Below are positions 1 to 64,000 of a stretch of DNA of 64,000 bases, in pieces. Position numbers and translations under genes: made by a program. The notes under the pieces were generated by a model. It saw only the letters and a list, made by a program, of their open reading frames with translations, was not told where the DNA came from and ran no database searches. Each line of letters opens with the position of its first letter. Position 1 is the first letter of the stretch. Location: the NCBI GenBank assembly GCA_020632415.1, contig JACKFO010000002.1, positions 776,413-840,412 on the forward strand, in the 5' to 3' direction. The stretch is from Candidatus Nomurabacteria bacterium (GTDB lineage: Bacteria > Patescibacteriota > Patescibacteriia > UBA1558 > GWA2-36-10).

Positions 1-958
1 GAGTAGTGGTTTTACCGCTTCCAGTTGGTCCAGTGGTGATGATCATGCCATTTGGTTTTTGGATTTCACTTGTTAGGTCATTAAAAGATTTTCCTCTTAG
101 GCCTAGTTTTTCAAATTCTAAACCGGCGCGAGATGATCTGAGTAAACGCAAAACAATACTTTCGCCATAGATTGAGGGAATGGTGGAAACCCTGACATCT
201 ACTTTGTCATCAGTCAGAGTAATGGTAAATCTACCATCTTGTGGTTTTTGGTCAATATTTAATTTTAGTCCAGCAAGGAGTTTAATGCGAGAAGCCATTT
301 TTTGCCAAGAATCTTGCGCTAGCGTTGCCACTTCTTGTAAGACGCCGTCAATACGGAAACGGACTTTGACATTTTTCTCTTCGGTCTCTAAGTGAATGTC
401 TGAAGCATCAAATTTTAGACTAGCAGCAACAATAAGAGTTATTGTTTCGCTAAGGTTTGTGTCTTGTAAATATTTTTTTAAAGATTCTAAACCATCAATT
501 TTTTGGTCAAATTTTTTTAGATCTTCTTCAGCAATACTAAATCCTTCAAACTGTTCAATGTTAGGGATTTTATCATAAAGTTTAATTGCCTTCTCAAAAC
601 TAGCTGGGGAAATAAGGTAGGTTTTTACTCGACTATGATATTTTTCAGCCAGCTCTTTTACTAGGTTGGCAATTTGTGGATTTTCAGGGTCGACAGAAGC
701 AAGTCGCATTTCCTCTCCAGTGTATAAGAAACAAATCATTTGTAAGGCCTCAGCGTTTTCATGGCTGATAATTTTTAAAGCTTCTTGAGAAATTGGAAAG
801 CCATCAAGATTAATATAAGACCAACCACCTAAAGCAGCTTTTTGTTTAATTTCTTCTTCTTTGCTTTTTTGAGTTAAGCTAGATAATTTTTGGTCTAGTT
901 TAGCCTTTGTTTCTTCATCACCGATATCAATGTTTATACGGCTTGCATCATTGTCCAT
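1..958 (-). CDS. Type IV pilus / type II secretion ATPase (PilB/GspE family), N-terminal part; gene runs off the window edge
   Basis: The reverse strand translates from the ATG (complement of 956-958) through an N-terminal GspII_E_N-like domain to a Walker A motif GPTGSGKTTT at the window edge. The plus-strand ORFs listed here are antisense artefacts. Confidence 0.75.
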   Translation of the reverse strand, partial: MDNDASRINIDIGDEETKAKLDQKLSSLTQKSKEEEIKQKAALGGWSYINLDGFPISQEALKIISHENAEALQMICFLYTGEEMRLASVDPENPQIANLVKELAEKYHSRVKTYLISPASFEKAIKLYDKIPNIEQFEGFSIAEEDLKKFDQKIDGLESLKKYLQDTNLSETITLIVAASLKFDASDIHLETEEKNVKVRFRIDGVLQEVATLAQDSWQKMASRIKLLAGLKLNIDQKPQDGRFTITLTDDKVDVRVSTIPSIYGESIVLRLLRSSRAGLEFEKLGLRGKSFNDLTSEIQKPNGMIITTGPTGSGKTTT

Positions 959-1016
959 ATTTTTTAAATGTTAATTTAGTATTTTTATTATACTTTCCGC
1001 GCTCTTTTAAGTCAAT

Positions 1017-1058
1017 CAAAAAACTCGCTTTTTAGAACAGATAATCAGCGAGTTTTTT
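1017..1058 (-). terminator. Intrinsic terminator hairpin (actcgct...agcgagt) flanked by A and T runs
   Basis: 8-bp stem with T-run downstream of the minus-strand membrane-protein gene; flanking A/T runs on both sides suggest bidirectional capacity. Confidence 0.45.
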
Positions 1059-1065
1059 AACTTTT

Positions 1066-2046
1066 TTATTTTGTTAAAGCTGGTAGATGTTTGGCGGCTA
1101 AACGGTGAATTTTACTGTGTCTTTTTTTTCGGTCTGTTAAGTGTAAAAATAGTTCAGTCCAAACGATGGTATAATAGGCTCCAAAAAGAGAAACTGCAGA
1201 GATGAAAATAGCAATTGCTAAGAAAGTGCCAATAAAGATCAGGAGCCAGAAAGCCAAGATACTAACTTGAGCAACTAAGTAACCGATGATTAAAAATGGC
1301 GTAGCAATAAAGGTTAAAATACTGATCAAGGCAATAGTATAAACAACAGTTGTTACCAAAAGCAATAAGGCGTTTTCTAAACTGACGATCCAATTGACCT
1401 TAAATAAAGTCCAAGCATTAAAGAAAGCTTGAGTTATGTTTTGTTTTTTAATAATGACATAAGAGGCGCCATAGCGAGTGACAAAAGAAATGATTACGGC
1501 AATTGGTAGGATAATAAAGAAGACAACTACGGAAATGATAAAGTTCATCATACTCGCACTTTGAGTCAAAGAGAGAAGATAAATTATCGGAGAGATCACT
1601 CCAACCACGAAAACAAAACTAATTAATTTGTTTAGGACATTAAGGCCAAATAAAGACCAGAAATTTTCTACACCAACCTGGAGGTGATTGATTAGTAGAT
1701 ATTTTGAATTAGTTTTTTTGTGGCTTTGATTGGCAGCGTCAATTAGGGCTCCCTGAGAAGAGATGGCCATCACTAAAATTACAGCTAACAGCAAGAAAGA
1801 TCCGATTAATAACAACAAGGTTGGCATTTTGTCCCAGGTGATTTGACTGGTAGCGAAAGTTTGAAAAATATTAATCCAGTCGGTCAAAGTAGAGGAGACA
1901 ATGTCTTGTCCTTGTAAATTAGAAAGGGCTTTAAAATCTCCGGTTAGTCCCAAAGCAGAGACAAATAAACCGAAAAATAATAAGTACCAATTGTTTCTGA
2001 TTACTTGCCAGGAATGCAAGTAAACTTTACGGTAAAATGCTTCCAT
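1066..2046 (-). CDS. Polytopic integral membrane protein, function unknown (possibly DUF975-like)
   Basis: 326-aa ORF with multiple hydrophobic helices; no catalytic motif recognised. Confidence 0.5.
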   Translation of the reverse strand: MEAFYRKVYLHSWQVIRNNWYLLFFGLFVSALGLTGDFKALSNLQGQDIVSSTLTDWINIFQTFATSQITWDKMPTLLLLIGSFLLLAVILVMAISSQGALIDAANQSHKKTNSKYLLINHLQVGVENFWSLFGLNVLNKLISFVFVVGVISPIIYLLSLTQSASMMNFIISVVVFFIILPIAVIISFVTRYGASYVIIKKQNITQAFFNAWTLFKVNWIVSLENALLLLVTTVVYTIALISILTFIATPFLIIGYLVAQVSILAFWLLIFIGTFLAIAIFISAVSLFGAYYTIVWTELFLHLTDRKKRHSKIHRLAAKHLPALTK

Positions 2047-2117
2047 ATTTTTATTTTATTATTTATTTTTCTTTTGTTACTATCTTTTTAAATTATAACA
2101 TATTTTTAGAAAATCAA

Positions 2118-2150
2118 CAAAATAAAATCCTCCCCAGTTAAGGGGAGGAT
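2118..2150 (-). terminator. Intrinsic terminator after ftsH (atcctcccc/ggggaggat stem plus T-run on minus strand)
   Basis: Perfect 9-bp GC-rich inverted repeat followed by a T tract on the coding strand of ftsH. Confidence 0.6.
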
Positions 2151-2171
2151 AGAAGAGCTTAGATTATTTTT

Positions 2172-3977
2172 TTAAGCAACTAATTTTTCAAATTCTTCTT
2201 TTTCAATTGTCTCTTTTTCAACTAAGGTTTTAACAATCATTTCCATTTGTTCGCGGTGTTCAGTAATTACTTTTTCAGCGGTTTGAGAAGCCTTTTGAAT
2301 GTATTCAGAAATTTCTTGATCGATTTCTTCGGCGGTTTTTTCACTATAATCACGACGCTCGTGTATTTCTTTTCCTAAAAAGACCATTTCTTCTTTTTTG
2401 CCAAAAGTTCTAAAGCCTAATTTTTTATTCATGCCAAATTGAGTGATTAGACTTCTGGCAATAGCCGTGGCTCTTTCTAAGTCGTTACTAGCTCCAGTGG
2501 TTACTTCCTTGAAAAATATTTGTTCAGCCATTCGTCCGCCGAGTAGTACGGCCATGTCATCGATAAAATCAGAATAGCTAGTCATTTTTTTATCCTCACT
2601 TGGTAAATTGATTGTGTAGCCAGCAGCTCTTCCTCTAGAGATGATGGAGATTTTATGAACCGGATCAGCGTGTTCTAAGTAGTGAGCGACTATTGCATGA
2701 CCAGCTTCGTGGTATGCAGTAACTTTTTTTTCTTTTTCAGATAAAACATGACTTTTTCTTTCTGGTCCAAGCATCACTTTTTCGATGGAATCTAAAACAG
2801 TATTTTGGCTGATGACTTTTTCATTTTTTCGGGCAGTAGTAATCGCTGCTTCATTTAAAACATTAGCTAGATCAGCTCCAGAAAATCCTGGTGTTCTTTG
2901 GGCGACCATCTTTAAGTTGGAATCTTTGCCAAGTGGTTTGCCTTTAGCATGGATCGTTAATATTTCTTCACGATCTTTGATATCTGGCATGTCAATCACC
3001 ACTTGTCGATCAAAACGACCTGGACGAAGTAAGGCTGGGTCCAAAACATCAGGACGATTAGTAGCAGCTAGGACAATAATATTAGTTTGGTTATCAAAAC
3101 CATCCATCTCGGTTAAGATTTGGTTTAAGGTTTGCTCTCTTTCGTCATGTGAGCCACCAAGTCCAGAGCCACGTTGGCGACCAACAGCGTCAATCTCATC
3201 AATAAAGATAATACAAGGGGCGGCTTTTTTAGCTTTTTTAAATAAATCACGAACACGACTTGCGCCGACTCCGACAAACATCTCTACAAACTCAGAACCA
3301 GAGATGTGGAAGAAGGGAACTTTTGCCTCCCCAGCAACTGCTCGGGAGAGCAAGGTTTTTCCGGTTCCTGGGCTACCCAGTAACAAAACTCCTTTAGGAA
3401 TTTTTGCACCGAGGGCAATAAATTTTTGAGGACTCTTTAAGAATTCAACTATTTCTTCTAAGCCTTCTTTAGCTTCTTTAGCGCCGGCAACATCTTTGAA
3501 AGTTACTTTTACTTTTTGATCAGCAAGTTTTGCGCCACTTTGTCCAAAAGTCATTGCTCGGTTGTTGACGCCCTGCACTTGACGCATCATGAACCAAATG
3601 ATTCCCAAAATAAATAAACCAGGAATTATAAATGGTAAAATAGTTGAAAACATGATTCCAGAATTTGGTTCTTCTCCAACTTTGATGTCGATCTGACTAA
3701 TTTTTTCAGCAGGAACACTATAGCTATTTAAAAGCGTGATTAGTGATTCACCGTTTTCTTTTTTACTTAAATATTCTTTGCCATCTTGCAGGGTGATGTT
3801 TAATTCATCGCCATTGATTTGGATGGTCTTTACTTGTTGGTTTTCAATTTCTTGAACCAATTGACCTAAATTCATTTCTTCTGGTTGATCAAATTGGTTG
3901 CTATAAAAACTAAAAATTGCAGCAATTATCGCAAAGACTAGAAAGAATATTGCGAAATTTTTAAAAATATTTTTCAT
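2172..3977 (-). CDS. ftsH: ATP-dependent zinc metalloprotease FtsH
   Basis: N-terminal TM helices, AAA+ Walker A GSPGTGKT, second region of homology, zinc-binding HEAGHA motif. Confidence 0.95.
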
Positions 3978-4036
3978 AATTTATATTACTTTTACTTTAC
4001 TTATCATAGAATAAAATTAACAAAAAGTCTATTTGA

Positions 4037-4066
4037 AAAACTAAGCCCCGGTTGAGCGGGGCTTAG
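4037..4066 (-). terminator. Intrinsic terminator after rpsA (aagccccg...cggggctt)
   Basis: GC-rich hairpin followed by a T-run on the minus strand immediately after the rpsA stop. Confidence 0.55.
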
Positions 4067-4072
4067 AGTAAT

Positions 4073-5305
4073 TTAGATTTTTTCAGGTTCTTCTTTTGTC
4101 TCGGTTTTTTCTACGATTTCTTCTTTAGCAACTTCTGCTTCTTTTTTTTCAGGCTCTTCTTTTACCTCTTTAGACTCTTTGGTCTCAGCCTCTTCTTTCT
4201 TTTTTGGTTTTTCTTGAGCAGCTTTTAAGGATAAGCCTAAGCGATGTTCTTTTGGTTCGATTGAAAGAATGACAAATTCATAATCTTCACCAACTTTAAC
4301 TAAGTCTTCAGGTTTATTTACTTTTTTATCGCTCAATTCAGAAATATGAACTAAACCATGAATGTCTTTATCTAGTTCAACGAAAACACCAAATGGATTA
4401 ACTTTCAAAACTTTGGCTTTGATTTTCTGACCAACTTTATATTTTTCAGCAACAATGGCCCAAGGATCTTTTTGTAATTTCTTTAAGGATAAAGAAATTT
4501 TTGTATCATCGATTTCAATGATCTCAGCTTCTACTGGATCACCGACTTTGATAATGTCGCGAGGATCATCGATTCTTTGCCAAGCAAGTTCTGAAATGTG
4601 AACTAAGCCTTCAATGTTATCGTCAAATTCGACAAAGGCACCAAAATCAACAACGCCGGTAATTACACCCTTAACTCGATCACCGACTTGATATTTAGAA
4701 ACTCTTACTCTTTGTTTTTCGTCCCAAGCTGCTTTTTCAGAAACAATAAGTTTTTCTTCTTTTTCATTGACATCAATAATCTTAGTTCGTAAGTCTTGTC
4801 CGATAAAAGATTTTAAGTGAGTTAAAATTTTTGATTTGTCACCACCTTCGATGCGAGGATAGTGTTCGGTAGTAAGTTGAGAGACCGGTAAAAATCCCAT
4901 CACATTACCAATCTTGATCATTAAGCCGCCTTTATTAGCGTCCATTACTCGGCTAGCTACCACTTCTCCTTCTTTGGTTAATTTTTCTAAACGGTTCCAA
5001 GCTTTTTTATGTCCAGCTTCACGGAAAGATAGTTCCATGTAACCATTTTCATTTTCTAAATCAACAACAGTAGCGGTTGCTGTGTCGCCAATTTTTAAAG
5101 ATGAAGAATCGTCAGATTCATCATAAATTTCTCGGCCACGGATGACGCCAGTGGTCAAACCATCTAGATCTAAATAAACTTCGTTTTTGGAAAGACTGAT
5201 TACTTTACCGTCTACTAAGTCACCTACTTTAGGAATGTTTACGGCTCCTTTATCTTTTAAAAGATCGTTCATTACATTGTTAGGATTTGTTGTTTCTTCG
5301 CTCAT
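4073..5305 (-). CDS. rpsA: 30S ribosomal protein S1 (short, four S1-domain form) with a Lys/Glu-rich C-terminal tail
   Basis: Repeated S1 OB-fold motifs (GxV..i..fGaFV.l....GLvHiSe); C-terminal KEE-rich low-complexity tail. Confidence 0.9.
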   Translation of the reverse strand: MSEETTNPNNVMNDLLKDKGAVNIPKVGDLVDGKVISLSKNEVYLDLDGLTTGVIRGREIYDESDDSSSLKIGDTATATVVDLENENGYMELSFREAGHKKAWNRLEKLTKEGEVVASRVMDANKGGLMIKIGNVMGFLPVSQLTTEHYPRIEGGDKSKILTHLKSFIGQDLRTKIIDVNEKEEKLIVSEKAAWDEKQRVRVSKYQVGDRVKGVITGVVDFGAFVEFDDNIEGLVHISELAWQRIDDPRDIIKVGDPVEAEIIEIDDTKISLSLKKLQKDPWAIVAEKYKVGQKIKAKVLKVNPFGVFVELDKDIHGLVHISELSDKKVNKPEDLVKVGEDYEFVILSIEPKEHRLGLSLKAAQEKPKKKEEAETKESKEVKEEPEKKEAEVAKEEIVEKTETKEEPEKI

Positions 5306-5578
5306 ATTAATTTTTAATCTTAGCCGACCCTCTTTTTTTATCGAAGATCAGCCTTATTCATTGTTCTTTAGAAACAGGACAATAAACAAGTCTAATAAAA
5401 TAATAACCGCCTTAGATTAACATATTTTAGAAAATAAATCAAGGCCTTTAGTTTTTGCTTATTAAAGGCTTTTTGGGGGCTTTGGACAGGCCTTTTTCTA
5501 AGCCTTTTTTGTCTTTACTAGGGGGGACTTTTATGCTAAAATTAAGGCAAATTAAGAGACTTATTTTTTAGAAAAATT

Positions 5579-6184
5579 ATGCAGATTACATGGCAAGGAT
5601 TTAATTATTTTCGGATTCAAAGTCCACAAGTAACCATTTTATTGAACCCTTATTCTTTGGAAAAAGGCGCTACTTTTAGCAAAGTAAAATCAGACCTTGC
5701 TTTGTTTAGCAATCCCAAAGAATTTATGGCCAATAAGATTAGCGAACAGTCTTTTGTGATTGATGCTCCAGGAGAGTATGAAGTAAAAGAGGTTTTTGTT
5801 TATGGCCGACAAGTAAATGGCTCTGTAATTTATCTTTTGACCTTTGAAGATGTAAAAATTGCTTTCTTAGGAGAGTTTGGACACGAGGCTTTGACTGATA
5901 AAGATTTGGAGTTAGTTGAGGGAGCAGATGTTTTGATCTTGCCTGTTGGCGGAGGAGATCTGACCAATGCTAAAGAGGCTGTTAAGATTATCAATCAAGT
6001 TGAACCAAGAATTGTTATTCCAAGTTGTTTTCAACCAGGCATGGGAAAAATCAAAGCTGATGATATCAATGCTTTTATCAAAGAATTTGGCATCAAAGGA
6101 AGTGAAGAAGAAAAAGTAAAAATTAGCAAAAAAGATTTGCCACAAGAAGACATGCAATTAGTTATTTTAAAAGCACAAAAATGA
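5579..6184 (+). CDS. Metal-dependent hydrolase-like protein (MBL-fold / UPF0173-like), degenerate motifs
   Basis: 201-aa ORF with overall resemblance to small MBL-fold hydrolases (GEFGHE, VLILPVGGG); the canonical HxHxDH motif is not evident. Confidence 0.35.
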   Translation: MQITWQGFNYFRIQSPQVTILLNPYSLEKGATFSKVKSDLALFSNPKEFMANKISEQSFVIDAPGEYEVKEVFVYGRQVNGSVIYLLTFEDVKIAFLGEFGHEALTDKDLELVEGADVLILPVGGGDLTNAKEAVKIINQVEPRIVIPSCFQPGMGKIKADDINAFIKEFGIKGSEEEKVKISKKDLPQEDMQLVILKAQK

Positions 6185-6489
6185 TTTTTTATCACGAAAA
6201 CAAAAATAAACTTTTTAGTTTAGTAGCCCTAACTTTGTTGGCTAGCGGTTTTATTTTTTGGCAATGGCTAAAGTTCTTGCCAAATTTAAAAATTCCAGCA
6301 GTTGAAGAAAATGAAGTCGTCTTAGAATTAGGCGATAAGGCAGGCAATTTATTGGCTAATGCAAAAAATTCAATTGATCAAGGTTTAGTTGAGTTAAAAA
6401 ATTTGCCAAGTGAAATTGAAAAAGAAAAAAATCAAGAAGAGCTACTTAAGGTCACTCGTCAATATTTAGATAGTCAAAACCAACAGTAA
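6181..6489 (+). CDS. Small membrane-anchored coiled-coil protein, hypothetical
   Basis: 102-aa ORF with an N-terminal TM helix and a charged helical C-terminus; overlaps the upstream stop by 4 nt (translational coupling). Confidence 0.4.
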   Translation: MIFYHENKNKLFSLVALTLLASGFIFWQWLKFLPNLKIPAVEENEVVLELGDKAGNLLANAKNSIDQGLVELKNLPSEIEKEKNQEELLKVTRQYLDSQNQQ

Positions 6490-6504
6490 TTATAAAAATC
6501 AAAT

Positions 6505-8982
6505 ATGCCTAAGAAAGAACAATTAGACCAAGAAAAAGATAACAACCGTGGTAACGTAGAGGATTTGTCCATTGTCAGAGAAATGGAAACCTCTTATTTG
6601 GATTATGCGATGAGCGTCATTGTTGCGCGTGCTTTACCAGATGTTCGAGATGGTTTGAAGCCGGTTCATCGTCGTATTTTGTATGCGATGTGGACCATCG
6701 GCCTAAGACATAGTGCCAAGTTTAGAAAATCTGCTACCGTGGTCGGTGAGGTTTTGGGTAAGTATCATCCGCACGGTGATTCTGCCGTCTATGATTCCAT
6801 GGTTCGTATGGCTCAGGATTTTGCGATGCGTTATCCTTTGGTCAACGGTCAAGGTAACTTCGGTTCGATGGACGGCGATAATGCTGCGGCGATGCGTTAC
6901 ACAGAAGCTAAACTTCAAGCGCTAGCTGAAGAGATGTTATTTGACATTGAAAAACAAACCGTAGATTTTATCCCAAATTATGATGGTTCACATAAAGAGC
7001 CAAAAGTCTTACCGGCCAAACTACCAAATTTGTTATTAAACGGCACCACTGGAATTGCCGTTGGTATGGCCACCAATATTCCTCCTCATAATTTGGGAGA
7101 ATTAATTGATGCTGTTACTTTGTTGATCGACAAGCCAGATTCAACAGTTGATGATTTGTTGGAGTACGTCAAAGGACCAGATCTTCCAACTGGTGGCGTG
7201 ATTTATAATCAGGAAGATATAAAAACAGCTTATGCGACTGGTCGCGGTGGAATTGTCATGCGTGGTGAGGCAGAAGTTTTGGAAAACAAAACTGATCAAT
7301 ATCAGATTATCATTTCCTCTATTCCTTTTCAGGTTAACAAGGCTACTTTGTTAGAAAAAATTGCTCAATTAGTCAAAGATAAAAAACTTGAAGGCATCAA
7401 AGATCTCCGTGATGAGTCAGATAAAGATGGTGTTAGAATTGTTGTTGATTTAAAGAAAGACGCTTTCCCTAAGAAGATTTTGAATAATCTTTATAAACAC
7501 ACTCAGCTTCAAGAGACTTTTCACGTCAACATGCTAGCTTTGATCGATGGTTTACAGCCACGTGTTTTGACCTTAAAAGATATCTTGGAAGAATACATCA
7601 AACATCGTCAGGAAATCATTACTCGACGTACTCAATTTGATTTAGATAAAGCTAAAGAAAGAGCGCATATTTTGGAAGGCTTAAAAATTGCCTTGGATAA
7701 AATCGACGCTGTGATCAAAACTATTCGTGCTTCCAAAGACAAAGAAATTGCCAAAGATAATTTGATGAAAAAATTCAAGTTGTCTGAGCGACAAGCCGTG
7801 GCAATTTTGGAAATGCGTTTACAAAGTTTGGCTAACTTAGAAAGATTGAAGATTGAAGATGAATTAAAAGAAAAGCTTAAATTAATCAAAGAATTAGAGG
7901 CCATTCTTAAGAGTAAAGTAAAAGTTTTGAGTATCATCAAAGAAGAGATTGCTGAATTGAAGAAAAAATTTGCTGACCCAAGAAGAACCAAGGTTGTTAA
8001 ATCAGCGATTGATAAAATGACTACCGAGGATTTGATTCCTAACGAAACAGCAATCATTACCATGACTCATGATGGCTATATCAAACGTATTGATCCAGAA
8101 AATTTTAAACAACAAAGTCGCGGTGGAAAAGGAGTGGTCGGTTTGACAACTAAAGAACAAGACGAAGTAAAGTTTTTCTTTAGTACCAACACTCATGCTG
8201 ATTTGATGTTTTTTACTACTCGTGGCCGAGTTTTCCAGCTCAAGGCTTATGAGGTTCCTTCACAAAGCAGAACTGCCAAGGGACAAAATATTGTAAACTT
8301 TTTACAATTATCTCAAGAAGAAAAAATCTCGTCTATTTTACAGAGCGATGATTTTGCAGCTTTCAAATTTTTTGTGATGGCCACTAGCAATGGTTTGGTG
8401 AAGAGAGTTGATGTTAAGCAATTTTCCAATGTTCGTCGTTCAGGCTTAATTGCTATTACCTTAAAAGACAATGATTCTCTACGTTGGGTCAGACCTTCAA
8501 GCGGTAAAGACGATGTGATGTTGATCACTAAGTCTGGTCAGTCAATTCGTTTTAAAGAATCGGCAGTCAGAGCTATGGGTCGCACAGCTTCTGGTGTTCA
8601 TGGAATCAGAATCAAAAAAGATGATGAATTGATCGGCGTTGACTTGATCCCAGATGGTAAGATCGGCAAAGATGAGCAATTATTAGTCGTGATGGCCAAT
8701 GGTTTTGGTAAGCGTACGGCTTTGAAAGAATACAAGGTTCAAGGACGTGGTGGCTCAGGAATTAAGACTGCTCAAGTGACAGCAAAAACTGGCGAAGTAA
8801 CTTCCGCTGGAATTGTCAGTAACAATATGGAAAATGAAGACATGATCATTATTTCCAAAAAAGGCCAGGTGATTCGCTTACCTTTGAAGACGGTTAATGT
8901 TTTGGGTCGAGCAACACAGGGAGTTAGACTGATGCGTTTCAAGGATCCAGAAGATCGAGTTTCCTCTGTTACTTTTATTTAA
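6505..8982 (+). CDS. gyrA: DNA gyrase subunit A
   Basis: Conserved [29 protein letters not shown]-terminal active-site region (catalytic Tyr context); C-terminal beta-pinwheel repeats. Confidence 0.95.
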
Positions 8983-9000
8983 ATTTTTTTAGGAAAATAA

Positions 9001-9056
9001 ACCCCCGTTTTGTACTTTGGCAGCAGTAAGTTGTTGCCATGAAGCGGGGGTTTTTG
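9001..9056 (+). terminator. Intrinsic terminator after gyrA (acccccg...cgggggt plus T-run)
   Basis: GC-rich inverted repeat followed by TTTTT 20 nt after the gyrA stop. Confidence 0.55.
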
Positions 9057-9070
9057 CTTAATTATTTTCC

Positions 9071-9099
9071 TTGTCAATAATTTTTAAGCATGCTAATCT
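9071..9099 (+). promoter_or_regulatory. Sigma70-type promoter for ruvB (TTGTCA-17-TAATCT)
   Basis: -35 TTGTCA at 9071-9076, 17-nt spacer, -10 TAATCT at 9094-9099. The ORF-track 'start' at 9071 is actually TTG inside the -35 hexamer. Confidence 0.5.
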
Positions 9100-9124
9100 T
9101 TTAGAGCAAAAAGGTATTAAAATT

Positions 9125-10141
9125 ATGTCAGAAGAGCGCATTATTTCTTCAAATGAACAAAAGCAAGATAAGACTTGGGATTTGACTTTAAGACCGCAAA
9201 GTTTAGCCGATTATATTGGACAAGAACAGATCAAAGCAAACTTGGACATTGTCTTGACTGCTGCTAAAAATCGAGGTGAGACACTCGATCATGTTTTGTT
9301 ATTTGGCCCTCCAGGTTTGGGGAAAACAACTCTAGCTCATATCATTGCCAAGGAAATGAACGCGGGGATCAAAGTGACTACTGGACCAGCAATCACTAAA
9401 GCTGGTGATTTAGCAGCTTTGGTCACCAACCTACAAGAAGGCGATGTTTTGTTTATTGATGAAATTCATCGTTTGCCAAAAATAATTGAAGAAATTTTAT
9501 ATCCAGCGATGGAAGATTTTGCTTTGGATATTATTTTAGGCAAAGGGCCTTCAGCGCAAGTTTTGCGTTTGGATTTACCACGCTTCACAATTATTGGTGC
9601 AACTACACGTTATAATTTATTATCCGCTCCTTTGCGCGATCGTTTCGGAGTAACTTTTCGTTTGGATTTTTATAATCCAGAAGAATTAAATTCGATTGTC
9701 AAAAGATCAGCAGATATTTTAGCAACCAAAATTAGAGAAGAGGCGGTGACGGAAATTGCTGGACGTAGTCGAGGCACTCCAAGAATTGCTAATCGTATTT
9801 TGAAACGCGTTCGAGACTATGCGCAGGTAAAAAGTAATGGCGATGTTTCTTTGGAGCTGACTCACGATGCTTTTGATTTGATGGCGATTGATAAATATGG
9901 CTTGGATCAATTGGATCGTCAGTTCTTAAGAGTTTTGATTGAGAATTTTTCAGGTGGTCCAGTTGGCTTGAATACCATTGCTGCCGCTTTGCAAGAAGAA
10001 GCAGGAACAATCGAAGAAATTGTTGAACCATATTTGATGAAGTTGGGGCTTTTGGCTCGAACCTCAAAAGGACGAGTTGCTACAGATCGAGCTTATCAAT
10101 ATTTAGGCTTGGAATTACCTAAGGATAGTAAATTATTTTAG
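9125..10141 (+). CDS. ruvB: Holliday junction branch migration ATPase RuvB
   Basis: Walker [12 protein letters not shown], Walker B DEIH, sensor and arginine-finger regions, C-terminal winged helix; start placed at the ATG at 9125 downstream of the promoter. Confidence 0.92.
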
Positions 10142-10142
10142 G

Positions 10143-10718
10143 ATGAAAAAAAGATTGTTGTTGCACTCTTGTTGTGCACCGTGCTCAATTTATATTCTTC
10201 AGCAGTTAATGTCTTCATGGGACTTGACTGTTTATTTTTATGACCCAAATATTCATCCACGTGCTGAGTATAATCAACGTCGTGATGAAATGAAAAATTA
10301 CACAGCAAAGCTTGGGCTTGATTTTATTGAAGGACCTTATGATTCTCTGGCTTGGCTTGAAAAAACTAAGGGTTTGGAAGATGAGCCAGAAAGAGGTAAA
10401 CGTTGTGATCAATGTTTTGACTTACGTTTAGGTGAAACAGCGCGTTTTGCTAAGCTAGAAAAGTACGATGCCTTTGCCACTGTTTTGACGATTAGCCCTC
10501 ATAAAGATGCTCAAAAAATTAGCTTGATTGGTCAAAAGTTAGCTCAAAGTTTTGGTCTTGAGTTTTTAGATCGCGATTGGAAGAAAAAAGATGGTTTTAA
10601 AATTTCTTGCGCCTTAAGCAAAGAACAAGGATTTTATCGACAAGATTATTGCGGTTGTTTGTATTCTAAGAGAGATAGTCTCTTGAGGAAAGTTAAAAGA
10701 GAAAAAAATGAAAATTGA
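10143..10718 (+). CDS. queH: Epoxyqueuosine reductase QueH (DUF208 family)
   Basis: Hallmark N-terminal LHSCCAPCS cysteine motif plus downstream Cys pairs (CDQC, CGC). Confidence 0.8.
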   Translation: MKKRLLLHSCCAPCSIYILQQLMSSWDLTVYFYDPNIHPRAEYNQRRDEMKNYTAKLGLDFIEGPYDSLAWLEKTKGLEDEPERGKRCDQCFDLRLGETARFAKLEKYDAFATVLTISPHKDAQKISLIGQKLAQSFGLEFLDRDWKKKDGFKISCALSKEQGFYRQDYCGCLYSKRDSLLRKVKREKNEN

Positions 10719-11733
10719 TTTATTTGATTACAATTTACCAAAAGAGCTCATTGCTCAAACACCAATTGATCCTCGAGATCACTGTCGGTTACTTGTGCTA
10801 GATAAAAAAACTGGGAATTTTTTAGATCGATATTTTTATGAGCTGCCAAAATTTTTGGATCAAAATAGCGTCTTGGTTTTAAATGAAACCAAAGTTTTTC
10901 CAGCTCGTCTGAAGGCCAAGAAAAAAACTGGTGGAGAGGTGGAAATTTTTTTGACAAAAAAAATAAACTCAAAGAGTTGGGAGTGCTTAGTGGGTGGTCG
11001 AGGAATAAAAGTGGAGGATCAGTTATTTTTAGCAGAAGATTTAGTTGGTAAAATTATTGAGGATCTTGATGGTAAAACCAAAATTATTCAATTTAATCAA
11101 GCAGATGATAAATTTTTACAGACTGTTGAGAAAATTGGACAGACTCCTTTGCCGCCTTACATCAAGACTGCGGATAGTAAAAAAATTAGAGATGATTATC
11201 AAACAGTTTTTGCCAAAGACAAAGGCTCTGTTGCCGCTCCAACTGCTGGTCTGCACTTTACCAAAGAATTATTAGAAAAAATAAAAGCGCAAGGAGTAGA
11301 AATTTTGACTGTGACTTTGCATGTCGGTTTAGGAACTTTTGCTCCAGTTGAAGTCGAGGAAATTGAAGAGCATCAGATTCATAGCGAATGGGCGAGCATC
11401 AAAAAAGATGTTTCTGATCGATTAAATGATTTAAAAAAATCAGGGAAGAATATTATTGCTGTCGGAACAACCGCTGCTCGTACTCTAGAAGCTTTTTCTA
11501 CTGCCAAAGGAAATTTGGCATCAGGAGAAAAATGGGTGAAGATTTATATTTATCCAGGGTATAAGTATCGTTTTGTTGATGGTCTAATTACAAACTTTCA
11601 TTTACCAAAAAGTTCTTTGTTATTTATGGTCTCAGCTCTGGCGGGGAGAGAAAATATCATGGCGGCTTATCAGCATGCGCTTAAAAATGATTATCGATTT
11701 TTTTCTTTTGGGGATGCAATGTTTATTAAATAA
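10708..11733 (+). CDS. queA: S-adenosylmethionine:tRNA ribosyltransferase-isomerase QueA
   Basis: Conserved motifs (FDYNLP..LIAQ, PLPPYI, GTTAARTLE, NFHLPKSSLLFMVSA); overlaps the queH stop by 11 nt. Confidence 0.9.
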   Translation: MKIDLFDYNLPKELIAQTPIDPRDHCRLLVLDKKTGNFLDRYFYELPKFLDQNSVLVLNETKVFPARLKAKKKTGGEVEIFLTKKINSKSWECLVGGRGIKVEDQLFLAEDLVGKIIEDLDGKTKIIQFNQADDKFLQTVEKIGQTPLPPYIKTADSKKIRDDYQTVFAKDKGSVAAPTAGLHFTKELLEKIKAQGVEILTVTLHVGLGTFAPVEVEEIEEHQIHSEWASIKKDVSDRLNDLKKSGKNIIAVGTTAARTLEAFSTAKGNLASGEKWVKIYIYPGYKYRFVDGLITNFHLPKSSLLFMVSALAGRENIMAAYQHALKNDYRFFSFGDAMFIK

Positions 11734-11975
11734 AAAAATACAGGACCCTTACCTATATTAAAGCCCTTTAAAATAAGCAAAAGTCCTGTGAACTTCCATG
11801 TTTTGATTCTAAATTGTCTACTCTTTCTTGATTGATTACTTTTGCTCAACTTTATTTTTTATAATTTCTTTGGCTCCTTGTTAGGGCCTTATTTTAGTTG
11901 TTTCAAAAAGTATATGTAAGAAAGTATGCGAAAGAACGATCTTGTTTTTATTATAGCATATTTTTGAAAAACTAA

Positions 11976-12003
11976 AAAATCTCCTGAATTCAAGAGATTT
12001 TTT
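11976..12003. terminator. Bidirectional intrinsic terminator between convergent queA and ychF
   Basis: Hairpin aaatctcctg-aatt-caagagattt with an A-run on one side and a T-run on the other. Confidence 0.5.
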
Positions 12004-12008
12004 AGTTT

Positions 12009-13070
12009 TTAATTGAAGTAAAAGTGAACTGTATCGCCGTCTTGCATTAAATACTCTTTGCCTTCCATTCGCATTAGTCCTTTTTCTTTGGCCTGATGCC
12101 AACCGCCAGCATTTAAGAGTTCTTCCCAATTGACTACTTCCGCTCGAATAAAGCCTTTTTCAAAGTCAGTGTGAATCACTCCGGCTGCTTGCGGCGCTTT
12201 TGAACCATTAGTCACGGTCCAGGCCTTTGTTTCTTCTGGGCCAGTTGTAATAAAAGTAATCAGCTCTAATAGTTGATAACTTTTGTTGATCAAATTATTT
12301 AGTCCGCTATTTTTTATTCCAAGTTCTGCCAAAAAAGTTTGTGCTTCCTCATTGTTTAGTTCTGCTAACTCAGATTCTAGTTTTGCGCAGATGCTCAAAG
12401 CATTTTCTGGTAATTTTAAATCTTTATCCAAGTCATTTTCCGCAATGTTATACAAATAAATGATCGGCTTGATGCTCAGTAAATTTAATTGTTTTAATTG
12501 TTTACGCTCTTCTTCGCTCCAATCAAAAGTTGATAGTAATTTTTCTTCTTCTAGAATTTTTTTTGCTTTTTCGGAAACAGCTTTTTCTTGGTCAAGTTCT
12601 TTTGGATAAGAACCTTTCATTTTGCTAGTTACTTTTTCTAGATGTTTTGTTGTAGTTTCTAGATCGGCTAAAATTAATTCTAAGTTGATTACTTGTTTGT
12701 CATCTTCAGGGTCGATTTTTCCATTAACATGAATAACATCTTTATTTTCAAAATGTCTGACTACTTGGACAATAGCATCTACCTCTCGAATGTGAGATAA
12801 AAATTTGTTTCCTAAACCTTCGCCGGTAGAAGCGCCTCTGACTAGACCGGCGATATCGACAAACTCAATAGTTGTCGGGACTATTTTAGCGGAGCTAGAA
12901 AGTTGCGCTAATTTTTCTAAGCGTTGATCTGGAACAGCTACTACTCCAACATTTGGATCGATTGTACAAAAAGGATAGTTGGCCGCTTCGACTTTATTTT
13001 TTGTTAGGGCTTGGAATAGCGTAGATTTACCAACATTTGGCAAACCGACAATTCCTAAAGAAAATGACAT
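12009..13070 (-). CDS. ychF: Ribosome-binding ATPase YchF (Obg-family GTPase)
   Basis: G1 motif GIVGLPNVGKSTLF, G-domain plus C-terminal TGS domain (HTDFEKGFIRAEV). Confidence 0.92.
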   Translation of the reverse strand: MSFSLGIVGLPNVGKSTLFQALTKNKVEAANYPFCTIDPNVGVVAVPDQRLEKLAQLSSSAKIVPTTIEFVDIAGLVRGASTGEGLGNKFLSHIREVDAIVQVVRHFENKDVIHVNGKIDPEDDKQVINLELILADLETTTKHLEKVTSKMKGSYPKELDQEKAVSEKAKKILEEEKLLSTFDWSEEERKQLKQLNLLSIKPIIYLYNIAENDLDKDLKLPENALSICAKLESELAELNNEEAQTFLAELGIKNSGLNNLINKSYQLLELITFITTGPEETKAWTVTNGSKAPQAAGVIHTDFEKGFIRAEVVNWEELLNAGGWHQAKEKGLMRMEGKEYLMQDGDTVHFYFN

Positions 13071-13101
13071 AAGTTTATTCTTTACAGGAGCAATTAAAGC
13101 A

Positions 13102-13136
13102 CAAAAAAACCGCTCTTGTCAACGAAGACAAGAGCG
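13102..13136 (-). terminator. Strong intrinsic terminator (minus strand) upstream of ychF, part of GC-rich islet A
   Basis: Perfect 10-bp stem cgctcttgtc/gacaagagcg, 6-nt loop, followed by TTTTTTT on the minus strand. Confidence 0.6.
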
Positions 13137-13217
13137 TGAGCGGTGAGTGAGTCTGTAGAGCAGGAAGTATCCCAACAGAGCGCTTGCTACTCTCAATTCC
13201 CACAGAGTTTGTGACAT
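13119..13217 (-). CDS. Candidate 32-aa hydrophobic peptide with basic tail (MSQTLWELRVASALLGYFLLYRLTHRSRSCLR); speculative type-I-toxin-like
   Basis: Small ORF in a locally GC-rich patch. GAGGT SD-like sequence 6 nt upstream of the ATG; stop codon sits in the loop of the terminator. Not in the ORF track because it is shorter than 60 aa. Confidence 0.2.
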   Translation of the reverse strand: MSQTLWELRVASALLGYFLLYRLTHRSRSCLR

Positions 13218-13229
13218 GATGGACCTCAC

Positions 13230-13478
13230 TTAGTTTGCTAGTTTTTGGAGGTTTTTTCTGATTTTCCTCCATTGTTTTGGAAAAATGAATTTCAGAAGAA
13301 AAAACGAGTAAAGAGTGAGCAGTACAAGCGTAAGAGGTATCAGTATGGTGTATTTTACAAACAAGATCATTAGATCATCATCAGGCCAGAAGAGGAGAAT
13401 GTTTAGTAAGATGATTGTTAGTAGTAATTTTTTCTTAGGAATGATTCGCCAGTACCAAAACCATATGAGGTTTTTCAT
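13230..13478 (-). CDS. Small hydrophobic membrane protein, hypothetical
   Basis: 82-aa AT-rich ORF with two predicted TM helices; no other support. Confidence 0.3.
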   Translation of the reverse strand: MKNLIWFWYWRIIPKKKLLLTIILLNILLFWPDDDLMILFVKYTILIPLTLVLLTLYSFFLLKFIFPKQWRKIRKNLQKLAN

Positions 13479-13572
13479 TTTTTGTTCCTCCTGCTTGTGA
13501 ACAATTTACCATTAAAGTATAGCTTTAATTTTTTAATTAGCCAAGATCAAAACTTTGGGTTATAATGTTTTT

Positions 13573-15624
13573 ATGTCAAAAATAGATTTTCAAAAAGAAT
13601 TGAATTCTGAACAATATAGAGCAGTCACTGCTCCTGATGGACCACATTTAATTTTGGCTGGTGCAGGGTCTGGTAAGACTCGTACTTTAGTTTATCGAGT
13701 GGCCTATTTAATCGAGCAGGGCGTAAAACCAGAGAAGATTTTGCTTTTAACTTTTACCAACAAAGCAGCTAATGAAATGATGTCTCGGGTAGCGGAACTT
13801 TTGCATTGGCAGGACAAAAATAAATTACCAATTTGGGGCGGAACTTTTCATAGTATTGCTAATCGTCTTTTAAGATTTTATGGCGCTAAGATTGGAATTC
13901 AAAATAATTTTAATATTTTAGACGAAGATGACGCCAAATCGCTTTTAAAAAATATTATCTCTGAGTTTTTTGGTCATTTAGCTGCCAATCGTCGACCTAA
14001 TGCTAGTCTAGCTAAAGAGCTAATTAGCTTTTCAATTAATTCACGGATTAGCTTAGCCGAAGCTTTGGAAATCAAATTTTCTGAGTGGCAAAATTTTTTG
14101 GAGTTATTTGAAAAAGTAGCAGCAGAGTATCAAAAAAGAAAAAAATTATCCAATGTTTTGGATTTTGATGATCTTTTGCTCTATTGGAAAATCTTAACTG
14201 AAGATTCTGAAATGCAAAAAATATTTGACCAGAAATGGCAGTATGTTTTGGTTGATGAATATCAGGATACAAATACTTTGCAGGCGGAAATTATATTTAA
14301 TTTAAGTAAAAACCATCAAAATATTTTGGTGGTCGGCGATGATGCGCAGAGCATCTATTCTTTTCGAGCAGCAAATATTCAAAATATTTTGGATTTTCCA
14401 AAGGTTTTTCCTCGGGCTACAGTTTATAAACTAGAGACCAACTATCGTTCGACCCCAGAGATCTTAGCTTTGGCCAATGAAATCATCGCCTTAAATACTA
14501 ACCAGTTTGCTAAAAATTTACAGGCAATTTTGACAAGTTATGTGAAACCAGAGTTAATTGCTTTGGAAAATAATTTACGAGAAGCAAAGTGGATTGCTGA
14601 TCGGATCGAGGCTTTGATTGCCGAAGGAGTTCCAGCAATAGAGATCGTTGTCTTATTTAGAGCTTCTCATCATTCACAAAGTTTAGAAATGGAATTAAAT
14701 CGTCGAGGGATTGCTTATCAAATGCGTGGCGGTTTAAGATTTTTTGATCGAGCACACATCAAAGATATTTTGGCTTGGCTAAAAGTTTTGACCAACACTA
14801 AAGATGAAGTGGCTTGGGCGAGAATTTTAAATTTATATCCTGGGATTGGCCCTGCTACTGCTCAAAAAATATACGCTCAGGTTTCTGGTTTAGAAAGTTT
14901 AGAAAATATTGATCAAGTAGCTTTTAATCTAGGAAGTAAAGCTCAAACTTCTTGGCAACAAATTTCTCAGGTCATGACTAGTCTCTTCCGTCAGCAAAAA
15001 GCTAATCCAGCAGAGCTGATTAGAATGCTGATCAAAGAGTATCAAGAATATTTGACAGCTCAATATCCAGATTATCGTCAACGAAGTGAAGATTTGGAGC
15101 AGTTAGCTATTTTTTCTTCGTCCTATCAGGACCTGAATGCTTTTTTGAGTGAGATAACTTTACAAGAAAAATTTAATGCCGACGATGGACATGACCAAGA
15201 GGCAATAATTTTAAGTACAATTCATCAAGCTAAGGGTCTGGAATGGCAAGCAGTTTTTTTGATGAATTTAACCAACAAATCTTTACCGCATCCTTTAGCT
15301 GTTTCTGAAACAGAGCAAGAAGAAGAAAGAAGATTGTTTTATGTGGCAGTCACTCGGGCTAAAAAACATTTGTATTTAACTTACCCAATGTCACAATTTT
15401 CTTATGATGGATACAAGAGTTTAACAGCTTCGCCATTTGTTTCCCAGTTGGCCACTACTTTTTTAAATTATAATCATTTGGCAAGATCTACAATGACTAC
15501 TGAAAGTGATGATACGGAATATTCTTTTGAAGACACAGCAGGGGATTTTTGGGAAGAAGACACAAAACATCCGCGTCAGAAAATAAAACCAGGAGATTTT
15601 TTACCAGATATTGAAGATTGGTAG
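13573..15624 (+). CDS. UvrD/PcrA-family ATP-dependent DNA helicase
   Basis: Motif I AGAGSGKT, DEYQDTN (motif II), helicase motifs III-VI, acidic C-terminal tail. The ATG at 13573 lies only about 7 nt after a TATAAT box (13561-13566), suggesting a leaderless transcript. Confidence 0.88.
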   Translation: MSKIDFQKELNSEQYRAVTAPDGPHLILAGAGSGKTRTLVYRVAYLIEQGVKPEKILLLTFTNKAANEMMSRVAELLHWQDKNKLPIWGGTFHSIANRLLRFYGAKIGIQNNFNILDEDDAKSLLKNIISEFFGHLAANRRPNASLAKELISFSINSRISLAEALEIKFSEWQNFLELFEKVAAEYQKRKKLSNVLDFDDLLLYWKILTEDSEMQKIFDQKWQYVLVDEYQDTNTLQAEIIFNLSKNHQNILVVGDDAQSIYSFRAANIQNILDFPKVFPRATVYKLETNYRSTPEILALANEIIALNTNQFAKNLQAILTSYVKPELIALENNLREAKWIADRIEALIAEGVPAIEIVVLFRASHHSQSLEMELNRRGIAYQMRGGLRFFDRAHIKDILAWLKVLTNTKDEVAWARILNLYPGIGPATAQKIYAQVSGLESLENIDQVAFNLGSKAQTSWQQISQVMTSLFRQQKANPAELIRMLIKEYQEYLTAQYPDYRQRSEDLEQLAIFSSSYQDLNAFLSEITLQEKFNADDGHDQEAIILSTIHQAKGLEWQAVFLMNLTNKSLPHPLAVSETEQEEERRLFYVAVTRAKKHLYLTYPMSQFSYDGYKSLTASPFVSQLATTFLNYNHLARSTMTTESDDTEYSFEDTAGDFWEEDTKHPRQKIKPGDFLPDIEDW

Positions 15625-15689
15625 AGAGAAGAAGAGTGAGAGATCGCTCTTTTTTTAATACTCAAAAAATGTTAAAATAAAGAAGTAAA

Positions 15690-18600
15690 ATGAAACATTT
15701 TAAGCTAATTGAAGATACTCTAAAAAATCGAATGATTGTCAGTATTCTGGCGATCTTTGTTTTGTCTTTGTTTAATGTTTGGTTTAGTTATCGTGGTCAA
15801 ATTGCCGTACATGCTGCTTTAGCTCATCAAATTTTTTATATTGATAATCAATTGTCAGGAGAATGTTTGAACTACGTGACGTCTACGAGAACTTGTGGCG
15901 CTTCTTCTGGTATCAGAGCTTGGTCTGATTTAAGTGACGGCTTGAAAGCTATAAAAGATTTGCAAAGCAACGGGACGATTGAACTCGGAGGGCATAATAT
16001 TTATATTCGATCTGGTAAATATTATGATCGAGTAGTTGATTGGCCTTATGGCGCCAATGATAATAAGCGCAATTTTATTAGTGGGTACAATAACGAAATT
16101 CCTGTAATTTCTGGAGCTAAAATATTGTCTAATTGGAGTAGCGAAGGCAATGACATTTACAGTACCACAGATTTAAGTGGAACCAATTATTATCTAGATG
16201 TCAGAGATATTTATCAAGATGATGTTCGACTTACAGAAGCAGAATATCCAAACAATGGAGCTTACTACACCATTGATGATCGTGGTGATGGCACTTACAT
16301 TGAAGATACGGAATTAATTGCTTTGTATAATCAAAATCCAGATTTAGTTTTGGATGCAACTGTTGAATTTTTAGGTCGTGATCTGTATGGTGAGCGTTTT
16401 AAGATTCAGTCTGTTGATTTAAATACAAATAGAGCTTATTTTTATCCCGACAATACTATCGGCTCCGCTCCTTATCCAAATGCAATTTATCATTTGGTTG
16501 GAAAATTAGATTTTCTTGACCAGGCCGGAGAATTTTATTATCAAGTAAGTGCTGATGGAAAAAATGGAGAAGTGGCCTATGTTAAGTTTGCTGCTGGCGA
16601 TAACCCAAATGGTCATTTAATGGAGGTCCCCGATCAAGAAATTTTTCATTTTGGTTATGGCTCTACTCGGCCAGCTTACTATTTGACGGTTTCAAATTTG
16701 GAATTAAAAAATGCTACGCAGGGAGTTTATTTTCAGGGAGAAAGAGATTATATTGCTACTTATGGCAATGATTTTGTTCACCATATCACACTAGATAATA
16801 TAAATAGTCATGATCACGCTCGTTTTGGTTTTATTTTAGGCGGCAATGTCCATCATGTTATTGTTAAAAACAGCAAAGCAGAAAACAATAATGCTGCTGG
16901 CTTCTATTTTCTTGGTTTTTATAAACCGGTTTGTGGTGATGGTAGACTTGATAACTGGACCATTGGTCCAGAATACCAAACTAATCCTGAGCAATGTGAC
17001 GATGGAAATTTGATAGATGGCGATGGTTGTTCATCGACCTGTGGTTTAACGCCTGGATATAATGCCTTGGCCGTGGAGCCCTGGAATGATTATTTTAAAA
17101 GCTATATCACGATTGATAATAATATTATTAGAAATAATAAATCAAACGGCATTTCATTTTCTTATTTAGCAGAAGGAATTATTAGCAATAATACTTTAGA
17201 GTACAATGGAGCGCATTCGGTTAATTCTGGCATTGGTACACAACGTGGATCAGATAATCAGATTTTTGGAAATTCTATTAGCTATCAGGGCGGTAATGGT
17301 ATTTTGATCGAAGGCGGTGTTGATGAAAAAGCTCAAAGATTTGATATTCATGATAATGTCATTCACTATAGTGCCTATAATGTTGATCCACATATTTCCG
17401 CTTATTTTGGAATTTGGTTAGATGAAGCTAATGAAAATAATGTCTATAATAATACTTTTTATGCGGAAAATGGTCGTGGATTTGCTTTGGGCGGAGGAGA
17501 TAATAACAAAATAGTTTATAATAAATTTTTGGATATTTTTGGCGGTGTCTCAGATGAAGAAAATCGTTATGCTTGGTCTGGCTATCTTTATGAAGGTGAA
17601 GGTGAGAGTTTGAAAAATAATATTATTGCTCACAATATTTTTACTGGTAAATTTAATGTTGGCATTTACATGAAGCCAGCAAGCGTAAATGGTTCTGGTA
17701 CCATTGTTAATAATCTGATGGCTAATAACATTTTTTATTCTAGTCGTTCAGATAAAGTGCAGATGAATGATTTGTCGCCAAATATTAATCATTCTATTAA
17801 TACTTACAACAATAATTTGTATTATGCGCCAAATTCAAGTAACGTAGTTTATAATTATCAAGATGTAGATTATTCAAGCTTAAGTTCTTTTCGATCGGCT
17901 TCTTCTCAAGAATCACTTTCTCTCCAAACCAATCCATTGTTTACTAATTTCTCTCAAGAAAACTTTACTCTCCAGTCTAACTCTCCAGCTATTGACCAAG
18001 GAATGTTAATCAGTGGAGTAAACACCAATAACTTCCAAGGTTTTGCTCCAGACATTGGACCTTTAGAATATGCCTCAGGGCCTACTTGTTCCAACTCCAT
18101 CCTAGAAAGTGGAGAAACCTGTGACGATGGAAACCTTAACAATGGCGATGGTTGTTCCTCAAGTTGCCAGATAGAACAAGAAACCCCACCGCCAGCTTCA
18201 TGTACAGACAATATCCAAAATGGTAATGAAACAGGAATAGACTGTGGAGGTTCATGCCCTGCTTGTGACAACGGAGGAGGAAACCCTCTACCACCTCCAC
18301 CAGAGAACCCACCAATAGTATGTGGTAACTCCATCACAGAAAGTGGAGAAACTTGTGACGATGGTAATACAAACAATGGCGATGGATGTTCCTACCTCTG
18401 TCAAATAGAAGAAGACAATCAAGCGACATCAACCACCAACTCAATTAATGTTTTAAAAGCTCAAGGCTTTCTAGCCAAAGCGCCTAACGACCCTAGGGTA
18501 TATTACATTAACCAAGAAAGTAAAAGATATTACATCCCTAACCTTACTACTTTCTACACTTGGTTTAACAACTTTAACTCTCTTCAAGTCATTGACCAAG

Positions 18601-19034
18601 TTACTTTAAATAATAGCTATCCATACGAAGGAAGACTTACTGTTAAACCAGGTAATCTAGTTAAATTCCAAGACTCTAACAAAGTCTATGCAATAGAACC
18701 AGAAAAAACCCTAAGATGGATTACAAGTGGCAATATCTTCTCTGACTTTGGTTATGACTTTAATAAAATCATCCATCTTCCTCAAGAAGACTTTAGTTAC
18801 TACACAATAGGAGAAAACATTACTACTTCAGATATTCACCCTAGTGGACAATTATTAAAGCATGGTTCTTACCCTCAAGTCTTCTATGTTCAAGACGGTA
18901 TAGAATACTGGATCAAAGACCAAAACACTTTCTTATCTCTAGGCTTTAAATGGCAAGATATTATTACCATCCCAGTCAGATACTGGTATACTAGAATCCT
19001 AGATAACTTAAGCTTTAAGTTGAAGGATTGGTAG
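15690..19034 (+). CDS. Giant secreted/surface protein: N-terminal TM/signal anchor, right-handed parallel beta-helix (PbH1) repeats, three Myxococcus-type cysteine-rich repeats (C..DDGN..GDGCS..C), Pro-rich linker, three copies of a C-terminal about 50-aa repeat module
   Basis: N-terminal hydrophobic segment; repeated NN.I..N...GI beta-helix turns; CDDGNLIDGDGCSSTC, CDDGNLNNGDGCSSSC and CDDGNTNNGDGCSYLC repeats; PLPPPPENPP linker; C-terminal VY..W/YI..F..G..W motif repeats. Confidence 0.8.
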   Translation: MKHFKLIEDTLKNRMIVSILAIFVLSLFNVWFSYRGQIAVHAALAHQIFYIDNQLSGECLNYVTSTRTCGASSGIRAWSDLSDGLKAIKDLQSNGTIELGGHNIYIRSGKYYDRVVDWPYGANDNKRNFISGYNNEIPVISGAKILSNWSSEGNDIYSTTDLSGTNYYLDVRDIYQDDVRLTEAEYPNNGAYYTIDDRGDGTYIEDTELIALYNQNPDLVLDATVEFLGRDLYGERFKIQSVDLNTNRAYFYPDNTIGSAPYPNAIYHLVGKLDFLDQAGEFYYQVSADGKNGEVAYVKFAAGDNPNGHLMEVPDQEIFHFGYGSTRPAYYLTVSNLELKNATQGVYFQGERDYIATYGNDFVHHITLDNINSHDHARFGFILGGNVHHVIVKNSKAENNNAAGFYFLGFYKPVCGDGRLDNWTIGPEYQTNPEQCDDGNLIDGDGCSSTCGLTPGYNALAVEPWNDYFKSYITIDNNIIRNNKSNGISFSYLAEGIISNNTLEYNGAHSVNSGIGTQRGSDNQIFGNSISYQGGNGILIEGGVDEKAQRFDIHDNVIHYSAYNVDPHISAYFGIWLDEANENNVYNNTFYAENGRGFALGGGDNNKIVYNKFLDIFGGVSDEENRYAWSGYLYEGEGESLKNNIIAHNIFTGKFNVGIYMKPASVNGSGTIVNNLMANNIFYSSRSDKVQMNDLSPNINHSINTYNNNLYYAPNSSNVVYNYQDVDYSSLSSFRSASSQESLSLQTNPLFTNFSQENFTLQSNSPAIDQGMLISGVNTNNFQGFAPDIGPLEYASGPTCSNSILESGETCDDGNLNNGDGCSSSCQIEQETPPPASCTDNIQNGNETGIDCGGSCPACDNGGGNPLPPPPENPPIVCGNSITESGETCDDGNTNNGDGCSYLCQIEEDNQATSTTNSINVLKAQGFLAKAPNDPRVYYINQESKRYYIPNLTTFYTWFNNFNSLQVIDQVTLNNSYPYEGRLTVKPGNLVKFQDSNKVYAIEPEKTLRWITSGNIFSDFGYDFNKIIHLPQEDFSYYTIGENITTSDIHPSGQLLKHGSYPQVFYVQDGIEYWIKDQNTFLSLGFKWQDIITIPVRYWYTRILDNLSFKLKDW

Positions 19035-19055
19035 AGGTGTGATAAAATATGAGCT

Positions 19056-19841
19056 ATGAAAAAAGATATTATAGTTTTAGATTTAGAAACTAAAAAAACA
19101 TTTGATGAAGTAGGCGGTCACCAAAATCAACACCTTTTGGGCGTTTCTTTGGTTGGGGTTTATTCTTATAATTTAGATAAATATCGTGGCTTCAAAGAAG
19201 AGGAATTCGCTGAACTTTTAGAGTTATTAAAAAATGCTGGACTAGTGATCGGTTTTAATAGTAAGTTTTTTGATTTTCCAGTTTTACAGCCTTATTATAA
19301 AGATTTTGATTTAAGCACGATTCCACATTTAGACATTATGGAAGAGGTTGTTCATGCTTTAGGACATCGTTTAAAATTAGAATCAGTTGCTCAAAGTACT
19401 TTGGGTTATGGAAAATCAGGTTCAGGACTTGATGCTATTGTTTATTATCGAAACAATGACTGGGAAAAATTGATTAAATATTGTTTAGATGATGTCAAAG
19501 TTACCAAAGAAATCTATGATTATGGTTTGAAACACGGAAATATTTGGTACCATAATTCTGGTTTAAAAACCTCGATTGTTGCTCGTTGGTTTGATCAAAA
19601 AGAAACGCCAATTCGTGAAATAGTAGAGAAAGCTTTTGCTGCTGGAGAACAATTAGAAATTGATTATATTGACGAAGGCGGTCAAGTGACCAAAAGAAAA
19701 ATTGACATTCAAGCAATTAAGGGAAACAAAGTAAAAGCTTTTTGTCATTTACGCGATGCTTTGAGAGTATTTGAAATTGATCGAATCAAAGATGCTAAAA
19801 TAGTCGGGCAAATGAAAAGTTTTCAAAGTAGTTTGTTATAG
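19056..19841 (+). CDS. DEDD-type 3'-5' exonuclease (RNase H-like fold) fused to a C-terminal WYL-like ligand-binding domain
   Basis: Exo I IVLDLET, Exo II GFNSKFFDFPVL, Exo III YCLDDVKVTKEIYDY; C-terminal segment EIDYIDEGGQVTKRKI...AFCHLRDALRVFEIDRIKDAKIV fits the WYL domain consensus (Y..g..t.R.i.P....a.C.lr...R.F.ldRI). Confidence 0.6.
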   Translation: MKKDIIVLDLETKKTFDEVGGHQNQHLLGVSLVGVYSYNLDKYRGFKEEEFAELLELLKNAGLVIGFNSKFFDFPVLQPYYKDFDLSTIPHLDIMEEVVHALGHRLKLESVAQSTLGYGKSGSGLDAIVYYRNNDWEKLIKYCLDDVKVTKEIYDYGLKHGNIWYHNSGLKTSIVARWFDQKETPIREIVEKAFAAGEQLEIDYIDEGGQVTKRKIDIQAIKGNKVKAFCHLRDALRVFEIDRIKDAKIVGQMKSFQSSLL

Positions 19842-19862
19842 TTAGAAAGTGAGTTTTAAAAA

Positions 19863-19893
19863 TAAAAAATCGTGTTAAGCACGATTTTTTTTA
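19863..19893. terminator. Bidirectional terminator between the exonuclease-WYL gene and convergent folD; the folD stop codon lies in the loop
   Basis: A-run, atcgtg-ttaag-cacgat hairpin, T-run. Confidence 0.5.
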
Positions 19894-20711
19894 TAAAGTT
19901 GTAAAGTGTTGTACAAAAGCATGGCTACAGTCATTGGACCGACACCACCGGGTACTGGTGTGATGTAGCTGACCTTCTCAAAGACTGCGCTATAGTCGAC
20001 ATCGCCGACAGTATATGCTCCGACTTGATTAGTACCGACATCGATCACAATAGCATCTTTTTTTACCATTTCAGGATGAATAGCAAAAGCTTGTCCAATG
20101 GCAGTGATTAAAATATCCGCTTCTTTGGTTTTATTTTTTAAATCAGGATCAGCAGGTTTGACGATCTTAGTTTTTATTTCTTTTTGATTTAATAGTTTTT
20201 GTAATGGCTGATAAAATATTTCACTTTTAGCAACAATTATTGCTTTTTTATTTTTTAAATCTTCTTCAGTACTGTCCAAAAGTTTGACGATGCCCAAAGG
20301 TAACCCAGGAATAAAATCACTTTTATTTTCTAATAGATTTTTAATATTCTGAGGATGAAAACCGTCAACGTCTTTGTTTGGATCGAGCGCCTGGATGATC
20401 AAGTCGGTATCTAAATGTTTTGGTAATGGTAGCTGAACTAGAATTGCGTCAACGTCTTTGTCTTTGTTTAAAAAATCAATCACTTTCAAAATTTCTTCTT
20501 GAGAAGTTTTTTCGGCTAGTAAATATTCATGAAACTCAATTCCAACTTTTTTGGCAGCTTCTTTTTTTAATGAGACATAAAGCTGAGATGCTGGATCATC
20601 GCCAATTAAGATTACTGCTAAGTTTGGTTGATATGAATTTTGAAAAATTTCTTTATGAATAGCGACTTTTATGTCTTCGGCTATTTTTTTTCCATCAATA
20701 ATTTTTGCCAT
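19875..20711 (-). CDS. folD: Bifunctional methylenetetrahydrofolate dehydrogenase / methenyltetrahydrofolate cyclohydrolase
   Basis: Conserved FolD motifs (SxxYV.xKxKxxxxxGI; VGxxxxS; PGGVGP.T near the C-terminus). Confidence 0.9.
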   Translation of the reverse strand: MAKIIDGKKIAEDIKVAIHKEIFQNSYQPNLAVILIGDDPASQLYVSLKKEAAKKVGIEFHEYLLAEKTSQEEILKVIDFLNKDKDVDAILVQLPLPKHLDTDLIIQALDPNKDVDGFHPQNIKNLLENKSDFIPGLPLGIVKLLDSTEEDLKNKKAIIVAKSEIFYQPLQKLLNQKEIKTKIVKPADPDLKNKTKEADILITAIGQAFAIHPEMVKKDAIVIDVGTNQVGAYTVGDVDYSAVFEKVSYITPVPGGVGPMTVAMLLYNTLQLYKKNRA

Positions 20712-20712
20712 A

Positions 20713-21975
20713 TTATAATTCAGGGTAAAGGGGGAAGTTTTTCATCAAGTTCAAAACTTTTTCTTTATTTTTTTCTTCTACTTTTTTGGATTTTAAAGTA
20801 TCAATAATTACTTCAGCGATAATTGTTATTTCAGCTTCTTTTAAACCACGAGTAGTTAAAGCTGCGGTACCAAGTCTGATTCCAGATGGGTCCATTGGCT
20901 TGCGCATATCAAAAGGAACCATATTTTTGTTGGTAAAAATATAATTCTGATCCAGCAAGGTTTCAGCCTCCTGACCAGACAAGTCTAGAGGAGTGACGTC
21001 GATTAATAATAAATGATTATCAGTGCCGCCAGAAATTATTTTAATATTAGCTTCTTTAAATTTATTTTCTAAAACCTTAGCATTAGCCAAAACTTGTTTT
21101 TGGTATGCGACAAATTCTACTTGCAAGGCCTCTTGGAAAGCTACTGCCTTTGCAGCAATAATATGTTCTAATGGGCCACCTTGTAGCCCTGGAAAAACAG
21201 CAGAGTCAATTTTTTGTGCTAGATTTTTCTTGCCACCGGAGTCTAGACGATCTTGTATTTTAGATAAGATCAAAGCACCGCGAGGACCGCGCAAAGTTTT
21301 GTGGGTTGTGGTTGTTACTACGTCAGCATGGGGAATTGGATCTGGGTGAAGTTTGGCCGCAACAAGGCCAGCAATATGGGCCATGTCGATCATTAAATAC
21401 GCTCCGACACCATCGGCAATCTCTTTGAATTTAGCAAAATCAATTTGACGAGAATAAGCAGATGCTCCAGCTAAGATAACTTTTGGTCTGTGTTTTTCTG
21501 CCTGTGCTTTGACTTCATTAAAGTCGATTAATTCAGTTTTTTTGCCTACGCCATAACTGACAAAGTTATATGATTTGCCAGAAAAGTTTACCGGATGTCC
21601 ATGGGTCAAGTGTCCACCGTGAGCCAGTGAAAAGCCTAAGATTGTGTCATGTAAATTACATAGAGCAAAATAAGCTTCAGCATTAGCAGTAGATCCTGAG
21701 TGTGGTTGGACATTAGCATGTTCAGCGCCAAAAAGTTTTTTAGCTCTTTCAATAGCTAGCATTTCTGCTTGGTCAATAAATTCATTACCACCATAATAGC
21801 GTTTGTTAGGATAACCTTCGGCATATTTATTGGTTAGCACCGAGCCAGCTGCTTCTAAAACGCTCAGAGAAACAAAATTTTCCGAAGCAATCATTTCGGC
21901 ACCAGTGCGTTGGCGATTGAGTTCATTTTTGATAATTTCCGCTATTTGCGGATCGGTATTTTGTAGATTTTTCAT
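20713..21975 (-). CDS. glyA: Serine hydroxymethyltransferase
   Basis: PLP-lysine context [12 protein letters not shown] and other SHMT hallmark regions (ENFVS..V, YGGNE.ID); 1-nt gap to folD. Confidence 0.95.
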
Positions 21976-21990
21976 GAGTTTATTATATCA

Positions 21991-23613
21991 TTATTTCAAA
22001 GTTTTAGTCACATAAGTGCCTTCTAGCTCATAGCCTAGTTTACGGTAATAATTTCTAACGCCAATTCCAGAAATAACAGCGACTTTATCTAAGCCTTGTT
22101 CTAAAGTAATGCGTTCAGCTTCGGCCATTAATCTTTTGCCTAAACCTAAATGTTGAGTGTTAGAAATGGCACCATTTTCATCATCAGTTTCGTCATTGGT
22201 TGCCGGAATCATTTTTCCATAGACATGAAGTTCACGAACTAAAGAGGCGTTTTTAAGTTCTGGAAAAATATTTTTTTCAGGCTGTTCGTTAATTCGTAAA
22301 CGCAAAAAAGCATAAACTTTAGTGTGTTCTTTATTTTCAAAACTCAAAAACCATTCCTTGCCTTCTGAGGCGTTGTATTGTCTTTTGACTAATTCAATTT
22401 GTTTGATATCAAATTCTTCACCTTTGACTTCACGACAACGTAGACAGCGACAAGATAAATTTTGTCTTTTTAATTCATTTTGCAAATATTGTCTGAGGTT
22501 AGTGATTTTGTTTCCAGCGATAATACTTTCTTCTGGAATATCTCGAATCAAACGATTGATTCTCATGTAAGGGGGAACGATTTTTTTGACAGCCAGTAAT
22601 AAATCTAATAATTCTTTTTCCGAATAAGGCTGATAGCGACCCTCTTCGTACCATTTATTTAGTTCAGCAAATTCATTGACTACGCAAGGATAAATTTTTA
22701 ATTGATCTGGTTGTAAGTCTGGAGAGTTAAAAACATATTCAAACATTTCATAATCTTTTTCTGGAGTGGAACCTGGTAAATCTGGCATATAGTGGTGATC
22801 AACCTTAAATCCAGCGTCTTTAAGCAGACGAGTGGCAATAATTGATTGTTCTATATTATGTCCACGTTTGATTAAGTCTAAAATTTGGTTATCCGTATGT
22901 TGGACTCCAAGCTGGACACGAGTGCAGCCTAAATTTCTTAATTTTTTAACTTCAGTTTCTGAAATAAAATCAGGACGAGTCTCCAAAGTGAGGCCAATGA
23001 TTTTGTACGTTGTGTCTTCATTTATTTTTTGTTCAGCAGCCAAGTTTTTCTTTTCACGTTTTTGCCCATCGCCATAGGTATTGGCAGCATAAAATAAGTC
23101 ACGAATGAAATCATGTTGGTAATGGTCAGGGTAAACAGACCAAGTGCCACCCAAAACTAAAATTTCAATTTTGTCTACTAAGTGGCCATTGTTTTCTAAG
23201 GCCTTGATTCGCATATTTACCTGTCGTTCAGCGTCAAATAAGTTCATCTTAGCTCGCATGGCCGCTGGCTCATTAGACAAATAGCTTTTAGGCATATCAG
23301 GTTCAGTTGGACAATAGACACATTTTCCCGGACAAACAAAAGGTTTGGTCAAAACAGTAATCACTGAAACACCAGATAAGGTACGAACAGCTCGTTTGGT
23401 TAAGAGTTGACTAAATTTTTGGTCTTCTTTGATCTTGCCCTCTTTTACCAATTGACGATAAGTAGAAATTAGGTTAGCTTTAGTGGTAGGCGCGAGCTTG
23501 TGTTGAGAAAAGACTTGTCTCAAAGCCTTAATAAATTCCAACTCACTAGCATATTTAGTATTTGCTAGTTCTAAAACAATATTTTCTAATAATTTTTTTT
23601 CAATATCCGCCAT
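21991..23613 (-). CDS. elp3: Elp3-family radical SAM / GNAT tRNA wobble-uridine modification enzyme (tRNA carboxymethyluridine synthase homolog)
   Basis: Radical-SAM cysteine motif FVCPGKCVYCP, extended Elp3 radical SAM domain, C-terminal GNAT acetyltransferase fold (GLGKRLMAEAERI...KLGYELEG). Confidence 0.85.
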   Translation of the reverse strand: MADIEKKLLENIVLELANTKYASELEFIKALRQVFSQHKLAPTTKANLISTYRQLVKEGKIKEDQKFSQLLTKRAVRTLSGVSVITVLTKPFVCPGKCVYCPTEPDMPKSYLSNEPAAMRAKMNLFDAERQVNMRIKALENNGHLVDKIEILVLGGTWSVYPDHYQHDFIRDLFYAANTYGDGQKREKKNLAAEQKINEDTTYKIIGLTLETRPDFISETEVKKLRNLGCTRVQLGVQHTDNQILDLIKRGHNIEQSIIATRLLKDAGFKVDHHYMPDLPGSTPEKDYEMFEYVFNSPDLQPDQLKIYPCVVNEFAELNKWYEEGRYQPYSEKELLDLLLAVKKIVPPYMRINRLIRDIPEESIIAGNKITNLRQYLQNELKRQNLSCRCLRCREVKGEEFDIKQIELVKRQYNASEGKEWFLSFENKEHTKVYAFLRLRINEQPEKNIFPELKNASLVRELHVYGKMIPATNDETDDENGAISNTQHLGLGKRLMAEAERITLEQGLDKVAVISGIGVRNYYRKLGYELEGTYVTKTLK

Positions 23614-24271
23614 GTCTGATGATTTAAAAACAATTTATAACCAAATTGCTGAAGAATTTTCTGCTTCCCGAGTTTTTCCCTGGGAAGAATTACAAGTTTT
23701 TATACCATACATTCAGGATAATTTCAAGATCTTGGATTTGGGTTGCGGTAATGGTCGTTTATTAAAATCTTTAGAAGAAAGTAGTAAAAATTTTGATTAT
23801 ACTGGTATTGATTTTAGCGAAGGTTTGATCAAGCAAGCTAAAAAGCAGTTTCCAAAATATCCATTTAGCGTTGTTGATATGCGAGAGCTAGATTTTCCCA
23901 AAGAAAGTTTTGACATGATTTTTTCTATCGCTGCTTTTCATCACTTAGATAAAAAGAAAGAAAGAGTAGAATTACTTAAAAAAATAAATAACTGGCTTAA
24001 ACCTGGCGGCTATTTATTTATGACCAATTGGGATTTAAGACAAAAGAAATATTTGAAAAACTTTTTTAGTCAATGGTGGAAAAAACGAGCTTGGAACGAT
24101 GTCTTTATTTCTTGGCAAAAATATTCTGACAATCAAAAAAAGCTTTGGCGTTATTACCATAGCTTTACGGAAAATGAATTAGAAAAATTATTATTAGACG
24201 CTGGATTTAAATTAGAACCAAAAGGTGTTTATAAAACTAAATGGAATATTAATTGTTTTGTCAAAAAGTAA
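23612..24271 (+). CDS. Trm9/ALKBH8-type class I SAM-dependent tRNA methyltransferase (putative cm5U to mcm5U methyl ester formation)
   Basis: IYNQIAEEFSASRVFPWEE..LDLGCGNGR..FDMIFSIAAFHHL..ERVELLKKINNWLKPGGYLFMTNWDLRQ closely matches my recollection of yeast Trm9 (VYNEIAPHFSQTRYKPWP, DVGCGNGK, SIAVVHHWSTRERR, ALIYCWALEQ). Confidence 0.6.
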   Translation: MSDDLKTIYNQIAEEFSASRVFPWEELQVFIPYIQDNFKILDLGCGNGRLLKSLEESSKNFDYTGIDFSEGLIKQAKKQFPKYPFSVVDMRELDFPKESFDMIFSIAAFHHLDKKKERVELLKKINNWLKPGGYLFMTNWDLRQKKYLKNFFSQWWKKRAWNDVFISWQKYSDNQKKLWRYYHSFTENELEKLLLDAGFKLEPKGVYKTKWNINCFVKK

Positions 24272-24285
24272 TTTGACAAATATTT

Positions 24286-25704
24286 TTAGTTAGCTTCTTC
24301 AATCATTGTTTCTTCAAAAGTTTTTTCTGTCAATTTATCTTCTTCGGTAATTTTTTTATTTTTCCACTTACCACGACGATACCACCAGATAGTAATAATA
24401 GTTGAGAGAATATTGGCGATTGGGAAAGCTAGCCACAAGCCAAACTCTGCTAAATCAGTGAATTTACTTAAAATCAAAGCCAATGGAAACTGCAAAACCC
24501 AAAAGGAAACAATAGACAAGATCATAGCTGACATAGTGTCTCCAGCGCCACGTAAGGTTCCGGTTAAAATTTGTTGAACAGCCATCAAGCCAAAAGTAAA
24601 GGCAATAATCTTAATAAATAAAGCGCTCAAATGAATAACTTCTAGCTCACCAGGGACAAAAATACCACTTAATGGTTTTGCTAGAAAGAACATAATTAAA
24701 CCGACTAGGCTTAAACTCCAAAAGCCAAACCAAGCGCTCTGCTTAGTGATTTTTTCTGCGCGAGACATTTGGTTGGCGCCAATATTTTGGCTAACCAAAG
24801 TAGAGGTAGCCATCGATAGACCAAGTGCGGGAATAATAATAAAGCTAAAAATGCGTCCCCCAATTCCGTAAGCCGCCAAAACAGTTGTACCAAAACTAGC
24901 AACCAAAAAAGTCATCACTGCCATGCCAAAAGCTCGCATTGATTGCTCTATCGAAGCTGGTAATCCAATTTTAAAGATTTTCAAAATAGTGTTTTTGCTT
25001 GGTTTTAAATTTTTTAATCTCAAATGAATATCATGTTTTCCGGCAAAGAGAATAAATAAGCCAATTATTGTGGCAATCGCTTGTGTGCCAATAGTGGCAA
25101 TTGCTGCGCCAGTAACACCGAAGCCGGGGATCGGTCCAAAGCCCAAAATAAACAAAGGGTCTAAAAATAAATTTAAGATCACAGTTGATAAAATAATGTA
25201 CATTGGTGTTTTGACATCACCAACTCCACGGAGTAAAGATTGAAAAACTGCCGTACCAAAAACAAAGACCATTCCTAAGAATGAAATTTGTAAATAAGAA
25301 ATTGCTTGAGGCATCACTTCGGGAGCGGCGCCCATGATTCTGACTAGGAGAGGAGAAATAAAATAACCAAGCAAACTTAAGACAATAGAAACCATGACTA
25401 CGATGCTCATAGTTTGTCCAGAAATAAAATCAATCATTTTTTGATTATTTTGCCCCTTGTATTGAGCAGCTAAAATTGTTCCGGCCATCGCTAAACCACC
25501 GCCAAAAGAAATTACCAAAAATAGCAATGGAAAACTTAGCGAAACTGCAGCAACTGCTTCGGCGCCAAGACGGCCGACCCAAAATGTATCGGTGATTTGG
25601 TAGGCAGTTTGTAAAATATTAGCAAAGATGATTGGAACAGCCAAAGCTAAAAGTGATTTAAAAATGTTTCCAGATAATAAGTTGTTTGTTTTTGTATTTT
25701 GCAT
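24286..25704 (-). CDS. MATE-family efflux transporter
   Basis: 472 aa, 12 TM helices, two repeated 6-TM halves typical of MatE. Confidence 0.8.
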   Translation of the reverse strand: MQNTKTNNLLSGNIFKSLLALAVPIIFANILQTAYQITDTFWVGRLGAEAVAAVSLSFPLLFLVISFGGGLAMAGTILAAQYKGQNNQKMIDFISGQTMSIVVMVSIVLSLLGYFISPLLVRIMGAAPEVMPQAISYLQISFLGMVFVFGTAVFQSLLRGVGDVKTPMYIILSTVILNLFLDPLFILGFGPIPGFGVTGAAIATIGTQAIATIIGLFILFAGKHDIHLRLKNLKPSKNTILKIFKIGLPASIEQSMRAFGMAVMTFLVASFGTTVLAAYGIGGRIFSFIIIPALGLSMATSTLVSQNIGANQMSRAEKITKQSAWFGFWSLSLVGLIMFFLAKPLSGIFVPGELEVIHLSALFIKIIAFTFGLMAVQQILTGTLRGAGDTMSAMILSIVSFWVLQFPLALILSKFTDLAEFGLWLAFPIANILSTIITIWWYRRGKWKNKKITEEDKLTEKTFEETMIEEAN

Positions 25705-25707
25705 AAT

Positions 25708-26241
25708 TTAATCCATGTGAGTAATTCGTTTGGCAGAATAAACTTTTTGTTTTCCGCTGATGACAATTCCTAGATTATAATATTTTTTGTCACTGTGTGT
25801 ATCGACGTCATGCCAACGTTTCATTAGCTCAGAGAATTCCAGATAAGTTTTGATCGTTACCGCTGGATCTTCAAAATAAATTTTTTTTTGATCATAACCA
25901 ATGGCAATGGCAAAATGTCCGCTAGACCAATGCTTTGACCAATTATGCACTTTTCTCTTTGGCCACGCTTGGAGCATTAAGATCACTGGTTGTTGACGAT
26001 CAATGTATTTTTTTAAGTCATCGATCGTCATTTTTTTAGCATGATATTTTAAGCCAAAATGTTGAGCTATTTTTTCTAGGCCAGCCAAAGGCGTGCCGTG
26101 GTGATCGTTGGTGTCAGCAATTTTGATTAAATCTATTTCATTAACGTCAATTCCATAATAAGCAAGCATAGCGTGCATGGTTTTGGCACCACAATCATAA
26201 TCAAAAGTTTGTCTAAATTCGGGAAATTCAATGATTTGCAT
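25708..26241 (-). CDS. Stand-alone papain-like cysteine peptidase, C39-like (Peptidase_C39_2 type)
   Basis: Catalytic Cys context FDYDCGAKTMHAMLAYYG and His context SSGHFAIAIGYD...FEDP match the C39 peptidase Cys/His motifs. Confidence 0.65.
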   Translation of the reverse strand: MQIIEFPEFRQTFDYDCGAKTMHAMLAYYGIDVNEIDLIKIADTNDHHGTPLAGLEKIAQHFGLKYHAKKMTIDDLKKYIDRQQPVILMLQAWPKRKVHNWSKHWSSGHFAIAIGYDQKKIYFEDPAVTIKTYLEFSELMKRWHDVDTHSDKKYYNLGIVISGKQKVYSAKRITHMD

Positions 26242-26244
26242 ATT

Positions 26245-26466
26245 TTAATTTATTATTTCTTCTTCCTCTTCTTCAGTAAGATCTTTAATTATTTGGCGAT
26301 GCTCTAAAATATCAGGATGCGGCGAGCCTTTTATTTTTTTTAGCAAATCTTTTTCTTCTTCATTGATTGCTCGAGGATATAAAATGAGTTCGTTTAACAA
26401 GACCAGTGCTTTTTCTTCGTATTCTGTGTGGTCAGAGTGTTTAAAAGGATTTTCTAAATGAAACAT
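26245..26466 (-). CDS. Small acidic protein (73 aa, C-terminal EEEEEE run), hypothetical; first gene of the C39-peptidase/MATE operon
   Basis: ORF lies 3 nt upstream of the peptidase gene; no recognisable domain. Confidence 0.35.
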   Translation of the reverse strand: MFHLENPFKHSDHTEYEEKALVLLNELILYPRAINEEEKDLLKKIKGSPHPDILEHRQIIKDLTEEEEEEIIN

Positions 26467-26593
26467 AGATTTTTTTAGTTTTTTAATACTAATAGTGTAT
26501 ATTTTCTACCTTGAAAAAGCAATGGTAAATTGCTATTTTTTTTATCTAAAATATGCTAAAATAAAGATAATAATTATTAATTTTTTGACGAAA

Positions 26594-27727
26594 ATGTGGA
26601 AAAAATTAGGCTTTTTTACTATTTTTAGCTTCTTATTACTTAGCCCTCTGGCTCTTTTTGCCATTGAAAAAAATGCCGGGGAAGTAGTTTTTGTTGCTAA
26701 AGATCAGACTATTAATCAAAATTATTATGCTGCCGGTAAAACGATCGAAATTTACGGTACAATTAATGGCGATTTATTTTTAGCAGGAAACAATGTTGTT
26801 ATTGATTCAGAAAATATCAATGGCGATATTTTTGTTGCCGCTGAAAGCATTAGCATTAAAAACAAAATTAACGGCAATGTCAGAGTAGTTGGTAAGCAGA
26901 TAGAGATTTCCGGCTTAGTAACTGGCAACGCTTTTATTGTTGGAGACAATTTATTATTGACTGAAACGGCAGAACTGGCCAAGCATCTGACTTTTTGGGG
27001 CTCGTCTGCTAGCTTGCACGGTCAAGTTGGTCAGCACTTAGAAGGTGGCATGGAACAATTATTATTGACAGGCTCTATTGGTCAAGGAGTTGATGTTTAT
27101 TTGTCACCAAGACAGGAAACTAATTTTCAGATTGCAGATACCGCTCAAATTAGCGGAGGCATCAACTATCAAGCTTTGACCGAAGCCAGCATCTCAGAAA
27201 ATGCTCAAGTGGATGGTCAAGTGAACTTTCAAAAATGGACTGAACCAGAACATGGCAAAACATTTTCTCAAGTCTTATGGTCTTTGATTATCAAATTTTT
27301 TGGTATGTTGATCGTCGGAATGATTTTGGTTTATTTTTGGCCAAAGTTTTTTACAGAAAATTTTTCTAGCCTCAAAGGAAAGCTTTGGCAGACACCTTTG
27401 TTTGGGCTCTTATTTTTATTTTTAACACCCTTACTTGCTTTTGCGTTAATGATTACCGTCATCGGCATTCCAATCGCTTTGATTATGCTTACTTTGTGGG
27501 CGATCGGCTTATATTTAGCAAAAATTTTAGGAGCTTGGTTGATTGCTAAGTTTATCAAAAATAAATGGCTTACTAAATACAATTGGTCACAATTAAGCAT
27601 CTTGGCTTTTGGTTTAGCAATCTATTTGATTTTAGGCAAAGTGCCAGTAGTTGGTTGGATTATTATTTTAGTCGCCTATTTAATGGCTTGGGGTTTATTT
27701 TGGCAAAAATTAAAGATTAAAAAATAG
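26594..27727 (+). CDS. Membrane protein with N-terminal signal/anchor, bactofilin-like (polymer-forming cytoskeletal) beta-helical repeat domain and four C-terminal TM helices
   Basis: MWKKLGFFTIFSFLLLSPLALFA anchor; repeated hydrophobic/G/N-rich windings (IYGTINGDLFLAGNNVVI, INGDIFVAAESISI, INGNVRVVGKQIEI, VTGNAFIVGDNLLL); hydrophobic C-terminal third. Start moved to the ATG at 26594. Confidence 0.55.
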   Translation: MWKKLGFFTIFSFLLLSPLALFAIEKNAGEVVFVAKDQTINQNYYAAGKTIEIYGTINGDLFLAGNNVVIDSENINGDIFVAAESISIKNKINGNVRVVGKQIEISGLVTGNAFIVGDNLLLTETAELAKHLTFWGSSASLHGQVGQHLEGGMEQLLLTGSIGQGVDVYLSPRQETNFQIADTAQISGGINYQALTEASISENAQVDGQVNFQKWTEPEHGKTFSQVLWSLIIKFFGMLIVGMILVYFWPKFFTENFSSLKGKLWQTPLFGLLFLFLTPLLAFALMITVIGIPIALIMLTLWAIGLYLAKILGAWLIAKFIKNKWLTKYNWSQLSILAFGLAIYLILGKVPVVGWIIILVAYLMAWGLFWQKLKIKK

Positions 27728-27735
27728 ATAAAAGC

Positions 27736-29082
27736 ATGAACGAAAAAATTTTTAAAGCCTATGACATTAGAGGCGTTTATGAAAAAGACTTTGATCAGGA
27801 AGATGTCAGAAAAATAAGTAAGGCTTATTTACAGACACTTGCTAATCTGACAGTTAAACCGGTCAGCCAACTAAAAATTGTGATTGCGCGGGATATTAGG
27901 AATTCTTCAGAAAAAATTCATCAGATTTTTATCGAAGAAGTTTTAAAATATGGCGTTCAGATTGATGATTTAGATTTAATTTCAATTGATGCTTTGTATT
28001 ATATTGTTGGTGCTGATCAATATGACGGAGGAATAATGGTCACCGCTTCTCATAATCCACCAGAATATGGTGGTCTAAAAATGTTGTCTGCTGGCTCAGA
28101 AATAATCCGAGGTACAGAATTAAAAGAAGTGGTTTCTAATTTGGAAGAGTTTAAACTTGCTCCAGGAAAATTAAATAAGCTAGATATTTGGTCGCGTTAT
28201 CTTGATCATGTTTTTTCTTTTGTTGATTTGGATAAAATAAAAAATTTAAAGCTAGTCGCCGATGCTGGTTCTGGTATGGCAGCAATTAATTTGCCAAAAA
28301 TATTAGATCGTTTGTCACAGATTGATTTTGTGGGATTGTTTATGGAGCCAGATGGAAATTTTCCTCATCGTAATCCAAATCCTTTAGCGCCAAATGCCAG
28401 TGATCAGCTAGCGGCAAAAGTTTTGGCTACACAGGCAGATCTTGGCGCTATCTTTGATGCTGATTCGGATCGCATTTTGTTAGTAGATGAAAAAGGAAAC
28501 TTAATCAAAGGAGACCAGATTTTATTGTTGCTTTCCAAAGCAGTGTTAGCAAAAAAACCTGGCTCGGCTATTGTTTATAATTTGATTTGTTCTCACGCAG
28601 TGCCAGAATTGATTACTGCCTGGGGCGGAGTTGCGGTACGCAGTGAGGTTGGTTTTGTAAATATCAAAAAACATGCTCGAGAAAATAATGCTGTAATGGG
28701 CGGTGAGGTTTCGGCTCACTTTAGTTTTAAAGATAATTATTTTTCGGATTCAGCTTTTATTGCCTTATTATTGATTTTGGAAATTTTATCTAGCACAGAT
28801 CAAAAATTATCAGAGTTAGTAAAAGAAAATACTCTTTATTTTAAAGGCGACGAAGTAAATCTAGAAGTTAAGGATGTTCAGGCAGAGTTACAAAAAATTA
28901 GAGAAAAATATCAAGGTCAAATCAAAGATGAAATTGATGGTATTACCGTGGAGTTTTCTGATCGTTGGTTTAATGTCCGAGCTTCTAATACCGAGCCTTT
29001 ACTGAGAGTGACTGTAGAAGGAAATACGGCAGAAATTTTGGCCGCTCAGACCAAAGAATTATTGGAATTAATTAATAATTAA
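27736..29082 (+). CDS. Phosphomannomutase/phosphoglucomutase (alpha-D-phosphohexomutase superfamily)
   Basis: Active-site phosphoserine loop TASHNPPEYGG, metal-binding DADSDR, sugar-binding GGEVSAH. Confidence 0.85.
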   Translation: MNEKIFKAYDIRGVYEKDFDQEDVRKISKAYLQTLANLTVKPVSQLKIVIARDIRNSSEKIHQIFIEEVLKYGVQIDDLDLISIDALYYIVGADQYDGGIMVTASHNPPEYGGLKMLSAGSEIIRGTELKEVVSNLEEFKLAPGKLNKLDIWSRYLDHVFSFVDLDKIKNLKLVADAGSGMAAINLPKILDRLSQIDFVGLFMEPDGNFPHRNPNPLAPNASDQLAAKVLATQADLGAIFDADSDRILLVDEKGNLIKGDQILLLLSKAVLAKKPGSAIVYNLICSHAVPELITAWGGVAVRSEVGFVNIKKHARENNAVMGGEVSAHFSFKDNYFSDSAFIALLLILEILSSTDQKLSELVKENTLYFKGDEVNLEVKDVQAELQKIREKYQGQIKDEIDGITVEFSDRWFNVRASNTEPLLRVTVEGNTAEILAAQTKELLELINN

Positions 29083-29091
29083 GATAAAATT

Positions 29092-29835
29092 ATGTGGTAT
29101 TTCATCGGGTTTATTTTATTTATCATAGTGATTTCTGTTCGGCAGGTTAATCAATTTGAGCGGGGCATTACTTTTTTACTTGGTAAGTATACCAAAACCA
29201 AACAACCTGGCTGGCGCTTGGTTTTTCCTATTATTCAACAAATGACCAAAGTGGATATCCGAGTGAAAGCAGTCGATGTTCCCGACCAAGACGCTATCAC
29301 CAAGGACAATGTTTCAGTAAACGTCAACGCAGTATTGTACTATAAGGTAGCGTTAGCAGAGAAAGCAATTTTAGAAGTAGAAAATTTTAATTATGCTGTT
29401 TCTCAATTAGCGCAGACTACGATGCGAGATGTAGTCGGAGAAACAACTCTAGACGAATTATTAGCTAATCGTGATGAAATTTCTTCTCGTATTCAACAAA
29501 TCGTTGATCATGCTACTGACCCTTGGGGCGTCAAAGTTGTTTCGGTTGATTTGAAACACATTGAATTGCCAAAAGATATGCAACGCACGATTGCCAAACA
29601 AGCTGAAGCAGAAAGAGAAAAGCGAGCGGTGATTATCAAAGCTGAGGGAGAAGTAATTGCCGCTGAAAACATGGCGAAAGCCGCTGACACTTTGGGTAAA
29701 TCTGCTGGCGCTTTGCATTTAAGAACCTTGCAGTCCATCAATGATCTTTCTTCAGATCAATCCAATACAGTAATTATTGGCTTGCCTTTAGAAATTTTAA
29801 GAGCTTTTGAGGGTTTTAATAAAAAGAAAGAATAG
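29092..29835 (+). CDS. SPFH/band-7 (stomatin/prohibitin-like) membrane protein
   Basis: N-terminal TM helix followed by an SPFH domain and a coiled-coil/Ala-rich C-terminal region. Confidence 0.8.
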   Translation: MWYFIGFILFIIVISVRQVNQFERGITFLLGKYTKTKQPGWRLVFPIIQQMTKVDIRVKAVDVPDQDAITKDNVSVNVNAVLYYKVALAEKAILEVENFNYAVSQLAQTTMRDVVGETTLDELLANRDEISSRIQQIVDHATDPWGVKVVSVDLKHIELPKDMQRTIAKQAEAEREKRAVIIKAEGEVIAAENMAKAADTLGKSAGALHLRTLQSINDLSSDQSNTVIIGLPLEILRAFEGFNKKKE

Positions 29836-29850
29836 TTTTTAAAATTATTT

Positions 29851-30672
29851 ATGATCGGCATTTTTGATTCTGGTTTTGGAGGCTTGTCAGTTTTGCGGGA
29901 GATTGAGCGGGAGTTGTCAGGCTTAAGTTATGTTTATTTGGGTGACAATGCTCGGGCACCTTACGGAGACAAAGATCAAGCGACAATTTATCAATACACC
30001 AAAGAAGCAATTGATTATTTATTTTCTAATTATCCTAATTTGAAGTTAATTATTTTAGCTTGCAATACCGCTTCAGCTGAAGCTCTCCGTAAATTACAAC
30101 AAGAATATCTACCAAAAGCTTACCCGAAACATAATCTTTTAGGAGTAATTCGACCAGTAGCCGAGGAGGCCGTGCTGATTTCTGAGAACAAAAAAATTGC
30201 CGTGATTGGCACACAAGCCACTGTTTCCTCGGGGACTTATGTAGAGGAGTTAAAATTACAAAATCCAAACAGCGTGATTTATCAGCAGGCTTGCCCATTG
30301 TTAGTTCCCTTGGTTGAGGAGTCTCAAGAAGAGAGTGAAGCAGCAAAGCTTATTTTGGAACAGTACTTAGAAATGATTAAAAAAGAGGATTTTGATACGA
30401 TCATCTTGGGTTGTACGCATTATTCTTTTTTAAAGAAAAAAATTGACAGTTTTTTCAAGGGGAAGAAAAAAATTGTCGATGGTGCTATAATAGTAGCAAG
30501 TAAATTAGCCAAATATCTGACTCGTCATCCAGAGTATTTAGAGCAAGATAATTTGGCTCAGCAAAAAATTTTTTTAACAACAGGCAATCAAAAAAAATTT
30601 GAGCAGGCGGCTGAAAAATTTTTAGGTCGCAAGATCAATTGCCAAAATATTAATTTATCATCACGTCTATGA
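29851..30672 (+). CDS. murI: Glutamate racemase
   Basis: IGIFDSGFGGLSV and LACNTASA catalytic-cysteine motifs, second Cys motif GCTHY. Confidence 0.9.
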   Translation: MIGIFDSGFGGLSVLREIERELSGLSYVYLGDNARAPYGDKDQATIYQYTKEAIDYLFSNYPNLKLIILACNTASAEALRKLQQEYLPKAYPKHNLLGVIRPVAEEAVLISENKKIAVIGTQATVSSGTYVEELKLQNPNSVIYQQACPLLVPLVEESQEESEAAKLILEQYLEMIKKEDFDTIILGCTHYSFLKKKIDSFFKGKKKIVDGAIIVASKLAKYLTRHPEYLEQDNLAQQKIFLTTGNQKKFEQAAEKFLGRKINCQNINLSSRL

Positions 30673-31721
30673 TTAAAGAAACAAAAAAACCAGAGCTAGC
30701 CTTTTTTGAAACAGAGGCTTGGGAAGTTGAATACTTAAAGAAAAAATTAAAAGGTTTTAAGTTGCGGTTTTTTGATGGAGTTGTTGATAAAAAAGATTTA
30801 AAAACCTTGAACAATGTAGGAGTCTTATCTCCCTTCATTTATTCTAAAATTAATAAAGACATTTTAGCTGCTTTACCAAATTTAAAAATGATCACAACTC
30901 GTTCTACTGGTTTTGATCATGTTGATTTAAAATTTGCTACTGCTCAAAAAATTAAAGTTTGTAATGTGCCTTTTTATGGAGAAAATACAGTTGCTGAGCA
31001 TGCCTTTGCTTTGATTTTGGCTTTGTCTCGTAATATTCATCTTTCTCATGAACGAACAATGCGCGGAGATTTTCGTCTTGATTGTTTACAAGGTTTTGAT
31101 CTTAAGGGCAAGACAATAGGTATTATTGGCGGTGGTCATATTGGACAGCATGTGGCTAGAATTGCTAATGGTTTTGAGATGAATGTTTTAGTTTCGGATC
31201 CGTATCGTGATCAAAAACTTGCCAAAAAGTTTAAATTTAAATATGAGACTTTAGAAAATTTATTAAAAAAATCAGATGTAATTACTCTCCATGCTCCTTA
31301 TAATAAACATACTCATCATTTGATTAATCGTAAGAATATTAAGTTAATTAAGCCAGGAGCAATTTTGGTTAATACTGCCCGCGGCGGCTTGATCGATACT
31401 ACGGCTTTGGTGGAAGCTTTACGCAAAGGTATTTTGACTGGAATCGGTTTGGATGTTTTGGAGGCAGAGAAATATGTTTTTAAAGAAGAAAGAGAGTTAG
31501 TTTGCCCACAGTTTACTGGCAATCCACGTCAAGACAAAGAATGGTTAAAGACTATTGTTGAACAACATGTTTTAATTAATTCTGAGCGGGTCATTGTCAC
31601 GCCACACAATGCCTTTAATAGTCGGGAAGCCTTGATTAGAATTTTAGACACAACAATTGAAAATATTCTAGACTGGTCAAAAAACAAAAAATTAAAAAAT
31701 CAGGTTTTGATAAAAAAATAA
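30669..31721 (+). CDS. D-isomer-specific 2-hydroxyacid dehydrogenase family protein (D-lactate/glycerate dehydrogenase-like)
   Basis: NAD-binding GIIGGGHIGQHVA, catalytic R/E/H positions (NTARGGLID..., TPHNAF); overlaps the murI stop by 4 nt. Confidence 0.8.
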   Translation: MIKETKKPELAFFETEAWEVEYLKKKLKGFKLRFFDGVVDKKDLKTLNNVGVLSPFIYSKINKDILAALPNLKMITTRSTGFDHVDLKFATAQKIKVCNVPFYGENTVAEHAFALILALSRNIHLSHERTMRGDFRLDCLQGFDLKGKTIGIIGGGHIGQHVARIANGFEMNVLVSDPYRDQKLAKKFKFKYETLENLLKKSDVITLHAPYNKHTHHLINRKNIKLIKPGAILVNTARGGLIDTTALVEALRKGILTGIGLDVLEAEKYVFKEERELVCPQFTGNPRQDKEWLKTIVEQHVLINSERVIVTPHNAFNSREALIRILDTTIENILDWSKNKKLKNQVLIKK

Positions 31722-31726
31722 TTCAA

Positions 31727-31762
31727 ATAAAAAATAAGCCCTCAGGTAGGGCTTATTTTTTA
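31727..31762. terminator. Bidirectional terminator between the convergent dehydrogenase gene and rnj
   Basis: ataagccct-caggt-agggcttat hairpin flanked by A and T runs. Confidence 0.55.
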
Positions 31763-31767
31763 TTTGT

Positions 31768-33690
31768 TTAGACTTCGATTACTACCGGTAAAATCATTGG
31801 TCGACGTTTTGTTTTTTGTAGGACAAATTGACCAACATCATTTCTTAATTTATCTTTTAAGAAATTTTCTTCAATACTAGTTTTGGTAGTATTACATTCA
31901 TTGACTACTTTTTTTACTTTAGCTCGAATTTCTTCGACCACTTCTTTGTTTTCTTTCATGTAGATAAAACCACGAGAAATAATATCAGGAGAGCTGACTA
32001 ATTTGCCGTTTTTACGAGAAATTGTTGCAATCACTACAACCATGCCATCTTCAGCCATCATTTGACGATCGCGTAAAACAACATTGGAAACATCGCCGAT
32101 ACCTAGACCATCAACAAAGACGTAGTCAGTATCTGCTTTTTGTTTAGCAACTTCTAAGCCATTACGATCAAATTCAATGATCATGCCATTTTCTGGCACA
32201 GCAATTTGTTTGTTTTTAAAGTTTAGACTCTGAGCAATTTTTGCTGATTCTTTTAGCATATAATGGTAGGCATAAACTGGAATAAAGTAATCCGGCTTGA
32301 TAGTTTTAAGCATGTGAACAATATCATTTCGATTACCATGACCAGAAACATGAATGTCCATTAATTCGCCGTGAACAACGTTGTCGCATTGACGATATAA
32401 ACCATCTTTTAACCTTTGGATTGTATTTTCATTACCAGGAATAATTGAAGAAGATAAAACTACAGTATCAGATTTTTTGAGTTTTACTTGACGATGGGCA
32501 CCAGAAATAATTCTTGATAAAACAGCATTACCTTCGCCTTGAGCTCCGGTGGCAATGATCAATAATTTATCATCAGGATAATTATGAATTTGATCAATCT
32601 TGATAATAGTTTCTTTTTTGGTTTTGATATAGCCAAGTTCTTTAGCTAATTCAATATTCATTTTCATGCTGTAGCCATCAAGGGCGATTTTTTTACCCAA
32701 AGCTTCAGCTTGAGCGATGATCCAGCCAATTCTCTCAATTTGAGAAGCAAAGGTTCCGATGATTAGACGGCCAGGTGCTTGGGAGATCAATTTGTTTAAA
32801 TTGTCTTTCATCACCTGATGATTGGCAGATGGCCTGACATCAATTGCGCCTAAACTTTCAAGCATTAAGACACTTGGTCTTTTGATTTTGCTCAAGTGAG
32901 CGTAGTCCAAGATTGGTTTACCAGTTTGGTCTCTTTCCAAAGTCCAGTCACCAGGATGAATTATGCTTCCTTGAGGAGTTTCGATGATTACGCCCACGGC
33001 ATCCATAATCGAATGTTCCATCTGAAAAAATTTGATTGTAAATTGTCCAAATTTAAATTGATCGCTGATGCTTTTGATCAAAAGAGCTTTTAGATTTTTG
33101 GAACTATTTTTTTTGTAATCTTCAACTTTGTGTTTGACCATCGCTAAAGTTAGAGGACGACCAACGATCGTTGGATTGCCAAGTTTTTCTAAAAGAATTG
33201 GGGCAGCGCCAATATGGTCCAAATGACCATGAGAAAAAATAACTGCTTTAATATTTTTTTCTTTACCTTTTAGGTAAGAAGTATTAGGAATAATATAGTC
33301 AATGCCATGCATGTCTTCTTCTGGGAATTGTAATCCCATATCAATAATGACAATGTCATTACCATATTCAAAAACAGTCATATTACGACCAACTTCTTCA
33401 CAGCCACCCAAAGGAATGATGCGTAGTTTATTTTTAGCAATTGTTCCACCAGGTCTTTTGATCCAAGGTTTAGAATTTGGTTTGTTATTTTGTTTTTTAT
33501 TGTTAGCGGGCGTTTGTGGCCTGCTATTTTGGCTAGTAACTTTAGTATTTTTGTTTGTACTTTCAGTAGTAGCTTTCTTTCTTTGATTTTGACGATAGTT
33601 TTTTGTAGGCCTTTGAGGCTTAGTGTTTGTGGTTTTTGAATTAGAACCACCAGACAACAGACTATCTGTCGTGTCTTGTACTCTTTTCAT
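31768..33690 (-). CDS. rnj: Ribonuclease J (MBL / beta-CASP) with a roughly 70-aa basic low-complexity N-terminal extension
   Basis: HGHLDHIGA zinc motif, beta-CASP and C-terminal domains; N-terminus rich in K/N/T/Q/R/P. Start placed at the ATG at 33690 to avoid overlapping the upstream gene. Confidence 0.85.
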   Translation of the reverse strand: MKRVQDTTDSLLSGGSNSKTTNTKPQRPTKNYRQNQRKKATTESTNKNTKVTSQNSRPQTPANNKKQNNKPNSKPWIKRPGGTIAKNKLRIIPLGGCEEVGRNMTVFEYGNDIVIIDMGLQFPEEDMHGIDYIIPNTSYLKGKEKNIKAVIFSHGHLDHIGAAPILLEKLGNPTIVGRPLTLAMVKHKVEDYKKNSSKNLKALLIKSISDQFKFGQFTIKFFQMEHSIMDAVGVIIETPQGSIIHPGDWTLERDQTGKPILDYAHLSKIKRPSVLMLESLGAIDVRPSANHQVMKDNLNKLISQAPGRLIIGTFASQIERIGWIIAQAEALGKKIALDGYSMKMNIELAKELGYIKTKKETIIKIDQIHNYPDDKLLIIATGAQGEGNAVLSRIISGAHRQVKLKKSDTVVLSSSIIPGNENTIQRLKDGLYRQCDNVVHGELMDIHVSGHGNRNDIVHMLKTIKPDYFIPVYAYHYMLKESAKIAQSLNFKNKQIAVPENGMIIEFDRNGLEVAKQKADTDYVFVDGLGIGDVSNVVLRDRQMMAEDGMVVVIATISRKNGKLVSSPDIISRGFIYMKENKEVVEEIRAKVKKVVNECNTTKTSIEENFLKDKLRNDVGQFVLQKTKRRPMILPVVIEV

Positions 33691-33721
33691 AACGTTTGTT
33701 AAGTTTTTTAGTTTGTTAATT

Positions 33722-35521
33722 TTAATTAAGTTTTCTCTTGGTTTTGATATACCAGGAGTTAATATTTGAGAACCTATCTGCTGGTAAATTAACAAAATTT
33801 AGATTATCCAAACCTTGTAGTTTTTTACCAACGGGATAAGTGTAAGTTGGATTATATAAAAAAATAGCAAAATGTAATTCTAGTAATTTATTTTGAAAAG
33901 CTTTAAATAATTTTTCTTTCTCCTCGTCATTTTGACTTTGACGAATGTCTTCTAAATATTTATCAATATCTTTGTTTGATAAAATGCTTAAGTTTAGTCC
34001 AGGATTTTTGGTTTGAGAAGAATGCCAAAATGGATATGGTCCAGAATTGATATTGATAATTTCTCCATAAACTAAGACTTCGTAATCTCTGGTTTCGATT
34101 ACATCGCTACGCATTTTATTTTTTGCAACAATCTGTAATTCGGTTTGAATTCCAATATTTTCCCAAAGTTCTTTGATGATGGAAACAGCTTTGACATTTT
34201 CTGGCTGATCAACGGTGGTTAATTTTAAGCTCAGAGTTTTGTCATCTTTTTGGCGAAATTGAGAACCTTCGGTTTTTTTCCAGCCTAGCTCATCTAAGAT
34301 TTTTTCAGCAGCACTAGGATTAAACTTAATGTCTTCTATTTCAGAATCATAGCCAAAAGACTCTGGTAAAATAGGGGAATGAATTACTTGGCCGTCATTA
34401 TTGATCGCTTCACTTAAAATTCTATTTTTATCAACGTCTAGAGCTAAAGCGGTTCGGAAGTCCAAGTTCTTTAATAAATCATTTTTTTCAGGGTTGAAAA
34501 AAACAGCGGTATATTGTGGTGAGTGCAGGCTTTTGAAAACAACGTCTTTGTTTTTTATTACATCTTTGTAGCTTTTTGGTAGATAGATCAAACCATCGAT
34601 GTTTTTGTTTTGCAAAGCAGCGGCAGCTACTTCAAAGTCAGGATAAAATTTTAAAGTTAGTTGGTCGATGTAAGCCTGTCCTAGGTGGTAAGCGTCATAA
34701 GACTCTAAAACATAGTTTTTAATATTTCCACTAGCTTCTTTGGTCAAAGATTTAAATTTGTAAGGTCCAGATCCAATTGGCTTTTTGTTTAATTCAGCAA
34801 GCTGAGCGCCAAAGTCTGGGATGCTGTACCAAAGATGAGCTGGCAAAATACCAACGGTCAAAATAGACAAGAAAGGAGCAAAGGGCTGATCCAAAACAAA
34901 TTGGACTGTTTTATCGTTGACGCGGTTAACACTGACGCCATTAAAACTGCTTCTTAGTGGACTTTTAAATTCGGGATTTTTTATTTTTTCAATGGTAAAG
35001 ATAATATCATCAGCAAGTAGTTCTGTACCATCGTGCCAGAAAAGATTGTCTCTTAGCTCAAAGGTATAAACTTTTTGTTCGGCATCAATAGTGTAGCTAG
35101 CTGCTAAATCAGGGACTACGTTGCCTTGCTCGTCAAATTTCATTAATCCAGAATAAATCAAACGAACCAAATCACGATCAACATCAGAAGTGGCAAGCAG
35201 AGGATTAATCAAGTTTGGTACGCCAATTAAACCTTCGCTGTAAGAGCCACCAAAGTCTGGTGCGGGACTAGAATTTTGCCAATAAAGATTGCTTCCCAAA
35301 AAAAAGATGGCTAAAATTAAAATCAGTGTAGTCAGGCCAAAATGAACCTTCTCTTTTTTATTAAGAATTTTTGAAAGTTGTTTAAATTGAGTCCAGCTAG
35401 GAACTTTTTTTTGATTGAGCTGAGAGATTAACTGGTGATTAATATCTCGTGGTTCTTTTTCAATCAAGAGAGGCTTAATTTTACTGAACAATTTTTTATT
35501 TAATTGCCAAAAAGCAGCCAA
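33722..35521 (-). CDS. ABC transporter substrate-binding protein, family 5 (oligopeptide/nickel type), N-terminally membrane-anchored
   Basis: 599 aa, N-terminal TM helix, overall SBP_bac_5 architecture. Confidence 0.7.
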   Translation of the reverse strand: MAAFWQLNKKLFSKIKPLLIEKEPRDINHQLISQLNQKKVPSWTQFKQLSKILNKKEKVHFGLTTLILILAIFFLGSNLYWQNSSPAPDFGGSYSEGLIGVPNLINPLLATSDVDRDLVRLIYSGLMKFDEQGNVVPDLAASYTIDAEQKVYTFELRDNLFWHDGTELLADDIIFTIEKIKNPEFKSPLRSSFNGVSVNRVNDKTVQFVLDQPFAPFLSILTVGILPAHLWYSIPDFGAQLAELNKKPIGSGPYKFKSLTKEASGNIKNYVLESYDAYHLGQAYIDQLTLKFYPDFEVAAAALQNKNIDGLIYLPKSYKDVIKNKDVVFKSLHSPQYTAVFFNPEKNDLLKNLDFRTALALDVDKNRILSEAINNDGQVIHSPILPESFGYDSEIEDIKFNPSAAEKILDELGWKKTEGSQFRQKDDKTLSLKLTTVDQPENVKAVSIIKELWENIGIQTELQIVAKNKMRSDVIETRDYEVLVYGEIININSGPYPFWHSSQTKNPGLNLSILSNKDIDKYLEDIRQSQNDEEKEKLFKAFQNKLLELHFAIFLYNPTYTYPVGKKLQGLDNLNFVNLPADRFSNINSWYIKTKRKLN

Positions 35522-35620
35522 GGATTTTTTGGCTATTTTTTGTATGTTAAATAACCAATCTTTTTTTAAATTAAAGGAGAGTTTGATATTTTTTATTTTA
35601 ATTGTTAAAGCGAAGCTTTT

Positions 35621-35839
35621 TTAGTAAAAAAGACTTACTAAAGCGGAGAGTAAAAATAGGACACTTAAAACAATAGTTGTGATGAAGATGATTTTTTCTG
35701 CTCCACGTTTTGTACGATAGACAGTAGATTCTCCACCAAAGGCAGCGCCTAAACCAGCGCCTTTTTGCTGTAGTAAAATCAAGATGATCAATAAAATAGC
35801 CACAACAATTTGCACGATATTTAGAATGTTTTGCATATT
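35621..35839 (-). CDS. secG: Preprotein translocase subunit SecG
   Basis: MQNILNIVQIVVAILLIILILLQQKGAGLGAAFGG matches the SecG signature (LLQ.kG.GlgaaFGG); start at the internal ATG. Confidence 0.75.
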   Translation of the reverse strand, partial: NMQNILNIVQIVVAILLIILILLQQKGAGLGAAFGGESTVYRTKRGAEKIIFITTIVLSVLFLLSALVSLFY

Positions 35840-35916
35840 CAGATTTTTAGTACTTTTCTTTAAGAACCTTTGTATATTAACAAAAAGAGCACAACTTGTC
35901 AACCCTGAGAGAAATT

Positions 35917-37512
35917 TTACTGATTTTTTGAGTTTTTTAAGTTTCTGCGATGTGCCTGGCGATAATGTTTGATCCCGAATTTATGAGCTTGATTTCGCAT
36001 ATTTTGGATGAATAAAGATAGCTTTGAATTTTGATCAATTTGTAAAGATTGTTTTTTTCCAGGAATAAAGATCTCTTCTTCCCTTTTGGCCAAAGAAATA
36101 ACTTTTTTTTGCCAAGATTTTTTTAAACTAGGATAAACAGTGTTCAGCTGACCCTTGCCACCATCTAGAATGATCAAATCAGGACTTGGCCACTCAGGGT
36201 GTTTTTGTCGGCGCTCGAGAACCTGTTTTAAAGAAGCGAAATCATCTGGTCCTACTATATTTTTGATTTTAAAAATACGATACTGATCGGCTGCAATTTT
36301 ACCATCAATAAAAACAATCATTGAACCATAAGAAAAGTTTCCTTGAATATTAGAAATATCGTAGACTTCAATTCTCTTCGGTAAATTTTTTAGTTTTAAA
36401 GTTTTTTGTAGTTGGATTAAAATTTCTAGTTTAGAATTATTTAGATTTTTTTGTAAATAATCCTCGGTATTTAATTTAAGTAGCTCTAATAATTTTTTAT
36501 TTTTGCCTTTTTGCGGAACAATATTTTGAATTTGAGAATTTATTAAAATATTTTTTATATCAACTTTAATTGGTGAGATTATTTCTTTTGGCAAATCAGA
36601 GCTTTGACTATAAAATTGTTGCAAGGTGCTTTCTAAGATTTCTTTGATTTTTAGATCAAGTTTGTTGTCAACAATGAAATTAAATTTATCACCTACAGTT
36701 CCGCGTCTGACTTGCAGTAAGCTGATAATTACTTGTTTTTGGAAAATACTAAAATTAATTAAGTCCTGATTAATGTTTTTGGTACTAACAATTTTTTGTT
36801 TTTCTTGTAAACGTTTTAAAGCAAGTATTTGGTTCTTTTTTTTGGCAGCTAGCTCAAATTGTTTTGCCGCGCTAGCCTGAGAAATTTCAGCCAATAGTTT
36901 TTTTTCTAAATCTTTAGTTTCGCCTTTGATGATTTTAACTGCTTCTTTGATTAATTTTTGATATTGATTTTCAGAAATAAATTTTTCACAAGGCCCATCG
37001 CAAAGTCCTAAGTGATACTGTAGACAAACTTTTCCTTTGGGGACAGTTTTCAAATCTCGAAGGCAAGTTCTTAGTGGTAAAATTCGATGTAATAAACGGA
37101 CGATATTTTTGGCGGCCAGAGTAGAAGTGTAAGGGCCGAAATGTTGACCTTTTAGCTTTTCGCGACCATGACTGACAACGATTCGAGGAAAAGCCTGTTC
37201 TGTGATCACAATATAGCCCCAGTTTTTATCATCTTTTAAAACGATGTTGTATTTTGGTTGATGTTTTTTGATTTGCCCAGCTTCAAGTAGCAAGCTTTCT
37301 AATTCGCTATCAACAATCGTGTACTGAATCTTTGTGATTTCAGAGAGCATATTTTGTTTAGCCTCTGTTAGATCATTTACACGTAACCAATACGAATTAA
37401 CTCTTTTTTTGAGATTTTTGGCTTTGCCAATATAAATAATCTTCCCTGTTTTATTGAGGAAAAAATAAATACCTGGTTTTTCTGGGATATTTTTGATATT
37501 GTCAGGAGTCAT
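35917..37512 (-). CDS. uvrC: Excinuclease ABC subunit C
   Basis: N-terminal GIY-YIG domain (PGIYFFLNKTGKIIYIGKAKNLKKRV), UvrBC-interaction region, C-terminal RNase H-like endonuclease and HhH region. Confidence 0.9.
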   Translation of the reverse strand: MTPDNIKNIPEKPGIYFFLNKTGKIIYIGKAKNLKKRVNSYWLRVNDLTEAKQNMLSEITKIQYTIVDSELESLLLEAGQIKKHQPKYNIVLKDDKNWGYIVITEQAFPRIVVSHGREKLKGQHFGPYTSTLAAKNIVRLLHRILPLRTCLRDLKTVPKGKVCLQYHLGLCDGPCEKFISENQYQKLIKEAVKIIKGETKDLEKKLLAEISQASAAKQFELAAKKKNQILALKRLQEKQKIVSTKNINQDLINFSIFQKQVIISLLQVRRGTVGDKFNFIVDNKLDLKIKEILESTLQQFYSQSSDLPKEIISPIKVDIKNILINSQIQNIVPQKGKNKKLLELLKLNTEDYLQKNLNNSKLEILIQLQKTLKLKNLPKRIEVYDISNIQGNFSYGSMIVFIDGKIAADQYRIFKIKNIVGPDDFASLKQVLERRQKHPEWPSPDLIILDGGKGQLNTVYPSLKKSWQKKVISLAKREEEIFIPGKKQSLQIDQNSKLSLFIQNMRNQAHKFGIKHYRQAHRRNLKNSKNQ

Positions 37513-37537
37513 ATAAGTATTATAACGGAAATATAGA

Positions 37538-37566
37538 TTGACATAAATAGGGCAGAGTTTTAGACT
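37538..37566 (+). promoter_or_regulatory. Consensus sigma70 promoter TTGACA-17-TAGACT driving GC-rich islet B
   Basis: -35 TTGACA at 37538-37543, exact 17-nt spacer, -10 TAGACT at 37561-37566. Confidence 0.5.
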
Positions 37567-37616
37567 TATAAAGGTTAACGGTTCTTCAAATCAGAATCAA
37601 ATCATGGAGGCCTCAG

Positions 37617-37745
37617 GTGAAGATACTTGATTGCTTAGTTTTGATTGGCGTAGGCATTTGCCTCGGCTGTCGTTGGCTTTGGTTTCAAGCTAGGTCATTG
37701 CTTACCGGTCAGCCTTTTGACATGGAAGATGTCTGGGGCGACTAG
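37617..37745 (+). CDS. Candidate 42-aa hydrophobic peptide (GTG start; VKILDCLVLIGVGICLGCRWLWFQARSLLTGQPFDMEDVWGD)
   Basis: GGAGG SD 7 nt upstream of the GTG; GC-rich codons; not in the ORF track (too short, non-ATG start). Confidence 0.25.
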   Translation: MKILDCLVLIGVGICLGCRWLWFQARSLLTGQPFDMEDVWGD

Positions 37746-37761
37746 AAAGGAGGAGTCTGTC

Positions 37762-37899
37762 ATGTACGTTAGAGAAACATGGTCGGAAAAGTTAGTTGAT
37801 CGTTTGTGCTTGATCGCAATTCAATTGTTTTGTTACGCTCTGGTTTACGTCATTATTAAGCCCGCATCTTTCATAAGTACGCATAAGAGAAATTATTGA
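37762..37899 (+). CDS. Small single-TM protein (45 aa, MYVRETWSEKLVDRLCLIAIQLFCYALVYVIIKPASFISTHKRNY)
   Basis: Perfect AAAGGAGG SD 7 nt upstream of the ATG; hydrophobic core; basic tail. Confidence 0.4.
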   Translation: MYVRETWSEKLVDRLCLIAIQLFCYALVYVIIKPASFISTHKRNY

Positions 37900-37914
37900 A
37901 ACAGGAGGTGGCAG

Positions 37915-38121
37915 ATGAAATTGGTAGTGCAAAACATTTGTCCGCACTGTCGTAGATTTGTCTCGGGTGAGTATTGCCCGGGGGAAGTTCACAATTGTCC
38001 ATATGGAGACTGTGGACAGCAATTTTACGTGGTCTTTTTCGAAGATAACATCGCTTTCGTGATGCAGTACCCAGAAGATTTTCAGCGGTACGCACAGGAA
38101 TTTTTACCAGGAGTATTCTGA
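37915..38121 (+). CDS. Small zinc-ribbon protein (CPHC...CPYGDC), 68 aa
   Basis: AGGAGG SD 6 nt upstream; four Cys in a CxxC-x13-CxxxxC arrangement; GC-rich codon usage unlike the host. Confidence 0.45.
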   Translation: MKLVVQNICPHCRRFVSGEYCPGEVHNCPYGDCGQQFYVVFFEDNIAFVMQYPEDFQRYAQEFLPGVF

Positions 38122-38147
38122 TGAAAAGGAGGAATGACATCTGAGAT

Positions 38148-38180
38148 CCGTTAGGCGCCCTAGGGCCTAACGGATTTTTT
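38148..38180 (+). terminator. GC-rich intrinsic terminator closing islet B (ccgttaggc...gcctaacgg plus T7)
   Basis: 9-bp perfect stem followed by ATTTTTTT. Confidence 0.6.
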
Positions 38181-38244
38181 TATTAATTAAAAAACTTAAC
38201 TCTTGGTCTAGAGTTAAGTTTTATGTTTGTGGGTTCATATTTGT

Positions 38245-41200
38245 TTACAGACTATTTAGTGCTGCCCTAGTTTGTGGGCCAACATAACCTAGGGGAGAGA
38301 TTTTGTTGGCTTTTTGAAAAGCTTTAACCGCAGTTGCAGTAACTGGACCATAATAACCAGTGATACTTGGGTAAGTAAAATATCCTAGAGACTTTAGCTT
38401 AGTTTGTAAAGCTCGGACTTCTTCGCTAATGCTACCCAGACTTAAGAAATTTTTAAAAGTATAATTATTTGTATTTTGCGTCTGTTTTATATCTTGACCA
38501 GTCACATAAGTTTCACTATCAGGAATAATCTCGACATCTTGCCACCGATACCCCAAAGCAACAAAAGCCTCGCCATCGACAATCCATTGTTTTTGATTAT
38601 TTTTTAGAAGATAAACTTTAGGGTTGTTAGCGTATTTGATTAGTCTTTCGCTAGAAGCGTGATCAGTATTGTCTAATAAACTAGTCATTGTTATTTCTGC
38701 GCGATTGACATAAAGGTCTTCAAATTTAAGATTAACATCTTCAATACCATCTTGGTCTAGGTCAATGTTTTTACTTTCTTCCAAGCGAAGAGTAATGATT
38801 TGTCGTTGTGAGTTTAATTCAATAGTAATCAAATTGTGCAATAAATCAAGATCTATGATTTTAAATTTATGTTCTTGAGAGATTGGTCGATTATGATTAC
38901 TGATTTGTATTGCGAAATCTGCTGAAGAGTCAATATAACCCATGACGTTAGTCCCTCCAGAATCAATGTTGCCAAGGTTGGTATTTTGCCCCATATTAAT
39001 ATTGAGACTATTTTTGCCAATGCCAGTTGGGCCAGGAGAGACAACGCCACCTCCACCTCCATTTACATTTGAAGTGCAATCTCCAGTAGCAATAGTGACT
39101 GAATTCGCCCAAGCAGTTTCTGCGCTGTCACCATTGCGAGCTTTCACCCTAAAAGTATAACTAGTGCTACATGTTAAGCCTGTAAATTCTTTAGCGGTAT
39201 CTGTAACCCAACCAGAATTTGTGCTAGAAGTAATATTTTCTACATAATATTCTGTGCCGCTTGGGTTACTATTAGCGTCCCAAGAAGGAGTAATTGAAGT
39301 ATTTGTCTGACTACCGCTAGTTAGGTTAGCTGGAACATTAGCCAAAGTATATACTGTATCAGAAGTAGCTGAAGCAGAGCTTTCTCCTCTGGTATTATGG
39401 TAAGCATTAACACTAATGCTATAAGCAGTGTTTGGCGTTAAGCCAGTTGCTTGATAAGATTCACTATCCGCGTCTAAATCATCGATATCTGTGCCTTCAG
39501 CACTTTCGTAATCAATACGATAAGAATCTTCAAAATTAGCATTATCAGTCCAAGCCCAAGTAATAGCAGTAGAGGAATCAACTGTTGGTGTGCCAATCGT
39601 TGGCGCACCTGGAGTAGTGTCGATGGAAGCAGCGGCTTCGGAACCACTGGAGTTGCCAGCGGTATTTTGAGCAATTACTTTGTATTGATATCTTTCATTA
39701 GCAGCTGGTGGATTAGCAGCGTTATTAGCAGCATTATCTACAAAACTCGTTGCATCAGCTACTGCTGTGCCGATTTGAGCGTAAGCACTCCAGCCGGATC
39801 CAGTATCATCACGTCTTTGAATAATAAAGCCATCTTCATCAGCAGAATTATCTGTCCAAGTGACAGTGATCTGGATATCTGAATTGTACGTAGCAGTTAC
39901 TGAGCTAGCGTCAGCTGGCGTGTTGTTGATATTTATTTGCGGGTAATTAGTGTAAGTATCCAAAACAGTGCCATCGGATTCTGTCATGCGAAAACAATAA
40001 TTTGTTTGGTTGCTAAAATTATGTCCTTGCAAAACCCAATCCCATTCGGCGTCTTCGCCAACGGCAATGATGTTTGGATTAGCAACAGAATTATTTTCTT
40101 CTTCATAAGTGCCACCAACATCAGAGCCAGATAAAACAAGAGAGCTAATAGTAGCGTTATCAGCTACCGAAGCATTGTCATATCCTCGCCAAGGAGCAGT
40201 AGTAGAGGCCATTGCTCCAATATCTTGCCAATTGCTGACAGCAGAACAATCGCCGCCAGTACCGAACTGTAGTTTAAAAGTTTTACTTGCAGCGTCTAAT
40301 TGAGAGCCGCCAACTTGGACAGACATTCTTAAGCGCACAATATCTTCATCGCTTAATGTATCAACAGTGGTGATATTTGTATTTTCAGCTGCATAGGCTG
40401 TTGTGGGAGTGATGGCGTCAATATTTTCATACCAACGAAAAGAATTTTGTGTTAGCGTAGTTGGCACAATCCAACTCACAGTTCCCACAATTGCTTTGGC
40501 ATAGTTAGAATGAGTAACGTCTTTGTAGCCAATTAAAAAGTTGTTAGCATCAAGTACAGTAACAGAAGGGTATTGAATGTTGCCAGTATCAAAAGCAACA
40601 GCAGAATCAAGTAAAGTAATTTCATTGCCACTAATTGTTGCTATATTAGCATTAGCGATATTACTACTATTAGTCCAGACTAAGATCGCATGACTATCAT
40701 CAATAGCATCAACAGTATTGAAAGTAGAACCAGCAGCAGAAACCACTGCCTTGGTGCCAAAAGTTAAAGTTGAAGCGCCATCATAAGAACCTACTATTGC
40801 ATTGGAGATGCTAGAATTATCACCATCATTATAGACGACAATAAACTTACTACTATCTAAAGCAGCGGCATCCATATAGCCATAAGCTCGGCCACTTTCA
40901 AAAGTAGTTTCAGAAGTTGCCCAACTGATTGTTGTGCCAGAAACAGAGCCGACAATAGCATTGCCATTGTTAGTATCTCCAGTGTCTCTAAAAGTTACGA
41001 CAAAGTGAGCGCTATCTAAAACAGCTAAACCAATAGCATAAGTACCGCCAGAGTTAAAAGTGGCTTCTGTGCCCCAAGTGATTGTAGATGCTCCAACTGT
41101 ACCTACTCTAACTTTACCAACATTACCATTAGTGTTGTCAGCGTAGGCATAAACAACATGAGTAGAATCCAAAGTTTTCATTTTAATATATCTTGGCAAA

Positions 41201-41670
41201 ACAGAATTCATATTTTGGTCACCGGCCCAAGTGGTAGGATTAGCAGAAGTATTACCAATGTCTGTTACGGTATTTGGACCAATGGTTGAATTAAAACCAG
41301 CAACAACTTTGTTAGTAGACAGATATTCAATCTGTGCTTCGTCATTAGTAGAGGCCACAGTACTTCTAGAATTAGCGGTAATTGTAGAGCCATCGATACT
41401 TAAGACTTTGCTATATTTTTCATACATCATGATAGCATGAGTAGTGTCTATGGTATCTGTATCAACGTAGGAGATGTTTAGGGTGTCTACTTGAAATTCG
41501 CTGCCAAAGTTGGGGAAAGACAAAGTGTCGACATCAGCAGCTTTGACCCGAGTGTTTAAACTAAAAAAAACAATCATCAAGATTGTAAAAAAAGCAAAAA
41601 ATTTTATTTTTTCAGGATTTTTGTTTAAAAACATTTTTATATCAATAAGGAGTATTTTTGTATTCTTCAT
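38245..41670 (-). CDS. Giant secreted surface protein: signal/anchor, long Thr/Ser/Asn-rich beta region, three fibronectin type III domains, Gly-rich linker, one copy of the C-terminal repeat module shared with the 15690-19034 protein, and a C-terminal peptidoglycan-binding (PGBD-like) domain
   Basis: N-terminal hydrophobic segment; FN3-like W/Y/T periodicity (TVTWTDNSADEDGFII, YRIDYES, TEYYVENI); GGGGG run; C-terminal LQTKLKSLGYFTYPSITGYYGPVTATAVKAFQKANKISPLGYVGPQTRAAL matches the PG_binding_1 consensus. Confidence 0.75.
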   Translation of the reverse strand: MKNTKILLIDIKMFLNKNPEKIKFFAFFTILMIVFFSLNTRVKAADVDTLSFPNFGSEFQVDTLNISYVDTDTIDTTHAIMMYEKYSKVLSIDGSTITANSRSTVASTNDEAQIEYLSTNKVVAGFNSTIGPNTVTDIGNTSANPTTWAGDQNMNSVLPRYIKMKTLDSTHVVYAYADNTNGNVGKVRVGTVGASTITWGTEATFNSGGTYAIGLAVLDSAHFVVTFRDTGDTNNGNAIVGSVSGTTISWATSETTFESGRAYGYMDAAALDSSKFIVVYNDGDNSSISNAIVGSYDGASTLTFGTKAVVSAAGSTFNTVDAIDDSHAILVWTNSSNIANANIATISGNEITLLDSAVAFDTGNIQYPSVTVLDANNFLIGYKDVTHSNYAKAIVGTVSWIVPTTLTQNSFRWYENIDAITPTTAYAAENTNITTVDTLSDEDIVRLRMSVQVGGSQLDAASKTFKLQFGTGGDCSAVSNWQDIGAMASTTAPWRGYDNASVADNATISSLVLSGSDVGGTYEEENNSVANPNIIAVGEDAEWDWVLQGHNFSNQTNYCFRMTESDGTVLDTYTNYPQININNTPADASSVTATYNSDIQITVTWTDNSADEDGFIIQRRDDTGSGWSAYAQIGTAVADATSFVDNAANNAANPPAANERYQYKVIAQNTAGNSSGSEAAASIDTTPGAPTIGTPTVDSSTAITWAWTDNANFEDSYRIDYESAEGTDIDDLDADSESYQATGLTPNTAYSISVNAYHNTRGESSASATSDTVYTLANVPANLTSGSQTNTSITPSWDANSNPSGTEYYVENITSSTNSGWVTDTAKEFTGLTCSTSYTFRVKARNGDSAETAWANSVTIATGDCTSNVNGGGGGVVSPGPTGIGKNSLNINMGQNTNLGNIDSGGTNVMGYIDSSADFAIQISNHNRPISQEHKFKIIDLDLLHNLITIELNSQRQIITLRLEESKNIDLDQDGIEDVNLKFEDLYVNRAEITMTSLLDNTDHASSERLIKYANNPKVYLLKNNQKQWIVDGEAFVALGYRWQDVEIIPDSETYVTGQDIKQTQNTNNYTFKNFLSLGSISEEVRALQTKLKSLGYFTYPSITGYYGPVTATAVKAFQKANKISPLGYVGPQTRAALNSL

Positions 41671-41820
41671 TCTCTAATTAGTTTTATTTGACTACATTAT
41701 TATAACATGATTTCTTTTTTTCTAGTAATAGATTATGTTTTTTAGTCGTTTGCTTTATTTTTTGAAAAGTAGTAAGTTATTTTTGTTTTCTAAAGCATAA
41801 AAAACATTGAGGAGGAAGCA

Positions 41821-42090
41821 ATGTTGAAAGCTTTGCTCTTTATCAAAAAACACTGGCTAATAACTTTATTAGCTGTCTGGAGCTTGGTCTCCAAAATCAT
41901 CTTTGGGCATTTTTTTTGGGTCTTGTTCCTTTCTTGGCCAACCTGGGTCAAGTGGAGTGTGTTGGTTTGGTTGTTTGGAATTTTTTTGCTTTGCCTATTT
42001 ATGCATGGTTGCAAAACCGTCACCAAAAATTCATCAATCTCCAATTTCAATCAGGAGGACTTAACTCATGTGGGAACTCATCAGTGCTAA
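41821..42090 (+). CDS. Small two-TM membrane protein (89 aa), hypothetical
   Basis: GAGGAGG SD 6 nt upstream of the ATG; Trp/Leu-rich hydrophobic sequence. Confidence 0.4.
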   Translation: MLKALLFIKKHWLITLLAVWSLVSKIIFGHFFWVLFLSWPTWVKWSVLVWLFGIFLLCLFMHGCKTVTKNSSISNFNQEDLTHVGTHQC

Positions 42091-42217
42091 CTGGCAGATT
42101 GCTTCTGGCAGTCTTCTGATCATCATCCTGTTCATCTGGTACTCTGTGTGGAGAACCTCTGCTCCTGACCGTGAGCGACGAAAAAAGCATTTTGCCAAGA
42201 AGGCAAAGCATGGCTAG
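42068..42217 (+). CDS. Candidate 49-aa type-I-toxin-like peptide (MWELISANWQIASGSLLIIILFIWYSVWRTSAPDRERRKKHFAKKAKHG)
   Basis: AGGAGG SD 7 nt upstream; one TM helix followed by a strongly basic tail; GC-rich codons; followed by a strong terminator; absent from the ORF track (shorter than 60 aa). Confidence 0.3.
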   Translation: MWELISANWQIASGSLLIIILFIWYSVWRTSAPDRERRKKHFAKKAKHG

Positions 42218-42241
42218 TCGTCGCTACTCGAGCCTGATCAG

Positions 42242-42284
42242 GCCCCGTCAACTCCTCAGTGTGGAGCGGACGGGGCTTTTAATT
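42242..42284 (+). terminator. GC-rich intrinsic terminator closing islet C (gccccgtc...gacggggc plus T-run)
   Basis: 8-bp outer stem with a nested inner stem (ctcc/ggag), followed by TTTTAATTTT. Confidence 0.55.
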
Positions 42285-42384
42285 TTCTTGCTGATTTTAA
42301 AATTAAGAGCAGAGCTCTTTAGTTATTGACGCTTAGTGTTTTTCGTGTTATCCTTTACAGGATTTATTTATTTTTTACAAAACA

Positions 42385-45246
42385 ATGTCAAAAAATATCG
42401 TCATCAAAGGAGCGCGCGTTCATAATCTCAAAAATATCGATGTCAAAATTCCTCGTGATAAATTAGTGGTAATCACTGGACTTTCTGGCTCAGGAAAATC
42501 ATCACTTGCTTTTGATACTATCTACGCTGAAGGTCAGCGTCGTTATGTAGAATCACTGTCGGCATATGCTCGACAGTTTTTAGGTTTGATGGATAAACCA
42601 GACGTTGATCAAATCGAGGGTTTGAGCCCGGCTATTTCCATTGATCAAAAAACTTCTTCTCGAAATCCTCGCTCGACAGTGGGAACAGTGACAGAAGTGT
42701 ATGATTACTTGCGTTTGTTATATGCCAGAATTGGCAAACCGCATTGTCATCTTTGTGGCCAAGAAGTAGTCAAACAATCTTTGCAACAAATTGCTGAAAA
42801 AGTTTGGGGCTTACCAGCGGAAACTGATTTTGTGATTTTATCCGCAGTGATTAGAGATAAAAAAGGGGAACACAAAAAAGTTCTCGAGCACATGCAGCGA
42901 GCTGGTTATCGTCGCTTGCGTTTGGACGGTGAGTTAATGACTTTTGAAGATGCGCAAATTGTTGTTTTAGATAAACAAAAAAAACACACAATTGAAGTCG
43001 TGATTGATCGTTTACGAAAAGATGGCTCCAAAGAAACTAAATCTCGTTTATTGCAATCATTAGAAACAGCTTTAGATTTAGGAAATGGTTTTATTACAAT
43101 CAATATCCCTAAGACAGAAGAAAATTTATTTTTCAGCGAACATTTTACTTGTCCGGTGCATAGTGAAGTCAGTTTTCCAGAAATTGAAGCACGTAATTTC
43201 TCTTTTAATAGTCCGCACGGAGCTTGTCCTGATTGTACTGGTTTGGGTAATAAATTAATCGTTGATCCAGAATTGGTTATTCCAAATAAAAAACTATCTT
43301 TATCCGAAGGAGCAATTCGTCCTTGGTCAAGAACCGCTGCTAATCAGACTTGGTATTTTAGAATTTTAGAAGCAGTAGCTAAAAAGAATAAATTTTCAGT
43401 TAATGATCCAGTAGAAAAATTAACTCAAAAACAACTGGACATTATTTTTTATGGCACCGGTGATGAGCGCTACCAAATGGAAATGTCGGGAGATAAATTT
43501 AGTGGCGATTATAATACAAGTTTTGAAGGGGTAATTCCAAATCTGCAACGTCGTTATCGAGAGACTGACTCGGATTATATTCGTAGTGAAATTGAGCGCT
43601 ACATGCGGATCACTCCTTGTGAGACTTGCCAGGGAAAAAGATTAAAAAAAGAAGTTTTAAGCATCACTGTCGGCGAGCAAAATATTTCCGAAGTTGCCGG
43701 TTTAAACATTGTTGAAAGTAAGAAATTTTTTGTTGATTTAGAAAAGAAGTTGTCCGAACGAGAGTTGACGATCGTCAAGCAAGTTTTAAAAGAAATCAAA
43801 GAACGTTTAACTTTTTTAAATAACGTTGGTTTAAGCTATTTGACTTTAGACAGGTCAGCTAATACTTTGTCTGGCGGCGAAGCACAACGTATTCGTTTGG
43901 CTACGCAGATTGGCTCTTCTTTAATGGGTGTTTTGTATATCTTAGATGAGCCTTCGATTGGTTTACACCAAAAAGACAATGCAAAATTAATCGAAACTTT
44001 ACAAAATTTAAGAGATTTAGGAAACACAGTAATTGTCGTTGAACATGATGAAGAAACTATTTTGGCCGCTGACCATGTGATAGACATCGGACCGGGAGCA
44101 GGAAAGCATGGCGGAGAAGTGATTGCTGAAGGTACGCCACAATCAATTAAGAAAAATAAAAAGTCTATTACCGGGAAATATCTTTCTGGTACCTTGTCTA
44201 TTTCTAGTCCAAAAAAATATCGTCCTGGTAATGGTAAGACTTTGTCGATTATTGGGGCCTCGGCTTTTAATCTCAAAGAGATTGACGTTCATTTTCCTTT
44301 GGGTAAATTTATCAGCATCACTGGAGTTTCTGGATCTGGTAAGTCTACCTTGATGACAGAAATTTTAGCCAAAGCCTTGAAGCAACATTTTTATCGAGCC
44401 AAAGACAATCCTGCGCAACATAAAATGATCAAAGGTTTAGAGTATATTGATAAAGTAATTGATATTGATCAGTCGCCAATTGGTCGTACGCCTCGTTCTA
44501 ATCCTGCAACCTACACCGGAGTTTTCACTTATATTCGTGATTTATTTGCCGAATTGCCAGAAGCAAAAATCCGTGGTTATCGAGCTGGTCGCTTTAGTTT
44601 CAATGTTAAAGGTGGACGTTGTGAAGCTTGCCAAGGCGATGGTACGGTTAAGATTGAGATGAATTTTTTGCCAAATGTTTATGTGGAGTGTGAAGAATGT
44701 CATGGTAAACGCTACAATAATGAGGCCTTAGAAATTCACTACAAAGGCAAGGACATTGCCGAGGTTTTGCAGATGACCGTCGAAGAAGCGATGCACTTTT
44801 TTGCTAATATCCCAAATATTTATAATAAATTGAAAACTTTGTATGACGTTGGCTTGGGCTATATTCAGCTTGGTCAATCAGCAACAACACTTTCTGGTGG
44901 AGAAGCACAACGTATCAAATTAGCAACTGAGCTTGCTCGCAGGGCTTCTGGTAAGACCTTGTATATTTTGGATGAGCCGACAACTGGTTTGCATTTTGAT
45001 GATGTCAAAAGATTATTAGAAGTTTTACATCGCCTAGTAGATAAAGGAAACACGGTTTTAGTCATTGAACATAATCTTGATGTGATCAAGAGTTCTGACT
45101 GGGTGATTGATCTCGGTCCAGAAGGTGGAGACAAGGGTGGAAATTTAGTTGCTGTGGGCACACCAAAAGATGTCGCAAAAATTAAAACTAGTTTCACTGG
45201 GCAATATTTAGCCAAGATGTTTGCTGATCATAAAACTAAAAAATAA
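42385..45246 (+). CDS. uvrA: Excinuclease ABC subunit A
   Basis: Two ABC ATPase modules ([21 protein letters not shown]), ABC signatures LSGGEAQRI twice, zinc-finger Cys clusters. Confidence 0.95.
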
Positions 45247-45250
45247 AAAA

Positions 45251-45278
45251 TTCCTCTCAAGATTTGAGAGGTTTTTTG
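45251..45278 (+). terminator. Intrinsic terminator after uvrA (cctctcaa-gat-ttgagagg plus T6)
   Basis: 8-bp stem, 3-nt loop, T-run. Confidence 0.55.
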
Positions 45279-45279
45279 T

Positions 45280-45308
45280 TTGACAGTTAATTTTTGCTGT
45301 ACTAGTAT
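45280..45308 (+). promoter_or_regulatory. Consensus sigma70 promoter TTGACA-17-TAGTAT for the islet D gene
   Basis: -35 TTGACA at 45280-45285, 17-nt spacer, -10 TAGTAT at 45303-45308; the ORF-track start at 45280 is TTG of the -35 box. Confidence 0.5.
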
Positions 45309-45357
45309 GCTAGAGGTATTTTGTAAATTCAAAAGTCAATTCAACAGGAGCGAACCA

Positions 45358-45966
45358 ATGTCCAGTCTACCCGTTCTTCATATTGGACATGTCAATTTGT
45401 TGAGTGCTTCATTGCTGGCGGTTTCAATTGAGGACTTCAACGAATTTGGGTGTCCCAATTGTGGCTACCACTATGCAGAAACCGGCAATTGGTGTGGACT
45501 TGGTGTTTTTGTTAACCGTTGTCCGGAATGTGACAAGGTGTTCATGGTTTCAGATGGCTCACTGCTAGGAGGAGCTAAGCTAGGCGAGCATCCGAGAAAG
45601 GGTGTGCCGAAGCACGGCAATCTAGATCGCCGTCCTTTAAATGGAGAATATCTGCACGTTTTTGAAATTCAAGACATTTGGCCTGCGCAGCTGACCTTTT
45701 TTTGTGAATTTTGCGAAGCTTGTATTTTTTGCGGAGGAACCCATCTTGTTGACCATCGCCTTTTTGGCTCGGTACATTGTCAGGCAGCGGCCAGAAGGAT
45801 TATGCTGATGTTCAAGACTGGCGTTACTTTGCTATTCAGGGATTCCAATCCTGATAAGGTGATGGTAGTTTTTTCATCTTGTGACAGGCATCGAGATAGA
45901 CTTCAGAAATTGCGAGAATCGATTGCTGACAATGGAAATGTAATCCTCGAAGAAATGACTAAATGA
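45358..45966 (+). CDS. Cysteine-rich protein (about 202 aa) with zinc-ribbon-like CPNCG...CPECD and CEFCEACIFCGG clusters; GC-rich foreign-looking gene
   Basis: AGGAG SD upstream of the ATG at 45358; 14 Cys; codon usage dominated by GC-ending codons unlike neighbouring genes; followed by a strong terminator. Confidence 0.5.
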   Translation: MSSLPVLHIGHVNLLSASLLAVSIEDFNEFGCPNCGYHYAETGNWCGLGVFVNRCPECDKVFMVSDGSLLGGAKLGEHPRKGVPKHGNLDRRPLNGEYLHVFEIQDIWPAQLTFFCEFCEACIFCGGTHLVDHRLFGSVHCQAAARRIMLMFKTGVTLLFRDSNPDKVMVVFSSCDRHRDRLQKLRESIADNGNVILEEMTK

Positions 45967-46002
45967 TCTTGGTGATAAGGCGCTTGTCTATTGCCGTTGA
46001 TT

Positions 46003-46050
46003 TGCCCCCTCCGATTCAGCGGACGGGGGCTTTCTTTTATCTGGTTTTTT
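46003..46050 (+). terminator. GC-rich terminator closing islet D (gccccctccg...cggacgggggc plus T-rich tract)
   Basis: Imperfect 10-bp GC stem followed by TTTCTTTT...TTTTTT. Confidence 0.5.
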
Positions 46051-46068
46051 GTTTAAGATATAGATATT

Positions 46069-47028
46069 ATGCGACAAGTGATCGAACAATCTATTTTAAA
46101 AACAATCGCTTTTTTTGATGTTTTTAATTATCCTTTGACTGCGGAAGAGATTTGGAAGTGGCTTTATCGCCCCGGCAGAGAAGTTTCACTTTCAGAGATT
46201 AAAGACATTTTAGAGGAGAGTCCTGTCTTGCAAGAAAAGCTTGTTCGCACAGAAGCTTTTTGGTCCTTAAAAGGGCGAGAGTATACTCATATTATTCGTA
46301 AGCATCATAATAATTTAGCTGAACGTAAATTTAATCGAGCAATTCGCTTGGTTAAGTTTTATAAATTTTTGCCATTTATTAAAATGATTGCTATTTGCAA
46401 TACTTTGGCTTATAGCAATACTAACGAGGAAAGTGATATTGATTTTTTTGTAGTTGCTCAAAAGGGTAAAATTTGGTTGGTCAGACTTCTGAGCATTTTA
46501 GTGATTCATATTCTTGGTTTACGTCCGACCAAAAAATCTAGTCGCGATGCTTTTTGTTTTAGTTTTTTTATTACCGATGATTTTTTGGATATTCAAAATA
46601 CGATGATGCAGCGAGATGACATTTATTTGCCTTATTGGATCATGCAAATGTTGCCAGTGTATAATCGACAAAATACTTATCAAAAATTTATTGATAGTAA
46701 TTCATGGGCCAAAAAACATTTGCCCAATGCCTATCCAAATCAATTTGCCAAAGAAGTGAAAGCTTCTTGGTTTTCTAAATTAGTTTCTCAAATTTTAGCT
46801 TTACTTTTTTCACCACCATTTTTTGGCCGAGCTTTTGAATTAGTTTATCGTCGGATTCAAGCTAGAATCATCGGAGAGAATTTGAAAGAAATGATCAATG
46901 TCGATACTAGAGTGATTGTTAATGAGCACATGTTAAAATTTCACTCCAATGATCGTCGAGAATTATATTATAAGAAATGGCGAGATCGAATGAGTGATTT
47001 AATAGAAAAAGAAAATGAAAATGTCTAA
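46069..47028 (+). CDS. Hypothetical protein (319 aa), possibly membrane-associated; translationally coupled to the downstream O-antigen-ligase-like gene
   Basis: ORF with hydrophobic central segment; no recognised catalytic motif; 14-nt overlap with the next gene. Confidence 0.45.
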   Translation: MRQVIEQSILKTIAFFDVFNYPLTAEEIWKWLYRPGREVSLSEIKDILEESPVLQEKLVRTEAFWSLKGREYTHIIRKHHNNLAERKFNRAIRLVKFYKFLPFIKMIAICNTLAYSNTNEESDIDFFVVAQKGKIWLVRLLSILVIHILGLRPTKKSSRDAFCFSFFITDDFLDIQNTMMQRDDIYLPYWIMQMLPVYNRQNTYQKFIDSNSWAKKHLPNAYPNQFAKEVKASWFSKLVSQILALLFSPPFFGRAFELVYRRIQARIIGENLKEMINVDTRVIVNEHMLKFHSNDRRELYYKKWRDRMSDLIEKENENV

Positions 47029-48295
47029 ATTTTATAAAATTTTATTTTTTTTGCTGATTCTTATTTTGCCATTTCAAACTCGTTGGATTTTTTTTGATCA
47101 TTTATTAAATCAACAAGTTTGGGAGTATGGTCGTTTAAGCTTGTATTTAAGCATGCTTTTTTTATTTTTGTTAAGTAGCTTTTATTTTAAAGATTTTGTT
47201 AGCAAATTTAAAAAGAATTTTTGGAAAAATAAGAAGCTAGTTAGTTTTCTTTTGTTACTAATTTATCTTTTGTTCATCAGTATTTTTTCTCCACTGCCAG
47301 ATGTCTCTTTTTATTTAATATCTTTTTTGCTTGGTGCTGCTTTATTTTGGCAAGTCTTGCAAAGAACAGAAAAAAAATTAATTTATACTAGTCTGATTTT
47401 TAGTGGAGTTGTCCAAAGCGTCTTGGCCATTTTACAAACTTTGCAGCAAACAGTTTTTGCTAATAAATTTTTAGGAATCGCCGAACATCTACCAGAAACT
47501 TTGGGTACTTCTGTTGTGGAATTTGGTTTAGATCGAATTTTGCGTGCTTACGGCTCTTTTCCGCATCCAAATATTTTAGGTGGATTTTTAGTGCTTAGTG
47601 TTTTGGCTGGAATTTGGTGGTGGATTTTTATTTATCATCAAGCCAAAGAAGTTTCTTGGCGCGGTCCAAAAATGAAATTTTTGTTGTTAAAATTATTACT
47701 AGTTTTGGTTTCTTTATTATTGATAATTTTTGCCTTACTTTTGACTTTTTCTCGTAGTGCGATTCTAGCCTTAGTTTTAGCTTTAGTTTTTATTTTAATT
47801 AAAGCTTGGCGACAAAAACAAAGACTCAAGTTTCAAGTAGCTGCCAAAGCAATTATTTTGTTTTTGATTTTAGTTTGGCAAGTTTCTATTTTATTTCCAG
47901 GAGTTTGGACGGCACGATTTTTAGGCACTGAACGCTTGGAGCAAAAATCAATCAACGAAAGAATTAGCAGCGTTTCACAAATCGATTGGCGCAATTATTC
48001 AGAGTTATTTTTTGGGCAAGGCCTGGGTTTGAACACTTATCGTTATTTAAATTCTGAACAAGCACCTTATGAAGTTCAGCCAATTCATAATTTTTTTCTT
48101 TTGGTTTTAGCAGAGATTGGCGTGCTTGGGTTTTTATTATTATTTAATTTAGCTTGGCAATTGTTAGATCGAAATTATTTAAATTTGTTTAATCCTTGGA
48201 TTTTAGCTTTGTTAGTTTTAGCTTTTTTTGATCATTATCTGTGGACGAGCTGGAGTGGCTGGCTAATGCTTAGTTTATTTTTAACTAAAAAATAA
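47015..48295 (+). CDS. O-antigen ligase / Wzy_C-family polytopic membrane protein
   Basis: About 10 TM helices with a large loop between late helices; general resemblance to WaaL/O-antigen polymerase family topology. Confidence 0.45.
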   Translation: MKMSKFYKILFFLLILILPFQTRWIFFDHLLNQQVWEYGRLSLYLSMLFLFLLSSFYFKDFVSKFKKNFWKNKKLVSFLLLLIYLLFISIFSPLPDVSFYLISFLLGAALFWQVLQRTEKKLIYTSLIFSGVVQSVLAILQTLQQTVFANKFLGIAEHLPETLGTSVVEFGLDRILRAYGSFPHPNILGGFLVLSVLAGIWWWIFIYHQAKEVSWRGPKMKFLLLKLLLVLVSLLLIIFALLLTFSRSAILALVLALVFILIKAWRQKQRLKFQVAAKAIILFLILVWQVSILFPGVWTARFLGTERLEQKSINERISSVSQIDWRNYSELFFGQGLGLNTYRYLNSEQAPYEVQPIHNFFLLVLAEIGVLGFLLLFNLAWQLLDRNYLNLFNPWILALLVLAFFDHYLWTSWSGWLMLSLFLTKK

Positions 48296-48317
48296 ATTTA
48301 TTATTAAAATAAAAATC

Positions 48318-48497
48318 ATGGGTAAAAAAATGGAATGTGGTTCAGGCGGAGCTATTTATGGCCTGGGTTTAATTGGCGCAGCAGTTTTTTATATTTCTCA
48401 AGCTGCTAGTTTTGGCGCCGGGATTCTGGGCTTTTTAAAAGCTTTAGTTTGGCCAGCTTTTTTGGTTTATGATTTACTGATGTTTTTGGCAAAATAA
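48318..48497 (+). CDS. Small membrane protein (59 aa, MGKKMECGSGGAIYGLGLIGAAVFYISQAASFGAGILGFLKALVWPAFLVYDLLMFLAK)
   Basis: Gly/Ala-rich two-helix hydrophobic ORF, not in the ORF track because shorter than 60 aa. Confidence 0.3.
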   Translation: MGKKMECGSGGAIYGLGLIGAAVFYISQAASFGAGILGFLKALVWPAFLVYDLLMFLAK

Positions 48498-48523
48498 AAG
48501 CCTTGTTGTTTAGAACAGAGGAT

Positions 48524-48552
48524 TTGACAAAAGATAATTAGCACTCTATAAT
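48524..48552 (+). promoter_or_regulatory. groESL sigma70 promoter TTGACA-17-TATAAT
   Basis: Perfect consensus hexamers with 17-nt spacing; the -10 box lies in the CIRCE spacer. Confidence 0.7.
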
Positions 48553-48564
48553 GTAGAGTGCTAA
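48538..48564 (+). promoter_or_regulatory. CIRCE operator (HrcA binding site) TTAGCACTC-N9-GAGTGCTAA
   Basis: Exact match to the CIRCE consensus inverted repeat, positioned over the promoter upstream of groES. Confidence 0.85.
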
Positions 48565-48651
48565 TTTAATTTCTCTGCTTTGAGCGATTAAGCAGGGAGG
48601 TCAGGAGGGATTTGCCCTCCTGGAAAAAATAATTATTAATTTAAGAAAAAT

Positions 48652-48927
48652 ATGCAATTAAAACCACTAGGAGACAGAGCGGTGATCAAAGCTTTGCCAA
48701 AAGAAGAAACTACCAAGTCAGGAATTATTTTACCGGATAGTTTAAATAAAGATAACAAACAAGAAGGTGAAATTGTAGCTATTGGCAATGGTGAGAAAAT
48801 CGCTAAGTTAAATTTAAAACCAGGTCAAAAAGTTGTTTTTTCTGAATACGGCGGCAGCGAAGTCAAAATTGACGAGCAAGAATATAAAATTTTGAGTCAC
48901 GATGAGCTCTTGGCTGTTGTTGAATAA
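48652..48927 (+). CDS. groES: Co-chaperonin GroES
   Basis: 91 aa, LKPLGDRAVIK start and mobile loop; immediately upstream of groEL. Confidence 0.95.
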   Translation: MQLKPLGDRAVIKALPKEETTKSGIILPDSLNKDNKQEGEIVAIGNGEKIAKLNLKPGQKVVFSEYGGSEVKIDEQEYKILSHDELLAVVE

Positions 48928-48931
48928 TTAA

Positions 48932-50584
<1,653 letters not shown>

Positions 50585-50673
50585 ACTAAAGAAAAAATAT
50601 TTTTTAAGCCTCCAGTTTATGCTGGGGGCTTATTTTGTTTATAGCGGCAAAAAATGCTATAATATAGACATAA

Positions 50674-51426
50674 ATGAGCATGTTTAAAGATTTTGAAAAA
50701 GAAGAAGAATTAGATTTCCAGAGTGGCGAAAACTATCCCTGGGAATACGAAGAAAGTCACGAGATTTGGGTGGCTGACTTAAATGTTGCCGAACAAAAAA
50801 AATCACTTCGACAAGCCCAGGATCACGAAGTGGTAAAGGAGTCTGAACTTGAGCAATTGGATTTAGCTCAGGATGAGTCAGAAGAATTAGAATTAGCAGA
50901 AGAGACTTCTGAGTCTTTCGATGAATCAGAGCTTCAAGATGAAGAAGGACTTGAGGTTACTGATGAAGATTTGGAAATTTCCGAAACAGAAGAAGATTTG
51001 ATTTTAGAGACAAGAGAGAATTTGGAAGTTAAAAATAAAAAAAGCACTGGGCAAAATGATTTTTCTTGGTTATTTTTTGGCTTATTGTTGTTAGCTATTT
51101 TATTTGGTGGAGAAATAGTTTTACTGGCTTTGAAAAATAGTTTTTATTGGACAGATAAAGTTCTTTTTTTACTAGTCTGGCTTTGGCGTTTTGTTTTACT
51201 GATTTCTTGGTTATTTTTTTCTTTGGTCAAGAAAAGTTTTTTTAAAGAAAAGATAGTTGCTGCTACTTTAAGCGCCTTTACTTTGGGAGTTTTCTTCTCA
51301 GCAATTTGGAAAATTGTTGTGATCAAATCAGTTTGGACTTGGCTTAATTTGTTGATTGAGCCAATTTGGATGTTTTTATTAGCGGCCTTAGTAATCATTT
51401 TATTTATTAAAATATTTAAAAAATAA
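50674..51426 (+). CDS. Membrane protein with a highly acidic (E/D-rich) N-terminal domain and four C-terminal TM helices, hypothetical
   Basis: Composition and hydropathy only. Confidence 0.4.
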   Translation: MSMFKDFEKEEELDFQSGENYPWEYEESHEIWVADLNVAEQKKSLRQAQDHEVVKESELEQLDLAQDESEELELAEETSESFDESELQDEEGLEVTDEDLEISETEEDLILETRENLEVKNKKSTGQNDFSWLFFGLLLLAILFGGEIVLLALKNSFYWTDKVLFLLVWLWRFVLLISWLFFSLVKKSFFKEKIVAATLSAFTLGVFFSAIWKIVVIKSVWTWLNLLIEPIWMFLLAALVIILFIKIFKK

Positions 51427-51436
51427 TTAAAAAAAT

Positions 51437-51754
51437 ATGGAAGAAAGAGTAAGAAATGAAAAAGACATTGAAAACAACAAAGTTATCGCAGCTTTGTCTT
51501 ATGTTTGGATTTTATGTCTAGTTCCTTTATTTTTAAAGCGCAAATCTGACTTTGCCCAATTTCATGCCAAGCAAGGTTTACTTTTGTTTGTCTTGGAGAT
51601 TGTGGGTTGGTTAGTTTTTTGGATTCCAATCATCGGTTGGGCTTTATTCATTATGGTGATTTTATTTTCTCTATTGGGAATCAGAAATGCTTTGGATGGT
51701 AAATATTGGGTCATGCCTTTTTTGGGAAAATACGTCAATAAGTTGAATTTATAA
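51437..51754 (+). CDS. Small membrane protein, DUF4870/Tic20-like family
   Basis: LSYVWILCLVPLFLKRKSDFAQFHAKQGLLLFVLEIV matches the conserved core of this family. Confidence 0.45.
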   Translation: MEERVRNEKDIENNKVIAALSYVWILCLVPLFLKRKSDFAQFHAKQGLLLFVLEIVGWLVFWIPIIGWALFIMVILFSLLGIRNALDGKYWVMPFLGKYVNKLNL

Positions 51755-51760
51755 AATATT

Positions 51761-53203
51761 GTGCTTAAAAAAACAAAGATTGTCGCTACTATCGGACCAA
51801 GTTCTGAGAGTGGTAAAATTTTACTTCAATTAATTAAGTCAGGGATGAATGTCGCCCGGCTTAATTTTTCTCATGGTGATCATCGATCACACGCTCTTTT
51901 GATTAAAAATATTCGTAGTGCCGCTTCAAAAGCTAAACAGGAAATAGCAATCATTCAGGATTTGCAGGGCCCAAGGATTAGAGTTGCTAAAATTACTGAC
52001 CAAGGTTTGGATTTGCAAAATAGAGAAAAGATTATTTTGGTTTCCTCAAATGTTTTACAAGCAGTTAATTTGCTTAGTTTACCACATCGAGTGATTCCGG
52101 TTGATTATGATCATTTTGCTGAGAGCCTTGGTTTACGGAGCAGTATTTTGATTTCCGACGGTTTGATTCAATTGGCAGTTGAAAAAATTGAAGATCATTT
52201 GGTTTACGCTAAAGTAATCAAAGGAGGTTTAGTTTTGTCTCACAAAGGTATTAATGTTCCTGGTCTAAAATTGAAAACCGCAGTAATCACTGAGAAAGAC
52301 AAAAAAGATTTAGCCTTTGGTTTAAAACAGGGAGTAGATTTTGTTGCTTTGTCTTTTGTTGGCTCTGCTCAAGATATTTTAGACTTAAAGAAACTTATCA
52401 ATAAATTAAAGCCAAAACAAAAACCGCAAGTGATCGCAAAAATTGAAAGAATGGAGGCTTTTAAAAATAAAAAAGAAATCATCAAGGCTGCTGATGCAAT
52501 CATGGTCGCGCGTGGAGATTTGGGAATCGAGGTGCCACAAGCAAAAGTTCCACTGATGCAAAAAGAATTAATTTTTGATTGTTTGGCTGAAAGTAAACCA
52601 GTGATTGTGGCGACACAAATGCTTGATTCGATGATTCAAAATCCTAAGCCAACTCGAGCTGAAGTTTCAGATGTTGCTAATGCAGTGATTGATGGCACAG
52701 ATGCAGTAATGCTTTCTGGAGAAACAGCTTTTGGCAAATATCCAGTAGAGACAGTCAAGGTGATGCAGGATATTATCGTTGCTACTGAAAAATCACCTTA
52801 TCAAAAAAATATTTCTAGTCATGCCGACAAACAAGACAGTGATATTCAAGCTGTTGCTGATTCGGTTTTTCATTTAGCTAGAAATGCCCATGCCAAATTA
52901 ATCGTAGCTTTTACTAGATCAGGATTTACGGCCAAAGTGATTGCTCGTTATCGATCAGAAAAAGCGATCGTCGCTATGGTCGTAGAAGAAAACATTGCTC
53001 GTCAACTTAATTTAGTCTGGGGAGTAGAAAGTTGTTTGATTAAAGATTGCTCCAATCTAACAGAGCTTATAGAAGTTTCAGAAAAAATTCTTTTGAAAAA
53101 TAAAAAAGTAAAAATTGGTGATAAAATTGTTTTTGTTTCTGGCCAGCTTTTAGGCCAAACGCACAATATAAATGTGATCCAATTACATACTATAAATAAA
53201 TAG
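51761..53203 (+). CDS. pyk: Pyruvate kinase (GTG start)
   Basis: KIVATIGP, NFSHG, MVARGDLG and related pyruvate kinase motifs. Confidence 0.92.
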   Translation: MLKKTKIVATIGPSSESGKILLQLIKSGMNVARLNFSHGDHRSHALLIKNIRSAASKAKQEIAIIQDLQGPRIRVAKITDQGLDLQNREKIILVSSNVLQAVNLLSLPHRVIPVDYDHFAESLGLRSSILISDGLIQLAVEKIEDHLVYAKVIKGGLVLSHKGINVPGLKLKTAVITEKDKKDLAFGLKQGVDFVALSFVGSAQDILDLKKLINKLKPKQKPQVIAKIERMEAFKNKKEIIKAADAIMVARGDLGIEVPQAKVPLMQKELIFDCLAESKPVIVATQMLDSMIQNPKPTRAEVSDVANAVIDGTDAVMLSGETAFGKYPVETVKVMQDIIVATEKSPYQKNISSHADKQDSDIQAVADSVFHLARNAHAKLIVAFTRSGFTAKVIARYRSEKAIVAMVVEENIARQLNLVWGVESCLIKDCSNLTELIEVSEKILLKNKKVKIGDKIVFVSGQLLGQTHNINVIQLHTINK

Positions 53204-53256
53204 CTTTAACATGACTTTTTTGTTATAATAAATAAAAATATTGATCTAAAATACTT

Positions 53257-55662
53257 ATGCAGAAAAATAAATTCATCTTGTGGTTTAAAGAAACAGGAAT
53301 TAAAGATATTCCAAAAGTAGGAGGCAAGAATGCTTCTTTGGGAGAAATGTACAGCAAATTAACTAAGCAAGGAGTTTCAGTGCCAAATGGTTTTGCAGTC
53401 ACCGCTTTTGCTTATGATTATTTTTTGGCTGCCGCCGGAGTCAAAGATGAAATCAAAGACATTTTAAAAGATCTGGATACTTCGAGTATTAAAAATTTAT
53501 CTGAGCGTGGTCATAAGGTTAGACAAATAATTTTGAATGCTAAATTTCCTCAAGACTTACAAAGCACAATTATTGAGGCTTATCACAAACTATCCAAAGA
53601 ATCAAAACAGGTAAACACTGACGTGGCTATTCGTTCTTCGGCAACTGCTGAAGATTTACCAGATGCTTCTTTTGCTGGTCAACAAGAATCGTATTTAAAT
53701 ATCAAAGGCGATAAAGAGGTTTTGGAAGCTTGTAAAAAATGTGTGGCTTCTTTATTTACTGATCGGGCAATTTCTTATCGAGTGGATAAAAAATTCGACC
53801 ACTTTAGCATTAAACTTTCGATTACTGTGCAAAAAATGGTCAGATCTGACAAAGCTGCTTCAGGGGTGATGTTTTCTATTGATACTGAATCTGGTTTCAA
53901 AGACGCGGTTTTGATCAATGCTGCTTATGGTTTAGGAGACTATATTGTTCAAGGCGTAGTTACTCCAGATGAATACTATGTTTTTAAACCAAATCTAAAA
54001 CCAGGTTTAAATCCAGTGATTAGCAAAGCTTTAGGTTTGAAAAGAAAGAAATTAATTTATAATACTTCAGGTAAGGGCGGATCGCCAATCAAGGGCATTC
54101 CAACTACCGAAGAAGAACGTGGTCAATATGTTTTGACGGACAAAGAAATTTTGCAGTTAGCTCGTTGGGCAGTGCAGATTGAAAAGCATTACAAAAAACC
54201 GATGGACATGGAGTGGGCCAAAGATGGTTTTACTGGCAAATTGTTTATTGTTCAAGCTCGTCCAGAAACTGTTCGCTCGCAAGCTGATGTCAATGTTTTA
54301 GAAGAATATGTTTTAAAAGGTAAAGGAAAATTAATTGCTCAAGGCGCTTCTGTTGGTTCAAAAATTGGCAAAGGTAAAGTTCATGTTATTGAAAACGTTG
54401 CTAATATCAGTCAGTTTCAAGCCGGCGAAGTATTAGTGACTGAAATGACTGATCCTGATTGGGAACCAATCATGAAAAAAGCAGCAGCGATCGTCACCAA
54501 TTCTGGTGGTCGAACTTGTCACGCAGCAATTATTTCTCGTGAACTTGGCATTCCTTGCGTGGTTGGCACCAAGGACGGAACTAAGACAATTAAAAATGGT
54601 GTCAATGCGACAGTTTCTTGTGCCGAAGGAGAGAAGGGTCATATTTATGAAGGGCTTTTGGATTTTATTATTCAAAAGACCGATTTGAAAAAAGTTCCTC
54701 AGCCAAAAACTAAGATCATGATGAATATTGGCAACCCAGAAATGGCTATGGCGCAAAGTTTTATTCCAAACGAAGGAGTTGGACTTGCTCGTGAAGAATT
54801 TGTTATTTCTAATTACATTAGGATTCATCCGCTTGCTTTGATTAATTTTGCAAAATTAAAAGATCAAAAAGTTAAAAAAGAAATCGCTTCTTTAACTACA
54901 GCGTATAAGAGTAAGCCACAATTTTTCGTGGATAAATTAGCTGAAGGTATTGCTCGAATCGCAGCTTCATTTTATCCAAAAGATGTGATTGTTAGACTTT
55001 CTGACTTTAAATCTAACGAGTATGCAAATTTGATCGGCGGAAAAGAATTTGAACCAACGGAATCAAATCCAATGATCGGTTGGCGTGGAGCAAGTAGATA
55101 CTATGATCCAAATTATTTGCCAGCTTTTAAACTGGAGTGCAAAGCCTTGATTAAAGTTCGAAAAGAAATGGGCTTAAATAATGTCAAAATTATGATTCCT
55201 TTTTGCCGTACCGTTGAAGAAGGAAAGAAGGTTTTGGCGATTATGGCTGAGCACGGCTTGCAACGCGGCAAGGATGGTCTGCAAGTTTATGTGATGTGCG
55301 AAATTCCTTCCAATGTAATTCTAGCTGATGAGTTTTCCAAAATTTTCGATGGCTTTTCTATTGGGTCTAATGATTTGACCCAGCTTACTTTGGGAGTTGA
55401 CCGTGATAGTGAATTGGTTTCCCATGTTTATGATGAAAAAAATCTAGCTGTCAAAACTTTGATTTCTCAAGTGATTGCCAAAGCTAAGAAAAACAAAAGA
55501 AAAATTGGTATTTGTGGACAAGCTCCTTCTGATTTTCCAGAGTTTGCTCAATTTCTAGTGGAACAGGGCATTGATTCGATTTCTTTAAACCCAGATACAG
55601 TGATTAAAACTATGATTGCGATTAATGAAACAGAAAAAAAGTTAAAACGCAAAAAGAGATAA
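53257..55662 (+). CDS. ppsA: Phosphoenolpyruvate synthase (pyruvate, water dikinase)
   Basis: N-terminal ATP-grasp, central phosphohistidine domain GGRTCHAAIISRELGIPCVVG, C-terminal PEP-utilising TIM barrel. Confidence 0.92.
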   Translation: MQKNKFILWFKETGIKDIPKVGGKNASLGEMYSKLTKQGVSVPNGFAVTAFAYDYFLAAAGVKDEIKDILKDLDTSSIKNLSERGHKVRQIILNAKFPQDLQSTIIEAYHKLSKESKQVNTDVAIRSSATAEDLPDASFAGQQESYLNIKGDKEVLEACKKCVASLFTDRAISYRVDKKFDHFSIKLSITVQKMVRSDKAASGVMFSIDTESGFKDAVLINAAYGLGDYIVQGVVTPDEYYVFKPNLKPGLNPVISKALGLKRKKLIYNTSGKGGSPIKGIPTTEEERGQYVLTDKEILQLARWAVQIEKHYKKPMDMEWAKDGFTGKLFIVQARPETVRSQADVNVLEEYVLKGKGKLIAQGASVGSKIGKGKVHVIENVANISQFQAGEVLVTEMTDPDWEPIMKKAAAIVTNSGGRTCHAAIISRELGIPCVVGTKDGTKTIKNGVNATVSCAEGEKGHIYEGLLDFIIQKTDLKKVPQPKTKIMMNIGNPEMAMAQSFIPNEGVGLAREEFVISNYIRIHPLALINFAKLKDQKVKKEIASLTTAYKSKPQFFVDKLAEGIARIAASFYPKDVIVRLSDFKSNEYANLIGGKEFEPTESNPMIGWRGASRYYDPNYLPAFKLECKALIKVRKEMGLNNVKIMIPFCRTVEEGKKVLAIMAEHGLQRGKDGLQVYVMCEIPSNVILADEFSKIFDGFSIGSNDLTQLTLGVDRDSELVSHVYDEKNLAVKTLISQVIAKAKKNKRKIGICGQAPSDFPEFAQFLVEQGIDSISLNPDTVIKTMIAINETEKKLKRKKR

Positions 55663-55684
55663 ATTAACTAAAGATTATTAATAA

Positions 55685-55710
55685 AAAGCCCAGTAAAGTT
55701 GGGCTTTTTA
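55685..55710 (+). terminator. Intrinsic terminator after ppsA (aagccca-gtaaag-tgggctt plus T-run)
   Basis: 7-bp stem and T5 run about 25 nt after the stop. Confidence 0.5.
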
Positions 55711-55830
55711 TGTTAAGTATTGACTATATTTAAATATAATGATTTAATAATATTTGTCTTCAAAAAGACCCAGCTTAATCGAGCTGTGGTCAGCACATTA
55801 CATTTCATTTATTGCGAAGGGAGAGCCTAC

Positions 55831-56103
55831 ATGACTCAGAAACCGCTCGAAGAGACACTGAAAGAAATCAGGAGAATCGTTTCCGGTGAAGTGGAAGCCA
55901 TTGGCAACAAGACGGTTGTTGTCAGGGTCCGCCTTACGGGAGGCTGGAGTCAGCGGCAGGGAGTTTCCGCCAAGATGAGGAGTGCTCGTCTCTACGGGGT
56001 GACTCTGGAGCAGGGGAATCTGGTCATCGCCGGTACCAAGAGCAATATCCTCGAGCGGGTTCGTTCCTGCAAGGAACAGATACTTCTCGAGCGGGCTTCT
56101 TGA
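55831..56103 (+). CDS. Hypothetical 90-aa protein encoded in GC-rich islet E (MTQKPLEETLKEIRRIVSGEVEAIGNKTVVVRVRLTGGW...)
   Basis: GGGAGAG SD-like sequence upstream of the ATG; GC-rich codon usage unlike host genes; followed by a strong terminator; no recognisable domain. Confidence 0.45.
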   Translation: MTQKPLEETLKEIRRIVSGEVEAIGNKTVVVRVRLTGGWSQRQGVSAKMRSARLYGVTLEQGNLVIAGTKSNILERVRSCKEQILLERAS

Positions 56104-56125
56104 ATCGAATGCCTTTGAACATTAC

Positions 56126-56166
56126 GACCCCCGTTGCGCTTGCGTGGCGGGGGCTTCTTTTTTATC
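56126..56166 (+). terminator. GC-rich intrinsic terminator closing islet E (cccccg...cggggg plus CTTCTTTTTTT)
   Basis: 6-bp G/C stem with a 14-nt loop, followed by a T tract. Confidence 0.5.
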
Positions 56167-56215
56167 ATTGACTTTTTAGCTATAAAAAATTATACTAGAC
56201 CAGTAAAATTATTTT

Positions 56216-56305
56216 GGAGAGTTCGCATAGTGGTCTAGTGCGCACGCTTGGAAAGCGTGTGAGGTGTAAAAGCCTCCAAGGGTTCGAATCCCTTACTCTC
56301 CGCCA
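56216..56305 (+). tRNA. tRNA-Ser (anticodon GGA), class II tRNA with long variable arm, CCA encoded
   Basis: Acceptor stem GGAGAGT/ACTCTCC; anticodon stem CACGC/GCGTG with loop TTGGAAA; extended variable arm; T-arm GGTTCGAATCC; 3' GCCA. Confidence 0.85.
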
Positions 56306-56357
56306 TCCGCCTTCGCCAAGGCTTCGGCGAGATGTCGGTAAGTATAGAAAAGCGATT

Positions 56358-56618
56358 ATGTATTACGTTTATATTTTAAAAGAAAAGTCCAAACATCATT
56401 TTTATATTGGGTTTACTAATAATTTAGTAAGACGTATAAAAGAGCATGAAAATGATGAAAGTTTATCAACTAGAGGAAGAGAGTGGAAAATATATTGCTA
56501 TTTCTGTTTTCAAAACAGAAAAACAGCTTCAGATTTTGAGAGTTATTTAAAGACGGGATCTGGTAGAGCATTTGCTAAAAAGCATTTTGAATTTAAAATC
56601 GACGAAGCTTTAGCGTAG
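56358..56618 (+). CDS. Small GIY-YIG nuclease family protein (about 86 aa)
   Basis: MYYVYILKEKSKHHFYIGFTNNLVRRIKEH matches the GIY-YIG motif (YVYIL...YIG..N...R...H); lies between the tRNA-Ser 3' end and a 17-nt direct repeat of that end. Confidence 0.7.
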   Translation: MYYVYILKEKSKHHFYIGFTNNLVRRIKEHENDESLSTRGREWKIYCYFCFQNRKTASDFESYLKTGSGRAFAKKHFEFKIDEALA

Positions 56619-56623
56619 TCGTT

Positions 56624-56640
56624 CCCTTACTCTCCGCCAC
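56624..56640 (+). repeat. 17-nt direct repeat of the tRNA-Ser 3' end (tcccttactctccgcca; first copy 56289-56305): putative att site of a 318-bp integrated mini-element
   Basis: Exact 17/17 identity read directly in the sequence. Confidence 0.7.
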
Positions 56641-56687
56641 AAATCACCATAAGAGTCAACTGCCTTTAAAGGTGGTTTTTTGTTATA

Positions 56688-58322
56688 ATGAAAGTTATGA
56701 AACAAAAACAAGCTCTAGATATTTTAAAGATGGGACATAATGTCTTTTTGACCGGTGCCGCTGGATCTGGTAAAACTCATGTTTTAAGTCAATATATCAA
56801 ATTGTTAAAACAAGCTGGCATTGGTGTAGCTGTCACAGCTTCCACTGGCATTGCTGCTACACATCTTAATGGTCTGACTATTCACTCTTGGTCAGGAATA
56901 GGAATACGAGATGCTTTGTCAAAAGCAGAGATTAAATCTTTACTTGAAAAAGCTTATTTAAAAAAACATTTTGCCAAAACTGATGTTTTGATTATTGACG
57001 AGGTATCAATGTTGCCGCCGAATTTACTTGATTTAGTCAATAAAGTCTGCAAGGCATTTAAAGAAAATGAAAAACCGTTTGGTGGAATGCAAGTTATTCT
57101 TTCCGGAGATTTATTTCAATTGCCACCTATCAATAGAGATAAAGCTACTACAAAATATTTTACAGATTCAAAAGCTTGGGAGGAGATGGAGGCTTATGTT
57201 TGTCATCTTTCAGAACAGTATCGGCATGATGACGATCAATTAAGTGATGTCTTAAATGCTATTCGTTCAAATACAGTTTCTGATAAAACATTAAAATCCT
57301 TACATCAAAGATTTGAAGCGCCGATAGATGAAAATATTGTCGCTACAAAATTATACACACATAATGTTGATGTGGATCGTATTAATAATCAAGAATTATT
57401 AAAAATTAAAAATCCAATAGAAATTTACAAGATGTCATCGCGTGGCAAAAAACCACTTGTAGAAACATTGGTAAAAAATTGTCTTGCTCCCGAAACGCTT
57501 AGTTTAAAAAAAGGTGCTACTGTCATGTTCGTCAAAAACAATTTTGAACTAGGTTATGTCAATGGAACATTAGGGAGTGTCATTGGCTTTGATGATCAAG
57601 AAAATTATCCCATAGTAGAGACTTACAGTGGTAAAATCATCAAAGCTTCTCCAGAACGTTGGATCATCGAAGAAGATGATAAGACTTTAGCCGAAATTGA
57701 CCAGATCCCATTGAGGCTTGCTTGGGCGATCACTGTCCATAAGAGTCAGGGGATGACTTTAGACGCTGCTGAAATTGATCTTTCTAAGTCATTTGTTTCA
57801 GGTATGGGTTACGTGGCGCTTTCTCGTGTACGCTCACTCTCTGGTTTACGGCTTCTTGGTTTAAATGAACTTGCTTTGATTAGCGATGAGCAGGTTATTG
57901 AAATTGATAGATTATTAAGAATCAAATCCCAAGAAGCGGTTAATTTTGTTGAAACTCTTAATGATGCTGATAAAAAAAAGCGTCAACAATTATTTATTAA
58001 GACTTCGGCCAAAGAACAGGTAGCTGAAGAAAGAATATCAAGTATTGATAAAACAAGGTTGTTGCTTGAACAAAAAAAATCAACCCAAGAGATGGCAGAG
58101 GAAAGAAATATTAGTACTGGGACTATCATTGGTCACATTGAGCAGCTGAAAGCGCGAGGTGATCAACTGGATATTGATTATTTAAAACCAAAAAAAGATC
58201 GTTTTATGATCATCGCCAAAGCTTTTCAGGATTCTGGAGATACGATGCTTTCGCCAGTAAAAGAAATGCTCGGACCTGGTTATTCATATGATGAGCTAAA
58301 ATTAACGCGCTTATTTTTATGA
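56688..58322 (+). CDS. Pif1/RecD-like SF1B DNA helicase with a C-terminal helix-turn-helix region
   Basis: Walker A GAAGSGKTHV, Walker B DEVSML, helicase motifs (QLPPI, TVHKSQGMT), C-terminal KSTQEMAEERNISTGTIIGHIEQL HTH-like segment. Confidence 0.8.
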   Translation: MKVMKQKQALDILKMGHNVFLTGAAGSGKTHVLSQYIKLLKQAGIGVAVTASTGIAATHLNGLTIHSWSGIGIRDALSKAEIKSLLEKAYLKKHFAKTDVLIIDEVSMLPPNLLDLVNKVCKAFKENEKPFGGMQVILSGDLFQLPPINRDKATTKYFTDSKAWEEMEAYVCHLSEQYRHDDDQLSDVLNAIRSNTVSDKTLKSLHQRFEAPIDENIVATKLYTHNVDVDRINNQELLKIKNPIEIYKMSSRGKKPLVETLVKNCLAPETLSLKKGATVMFVKNNFELGYVNGTLGSVIGFDDQENYPIVETYSGKIIKASPERWIIEEDDKTLAEIDQIPLRLAWAITVHKSQGMTLDAAEIDLSKSFVSGMGYVALSRVRSLSGLRLLGLNELALISDEQVIEIDRLLRIKSQEAVNFVETLNDADKKKRQQLFIKTSAKEQVAEERISSIDKTRLLLEQKKSTQEMAEERNISTGTIIGHIEQLKARGDQLDIDYLKPKKDRFMIIAKAFQDSGDTMLSPVKEMLGPGYSYDELKLTRLFL

Positions 58323-58334
58323 TATAATTTAGAT

Positions 58335-58520
58335 ATGAAAAATAAACAAGAAAATAAAAATGGTATAGCCCTTGGGCTTGTGTTTGGCATAACTTTTGGA
58401 ATTATTTTTGGACCAATGCTTTTTGGTGACAATGGCTCTAGTACGGGAATTGGCCTTGGGATCGCTTTGGGAATTTCCATTGGTTCCGCGTATGATTATA
58501 AGTATCATAAAGTTAAATAA
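58335..58520 (+). CDS. Small glycine-zipper membrane protein (61 aa)
   Basis: GxxxG-rich hydrophobic ORF. Confidence 0.35.
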   Translation: MKNKQENKNGIALGLVFGITFGIIFGPMLFGDNGSSTGIGLGIALGISIGSAYDYKYHKVK

Positions 58521-58548
58521 AATTAGCGTTTTTAAGCTAGCTTAATTT

Positions 58549-59193
58549 ATGAAAAAAGAAAACGAACCACTCAGTAGCCTTAGTCATTTTCTTGGTCTCG
58601 CCCTGTCTATTGCAGGTTTAGTTTTATTGATAGTTTTTGCGCACGTTTATGCCAAGGCTCAGCACGTAGTTGGGGTGAGTATTTTTGGGGCCAGTTTAAT
58701 TTTACTTTATTTATCTAGTGGAATTTATCATTGGATAGCAGTCAGTTCTAGGCACAAAAATATTTGGCGAAAAATTGATCACGCCATGATTTATGTCTTG
58801 ATTGCTGGTAGCTACACCCCGATATGTTTGGTGGTACCACAACGCGCTTGGGCTTGGTCAGCTTTTGGTGTGATTTGGGGCTTAGCTTTATTGGGAGTTT
58901 TGTTAAAAATAAAATGGAATACTTTTCCAAGGATTTTATCAACGATCATTTATTTATTAATGGGCTGGTCTTTACTGATTTTTTATCCAATTTTAGCTAG
59001 CGTACCAAAAATGGGATTACTCTGGTTATTTCTTGGTGGTGTGTTTTATAGTTTAGGAACGATATTTTATGGTTTAGATAAAATAGTTAAACGTAGTCGC
59101 TGGTGGGGGATGCATGAGATTTTTCATTTATTCGTTTTAGCTGGTAGCTTTGCGCATTGGTGGTTTGTTTTTAAGTATTTACTTTATGTTTAA
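58549..59193 (+). CDS. Hemolysin III / PAQR family membrane protein
   Basis: Seven TM helices with conserved His-containing motifs (YHW, HAMIYVLIAGSYTP, HEIFHLFVLAGSFAHWWFV). Confidence 0.75.
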   Translation: MKKENEPLSSLSHFLGLALSIAGLVLLIVFAHVYAKAQHVVGVSIFGASLILLYLSSGIYHWIAVSSRHKNIWRKIDHAMIYVLIAGSYTPICLVVPQRAWAWSAFGVIWGLALLGVLLKIKWNTFPRILSTIIYLLMGWSLLIFYPILASVPKMGLLWLFLGGVFYSLGTIFYGLDKIVKRSRWWGMHEIFHLFVLAGSFAHWWFVFKYLLYV

Positions 59194-59247
59194 AATTAAA
59201 ATTTAATGCTATACTAAGAATAGTTTTATTGTTAAATTCATTAAAAT

Positions 59248-60147
59248 ATGGGACAAATAATTAAGAAAAATACCTGGCTAATAGTTTTGGCTGGCATTAT
59301 TTTAGGATTTTTAATACCAAAAGTTGGTTTATTTTTACAGTCAAGCGTAGTTTATCTTTTGATGTTAATGATGCTTTTTTCAGTCTTAGACATGAGTTAC
59401 CGCAAAGTTTGGGAGCAGCTACATGATTATAAAAAAACTTTAGCAGCATTATCGATCGTGCATTTAGCAGGGCCTTTAGTAGTTTTATTGTTCAAGCCAT
59501 TTGTACCAGAAGAGATATTTTTGGGTTTAATTATTGCCACAGTTATCAATGCCGGGGTAAGCATTGTTTTTTTATCACAGCTTTATGGCGGACTTCCTTC
59601 TAAGGCCTTGGTGATTACAGCTATTTCTCATATTTTTAGCCCCGTCTTGGTGCCATTTTTGGTAGTACTTTTTGCTAGGACCAGTATCGAGATTGATCCG
59701 GTTAGTATTTCTTGGACAATTATTAAACTCGTGATTCTTCCGATTGTTTTGTCAATGTTAGTTAGACGTAGCCGTCTTTATCAGCCAATGAAAAAAAATG
59801 GTGCTTGGATAAATATTGTTTTATTGTTTTTAATCATTATGGGCATTATTGCGCCAATTAGAGAAATTATTTTAAATAATATTTCTCGAGCAATTTTTGT
59901 TGGTTTGATTGTTATGCTAGTTGTCATCATTGATTTTGCTTTAGGTTTTGCTCTGGGTAAAAACAAAGCGGAAAGAGTTACTTATGGTGTTTCTACTAGC
60001 TATAAAAATTATGTTTTAGCCAATGTCGTGACTTTGTCTTTATTTGGACCAGTCGTTGCTTTGCCAGCAGCAATGTATGCAGTAGCTAATAATGTTTTGT
60101 TAGTGCCTTTGCAATTTTTATGCTGCCGTGCTAAAAGTAAAAAATAA
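59248..60147 (+). CDS. Polytopic membrane transporter, possibly bile acid:sodium symporter / AEC-like family
   Basis: 299 aa, about 9-10 TM helices; family assignment is tentative. Confidence 0.35.
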   Translation: MGQIIKKNTWLIVLAGIILGFLIPKVGLFLQSSVVYLLMLMMLFSVLDMSYRKVWEQLHDYKKTLAALSIVHLAGPLVVLLFKPFVPEEIFLGLIIATVINAGVSIVFLSQLYGGLPSKALVITAISHIFSPVLVPFLVVLFARTSIEIDPVSISWTIIKLVILPIVLSMLVRRSRLYQPMKKNGAWINIVLLFLIIMGIIAPIREIILNNISRAIFVGLIVMLVVIIDFALGFALGKNKAERVTYGVSTSYKNYVLANVVTLSLFGPVVALPAAMYAVANNVLLVPLQFLCCRAKSKK

Positions 60148-60160
60148 TAAAGTAAAAATA

Positions 60161-60472
60161 ATGTGGAAATTTTTATTAGTTATCTTATTATTAATTTCTG
60201 GTTGTGGAATTTTGAGTGAGCCAAATCAGGTAGAGCAAGCTATTAATGATGTGGAGCCAATTATTCAAAATAAAGATTTTTGCGGGACATCTACTTTTGG
60301 TTTTTGTCAGCAAGAAGCTGATTGTATTGTCGCTGGTTGTTCTGGTCAAATCTGTGGTAGTCGTTTCGAAGAAAAAATGTCTAGCGATTGCCAATGGAAA
60401 GAATGCTATGATAAAACAGATTATGGTTTGGTCTGCGGATGCTTAAAACAAAAATGTCAGTGGTATAAATAA
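60161..60472 (+). CDS. Cysteine-rich secreted lipoprotein (12 Cys after the lipobox LISGC)
   Basis: Signal peptide MWKFLLVILLLISGCG with lipobox Cys; mature region contains 11 further Cys in pairs. Confidence 0.5.
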   Translation: MWKFLLVILLLISGCGILSEPNQVEQAINDVEPIIQNKDFCGTSTFGFCQQEADCIVAGCSGQICGSRFEEKMSSDCQWKECYDKTDYGLVCGCLKQKCQWYK

Positions 60473-60476
60473 AAAT

Positions 60477-61208
60477 ATGAGTAAAGCACAAATTGATTTT
60501 TTGGTAAGATTGAAAAGAAAAAAATATCGTGACCAACACGGGAAATTTATCATTGAAAATCCCAAGGTAATTTTTGAGCAATATGAAAATCCTTTGTTAG
60601 ATTCGGTTTACGTCACTGATAATTATTTTAGAGAAAATGAAGATGAATTAGTCTTCCCTCATTTAGAACGTCTTTCAGAAAAAGATTTTCAAAGAGTTTC
60701 TAGTCTAGTAAGTCCGCCGGGGATTTTGGCTATTTTTAACATGCCAAAGCTCAAAGATTTTAATTTTAAAGCCAAACAAGTTATCTTATTAGACGAAATT
60801 CAAGATCCAGGAAACATGGGAACGATTTTAAGAACTGCTGATTGGTTTGGTTTCAAGGATATTTTTTTAAGCAAAAATTGCGTTGAAGTTTATAATCCAA
60901 AAGTTATTTCTAGTACGATGGGTTCAATTTTTAATCTAAATATTTATTCAGAATTAGATCTTCAAGAACTAGCTGGAACTTTTCAACAAGAAAAATATTC
61001 CTTGGTAGTCTCTGATTTAGCTGGCTCAAAAGCAAATTTTAATTCTCAACAAAAAATTGCTTTAGTGATTGGTAACGAAAGCAAGGGAGTCAACCAAGAA
61101 TTAAAAGACCTAGCTGATCAAAAAATTAAAATTTTAAAATTTGGTCAAGCAGAATCTTTGAATGCTGCCGTGGCCGCTGGGATCTTGATGTACGAGTTAA
61201 AAAAATAA
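60477..61208 (+). CDS. TrmH/SpoU-family RNA 2'-O-methyltransferase
   Basis: SPOUT motifs LLDEIQDPGNMGTILRTADWFG, IGNESKGV, NAAVAAGILMYE. Confidence 0.8.
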   Translation: MSKAQIDFLVRLKRKKYRDQHGKFIIENPKVIFEQYENPLLDSVYVTDNYFRENEDELVFPHLERLSEKDFQRVSSLVSPPGILAIFNMPKLKDFNFKAKQVILLDEIQDPGNMGTILRTADWFGFKDIFLSKNCVEVYNPKVISSTMGSIFNLNIYSELDLQELAGTFQQEKYSLVVSDLAGSKANFNSQQKIALVIGNESKGVNQELKDLADQKIKILKFGQAESLNAAVAAGILMYELKK

Positions 61209-61212
61209 TTTT

Positions 61213-61401
61213 ATGAGTATAGAAAATCCAAATATTCATCAAGAACAAGAATTCGATGAAGTTTGTCAATTTTGCGGAAAGCCCACTGGAACCAAAACAA
61301 GCATTGAACATAGTCATGGCACTTGCCCTGAATGTTTGCCAAAGTATTTAAAAGAATTAGAGGATTTTAAAGAACAGCGTCGTTTAGAAAAAGAGGATTA
61401 A
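61213..61401 (+). CDS. Small zinc-ribbon protein (CQFCGK...CPEC), 62 aa
   Basis: Two CxxC pairs; immediately upstream of dnaG. Confidence 0.4.
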   Translation: MSIENPNIHQEQEFDEVCQFCGKPTGTKTSIEHSHGTCPECLPKYLKELEDFKEQRRLEKED

Positions 61402-61439
61402 TTTTGACTAAATTTACTAATTAAACTAAGATAGCTTTG

Positions 61440-63236
61440 ATGAACCCAATCGAAGAAATCAAAGCCAAACTAGATATTATTGATATTGTTTCTGGTTATA
61501 TTGCTTTAAATCCAGCTGGAGACAATTACCGTGCTCGTTGTCCTTTTCATAACGAAAAGACACCGAGTTTTATGGTTTCTAAGTCCAAACAAATTTGGCA
61601 TTGCTTTGGTTGCTCAAAAGGCGGAGATTTGATTTCTTTTGTTCAAGAATACGAAGGTTTGAGTTTTGGAGAAACTTTAAAATTATTGGCCCAGCGAGCA
61701 AATATTGTTTTGCCAGACAAGTATGCTGTCAAAGAGCAAAAAGACGTTTCTGCTTTAGCTGAGCTAAATAAATTAGCTGTAAATTTTTATCAAGAGAAGT
61801 TACATTCTGACGATCCTGTTGCTACTAAAGTTTTGGCTTATCTTAAAAATCGTGGGTTAAGTATTGAGACAATTAAAAATTGGAAGCTTGGTCTGTCTGG
61901 TGAAAATTGGGATGAGCTTTTAAATTTTCTTAAGGCTAAGAATTTTTCGGAAGATGATATTTTTAAAGCAGGTTTGAGCTTAAAGAAAAAATCTGGCTCA
62001 GGCTACGTTGATCGTTTTCGTAAGCGTTTGATGTTTCCGATTTGGGACAATATGGGTCAAGAAGTTGCTTTTACTTCTCGAACTTTATCTGGAATTGCTT
62101 ATGACGAAGCGGAGCTTGGAGGAAAATATGTAAATAGTCCCCAGACTGAGCTTTATGATAAAAGTAAAACGCTTTATGGTTGGCACAAAGCTAAAGAAGA
62201 AATTAGAAGACAAAAATATTTAATTGTCGTTGAAGGAAATATGGACGTCATTGCTACTCATCAAGCTGGGACGCAAAATGTTGTTGCTGTTTCAGGAACA
62301 GCTTTGACCGAAGACCATATTCGTTTGATCAAGCGTTATACTGACAATGTCATTTTAGCTTTTGATGGTGACGCCGCTGGTTCGGCTGCTTCCTTGAGAA
62401 GCATTGCTTTGGGCTGGCAACATGAATTAAATCAAAAAATATTATTATTAAAAGACGCTAAAGATCCAGCAGACTTGGTCAAAGAAAACCCGGTGCTATG
62501 GAAAACAGCAATTAAGAAATCAATTCCAGTGATGGATTATTATTTCCAGAGAGTTCTTTCGGCTGTCGATCTGACTCGTTCTGACCACAAAAAACTTGCA
62601 GTTAACAAACTTTTGCCAATTGTTAAGTTTTTAAAAAGTAATATTGAACAAACTCACTATTTACAGATTTTGTCCGATAAACTAAATTTGCCGATCGAGG
62701 TTTTACAAAAAGATTTACAAAAAACAGAATCATTTTTAGCCGGACAAGAGCAAAATAAACAGAGTTTAAAAACAGAACTTAGAGAACCCTCTAATCGCTT
62801 ATTAAATTTAAGCACCCAGCTTCTAAGTTTAGCTTTTTTTCAGGATCAATATTTGGAAAAAGTGATCTCAGAAATAGAGCCAGAGATGCTTGAGGCTACT
62901 TTACAAGGCCTTTACAAGCAAGTGATAATTTATTATACTAAGCAGCGATCTTTAAAATCTTTTTTAGATTTTGAATCTTTGACTGAGCTAGAGCGTAGTA
63001 TGTGGCGGAAGCTCGCTATGCAGGCCGAAAAAGACTATAATGAAACTACTAGCAAAGAGCTAAACCAACACTTTCAAGACATTCTTGATAACTTCAAAAA
63101 ACAGCATTTAGCCTTTCGTTTGCAACAATTGATTCAGGATTTGAGACAAGCTGAATTAGTTCAAGACACGGAAAAACAGGATCAATTGACTCATGAAATA
63201 AATTTGTTAAATAAAGAAGTTTATAAATTACAATAA
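61440..63236 (+). CDS. dnaG: DNA primase
   Basis: Zinc-binding [11 protein letters not shown]...CFGC, TOPRIM domain ([15 protein letters not shown]), C-terminal helicase-interaction region. Confidence 0.92.
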
Positions 63237-64000
63237 TGCCAAAAAAGAGCAAGCCAAAGTCTGGCAGCACAATTAAAGCCAAAGTGGCAAAAGTAAAAAA
63301 AACGGCTTCCACCGGAAGGCGTCAAAGCAAAGCTAAAAAGCTAAGTAAGGTTGTTGTTAAAAAAACAGCACCAAAGAAAAAGGCTGTTAAAAAAACAGCA
63401 CCAAAGAAAACAACGGCTAAAATAAAAAAAGTCGTTACTAAAAAAACAACGGGAACTAAAAACAAAGCCTTACGTTCTCGTCACAAAGCAATTGTTCGCG
63501 CTCCTAAAGCGGATTTTAACCAAGAAGCGGTCGACAATTTATTGCAAAAAGGAAGGTCTCGTGGCTTTATCACTGAAGGTGAATTGGTCAGAGCTTTTTG
63601 TGATCTAGAAGATTATGTCACTCGCTTTGAAGACTTTTTGGATATTTTAGATGAAGCAGCAGTGCAATTAGTCACTACTGAAGGAGGGATTTTAGATCAA
63701 AAATTAACCACTTCAGAATTATTGACTAAATCTGGTGTGCAAAATGATGAGAAGCGTGGTGACCTGACTGATATTGCTGCTGACAGCATCCAGATGTATT
63801 TGCGCGAAATTGGTAAAGTTTCGCTACTGACCAATGAAGAAGAAATCATGTATGCCAAGCGCAAAGAAAAAGGCGACTTGGAAGCAAAGAAAAGATTAGT
63901 AGAAGCTAACCTTCGTTTGGTTGTTTCAATCGCTAAAAAATTTACCGGCCGATCTTTGTCTTTATTAGATTTAATTCAAGAAGGAAACATTGGTTTGTTT
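63236..64000 (+). CDS. rpoD: RNA polymerase sigma factor RpoD (5' part; continues beyond window) with a Lys/Thr-rich N-terminal extension containing a tandem repeat
   Basis: The start codon overlaps the dnaG stop (TAATG); region 1.1/1.2-like [18 protein letters not shown] and region 2 start [16 protein letters not shown]; VVKKTAPKK repeated. Confidence 0.85.
63352..63420 (+). repeat. Tandem direct repeat (about 33 bp x 2) encoding (A)VKKTAPKK within the rpoD N-terminal extension
   Basis: gttgttaaaaaaacagcaccaaagaaaaaggct / gttaaaaaaacagcaccaaagaaaacaacggct read directly. Confidence 0.7.

Follow-up and report, generated by a model that had tools for sequence, protein, structure and literature searches.

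A conserved Patescibacteria DEDDy 3'-5' exonuclease with a WYL domain and a putative clamp-binding tail: a probable enzyme of DNA repair or replication fidelity

The gene located at positions 19056..19841 (+ strand) of the 64-kb window, the whole stretch of Candidatus Nomurabacteria DNA that was analysed, probably encodes a conserved housekeeping 3'-5' DNA exonuclease of the Patescibacteria (CPR) with a role in repair, in which a DEDDy exonuclease domain is followed by a WYL domain that would bind single-stranded DNA (ssDNA) and by a C-terminal tail that would tether the enzyme to the sliding clamp. The occurrence of a nucleic-acid-binding WYL domain and a clamp-binding tail in a conserved housekeeping exonuclease suggests an enzyme of DNA repair or replication fidelity, and not a phage-defence sensor. 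Patescibacteria possess tiny genomes with a pared-down repair complement, in which a near-universally conserved, uncharacterized nuclease probably makes up an important part of the genome-maintenance machinery.

The 261-aa product, which starts with ATG and ends at the stop codon at 19839-19841 in the ORF list, is identical to protein P0001, annotated as 'ribonuclease H-like domain-containing protein [Candidatus Nomurabacteria bacterium]'; no family for it was found in NCBIfam. A preliminary description of this DNA had delimited the ORF exactly, had proposed that it encodes a DEDD exonuclease fused to a WYL domain, and had named Pfam profiles and structure prediction as means of examining this. 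Both lines of analysis bear the proposal out, in that the RNase_H_2 and WYL profiles each score above their curated thresholds and a confident AlphaFold2 model (pLDDT 92.8, pTM 0.89) gives Foldseek matches to PolB and T7 exonuclease domains and to WYL proteins. These domain matches are far beyond chance expectation.

Homologues of the protein constitute a large family that is confined to the Patescibacteria and shows 39-100% identity over the full length. A word-index search returned 1538 matches, the best 120 of which all have lengths of 257-301 aa (257-278 aa in 118 cases) and identities of 58-100%; identity between candidate phyla among these best matches is 58-86%. Family members are present at at least 449 GTDB species loci and 1962 representatives were retrieved at E<=1e-3; phage and plasmid collections contained no full-length homologue. 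The conservation counts given below are based on 78 family members, and those for residues of the WYL domain on the 67 members that bear it.

The exonuclease domain (19056..19589, + strand; residues 1-178, with a beta-hairpin at its end) is matched by Pfam RNase_H_2 (PF13482) over residues 24-156 with 44.7 bits (cut-off 22) and weakly by DNA_pol_B_exo2, as well as by the PHROG 'DNA polymerase exonuclease subunit' (1.6e-14); no Pfam match to RNase_T was found in the 261-aa protein. Foldseek comparison of the N-terminal part with the PDB identified PolB and T7 polymerase exonuclease domains with a probability of 1.00, among them those of Pfu PolB, Pol epsilon, RB69, and T7, at TMq values of 0.34-0.49 for the 261-aa query, and the model displays an RNase H-like alpha/beta fold of the proofreading-domain type. 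The three motifs that had been quoted in the preliminary description are all found, namely Exo I, D9-L-E11 (D-x-E; 19080..19088), Exo II, N68-S-K-F-F-D73 (N-x3-F-D; 19257..19274), and Exo III, Y142-C-L-D-D146 (Y-x3-D; 19479..19493), each on the + strand. The catalytic residues D9, E11, D73, Y142, and D146 are intact and, like N68, invariant in 78/78 family members; all five are also invariant in a wider alignment (A2), and Exo I is likewise kept in the MrfA-fused and solo relatives described below. The presence of Tyr rather than His at the Exo III general-base position identifies the domain as DEDDy type. In a profile search against PDB sequences, Exo II aligns with the Exo II segment IIGWNVVQFD of Escherichia coli Pol II, and among the closest relatives of known structure are enzymes that degrade oligonucleotides, of the NrnC and diDNase types. 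A loop between Exo II and Exo III, G-K120-S-G-S-G124 (19413..19427, + strand), in which K120 and G124 are invariant in the CPR and MrfA-fused relatives, is a candidate DNA-contact loop.

RNase D and NrnC belong to the DEDDy class, and it is conceivable, albeit decidedly unlikely, that the protein is an RNA-directed 3'-5' exoribonuclease or nanoRNase of the RNase D / NrnC-like kind, with a WYL domain that binds ssRNA and a role in RNA maturation or oligonucleotide turnover where the RNase set is reduced. The PDB profile search did recover a NrnC/diDNase ancestor at E=0.0024 and NrnC at E=0.12, but these matches are weak, and in both structure and profile comparisons the best matches are the proofreading domains of DNA polymerases. 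The 3'-5' exonuclease activity would hence probably be directed at DNA rather than RNA.

The WYL domain (19617..19802, + strand) is matched by Pfam PF13280 over residues 188-249 with 29.3 bits (cut-off 21.8) and by PADLOC WYL models (2.5e-12). In the AlphaFold2 model it is built from one helix and a five-stranded Sm/SH3-like barrel (strands 198-205, 211-222, 225-230, 235-240, and 244-252), and the top Foldseek matches of the C-terminal part in the PDB are PafBC (6sj9), CapW (7tb5), and BrxR (7t8k), with a probability of 1.00. The WYL domain of PafBC was also recovered in the PDB profile search (E=0.0016), and PDB sequence matches comprise PafBC, PafC, CapW, and chains 8bnv/8bns, deposited as 'AAA family ATPase', which we take to be Pif1-type helicases. 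WYL domains are characterized by conserved basic residues and a frequent Cys that line a ligand groove (Makarova et al. 2014, PMC4012209), and this signature is kept in the exonuclease family, in which R214 (46/67), K225 (44/67), C230 (49/67), H231 (57/67), R/K237 (57/67), and R/K243 (58/67) are conserved. The W-Y-L triad itself is replaced, the K225-V/I-K227 region being aligned, across a 2-residue deletion, with the CapW motif RWHVR.

The WYL fold and the basic/Cys signature are thus common to the CPR protein and to PafBC, DriD, CapW/BrxR, and Pif1. Only 9-12 residues follow the barrel, the N-terminus is occupied by the exonuclease domain, and neither a winged HTH nor a WCX is present in the 261-aa protein, which indicates that it is not a transcription factor. 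It is in this respect like bacterial Pif1, in which the WYL domain is carried on a DNA-processing enzyme and not on an HTH regulator (PMC8053095). The WYL ligand in CapW, DriD, and PafBC is ssDNA (PMC11662680), and ssDNA is also given as the ligand for regulators and Pif1 helicases in PMC9186387, PMC11804915, and PMC8053095. Since ssDNA is an established WYL ligand, a role of the domain in binding or sensing the substrate of the exonuclease is a simpler reading than one in sensing a signal for defence, and by analogy it may bind ssDNA. RNA binding has been described for the WYL1 accessory protein of Cas13d (PMC5935466), and one class of WYL-fused exonucleases was labelled "3'->5' exoRNase" by Makarova et al. 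2014 (PMC4012209), both of which are compatible with an RNA substrate; the supplements of the latter paper, looked through for the "3'->5' exoRNase-WYL" architecture, contained nothing useful. Nothing relevant was found in the literature on WYL domains in Patescibacteria or on CPR dnaQ and repair. The WYL domain is missing from 11 of the 78 sequences, two of which are ORFs cut at a contig end, leaving nine or ten complete WYL-less proteins, mostly on contigs labelled Saccharibacteria, Azambacteria, and Doudnabacteria, so that the domain is not essential for the core activity.

The protein ends in F256-Q-S-S-L-L261-COOH (19821..19838, + strand), a putative beta-sliding-clamp-binding motif that is distinguished by its conservation within the family and by its disorder; residues 258-261 have pLDDT <50 in the AlphaFold2 model, and the last block of ten residues averages 68. 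The consensus among the 78 family members is [WFHY]-Q-x-[ST]-L-[FLI], with Q at position -5 in 70/78, L at -2 in 73/78, and F/L/I at -1 in 74/78, and the pattern Q..L[FLI]$ occurs in 67/78 family members vs 1/991 other (control) ORFs. The tail is kept in the WYL-less members too. Neither the tail nor the MrfA-fused homologues had been noticed in the preliminary description. The consensus of the beta-clamp motif is QL(S/D)LF with a C-terminal placement, the Gln being most critical and positions 2-3 tolerating substitutions (PMC11139829), and Q257-S-S-L-L261-COOH fits in having Gln first, two hydrophobic residues last, and a location at the extreme C-terminus. The tail may therefore be predicted from its sequence to dock on the beta sliding clamp (DnaN). 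A polar residue instead of Leu at motif position 2 weakens clamp binding in E. coli peptides (PMC11139829), and this position of the tail is usually polar (N/K/S/G) and not Leu, such that clamp binding may be weak, or specific to the CPR DnaN. Whatever its strength, such a tail would have no rationale on an RNase.

Other stand-alone 3'-5' exonucleases are known in which a clamp-binding motif follows the catalytic domain. The epsilon subunit of E. coli Pol III carries the clamp motif QTSMAF directly after its exonuclease domain (PMC11139829), and mycobacterial DnaQ, an alternative proofreader that binds DnaN and is stimulated by it, has its exonuclease domain extended by a further C-terminal domain and ends in the motif Q[Y/L]ALF (PMC10634781). 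The CPR protein is organized likewise, its clamp binding being predicted, although epsilon and mycobacterial DnaQ are DEDDh enzymes of the RNase_T type that possess no WYL domain, whereas the CPR enzyme is a DEDDy exonuclease of the PolB/RNase_H_2 type. These precedents (PMC11139829, PMC10634781) invite a different reading, which we consider fairly unlikely, whereby the protein is a trans-acting replicative proofreader, a functional analogue of epsilon or of mycobacterial DnaQ that rides on the beta clamp beside the CPR DnaE and excises wrongly incorporated nucleotides from 3' ends during replication, its WYL domain serving to detect the ssDNA template or fraying at the primer end. The retention of the clamp-motif-like tail throughout the CPR clade and the polymerase-proofreading (PolB/T7) structural type of the exonuclease are in keeping with this, as are the very high conservation between candidate phyla (58-86%), expected for a replisome-associated protein, and the JGI name of one homologue, 'DNA polymerase III epsilon subunit-like'; however, no polymerase gene adjoins the exonuclease gene at any of 80 loci. 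It is unlikely that the enzyme represents a missing or alternative proofreader of the Patescibacteria in the form of a clamp-riding, PolB-type DEDDy exonuclease that is activated through its WYL domain on ssDNA or at a frayed primer terminus, although if it did, its WYL domain would be the first to function as an allosteric or substrate sensor in a replisome-associated catalytic enzyme and not in a regulator.

The kinship of the exonuclease domain outside the Patescibacteria points to repair. In other bacteria, a homologous domain (37-44% identity, E ~1e-31) forms the C-terminus of DEAD+Helicase_C+WHD_HRQ1+MZB helicases (MrfA/YprA), and the MrfA-fused domains share the motifs DLET..EVGG, GFN..FD, the G.GKSG.GL loop, and YC..DV with the CPR protein. 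In a neighbour-joining tree the CPR clade forms a branch distinct from the MrfA-associated domains, and the tail is universal in this clade and absent from MrfA-fused and other non-CPR-type members, which end in '...PVxW'. The sequence comparisons thus place the CPR proteins in a domain family common to the MrfA-fused exonucleases, of which they represent a distinct branch. The CPR protein is a stand-alone enzyme with a WYL domain and a clamp-like tail, whereas fused and solo non-CPR forms are devoid of both; the link to a helicase takes the form of physical fusion in the MrfA proteins and of gene adjacency to an SF1 helicase for the CPR gene. A replicative proofreader is disfavoured by the closest homologues outside the CPR, whose fusion partners are repair helicases and not polymerases, and fusion of homologous domains to MrfA DNA-repair helicases likewise argues against an RNase. 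In mitomycin C repair, Bacillus subtilis employs MrfB, a 3'-5' DNA exonuclease with a fold that resembles DEDDy PolB exonucleases (PMC11194089). MrfB differs from the CPR enzyme in being DEDDh (His258) with a C-terminal TPR (PMC11194089), where the latter possesses Tyr142 and a WYL domain, and the solved B. subtilis MrfB was not detected among PDB sequences with either a full-length or an exonuclease-only profile. As there is no profile match to MrfB, homology is claimed only for the MrfA-fused domains and not membership of MrfB.

The genomic contexts of the family are also those of housekeeping genes. A conserved block, queA-ychF(-)-UvrD-like helicase-exonuclease gene-folD(-)-glyA(-)-Elp3-like-methyltransferase, is found in ~45 species representatives, and more distant members adjoin xseA/xseB, a PD-(D/E)XK nuclease gene and lexA, or aspS/lgt, or nifS. 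In Kerfeldbacteria-type loci, xseA/xseB are accompanied by a PD-(D/E)XK nuclease gene at -1 and lexA at +1 to +5, and Azambacteria-type loci have xseA at -1. The same-strand upstream neighbour in the largest clade is a UvrD/PcrA/Rep-like SF1A helicase gene (13555..15624, + strand in the window; Pfam UvrD-helicase and UvrD_C), whose product has pcrA as its best NCBIfam match at 483 bits, under the equivalog cut-off of 911. The helicase gene is located at -1 in 31 loci and at -2 in 12 loci (43 together), and uvrA and uvrC are also within the 64-kb window; no MrfA homologue was found in the window or in 80 loci. Some neighbours, namely queA, ychF, and the gene for an Elp3-like tRNA-modification enzyme, are RNA-related and could be thought to favour an RNA substrate, but the neighbours that recur in independent lineages are DNA-repair genes. 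The same neighbours (uvrD-like, xseAB, lexA), being repair and not replication genes, speak against a replicative proofreader as well.

A comparable functional set surrounds exonuclease I. In E. coli, exonuclease I (SbcB) and ExoX are 3'-5' ssDNA exonucleases that degrade the UvrD-displaced strand in mismatch repair, alongside ExoVII (xseAB) and RecJ. ExoI, which is recruited by the SSB tail, possesses next to its DEDD exonuclease domain an SH3-like one that contributes to the enclosure of ssDNA. The neighbours of the CPR gene (UvrD-like helicase, xseAB) mirror this set, although ExoI and ExoX are DEDDh enzymes that are homologous to the CPR DEDDy enzyme at the superfamily level only, and ExoI is recruited via SSB and not via the clamp. 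No Pfam match to ExoI-specific domains was found in the 261-aa protein.

Cooperation of the exonuclease with the UvrD-like helicase appears plausible, although the adjacency of the two genes lies within a larger syntenic block and may reflect shared ancestry and not functional coupling. No terminator is predicted between the helicase gene, the giant gene described below, and the exonuclease gene in the window. Obligate co-transcription is not claimed; the helicase and exonuclease genes are kept apart at locus L004 by a reverse ORF and a hairpin resembling a terminator, and at others by small genes or by the giant gene.

In the favoured reading as a repair exonuclease, the tail would dock in the hydrophobic cleft of DnaN and tether the enzyme at primer-template junctions, gaps, and forks, such that the clamp would bring the exonuclease to a 3' end. 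The WYL domain would engage the adjacent ssDNA substrate or template and thereby position or activate the nuclease, and the DEDDy two-metal site would then remove nucleotides in the 3'->5' direction. This activity might provide the excision step that follows displacement of a damaged or mismatched strand by a helicase, here perhaps the neighbouring UvrD-like one, or it might trim mispaired or blocked 3' ends. If this is correct, the WYL domain would be a DNA-binding or -sensing module of a catalytic repair enzyme, extending the ssDNA sensing known from regulators, and the CPR proteins would constitute a new class of clamp-recruited exonucleases derived from the MrfA-associated ones.

The preliminary description had proposed a stand-alone, ligand-gated anti-phage sensor-nuclease whose WYL domain senses an infection signal and thereby turns on the breakdown of nucleic acids, possibly in a joint system with the giant protein encoded upstream. 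WYL domains are indeed enriched in defence regulators and PADLOC CRISPR-associated and DRT RT-WYL models match the C-terminal domain, but these matches cover the generic WYL domain only. YprA-family helicases also seed the defence systems DISARM, Dpd, and Druantia, although the preprint that reports this places the MrfB-associated/-fused YprA branch in DNA repair (PMC12458937, preprint). No defence genes are present among the annotated ORFs of the 64-kb window, in agreement with the earlier statement that no partner defence genes are nearby, and homologues surveyed for an association with defence islands are situated, essentially uniformly, in housekeeping synteny instead, an outcome that the preliminary description had itself named as grounds for refutation. 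High conservation and such synteny in many CPR lineages are unlike the patchy, fast-turnover distribution of defence genes, and the family is unrepresented at full length in phage and plasmid collections. The genomic context largely refutes the proposed defence nuclease, which is highly improbable. Should the repair reading hold, it would also counsel caution in annotation, since a WYL domain alone does not indicate phage defence.

The upstream gene (15690..19034, + strand) does encode a giant beta-helix surface protein, as had been described, of 1114 aa, with Beta_helix/NosD matches and three cysteine-rich DUF4215/myxo_disulf_rpt repeats. It is co-directional with the exonuclease gene, and the spacing between its stop codon and the exonuclease start is 21 nt and not the 22 nt given earlier. 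Only the window and L005-L008 (5 of ~80 loci) have this gene between those for the helicase and the exonuclease; it is absent from all other loci, including L004, where the exonuclease protein is 85% identical. Its GC content resembles that of the adjacent genes and so gives no indication of a recent transfer. The giant gene represents a lineage-specific insertion shared by a few close relatives and no part of the exonuclease system, and the giant protein was ruled out as a partner of the exonuclease on these grounds.

Downstream, a hairpin with an 11-bp stem (AAAAAATCGTG-CTTAA-CACGATTTTTT; 19864..19890) separates the exonuclease gene from the convergent folD. It was called on the - strand by the scan, where it possesses a T-run, and on the + strand the stem is preceded on its 5' side by an A-run, features that allow it to be read as a putative bidirectional terminator.

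The exonuclease gene at 19056..19841 (+) encodes a 261-aa protein from an ATG start, 21 nt downstream of the stop codon of the 1114-aa gene at 15690..19034. A hairpin called on the minus strand at 19864-19890, 22 nt beyond the end of the gene, is read as a bidirectional terminator common to the exonuclease gene and the convergent folD. All three Exo motifs are found in the sequence (D9-L-E11, N68-SKFF-D73 and Y142-CLD-D146), and in Pfam residues 24-156 score 44.7 bits with RNase_H_2 (PF13482; cut-off 22) and residues 188-249 score 29.3 bits with WYL (PF13280; cut-off 21.8), while DNA_pol_B_exo2 matches below its threshold. The NCBIfam search assigned the protein no family, and its top PHROGs match is 'DNA polymerase exonuclease subunit' (1.6e-14). 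A confident AlphaFold2 model built from 37 homologues (pLDDT 92.8, pTM 0.89; pLDDT <50 for residues 258-261 only) shows an alpha/beta exonuclease domain with a terminal beta-hairpin, then one helix and a five-stranded barrel. In a Foldseek comparison with the PDB, every match having a probability of 1.00, the barrel resembles PafBC, CapW and BrxR, and the N-terminal domain resembles the proofreading domains of four polymerases (Pfu PolB, Pol epsilon, RB69 and T7); a profile search of PDB sequences detected the PafBC WYL domain (E=0.0016) and the Exo II/III segments of E. coli Pol II. The protein belongs to two domain families, DEDDy/RNase_H_2 and WYL, and the two domains named in the preliminary description are confirmed.

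Database protein P0001, annotated 'ribonuclease H-like domain-containing protein [Candidatus Nomurabacteria bacterium]', is the exact protein. A word-indexed search gave 1538 relatives, the best 120 of which measure 257-301 aa (118 at 257-278 aa) and are 58-100% identical over 98-100% of the query; the named proteins among these 120 are all from Patescibacteria/CPR (Nomurabacteria, Komeilibacteria or Parcubacteria). Of the 1962 clusters that the exhaustive representative search returned at E<=1e-3, 119 reached E<=1e-30, and homologues occupy at least 449 loci in GTDB species representatives. Since D9, E11, N68, D73, Y142 and D146 are invariant across 78 aligned members (39-86% identity), the DEDDy exonuclease is intact, and purifying selection on it is strong. 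Many MAGs with the CPR-type block carry the record title 'uncultured Gammaproteobacteria bacterium' (L008, L009, L011, L023 and others; binchicken co-assemblies), and two further records are labelled Aerophobetes (L056) and Myxococcota (L082); these MAG records with the exonuclease locus are likely mislabelled or misbinned.

In the same alignment the last residues are kept even in members lacking the WYL domain, with the consensus [W/F/H/Y]-Q-x-[S/T]-L-[F/L/I]-COOH (Q at -5 in 70/78, L at -2 in 73/78 and F/L/I at -1 in 74/78). WYL-less forms end in HQAALF, QGALF, NYSLF or NLSLF. A Q..L[FLI] ending occurs in 67/78 family members, the exceptions including ORFs cut at contig ends, compared with 1/991 other complete ORFs from the same loci. 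The tail agrees with QL(S/D)LF, the motif by which bacterial proteins bind the beta clamp, and is a putative clamp-binding element, with the caveat that its position 2 is polar rather than Leu. It is also predicted from the model to be disordered, as short linear motifs usually are. Gln is the most critical residue of the clamp motif, substitutions are tolerated at positions 2-3, and the epsilon proofreader uses QTSMAF (PMC11139829). A close architectural precedent is mycobacterial DnaQ: beyond its exonuclease domain it has a further C-terminal domain and, at the C-terminus, a Q[Y/L]ALF motif through which it binds DnaN, and DnaN stimulates its activity (PMC10634781).

Within the WYL domain, Y204, D217, A228, F/Y229, C230, H231, F239 and I244 are conserved in the 67 WYL-bearing members, as are basic positions R214, K225, R/K237 and R/K243. 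Alignment to P. aeruginosa CapW (7tb5) places the conserved K225 and K227 near the RWHVR arginines, although the match is not residue-exact at a two-residue deletion, and aligns R237 with the Arg of the AFRDF segment, which we take to be the third ssDNA-contacting arginine. The conserved positions retain the signature of basic residues and Cys that has been predicted to line a ligand groove in WYL domains (Makarova et al., 2014, PMC4012209). By structures and biochemistry, ssDNA is the WYL ligand of CapW, DriD and PafBC (PMC11662680), and Pif1 helicases have ssDNA-binding WYL domains too (PMC8053095). The sensor role first proposed for the domain is therefore reasonable in kind, but by analogy with these proteins ssDNA, the enzyme's own presumed substrate class, would be the most economical ligand, ahead of a defence signal. 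Assignment to the wHTH-WYL-WCX regulators was rejected, and use of the WYL domain here would be catalytic rather than regulatory. A '3'->5' exoRNase'-WYL fusion is already among the WYL architectures of Makarova et al. (2014, PMC4012209), so the pairing of the two domains was known before, and what is new is its characterisation.

The representative search also found the same exonuclease domain, with 37-44% identity (E about 1e-31) and all signature motifs in common, as the C-terminal part of proteins 920-1180 aa long whose N-terminal parts carry DEAD, Helicase_C, WHD_HRQ1 and MZB (MrfA Zn-binding/DUF1998) domains, which identifies them as MrfA/YprA helicases. The fused forms and many solo forms not of the CPR type stop just past the beta-hairpin ('...PVxW'), without WYL or tail. 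In a rough NJ tree of the exonuclease domain, all tail-bearing CPR sequences fall in one clade separate from these forms, and the WYL-less sequences form two groups and a singleton (L082) nested among WYL-bearing ones; because of these groupings, the CPR clade is defined by the tail, and WYL is an accessory module, found in about 85% of the species sampled. This CPR-wide clade joins an MrfA-type DEDDy exonuclease to a clamp-binding-like tail and, in most members, to a WYL domain. In B. subtilis, mitomycin C repair employs the 3'-5' DNA exonuclease MrfB together with the helicase MrfA (PMC11194089). Identification as MrfB proper was rejected, the CPR protein having none of three features (DEDDh set, TPR domain, MrfA partner), and no MrfA homologue was found in the window or 80 loci. 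Outside the CPR clade, two matches of about 300-313 aa (P0208, P0213) show a further architecture, a SWIM-like zinc finger (C-x-C-PDF...C-K-H) N-terminal to the same exonuclease domain.

Neighbourhoods were compared across 80 GTDB loci by tblastn and clustering of their ORFs. In 31 loci a UvrD-like helicase gene on the same strand occupies position -1, and a further 12 loci have it at -2; the homologues in these helicase-adjacent loci have identities as low as about 55%, with L059 (45%) in addition. Its counterpart in the window, a UvrD/PcrA/Rep-like gene at 13555-15624 (+), scores far under every NCBIfam equivalog cut-off (pcrA 483 bits vs 911) and is for that reason a divergent CPR SF1A helicase. 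A Komeilibacteria genome with a 73% identical protein has the order gyrA-ruvB-queH-queA-x-ychF(-)-UvrD-type helicase-exonuclease-x-folD(-)-glyA(-)-Elp3-like radical SAM(-)-methyltransferase, the window block minus the giant gene. In Kerfeldbacteria-type loci (40-50% identity; assignments backed by Pfam and NCBIfam), xseA, xseB, LCP and PD-(D/E)XK (Cas4/AddB-like) nuclease genes precede the exonuclease gene and a convergent small IMS_HHH protein gene and lexA follow it; Azambacteria-type loci have xseA at -1 and nifS at +1, and in Saccharibacteria-type loci the gene adjoins aspS and lgt. The window further encodes uvrA (42385-45246, +), uvrC (35917-37512, -), RNase J (31768-33795, -), a Pif1-like helicase, dnaG, ftsH and groEL, its nucleotide-excision-repair genes lying <25 kb from the exonuclease gene.

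The best-supported reading, held with moderate confidence, is a 3'-5' DNA exonuclease that serves genome maintenance while tethered to the clamp. Docking of the tail on DnaN would take place at a gap or primer-template junction, the WYL barrel, predicted to pack rigidly on the nuclease, would bind adjacent ssDNA and position or activate the enzyme, and the DEDDy site would then take off 3' nucleotides; that WYL is dispensable in some lineages is a caveat for this mechanism. The recurrent neighbours (UvrD-like helicase, ExoVII, PD-(D/E)XK nuclease, LexA) and the ancestral MrfA-helicase fusion point to helicase-coupled excision, comparable to MrfB with MrfA or to ExoI/ExoX, which work with UvrD, with the reservation that the helicase adjacency sits within a larger syntenic block and is broken in several lineages. 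The proposed working mode would resemble that of clamp-recruited stand-alone exonucleases (mycobacterial DnaQ, epsilon) as well as helicase-partnered repair exonucleases. While the domains, the intact catalytic residues, the conservation of family and tail, the genomic contexts and the MrfA fusions are observed, DNA as the substrate, binding of ssDNA by WYL and of the clamp by the tail, and the helicase partnership are inferred. A replicative proofreader acting in trans is judged unlikely. Among proteins of solved structure, the closest in sequence include NrnC and diDNase enzymes, a caveat for a repair exonuclease; an exoribonuclease or nanoRNase, a reading that the published exoRNase-WYL label also touches, is considered rather improbable.

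The suggestion that the protein is a defence sensor-nuclease is very improbable. Its PADLOC matches are WYL models only, no defence genes occur among the annotated ORFs of the window, and no full-length homologue was found in the phage and plasmid collections. Housekeeping contexts, chosen beforehand as evidence against a defence role, surround the homologues in the 80 GTDB loci and the Komeilibacteria genome, and membership of a recognised defence system was rejected. The giant gene at 15690-19034 (+), once suspected of encoding a partner, encodes a 1114-aa predicted surface protein with an N-terminal TM segment, a right-handed beta-helix (Beta_helix/NosD), three acidic cysteine-rich DUF4215/myxo_disulf_rpt repeats and a Pro-rich linker. 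It separates the exonuclease gene from the helicase gene in the window and loci L005-L008 only, and L004 (85% identical protein) has in its place a spacer of 500 nt that contains a hairpin and a small ORF on the reverse strand; being missing from the conserved block in other loci, this variable insertion, similar in GC content to its neighbours, loses its link to the exonuclease. The defence angle behind the original finding drops out, leaving a conserved enzyme whose proposed role in genome maintenance is testable, in a bacterial radiation that is still little understood.

Several neighbouring genes merit separate mention. The Kerfeldbacteria-type nuclease (cluster c17; L054:5486-6247 (+), also L055, L057, L063, L064, L069 and L071) is a 250-275-aa PD-(D/E)XK protein (PF12705) with weak Cas4/AddB matches and a Cys cluster at its C-terminal side. 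Its gene lies directly 5' of the exonuclease gene and shares its strand, with -14 to 47 nt between the two, an arrangement suggestive of a two-nuclease operon in these lineages. Cluster c14 (L057:8824-9114 (-), also L054, L055, L058, L061-L064, L068, L069 and L071) comprises 83-121-aa proteins with only an IMS-family HhH motif (PF11798), encoded next to lexA and convergent with the exonuclease gene; their hydrophobic tails (e.g., AAQLVSVL or ATQFLSVL) are reminiscent of the Pol IV clamp-binding motif QLVLGL, and they could be mini-proteins derived from the DinB C-terminus. The 540-aa Elp3-like protein encoded at 21991-23613 (-) (Radical_SAM, Radical_SAM_C and weak GNAT), of a kind uncommon in bacteria, is kept in the same syntenic block in many CPR loci. 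A 1141-aa predicted envelope protein (38245-41670, -) with fn3 and a C-terminal peptidoglycan-binding domain (PG_binding_1) is the second very large one of the window. The 134-aa ORF with a TTG start at 56214-56618 (+) overlaps the tRNA-Ser(GGA) gene at 56216-56305 and is probably spurious. The Pif1-like SF1B helicase encoded at 56688-58322 (+) has a C-terminal HTH_40 domain, at the position equivalent to which PDB chains 8bnv and 8bns ('AAA family ATPase'), presumably Pif1-type helicases, carry a WYL domain.

Follow-up and report, generated by a model that had tools for sequence, protein, structure and literature searches.

A divergent elp3/trm9-like gene pair conserved in Patescibacteria and its predicted role in wobble-uridine modification of tRNA

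Gene arrangement and overlapping start codons

Two genes are arranged head to head within a 64,000-nt stretch of DNA from a Candidatus Nomurabacteria bacterium (from here: the window). They and the element that they share are located as follows:

21991..23613, minus strand: elp3, an ORF of 540 aa with an ATG start
23612..24271, plus strand: trm9-like methyltransferase gene, an ORF of 219 aa with an ATG start
23611..23614, both strands: CATG, in which the divergent start codons share two bases (from the sequence and its recurrence in related loci)

The ATG of the methyltransferase gene occupies positions 23612-23614 on the plus strand, while the ATG of elp3 is the complement of positions 23611-23613. 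The initial annotation had proposed both ORFs at these coordinates and an overlap of their start codons in a single CATG, and both proposals were borne out by the bases at 23611-23614. Both starts are real: the methyltransferase ORF has no alternative start codon upstream of the invariant Tyr9, and the alignment with Elp3 relatives begins at residue 1 even at only 44-55% identity.

Of 68 related divergent pairs, 18 show the identical CATG overlap. The distance from start to start was ≤30 nt in 48 of these 68 divergent elp3/methyltransferase pairs, compared to a median gap of 100 nt for the other divergent pairs in the same loci (Mann-Whitney p = 5e-9); within the 64-kb window the remaining six divergent gaps measure 28-273 nt. 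The tight head-to-head geometry is particular to the elp3/methyltransferase pair and exceeds what is expected by chance. A Shine-Dalgarno-like core, even a weak one, precedes only 2 of the 39 window genes, and several of these genes possess -10-like boxes 7-12 nt upstream of the ATG. The genes for FtsH, GyrA, RuvB, QueA, QueH, UvrA, UvrC, DnaG and GroEL are located on the same contig as the pair.

Sequence features of Elp3 and the methyltransferase

The following features were assigned to the Elp3 protein:

23389..23613, minus strand: N-terminal extension, residues 1-75, with 14 Lys/Arg (from alignment starts and composition)
23308..23334, minus strand: [4Fe-4S] radical-SAM motif CPGKCVYCP, residues 94-102, with C94, C98 and C101 (Cx3Cx2C)
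22435..22452, minus strand: linker cysteine cluster CRCLRC with C388, C390 and C393, conserved in Elp3 of Patescibacteria (CPR)
22138..22155, minus strand: KAT/GNAT acetyl-CoA motif QHLGLG, residues 487-492 (from conservation in the alignment)
22030..22050, minus strand: C-terminal YYRKLGY, residues 522-528 (from conservation in the alignment)

Against the NCBIfam model TIGR01211 the protein scored 537.9 bits (cutoff 350), with residues 43-539 matching model positions 27-522 of 522. The Pfam domains Radical_SAM, Radical_SAM_C and Acetyltransf_1 were recognized, the last one barely above its cutoff. Matches in the PDB included the archaeal MinElp3 (1e-117), Dehalococcoides Elp3 (9e-111) and the yeast and human Elp3 proteins (~1e-94). 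Across 16 CPR Elp3 sequences the three cysteines C94, C98 and C101 do not vary, and in a set of 62 their conservation is ≥90%; the SAM-binding GGT motif is present as GGTW (residues 155-158), and the residues Q487, H488, G490, G492, Y522 and Y528 are invariant in the Elp3 alignment A2, so that the conserved residues of the KAT domain are in place. The claim of a full Elp3 homolog was confirmed by the TIGR01211 match, the CPGKCVYCP motif and the C-terminal GNAT part with QHLGLG. The assignment of the window gene 21991-23613 as a full-length Elp3 and predicted cm5U34 synthase is hence fully supported.

The protein resembles MinElp3 from Methanocaldococcus infernus (PDB 6iaz/6ia8) and DmcElp3 from Dehalococcoides mccartyi (PDB 5l7j) in its radical-SAM plus KAT architecture, its zinc cysteine cluster and its acetyl-CoA motif, and as for these two, the partners Elp1, Elp2 and Elp4-6 are not expected. 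By its sequence the CRCLRC cluster is assigned as the zinc site typical of the linker of bacterial and archaeal Elp3 (PMC6367351). Like MinElp3, but unlike DmcElp3, the window Elp3 possesses a basic N-terminal extension of ~75 residues; alignments begin at residue 57 against MinElp3 and at residue 73 against DmcElp3. By these alignments the extension is classified as the archaeal/eukaryotic tRNA-binding type, for which the role in tRNA binding has been described (PMC6367351). Compared to the aligned archaeal CPHGKCxFC (Cx4Cx2C), the Cx3Cx2C motif is shorter by one residue; a further difference is the CPR host. The view that bacterial Elp3 is rare needs qualification: the Dehalococcoides protein was termed "a rare example" in the structural paper (PMC6367351), whereas newer literature reports Elp3 in "numerous bacteria".

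For the methyltransferase, the following features were identified:

23636..23683, plus strand: N-terminal Trm9 helix motif YNQIAEEFSASRVFPW, residues 9-24 (from conservation in 33 homologs)
23732..23755, plus strand: SAM-binding motif I LDLGCGNG, residues 41-48, with the invariant D42 corresponding to ScTrm9 D72
23939..23944, plus strand: His-His pair H110-H111 in SIAAFHH, corresponding to ScTrm9 H115/H116 and YlTrm9 H126/H127
24029..24043, plus strand: WDLRQ, residues 140-144, with W140 corresponding to ScTrm9 W145 and Q144 to ScTrm9 Q149
24107..24160, plus strand: lid region with W168 and the RYYH motif, in which W168 corresponds to ScTrm9 W168, R180 to R241 and Y182 to Y243
24245..24247, plus strand: N212, which may correspond to ScTrm9 N271 (32 of the 33 homologs have Asn here)

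The motifs named in the initial annotation, i.e. the helix motif, LDLGCGNG, SIAAFHH and WDLRQ, were all found, but the spacing from the His-His pair to the following ER is five residues rather than three, and the WxLxQ motif, which had been called a tail, sits after strand beta-5 and not at the C-terminus. The residues Y9, F16, R20 and W24 are invariant in the 33 homologs, Y9 and R20 corresponding to Y18 and R29 of ScTrm9. H111, W140, R180 and Y182 are invariant as well; H110 is present in 31 of 33, and an aromatic residue occupies position 168 throughout (25 W, 6 Y, 2 F). According to mutagenesis of yeast Trm9, from which the residue roles are taken, R29 positions the carboxylate, W145 stacks on U34 and N271 recognizes the uracil edge (PMC4678810). 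Ten ScTrm9 residues were compared, namely R29, D72, H116, W145, W168, R241, Y243 and N271, which are needed for activity, as well as Y18 and H115. Every residue at which a mutation inactivates the yeast enzyme is conserved; across the family, 9 of these 10 experimentally mapped active-site positions show no or almost no variation, and the spacing relative to the YlTrm9 numbering is exact at 9 of the 10 positions. N212 is the probable, though not certain, counterpart of ScTrm9 N271, since the match needs a 2-residue alignment shift, with YlTrm9 N222 sitting two positions before N212 in the HMMER alignment. The HH and RYYH motifs are absent from the nearest non-Trm9 structures, namely 3sm3 and phosphoethanolamine methyltransferases.

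In Pfam and NCBIfam the methyltransferase yielded only generic class I matches (Methyltransf_25, Methyltransf_11). In a single-sequence PDB search the best match was Yarrowia Trm9 (5cm2_Z, E 1.6e-19, full length), and the family profile again placed Yarrowia Trm9 first with a full-length match (95.6 bits, E 2.9e-26), ahead of runners-up at 77.7 bits that aligned over the core only. With hhalign, the family matched Trm9 at E 6e-26 over 184 columns, whereas its match to E. coli CmoM had E 5.7e-10 and spanned 124 columns at the N-terminus (BLASTP E 0.002). In the reverse direction, a search with Yarrowia Trm9 against 1,491 ORFs from 81 CPR loci returned 69 matches, all of them members of the CPR methyltransferase family. 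The AlphaFold2 model (pLDDT 91.6) has a seven-stranded sheet and a two-strand lid; Foldseek ranked Trm9 second, and fold searches alone do not discriminate here. The identities BioC (66 bits, cutoff 185) and UbiE (49 bits, cutoff 216) were rejected, as were CmoA and CmoB with scores far below their cutoffs and CmoM with an alignment restricted to the N-terminal Rossmann core. In the profile, HMM and hhalign comparisons there was no closer likeness to CmoM or UbiE than to Trm9. Together with the residues mapped by mutagenesis and their absence from the nearest non-Trm9 structures, the profile and hhalign results uphold the proposed Trm9 likeness and support a Trm9-type enzyme, predicted to act as a cm5U34 carboxyl methyltransferase (cm5U to mcm5U).

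The known Trm9-Trm112 systems comprise those of Saccharomyces, Yarrowia (PDB 5cm2) and Haloferax volcanii and the methyltransferase domain of human ALKBH8. The CPR methyltransferase shares with Trm9 the class I SAM fold, the YxxIAxxFxxxRxxPW helix, HH, WxLxQ, the lid Trp and RYYH, as well as a functional tie to Elp3, which in its case is predicted from adjacency. It differs in being bacterial, in lacking the ScTrm9 insertions and the additional domains of ALKBH8, and in an identity to YlTrm9 of only ~27-30%. Moreover, while the eukaryotic and haloarchaeal systems use Trm112, the CPR family lacks the hydrophobic residues that contact it: Lys takes the place of YlTrm9 V59, a variable polar residue that of V102, and Asp/Asn that of A110. 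Position V102 corresponds to ScTrm9 L91, and the L91R change disrupts the yeast Trm9-Trm112 complex. A search of the 64-kb window and of the regions flanking the pair in 80 loci found no YcaR/Trm112-like ORF. The CPR methyltransferase is probably independent of a Trm112 activator. According to a 2017 review, Trm9 homologs, like other Trm112-dependent methyltransferases, are undetectable in bacteria.

Conservation of the pair and neighboring genes

Two sets of related loci were analyzed, 80 loci from species-representative genomes chosen by their methyltransferase and 67 metagenome loci chosen by their Elp3. Elp3 adjoins the methyltransferase in 70 of the 80 loci of the former set, divergently in 68 of those 70, and the methyltransferase adjoins Elp3 in 57 of the 67 loci of the latter; synteny in related genomes is therefore strong. 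Pairing is kept down to a methyltransferase identity of ~35%, and in ~10-15% of the loci the partner gene is absent from the flank examined. Lineage labels with the pair include Komeili-, Falkow-, Gracili-, Peregrini-, Nealson-, Magasanik- and Kuenenbacteria, among others. The pair is conserved across the whole Patescibacteria superphylum.

Downstream of elp3, the genes and sites on the same strand are:

20713..21975, minus strand: glyA, serine hydroxymethyltransferase (Pfam SHMT, 558 bits), 15 nt downstream of elp3
19875..20711, minus strand: folD, methylene-THF dehydrogenase/cyclohydrolase (Pfam), 1 nt after glyA
21982..22011, minus strand: promoter-like site GTGACT-18-TATAAT with a TG extension, within the 3'-terminal part of elp3 and immediately before glyA

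An elp3-glyA-folD operon had been suggested from these 15-nt and 1-nt gaps. The gaps are as described, but the linkage is loose among relatives: in ~24 of 70 genome loci a glyA gene is found downstream of elp3, and apart from the window just three related loci have it within 300 nt, the distance elsewhere being 0.5-3 kb. In addition, the TATAAT box of the promoter-like site ends 9 nt upstream of the glyA ATG; the site was found by consensus scan only, and sites of this kind show no significant enrichment here. A terminator-like hairpin (19864-19890) overlaps the folD stop codon. We regard glyA as a loosely conserved neighbor and the case for the operon as weak.

On the other side of the pair, a gene for a TagA-type cell-wall glycosyltransferase directly follows the methyltransferase gene in 22 of 161 related loci and is sometimes fused to it; some of these TagA-linked loci lack an adjacent Elp3. 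Fusions of a full-length methyltransferase to a TagA/WecG domain occur in P0194, P0200, P0208, P0250, P0257 and P0259, and the fused TagA-like domain matched the TagA structure 7mpk with 192 bits. This link lies outside the tRNA-modification model.

A predicted two-step U34 modification pathway

We interpret the pair, with a probability of roughly 0.75, as a two-step U34 tRNA modification pathway of archaeal/eukaryotic type in a Patescibacteria bacterium. Judging from its family membership, the stand-alone Elp3 with its [4Fe-4S]/SAM radical and acetyl-CoA-binding KAT domains would attach a carboxymethyl group to C5 of U34, yielding cm5U, and its basic N-terminal extension may hold the anticodon stem-loop as in archaeal Elp3. 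In the second step, suggested by the conserved active-site residues and the gene linkage, the Trm9-type enzyme would use SAM to methylate the carboxylate of cm5U, giving mcm5U. In this model the carboxylate would be held in place by R20 and H111 and the uracil recognized by H110 and N212, with W140 stacking on the base; 2-thiolation possibly takes place after mcm5U formation.

Both genes would be transcribed divergently from the start codons in the CATG, and because these overlap, every promoter element of one gene would fall within the first codons of its partner. The leaders of both mRNAs are likely very short or absent. The conservation of the head-to-head layout across the superphylum suggests joint control of the two pathway steps. 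We consider it a tentative and rather doubtful extension that Elp3/Trm9 is the main xm5U34 route across Patescibacteria in place of MnmE-MnmG, with a Trm112-independent Trm9, obligatorily interlocked promoters and, in lineages of the Gracilibacteria/Peregrinibacteria type, TagA-like coupling or fusion as the sign of an additional, undescribed step or of moonlighting.

It is unlikely that U34 is the target but the end product is other than mcm5U, e.g. an ester intermediate on the way to ncm5U or a thiolated or further derivative, or that another Elp3-dependent intermediate is methylated. The accumulation of ncm5U in yeast trm9 mutants (PMC3110198) means that the pathway branches, archaeal U34 products were called "similar but not identical" to mcm5s2U, and some lineages have additional conserved neighbors or fused domains (TagA-like, NUDIX). 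Nevertheless, the active-site residues for carboxylate methylation are fully conserved, and the related loci show no conserved amidotransferase-like or AlkB-like partner beside the pair.

We consider it rather improbable that the methyltransferase acts on a non-tRNA substrate, as a carboxyl or other O-methyltransferase, and that its adjacency to Elp3 reflects gene order and not shared function. A candidate substrate would be an intermediate (uronic acid or linkage unit) in the synthesis of a cell-wall glycopolymer with TagA/WecG-type enzymes, in line with the fusions and TagA-like next genes described above, in part at loci without an adjacent Elp3, and with the generic family matches. However, the TagA link is limited to a subset of lineages and is lacking in the window, the TagA-fused genes at loci L218 and L219 are still head to head with Elp3, the Elp3 link is much wider (85-90% of loci), and the counterparts of the Trm9 contacts to the uracil ring and the cm5-carboxylate are invariant.

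A protein lysine acetyltransferase or other non-tRNA role of Elp3, next to an unrelated housekeeping methyltransferase in a layout due to genome compaction, is very improbable. The GNAT/KAT domain and the compact CPR genomes would fit it, but Elp3 of bacteria, archaea and eukaryotes hydrolyzes acetyl-CoA only when triggered by tRNA and not with histone or tubulin peptides (PMC6367351), other divergent pairs keep their median of ~100 nt between starts, and Elp3 is paired with one methyltransferase family across very deep divergence. Foreign origin in this genome only, by archaeal/eukaryotic contamination, mis-assembly or recent horizontal transfer, is effectively refuted by synteny: the best characterized relatives of both proteins are archaeal and eukaryotic and one related locus, L054, is labeled Pacearchaeota, but ordinary bacterial genes flank the pair on a uniform 64-kb stretch, the pair occurs on >120 independent CPR contigs, some >300 kb, and the identities of both genes drop together in close relatives (Pearson r = 0.84; rank correlation weak).

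The two-step U34 pathway can be compared to several known systems. In reviews, wobble modifications of the cm5U and mcm5U type are attributed to Archaea and Eukarya only, in agreement with the initial description of the pathway as essentially eukaryotic/archaeal. Trm9 homologs occur in a limited subset of archaea, and an Elp3-Trm9 gene cluster was reported for the archaeon Sulfolobus solfataricus (Grosjean et al. 2008, PMC2584109). There, the genes of the same two enzymes are likewise physically clustered in a prokaryote, but the case is archaeal and from one genome, whereas the CPR pair is bacterial, superphylum-wide and head to head, its start codons overlapping or nearly so. The initial statement that no bacterial Elp3-Trm9 pair had been described stands insofar as none was found in the searched literature, but it has to be seen beside this archaeal cluster and the JGI auto-annotation, in which some CPR family members already bear a TRM9 or ALKBH8 label. 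The bacterial pair is thus apparently new to the searched literature, while the pathway itself was already known.

Among bacterial enzymes, E. coli CmoM (SmtA; cmo5U34 to mcmo5U34) is likewise a SAM-dependent enzyme that methyl-esterifies a carboxyl group in the C5 side chain of the wobble uridine; unlike the CPR methyltransferase, it lacks the Trm9 HH and RYYH motifs and its partners are CmoA and CmoB instead of Elp3. The bacterial MnmE-MnmG system (with MnmC/MnmM) also targets C5 of U34 in tRNAs of split codon boxes, presumably for the same decoding purpose, but these are GTPase/FAD enzymes using methylene-THF and glycine/ammonium, in contrast to radical SAM chemistry with acetyl-CoA.

If the two-step reading is true, mcm5U-type decoding chemistry would be widespread in Bacteria, in the form of a minimal two-protein system without the Elongator scaffold and probably without Trm112. 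Such a system would be suited to studying the hand-over of the Elp3 product to Trm9 and the contribution of Trm112. The conserved divergent start overlap would offer a natural case of leaderless, Shine-Dalgarno-free initiation of transcription and translation, and the pathway would be relevant to the archaeal-like features in the translation apparatus of the CPR.

The elp3-methyltransferase gene pair and its Elp3

The two genes under study stand head to head, and the ORF positions given in the initial annotation were exact. They are listed here with the two genes downstream of elp3:

21991-23613, minus strand, elp3, 540 aa, start codon ATG
23612-24271, plus strand, Trm9-like methyltransferase gene, 219 aa, start codon ATG
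20713-21975, minus strand, glyA
19875-20711, minus strand, folD

As had been proposed, the starts overlap in the tetranucleotide CATG at 23611-23614, whose two central bases are common to both start codons on opposite strands. Both annotated starts are credible, since the methyltransferase lacks an alternative start ahead of Tyr9, which is invariant in its family, and Elp3 aligns from residue 1 with homologs at only 44-55% identity. The distances of 15 nt from the elp3 stop to the glyA start and of 1 nt from the glyA stop to the folD start were likewise correct, and the identities of glyA and folD were confirmed by Pfam.

The description of the minus-strand gene as a full Elp3 homolog holds. 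Against NCBIfam TIGR01211 (cutoff 350) the protein scored 537.9 bits in an almost end-to-end match, and it matched Radical_SAM, Radical_SAM_C and a C-terminal GNAT domain in Pfam. The best solved relative was the archaeal MinElp3 (E 1e-117), followed by Dehalococcoides Elp3 (E 9e-111) and the yeast and human Elp3 proteins (E about 1e-94). In two alignments of 62 and 16 Elp3 sequences from the candidate phyla radiation (CPR, Patescibacteria), the cluster cysteines C94, C98 and C101, the motifs GGT and ETRPD, the linker cysteine cluster CRCLRC, the acetyl-CoA motif QHxGxG and the C-terminal YYRKLGY are conserved. The cysteine spacing is Cx3Cx2C, whereas the aligned archaeal spacing is Cx4Cx2C. 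Like archaeal and eukaryotic Elp3, but unlike that of Dehalococcoides, the protein has an N-terminal extension, here of about 75 residues with 14 Lys/Arg. In archaeal and eukaryotic Elp3 this extension is required for binding of the anticodon stem-loop (PMC6367351).

The window is part of an ordinary bacterial chromosome with 36% GC, encoding FtsH, S1, GyrA, RuvB, QueH, QueA, YchF, UvrD, UvrA, UvrC, GroEL, DnaG, pyruvate kinase and PPDK; its nearest relatives are a MAG and Parcubacteria GW2011_GWA2_36_10. An apparent ORF-free stretch at 33.8-35.6 kb was an artefact of the gene filter and encodes a 599-aa solute-binding protein. Further genes observed in the window were:

10143-11733, plus strand, queH (epoxyqueuosine reductase) and queA, overlapping by 11 nt
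15690-19034, plus strand, predicted secreted protein of 1114 aa; by eye, it shows repeats of the right-handed beta-helix type and three Cys-rich 'CGDG/DDGN..GDGCS' modules, followed by a Pro-rich linker and a domain at the C-terminus
19056-19841, plus strand, 261-aa protein with an RNase H-like (PolB-exonuclease-like) domain and a C-terminal WYL domain, convergent with folD
24286-25704, minus strand, MatE transporter gene
25708-26466, minus strand, upstream of the MatE gene, 73-aa acidic ORF and, just downstream of it, a stand-alone C39-like peptidase domain protein (177 aa)

With queH and queA, the genome has a bacterial-type queuosine wobble pathway alongside the archaeal/eukaryotic-type Elp3/Trm9.

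Relationship of the methyltransferase to Trm9

Pfam and NCBIfam gave only generic class I assignments for the methyltransferase; no NCBIfam model scored above its cutoff and no Trm9-specific model was among the matches. Fold searches placed Trm9 among the top matches but do not discriminate it, the class I fold being too uniform for that. Against solved structures, a profile built from 33 homologs matched Yarrowia Trm9 over its full length with 95.6 bits (E 2.9e-26), while the runners-up, phosphoethanolamine methyltransferases and 3sm3, reached at most 77.7 bits, mostly over the Rossmann core, and are devoid of the HH and RYYH elements. With hhalign, the family aligned to Trm9 over 184 columns (E 6e-26), compared to 124 N-terminal columns (E 5.7e-10) for CmoM of E. 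coli, which methyl-esterifies cmo5U in bacteria and matches in the N-terminal core only. In the reverse direction, Yarrowia Trm9 searched against 1,491 ORFs of 81 CPR loci matched this methyltransferase family alone.

The active site of yeast Trm9 was mapped by mutagenesis (Létoquart et al., PMC4678810). The substitutions D72A, H116A, W145A and W168A inactivate the enzyme, R29A, R241A, Y243A and N271A abolish at least 90% of the activity, and Y18 and H115 are further residues lining the site (PMC4678810). The equivalent CPR residues were assigned by comparing the register with the numbering of Yarrowia Trm9, and conservation was counted in the 33 homologs.

Residues of the yeast Trm9 active site, their equivalents in the CPR methyltransferase and conservation among 33 homologs
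Y18: Y9, invariant
R29: R20, invariant
D72: D42, invariant
H115: H110, 31/33
H116: H111, invariant
W145: W140, invariant
W168: position 168, Trp, Tyr or Phe in all 33
R241: R180, invariant
Y243: Y182, invariant
N271: N212, 32/33, alignment needs a 2-residue shift

The sequence motifs that had been quoted in support of a Trm9/ALKBH8-type enzyme are all present, with two corrections: WDLRQ (140-144), which had been taken for a WxLxQ tail, follows strand beta-5 and is not C-terminal, and the spacing from HH to ER is five residues, unlike the pattern initially written.

Without Trm112, eukaryotic Trm9 is neither soluble nor active, and the Trm9 of Haloferax likewise binds Trm112. The search for Trm112 covered every ORF of 35 aa or more in the window and in the flanks of 80 loci; neither phmmer with E. 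coli YcaR nor a Zn-knuckle pattern gave a credible Trm112/YcaR-like match, and the few pattern matches resemble other small zinc-ribbon proteins. Moreover, the hydrophobic residues by which Yarrowia Trm9 contacts Trm112 are not kept in the 33 CPR homologs. The position of V59 is occupied by Lys in 28 of them and that of A110 by Asp or Asn in 23, while the residue at the V102 position varies and is polar or charged in most. V102 corresponds to L91 of yeast Trm9, where the substitution L91R breaks the complex with Trm112. These data suggest that the CPR methyltransferase may be a stand-alone enzyme.

Conservation of the pair and of its start codon overlap

The initial annotation had named synteny in related genomes as a check on the pair, and the pair passed it. 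Among 80 loci from GTDB species representatives collected with the methyltransferase profile, Elp3 was present in 70, divergent and directly upstream in 68 of these; three of the ten loci without Elp3 had too little upstream sequence to judge. Conversely, the methyltransferase was found in 57 of 67 metagenome loci collected with an Elp3 profile and having at least 700 nt upstream. The pairing is kept even at 35-40% methyltransferase identity and occurs under the lineage labels Komeilibacteria, Falkowbacteria, Gracilibacteria, Peregrinibacteria/Peribacteria, Nealsonbacteria, Magasanikbacteria, Kuenenbacteria and Paceibacterota. Clustering of all neighbours revealed no universal third gene and none linked comparably to Elp3, only lineage-specific neighbours such as glyA, a phosphoglucomutase-like gene and several small families. 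Nothing argues more strongly for a functional link of Elp3 and the methyltransferase than this synteny. The correlation between the identities of the two proteins says little, since a Pearson r of 0.84 stands against a Spearman rho of only 0.24.

Start spacing was measured in the 68 divergent pairs, taking in each locus the ATG closest to the aligned N-terminus. A single CATG common to both starts occurs in 18 pairs and CATATG in 5, and in 48 of the 68 the starts are at most 30 nt apart. The median gap was -1 nt for this pair versus 100 nt for other divergent pairs in the same loci (p = 5e-9), both sets having been called by the same crude gene caller, and the remaining divergent gaps in the window are 28-273 nt. 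Because gaps are wider in other divergent pairs, the layout is a conserved trait of this pair and not one of general compaction.

Wherever transcription starts, each gene must have its -10 and -35 elements inside the first codons of its partner. A promoter/terminator scan of the region returned 22 promoter-like sites (15.7 ± 2.9 expected, thus not clearly enriched). For neither elp3 nor the methyltransferase gene was any of them in a convincing position, so that the working of the two interlocked promoters remains an inference. A Shine-Dalgarno-like core, even a weak one, precedes only 2 of the 39 longer window genes, and TATAAT-like boxes end 7-12 nt ahead of the ATG of several genes, for example upstream of glyA (21976-21995), uvrC (35917-37512; upstream region 37513-37535) and the ORF at 50674 (50650-50673). 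Such a pattern suggests that mRNAs with a short leader or none are the rule in this genome, although the statistical signal is weak: a position test over 557 genes gave only a weak excess of -10 boxes, 6-9 nt before start codons.

The proposed elp3-glyA-folD operon is only partly supported. The co-directional order is real in the window, but tight linkage is rare elsewhere: in roughly one third of the loci glyA is found downstream of elp3, usually at a distance of 0.5-3 kb and separated from it by other genes, and it is within 300 nt only in the window and in three related loci (L001, L004, L077). In addition, the promoter-like TATAAT box of glyA carries a TG extension and ends 9 nt ahead of its start. 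The stop codon of folD is overlapped by a hairpin resembling a terminator. We also see no mechanistic need for such an operon, as Elp3 uses acetyl-CoA and SAM, not folate.

Distribution of the family and the predicted pathway in Bacteria

The methyltransferase family comprises 662 clusters at 90% identity (E <= 1e-5) and 1,227 clusters at 50% identity (E <= 1e-30). Named members are almost all from Patescibacteria/CPR MAGs. In NCBI they go by the name 'class I SAM-dependent methyltransferase', and a few already carry the label 'tRNA (uracil-5-)-methyltransferase TRM9' or ALKBH8 from automatic annotation by JGI. One Elp3/Trm9-like locus (L054, DAOPTN010000030.1) comes from a MAG labelled Candidatus Pacearchaeota, a DPANN archaeon; labels of many other loci are evidently unreliable, e.g. 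'uncultured Gammaproteobacteria'. No CPR phage copies were found among the viral contigs searched, which yielded only giant-virus Trm9-like genes. These giant-virus contigs (L162-L176; IMG/VR, several GVMAG bins) encode full-length methyltransferases with 25-32% identity to residues 2-205 of the window protein, and none has Elp3 within 5 kb. One family member of 377 aa (P0212) carries a fused C-terminal NUDIX hydrolase domain. Eight loci (e.g. L009, 7692-8114) encode, just 3' of Elp3, members of a 143-aa family that is NUDIX-like by eye.

A methyltransferase acting on a substrate other than tRNA is improbable in our judgement; we keep it mainly for a link to TagA, which the pathway model leaves unexplained. 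In an exhaustive profile search, several long family members consisted of a complete Trm9-like methyltransferase and a WecG/TagA/CpsF glycosyltransferase domain (TagA/WecG-type, GT26: P0194, P0200, P0208, P0250, P0257 and P0259, in frame in several), the latter a close TagA homolog with 192 bits to 7mpk. Directly 3' of the methyltransferase gene, 22 of 161 loci have a co-directional TagA-like gene (L019-L021, L023, L024, L029, L030, L034, L035, L037, L038, L048, L057, L070, L079, L096, L101, L103, L112, L116, L117, L135, L218, L219), in most of them unfused and in another reading frame, in L070 as an in-frame fusion. Some of the 22 have no adjacent Elp3; one fusion gene, on a 346-kb contig, stands head to head with Elp3 at a distance of 4 nt. 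The link belongs to Gracilibacteria/Peregrinibacteria/Peribacteria-type lineages, and no TagA-like gene is next to the methyltransferase gene in the window.

The preferred reading, an Elp3-Trm9 pair in which Elp3 would form cm5U and the methyltransferase mcm5U at tRNA U34, agrees essentially with the initial annotation, both enzymatic steps being predictions from homology. Elp3 and Trm9 genes are clustered in Sulfolobus solfataricus, and Trm9 occurs in a subset of archaea only (Grosjean et al. 2008, PMC2584109). A 2017 review considered bacterial homologs of Trm112-partner methyltransferases not detectable, and a 2020 review assigned cm5U-derived nucleosides to Archaea and Eukarya only. A literature search combining Elp3, Trm9 or tRNA modification with CPR, Patescibacteria or Parcubacteria, mostly outside subscription journals, returned nothing relevant. 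The Elp3-Trm9 pathway is apparently undescribed in Bacteria. It is not a new kind of system but, as predicted here, a known two-enzyme pathway in an unexpected domain, distinguished by the conservation of the pair across the superphylum, by a probable independence from Trm112 and by the conserved overlap of two divergent start codons.

What the first reader, a model, noticed from the sequence alone, without database searches (positions are those of the whole stretch)
37538..38180. Islet B: consensus promoter, three SD-perfect small ORFs (two hydrophobic peptides and a zinc ribbon) and a terminator, wedged between uvrC and the giant FN3 protein gene
TTGACA-17-TAGACT (37538-37566) is followed by three ORFs. 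The first is a GGAGG+GTG 42-aa hydrophobic peptide (37617-37745). The second is AAAGGAGG+ATG, a 45-aa single-TM protein (37762-37899). The third is AGGAGG+ATG, a 68-aa CxxC...CxxxxC zinc-ribbon protein (37915-38121). The unit closes with a 9-bp GC hairpin plus T7 (38148-38180). The whole unit sits on the plus strand between two minus-strand genes and is about 50% GC versus about 33% around it. This is a compact, self-contained, probably foreign operon; it could be a toxin/immunity or membrane-peptide module.
Basis: seen in the sequence. Interest (0 to 1): 0.65.

Follow-up and report, generated by a model that had tools for sequence, protein, structure and literature searches.

The report
Variable small-protein operon beside uvrC
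The 640-base islet is a real three-gene operon in a Candidatus Nomurabacteria genome, encoding two tiny membrane peptides and a small zinc-binding protein; it is one version of a small-gene slot next to the DNA-repair gene uvrC whose content differs between related species, and its function is unknown.

Summary
A TTGACA-17-TAGACT promoter, three tightly packed GGAGG-led ORFs (42, 45 and 68 aa) and a strong intrinsic terminator lie on the + strand between uvrC and the FN3/PG-binding gene. GC was overstated: 43.5% against 35.8% for the window, not about 50% against 33%.

The ORFs are coding, not a structured RNA.
- ORF3 has three orthologues, each at the same spot, divergent from uvrC.
- ORF1 has one clear orthologue, sharing the C-terminal tail ...PF-M--VWGD.
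- Nucleotide similarity stops at the promoter, and Rfam finds nothing.
- ORF2 has no relative.

Across ten sister species whose contig covers the slot, it holds different mixes of unrelated small genes: two membrane-peptide families, two peptides with no relatives, and the zinc ribbon. Three species have no islet. The promoter is present wherever an islet is present and incomplete or absent where it is not.

Islet genes carry SD motifs and raised GC3, while the 41 long ORFs checked carry no GGAGG. No link to phage, plasmid, defence or toxin families was found.

"Self-contained operon" is supported. "Foreign" and "toxin/immunity" are not shown. This is a clade-restricted, fast-turnover microprotein locus, of moderate interest.

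The parts
37519..37524 (-). uvrC -10 box (TATAAT on the - strand), 6 nt before the uvrC ATG. uvrC is probably leaderless. The box lies back to back with the islet promoter.
   Evidence: Sequence. ATTATA is invariant in the alignment of six species. Leaderless-type spacing.
37538..37566 (+). Islet promoter: -35 TTGACA, 17-nt spacer, -10 TAGACT.
   Evidence: The block GAAATATAGATTGACATAAATAG...TAGNNT is conserved in window, L089, L003, L175, L177 and L004, and in L174 up to where its contig ends. It is reduced to the -35 in islet-less L005 and absent in islet-less L014 and L179.
37606..37610 (+). Shine-Dalgarno GGAGG of ORF1, 6 nt before the GTG.
37617..37745 (+). ORF1, 42 aa. Single-pass membrane peptide, here called family A: a hydrophobic N-terminal half and a conserved C-terminal part RWLW...QPFDMEDVWGD.
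   Evidence: Hydropathy 2.0 over 19 residues. Orthologue at L175:828-995(-), 55 aa, ending RPFSMNEVWGD; tblastn E 4e-7, 16 identical columns. The tail motif occurs only in islet peptides: 3 of 4913 stop-to-stop segments.
37746..37753 (+). Shine-Dalgarno AAAGGAGG of ORF2, 8 nt before the ATG.
37762..37899 (+). ORF2, 45 aa. Single-pass membrane peptide with a basic C-terminus. It has no relative anywhere.
   Evidence: Hydropathy 2.26. No homologue in clade loci or in the window. hhalign against family B found nothing. The exact sequence is not in the 15-billion-protein collection.
37904..37908 (+). Shine-Dalgarno GGAGG (within AGGAGGTG) of ORF3, 6 nt before the ATG.
37915..38121 (+). ORF3, 68 aa. 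Cytoplasmic 4-Cys zinc-ribbon-like protein, here called family Z. Invariant residues: C9 P10 C12 G23 C28 P29 F37 Y38 V39 D44 P53 E54 D55.
   Evidence: Orthologues are P0002 (L003), P0004 (L089) and L177:4687-4896(-), all directly upstream of uvrC and divergent from it. AlphaFold2 model: mean pLDDT 83.7, five strands plus a C-terminal helix.
38128..38137 (+). Fourth GGAGG, followed after only 2 nt by ATG and a 6-codon frame that runs into the terminator. Probably not a start; possibly the remnant of a lost cistron.
   Evidence: Read directly from the sequence. The spacing is too short for SD-led initiation (inference).
38143..38185 (+). Intrinsic terminator of the islet operon: hairpin plus T7.
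   Evidence: I4, 11-bp perfect arms.
38191..38222 (-). Separate hairpin that serves as terminator of the convergent FN3/PG-binding gene. It marks the outer edge of the islet.
   Evidence: I2, 13-bp perfect arms.

Best explanation
Islet B is an autonomous, translated three-cistron operon in a Candidatus Nomurabacteria (Patescibacteria/CPR) chromosome.

How it is expressed:
- A sigma-70-type promoter lies back to back with the probably leaderless uvrC promoter.
- It drives one mRNA that ends at a strong intrinsic terminator.
- Each cistron is started by a canonical Shine-Dalgarno site, although none of the 41 long ORFs checked in this window has one.

What it encodes:
- ORF1 and ORF2 are two single-pass membrane micropeptides.
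- ORF1 probably sits N-in/C-out and displays a conserved acidic ...EDVWGD tail outside the cell.
- ORF2 probably has the opposite orientation.
- ORF3 is a cytoplasmic 68-aa zinc-ribbon protein with four Cys.

How it evolves: the operon is one allele of a clade-restricted slot upstream of uvrC. Unrelated small genes are gained, lost and recombined there under a conserved promoter: peptide families A and B, peptides with no relatives, and zinc-ribbon family Z.

Shown: the anatomy, the coding status of ORF1 and ORF3, the mosaic turnover and the atypical composition.

Inferred: membrane topology, zinc binding, co-transcription, and that the products act as accessory envelope or membrane microproteins rather than in core metabolism.
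For: Signals and packing:
- Promoter, SD sites and terminator are as described.
- None of 20,000 shuffles reproduces three SD-led ORFs.

Coding status:
- ORF3 against the L003 orthologue gives BLASTP E 5e-8.
- A profile search of 1.84 billion representative proteins found only three true family members: P0001, P0002 and P0004. A fourth was found by synteny in L177.
- All four sit immediately upstream of uvrC on the opposite strand.
- ORF1 against the L175 55-aa ORF gives E 4e-7, with an identical VWGD C-terminus.
- blastn and nhmmer find no nucleotide similarity beyond the first ~35 nt, which is the promoter block.
- Rfam gives no hit. The fold z-score is only -1.7.

Mosaic slot:
- window: A + ORF2 + Z
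- L175: A + B
- L003: B + Z
- L180: B
- L004: a 69-aa membrane ORF with no relatives
- L005, L014 and L179: no islet, only a 54-93-nt gap

Promoter and SD:
- The promoter co-occurs with the islet.
- SD-like motifs precede most islet genes in the other species too.
- The 41 long ORFs checked in the window have none. groES does have AGGAG, so SD recognition probably exists in this organism.

Products:
- Hydropathy of ORF1 and ORF2 is at least 2.0 over 19 residues.
- The ORF3 model has pLDDT 83.7, with both Cys pairs at hairpin turns.
Against: - There is no expression data.
- ORF2 has no homologue at all. Neither ORF1 nor ORF2 is in the 15-billion-protein collection searched, so no gene call on record there has these exact products. 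On the identical contig L002 no gene is called in the islet at all.
- All within-species copies are 100% identical, so no dN/dS or population test was possible.
- GC3 is raised in the peptide genes of every species, and this is not explained. It could reflect a shared external source or an RNA-level constraint.
- Function is not established by any family, fold or context match.
- The 3' end of this genome's 16S rRNA was not available. The anti-SD motif was detected in only 48% of Parcubacteria (PMC9297842).
Confidence: 0.62

Rival explanations
1. Toxin/immunity module. ORF1 or ORF2 is a membrane-damaging or exported peptide (a type I-toxin-like peptide or a Sec-dependent bacteriocin). The other peptide and/or the zinc ribbon gives immunity or regulation. 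Arms-race turnover would explain the mosaic slot.
For: - The peptides are under 60 aa with a single hydrophobic stretch.
- ORF1's conserved part is the 24 residues after that stretch, as in a signal-anchored or cleaved peptide.
- Gene content is shuffled between sister species.
- Composition is atypical.
Against: - There is no PADLOC, PHROG, Pfam or NCBIfam match.
- No promoter-like site lies on the - strand inside the islet that could make an antisense RNA.
- SD sites are strong and accessible and the layout is polycistronic, which is unlike type I toxins.
- ORF1's exposed part is anionic, whereas most bacteriocins are cationic.
- There is no double-glycine leader and no transporter nearby.
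- Several species keep only the zinc ribbon or only one peptide, so no obligate pair is conserved.
Confidence: 0.14
2. DNA-damage-linked accessory module. The islet shares a bidirectional control region with uvrC, and a sister islet sits before uvrA. It is co-induced with nucleotide-excision repair. The zinc-ribbon protein would act on DNA, RNA polymerase or the Uvr proteins, and the peptides would be damage-induced membrane peptides, as TisB and DinQ are in E. coli.
For: - The promoters lie back to back, with about 13 nt between the uvrC -10 box and the islet -35 box, inside a conserved block of roughly 45 nt.
- A second small-ORF islet lies just upstream of uvrA, and L177 has another small zinc-ribbon ORF there.
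- More distant relatives carry other Cys-rich ORFs between uvrA and uvrC.
- The Z profile has a marginal match to the KDM4A Tudor domain (E 8.5e-5). Tudor-like domains mediate RNA-polymerase contacts of Mfd and UvrD (own knowledge).
Against: - Adjacency is the only real evidence.
- No operator or LexA-type box was identified.
- Six sister species lack Z, and three of them have no islet at all, yet all keep uvrC.
- The model's best structural neighbours are LysW-type zinc ribbons (TM about 0.5), not Tudor domains (TM about 0.3).
- No Pfam Tudor match was found.
Confidence: 0.1
3. Recent horizontal import, such as a phage moron or mobile cassette, from a higher-GC, SD-using donor. It would be unrelated to host biology.
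For: - GC3 is 0.41-0.51 against a core maximum of 0.397.
- GGAGG SD sites occur in a window whose 41 checked long ORFs have none.
- Presence among relatives is patchy.
- In the window, ORF3 has GC3 0.45, while its orthologues have host-like GC3 of 0.27-0.33.
Against: - No match was found in 50,697 phage records, 72,556 plasmids or IMG/VR.
- There are no flanking repeats, integrase or attC-like sites.
- Families A and Z occur only in this clade and only at this locus.
- The promoter is conserved with the host's uvrC control region.
- L005 keeps the -35 box, which looks like a deletion scar and implies loss rather than gain.
Confidence: 0.1
4. Not protein-coding: a structured or regulatory RNA, or chance ORFs in a GC-rich spacer.
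For: - The region is GC-richer than its surroundings.
- No gene is called in the islet on the identical contig L002, and ORF1 and ORF2 are absent from the protein collection.
- ORF2 has no relative.
Against: - No Rfam family matches, even at E up to 10.
- The fold z-score is -1.7.
- There is no nucleotide conservation beyond the promoter, yet clear protein conservation for ORF1 and ORF3.
- SD-like motifs are conserved in front of most of the orthologues.
- 0 of 20,000 shuffles reproduce the arrangement.
Confidence: 0.04

Closest known systems
LysW/ArgW amino-group carrier proteins (about 54-aa zinc-ribbon proteins with a C-terminal EDWGE tail)
   Same: - They are the best structural neighbours of the ORF3 model: 3wwn_B with TM 0.53/0.64 and rmsd 2.7 A over 50 columns, and a phage 'alpha-aminoadipate carrier' at TM 0.51.
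- They share the size and the two-knuckle Cys layout.
- An acidic-Trp-Gly-acidic C-terminus, as in the LysW EDWGE motif (PMC10433800), is present in the islet. It sits on the membrane peptide ORF1 (EDVWGD), not on ORF3.
   Different: - No significant sequence match: NCBIfam 12.7 bits against a cut-off of 75.
- ORF3 ends ...EFLPGVF and has no EDWGE.
- No ATP-grasp (LysX) partner was seen next to it.
- All Foldseek E-values are at least 0.16.
One-domain CPxCG-type zinc-finger/zinc-ribbon microproteins of prokaryotes (own knowledge, e.g. the haloarchaeal small zinc-finger proteins)
   Same: They are under 70 aa, form a single domain, and have CPxC plus CPxxxxCG knuckles. They are lineage-specific and mostly of unknown function.
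   Different: There is no detectable homology. Only one family member gives weak Pfam zinc-ribbon hits, the best being Zn_ribbon_8 at E 0.028.
Type I toxin-antitoxin membrane peptides, including the SOS-induced TisB and DinQ (own knowledge)
   Same: They are 30-60-aa peptides with one hydrophobic helix. TisB and DinQ are genetically tied to the DNA-damage response, and here the peptides sit beside uvrC and uvrA.
   Different: No antisense promoter or RNA was found. The islet has strong open SD sites, three cistrons in one operon, a conserved acidic tail, and no family match.
Class II (Sec-dependent) bacteriocin plus immunity-protein operons (own knowledge)
   Same: A small peptide with a hydrophobic N-terminus is followed by a small membrane protein in one operon. 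Content varies between close relatives.
   Different: The exposed part of the peptide is anionic. There is no double-glycine leader, no transporter or regulator, and no homology.
Integron cassette arrays (own knowledge)
   Same: One fixed promoter is followed by a variable series of short, promoterless, SD-led ORFs of unknown function.
   Different: Spacers are only 15-16 nt and hold no attC-like inverted repeats. No integrase is adjacent.
Small regulatory membrane proteins such as MgrB, AcrZ and MgtS (own knowledge)
   Same: They share the size and the single transmembrane helix. This is the most likely general mode of action: binding a larger membrane or envelope partner.
   Different: No homology was found and no partner has been identified.

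Membership tests
Zinc ribbon (structural class) | Two Cys pairs (knuckles) at the turns of two beta-hairpins, conserved across the family | tested here: met
   C9, C12 and C28 are invariant. The fourth Cys (C33) is present in three of four members and shifted to CPC in P0002. In the AlphaFold2 model the knuckles fall between strands 1/2 and 3/4. Metal binding itself was not tested.
Zinc ribbon (curated Pfam families) | A score above the gathering threshold of any Pfam zinc-ribbon model | tested here: not met
   ORF3 gives no Pfam hit at E up to 10. One other member gives Zn_ribbon_8 at E 0.028.
LysW/ArgW carrier | A C-terminal EDWGE motif ending in Glu on the zinc-ribbon protein | tested here: not met
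   ORF3 ends EFLPGVF and its orthologues end differently again. Motif definition from PMC10433800.
LysW/ArgW carrier | NCBIfam NF041070 at or above its cut-off | tested here: not met
   12.7 bits against a cut-off of 75.
Tudor/SH3-like barrel | A significant sequence or fold match to Tudor domains | tested here: inconclusive
   The family Z profile matches KDM4A Tudor chains at E 8.5e-5 over 46 residues. Foldseek TM to Tudor, Cren7 and chromo folds is only about 0.3, and there is no Pfam Tudor hit.
Type I toxin-antitoxin | A cis- or trans-encoded antisense RNA with its own promoter overlapping the toxin mRNA | tested here: inconclusive
   The consensus scan found no - strand promoter-like site inside 37513-38244. 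A scan cannot exclude a weak promoter.
Type I toxin-antitoxin | The peptide is toxic when over-expressed | not testable with these tools
   This needs an experiment.
Known anti-phage defence or phage protein families | A match to PADLOC or PHROG profiles | tested here: not met
   No PADLOC hit. PHROG hits for ORF1-3 are all at E 0.2 or worse, and the best for any of the seven queries is E 0.008, on a neighbouring 193-aa ORF in L003.
Integron cassette array | attC recombination sites between cassettes and an intI integrase | tested here: not met
   Spacers are 15-16 nt. No matching inverted repeats were found. The flanking genes are uvrC and the FN3 gene.
Described structured RNA (Rfam 15) | A covariance-model match | tested here: not met
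   No hit at gathering score. The best E-value is 1.7, and that hit lies on the terminator hairpins.
Horizontally acquired phage or plasmid DNA | Similarity to phage, plasmid or viral-contig sequences, or mobile-element boundaries | tested here: not met
   Searches found no meaningful match (the only hit was at E 0.9). There are no flanking repeats. The compositional deviation is real but has no identified source.

The most novel reading that the evidence does not exclude
The three small-ORF islets of this window lie beside uvrC, before uvrA, and at 13230-13478. Together they may represent an unrecognised class of Parcubacterial genes with these properties:
- They depend on Shine-Dalgarno initiation and are rich in GC3.
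- They encode membrane micropeptides, here with a partner zinc-ribbon protein.
- They are translated by a different initiation mode from the SD-less, often leaderless, core genome.
- They are exchanged as cassettes under conserved promoters that are wired to the nucleotide-excision-repair genes.

On this reading the islet is a damage- or stress-switched surface and membrane programme of an episymbiont. The conserved ...DxW[GN]D-COOH tails would be a recognition motif for an unknown partner.
Probability: 0.1. Interest if true: 0.65.

Novelty: new member of a known kind. Interest (0 to 1): 0.4.

Why it matters
The islet adds three unannotated microprotein genes to a CPR genome, two of them founding families with no Pfam, NCBIfam, PHROG or PADLOC match at the thresholds used. 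On the identical contig L002 no gene is called in the 732-bp stretch.

Two points reach beyond this locus:

- Translation initiation. Islet genes use canonical SD sites, while the long ORFs checked around them have none and several look leaderless. This gives a concrete handle on how translation initiation is partitioned in Parcubacteria. The anti-SD motif is reported missing from many 16S rRNAs of that group (PMC9297842).
- Gene turnover. The same promoter drives different, unrelated small genes in sister species. This makes a clean natural example of gain and loss of microprotein genes at a fixed chromosomal slot.

No evidence makes it a new kind of system. Without expression or functional data it remains an accessory locus of unknown role.

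Tried and rejected
- Structured RNA. Rfam at gathering and at E up to 10 gave nothing relevant. A single-sequence fold gave z -1.7. There is no nucleotide conservation on which to build an alignment. Rejected.
- Phage, plasmid or viral origin. blastn and tblastn against phages and plasmids, and a scan of IMG/VR with the family Z alignment, gave nothing.
- Defence or toxin families. PADLOC, PHROGs, NCBIfam and Pfam gave nothing significant.
- Mobile-element boundaries. Only chance-level repeats were found.
- Homology between peptide families. ORF2 and the L004 69-aa ORF do not match family B, and family A does not match family B (hhalign).
- The L177 zinc-ribbon ORF upstream of uvrA is not a family Z member.
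- Metagenome scan with a UvrC alignment.
- First contig look-up failed because I cut off the start codon of uvrC.
- Population test of coding. All same-species contigs are 100% identical across the islet.
- ORF2+ORF3 as one gene with a read-through TGA. Rejected: TGA ends 6 of 42 core ORFs, and a perfect SD plus ATG lies in the spacer.
Full report
**1. What is in the sequence**

The 732-nt gap 37513-38244 is the longest gap between the long ORFs of the window and, apart from the terminal stretches, the GC-richest. It lies between two - strand genes.
- uvrC occupies 35917-37512 and carries the GIY-YIG and UvrC RNase H domains.
- The other neighbour is a 1141-aa fn3/PG_binding_1 surface protein gene at 38245-41670.

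On the + strand the gap carries, in order:
- the promoter TTGACA-17-TAGACT at 37538-37566;
- GGAGG, 6 nt, then the GTG of a 42-aa ORF (37617-37745);
- a 16-nt spacer holding AAAGGAGG, then a 45-aa ORF (37762-37899);
- a 15-nt spacer holding AGGAGGTG, then a 68-aa ORF (37915-38121);
- a hairpin with an 11-bp perfect core, followed by T7 (38143-38185).

A second hairpin (38191-38222) terminates the convergent FN3 gene.

Only the GC contrast was overstated: it is 43.5% against 35.8%.

The arrangement is not chance.
- None of 20,000 shuffles gave three SD-led ORFs of at least 40 aa.
- GGAGG is rare here: 49 on both strands of 64 kb, about the number expected from base composition.

**2. The organism and its translation signals**

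The identical UvrC is on record as Candidatus Nomurabacteria (P0006, 842-kb contig). The relatives are Patescibacteria/Parcubacteria MAGs.

- None of the 41 long ORFs examined has a GGAGG before its start.
- Eight of 42 core ORFs, including uvrC, have a TAWAAT box 3-10 nt before the start codon and look leaderless.
- groES (48682-48927) has AGGAG, so SD recognition is probably retained.
- A published survey found the anti-SD motif in only 48% of Parcubacterial 16S rRNAs (PMC9297842). The 16S rRNA of this genome was not available to me.

**3. Coding or RNA?**

Evidence against an RNA element:
- Rfam gives nothing, at gathering score or at E up to 10.
- The fold z-score is -1.7.
- blastn and nhmmer against sister loci find only the first ~35 nt, which is the promoter block.

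Evidence for coding comes from the proteins, which are conserved.
- ORF3 matches a 67/71-aa ORF in L003 (BLASTP E 5e-8).
- A profile of the two, run against 1.84 billion representative proteins, recovered only themselves plus P0004 as true relatives. The two other hits are not family members: one is a 471-aa repeat protein matching only profile positions 20-45, the other a 5,584-aa protein at E 4.5e-4.
- A fourth member was found by synteny in L177.
- The four share C9 P10 C12 G23 C28 P29 F37 Y38 V39 D44 P53 E54 D55.
- All four lie directly upstream of uvrC on the opposite strand.
- ORF1 matches a 55-aa ORF at the same place in L175 (tblastn E 4e-7), with RWL, PF-M and the terminal VWGD identical.
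- ORF2 has no relative anywhere.

**4. A mosaic slot**

Ten sister species (UvrC 64-75% identical) have a contig that covers the slot. In an eleventh, L174, the contig ends inside the promoter. The slot holds different combinations.

| Locus | Content of the slot |
|---|---|
| L175 | A + B (a second membrane-peptide family) |
| L180 | B only |
| L004 | a 69-aa membrane ORF with no relatives |
| L005, L014, L179 | nothing; the FN3 gene runs to within 54-93 nt of uvrC |

Sources for the table are. Families A and B, ORF2 and the L004 ORF are not detectably related to each other.

The promoter tracks the islet.
- The block GAAATATAGATTGACATAAATAG...TG(C/A)TAGNNT is nearly identical in five islet-bearing species: window, L089, L003, L175 and L177. 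The window itself has TTTTAGACT there, without the TG.
- It is recognisable in L004, and in L174 up to the point where that contig ends.
- L180 has its own TTGACA, further out.
- L005 keeps only the -35 box.
- L014 and L179 have neither element.

So the promoter belongs to the islet rather than to uvrC, and L005 looks like a deletion.

SD-like motifs precede most islet genes in the other species as well.

**5. Composition**

- Core genes have GC3 of 0.28 +/- 0.037, with a maximum of 0.397.
- ORF1, ORF2 and ORF3 have 0.51, 0.41 and 0.45.
- The membrane-peptide genes are GC3-rich in every species (0.39-0.47 against 0.25-0.34 for uvrC). The Z genes are host-like (0.27-0.33) except in the window.
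- Two other gaps of the window hold the same kind of gene. One is 41821-42090 plus 42068-42217, just before uvrA. The other is 13230-13478 on the - strand. All are SD-led, hydrophobic and GC3-rich.

I cannot explain the GC3 excess. A shared external gene pool, codon choice in hydrophobic peptides and mRNA-level constraints all remain open.

**6. The products**

- ORF1 and ORF2 each have one strongly hydrophobic stretch.
- By the positive-inside rule (inference), peptides of families A and B sit N-in/C-out and expose short acidic tails. ORF2 has the opposite orientation.
- The tail [DE]xW[GN]D-COOH occurs in 3 islet peptides and in none of the other 4,910 stop-to-stop segments of the clade loci.
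- The ORF3 model (pLDDT 83.7) has five strands and a C-terminal helix, with the Cys pairs at hairpin turns.
- Its best structural neighbours are LysW-type zinc ribbons, at TM about 0.5 and E at least 0.16. NCBIfam gives LysW at E 0.1.
- The family profile also touches the KDM4A Tudor domain (E 8.5e-5). The fold match to Tudor-like barrels is poor (TM 0.3), so I treat this as marginal.
- The resemblance of ORF1's EDVWGD tail to the EDWGE motif of LysW (PMC10433800) is noted but is probably coincidental.

**7. Origin and function**

- No phage, plasmid, viral-contig, defence or toxin family matches.
- There are no mobile-element boundaries.
- 'Foreign' is therefore unsupported beyond the compositional deviation. 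The families are confined to this clade and this locus.

The best-supported reading is an accessory operon for membrane and envelope microproteins at a fast-turnover slot. It is transcribed divergently from uvrC and translated through SD sites.

The rivals remain possible but have only circumstantial support. They are toxin/immunity, a DNA-damage-linked module and a recent import.

**8. Verdict**

The operon is real and previously unannotated, and its gene families are new. In kind it is ordinary: lineage-specific small-protein genes at a variable locus.

It is of moderate interest, mainly for two reasons: the contrast between SD-led islet genes and an SD-less core genome, and the clean example of cassette-like turnover under a conserved promoter.

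Noticed in passing
window 41671-42384: A second islet lies just upstream of uvrA (42385-45246). It has two overlapping SD-led (GAGGAGG / AGGAGG) hydrophobic ORFs: 41821-42090 (89 aa, multi-TM) and 42068-42217 (49 aa, one TM with a basic tail). Their GC3 is 0.51-0.58. A GC-rich hairpin with a T-run follows at about 42240-42285, then the uvrA promoter.
   Followed up: partly
window 13230-13478 (-): A third ORF of the same kind: 82 aa, hydrophobic, GGAGG 8 nt before the ATG, GC3 0.43. It lies in the 484-nt gap between the 353-aa ORF at 12009-13070 and the 689-aa ORF at 13555-15624 (neither was annotated here).
   Followed up: no
window, starts of the long ORFs examined (e.g. 37512, 21975, 2046, 19056): None of the 41 long ORFs examined has a GGAGG Shine-Dalgarno sequence. 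Eight of 42 core ORFs, including uvrC, have a TAWAAT box 3-10 nt before the start codon, which suggests leaderless mRNAs. groES (48682-48927) is an exception with AGGAG.
   Followed up: partly
L009:199-435, L013:742-1242, L076:5378-5611 (similar frames in L006, L007, L012): More distant relatives have uvrA and uvrC directly divergent. Between them, in DNA that is 5-14 GC points richer than the locus, they carry a different Cys-rich ORF family (...DPSQDxERR...CxCxCH...CCxxCxCG...). It has no Pfam match.
   Followed up: partly
L177:4396-4629: A 77-aa fragment resembling the PG_binding_1 C-terminus of the giant FN3 protein lies in a 1.2-kb stretch with no called gene between uvrA and uvrC. It is apparently a decayed remnant of that gene. 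A separate 65-aa CPWC...CRQCG zinc-ribbon ORF (3622-3819) sits before uvrA.
   Followed up: partly
window 38245-41670: The FN3/PG-binding surface protein is 1141 aa here and has no Peptidase_M14 hit. Its counterparts in L089, L179 and L180 are 1752-1854 aa with a Peptidase_M14 N-terminal part. In L003 the position is taken by a PKD-repeat/M23-like giant protein. This neighbour is itself highly variable.
   Followed up: no
window 38128-38137: A fourth GGAGG right after the ORF3 stop is followed after 2 nt by ATG and a 6-codon frame (MTSEIR) running into the terminator stem. The spacing is too short for a normal start. It may be a relic of a lost cistron.
   Followed up: no
L004:2110-2130 and L005:5960-5985 (uvrC upstream): In these two species the -35 region forms a palindrome, TTGAC-ATAAA-GTCAA. 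This could be an operator. It is not palindromic in the window.
   Followed up: no
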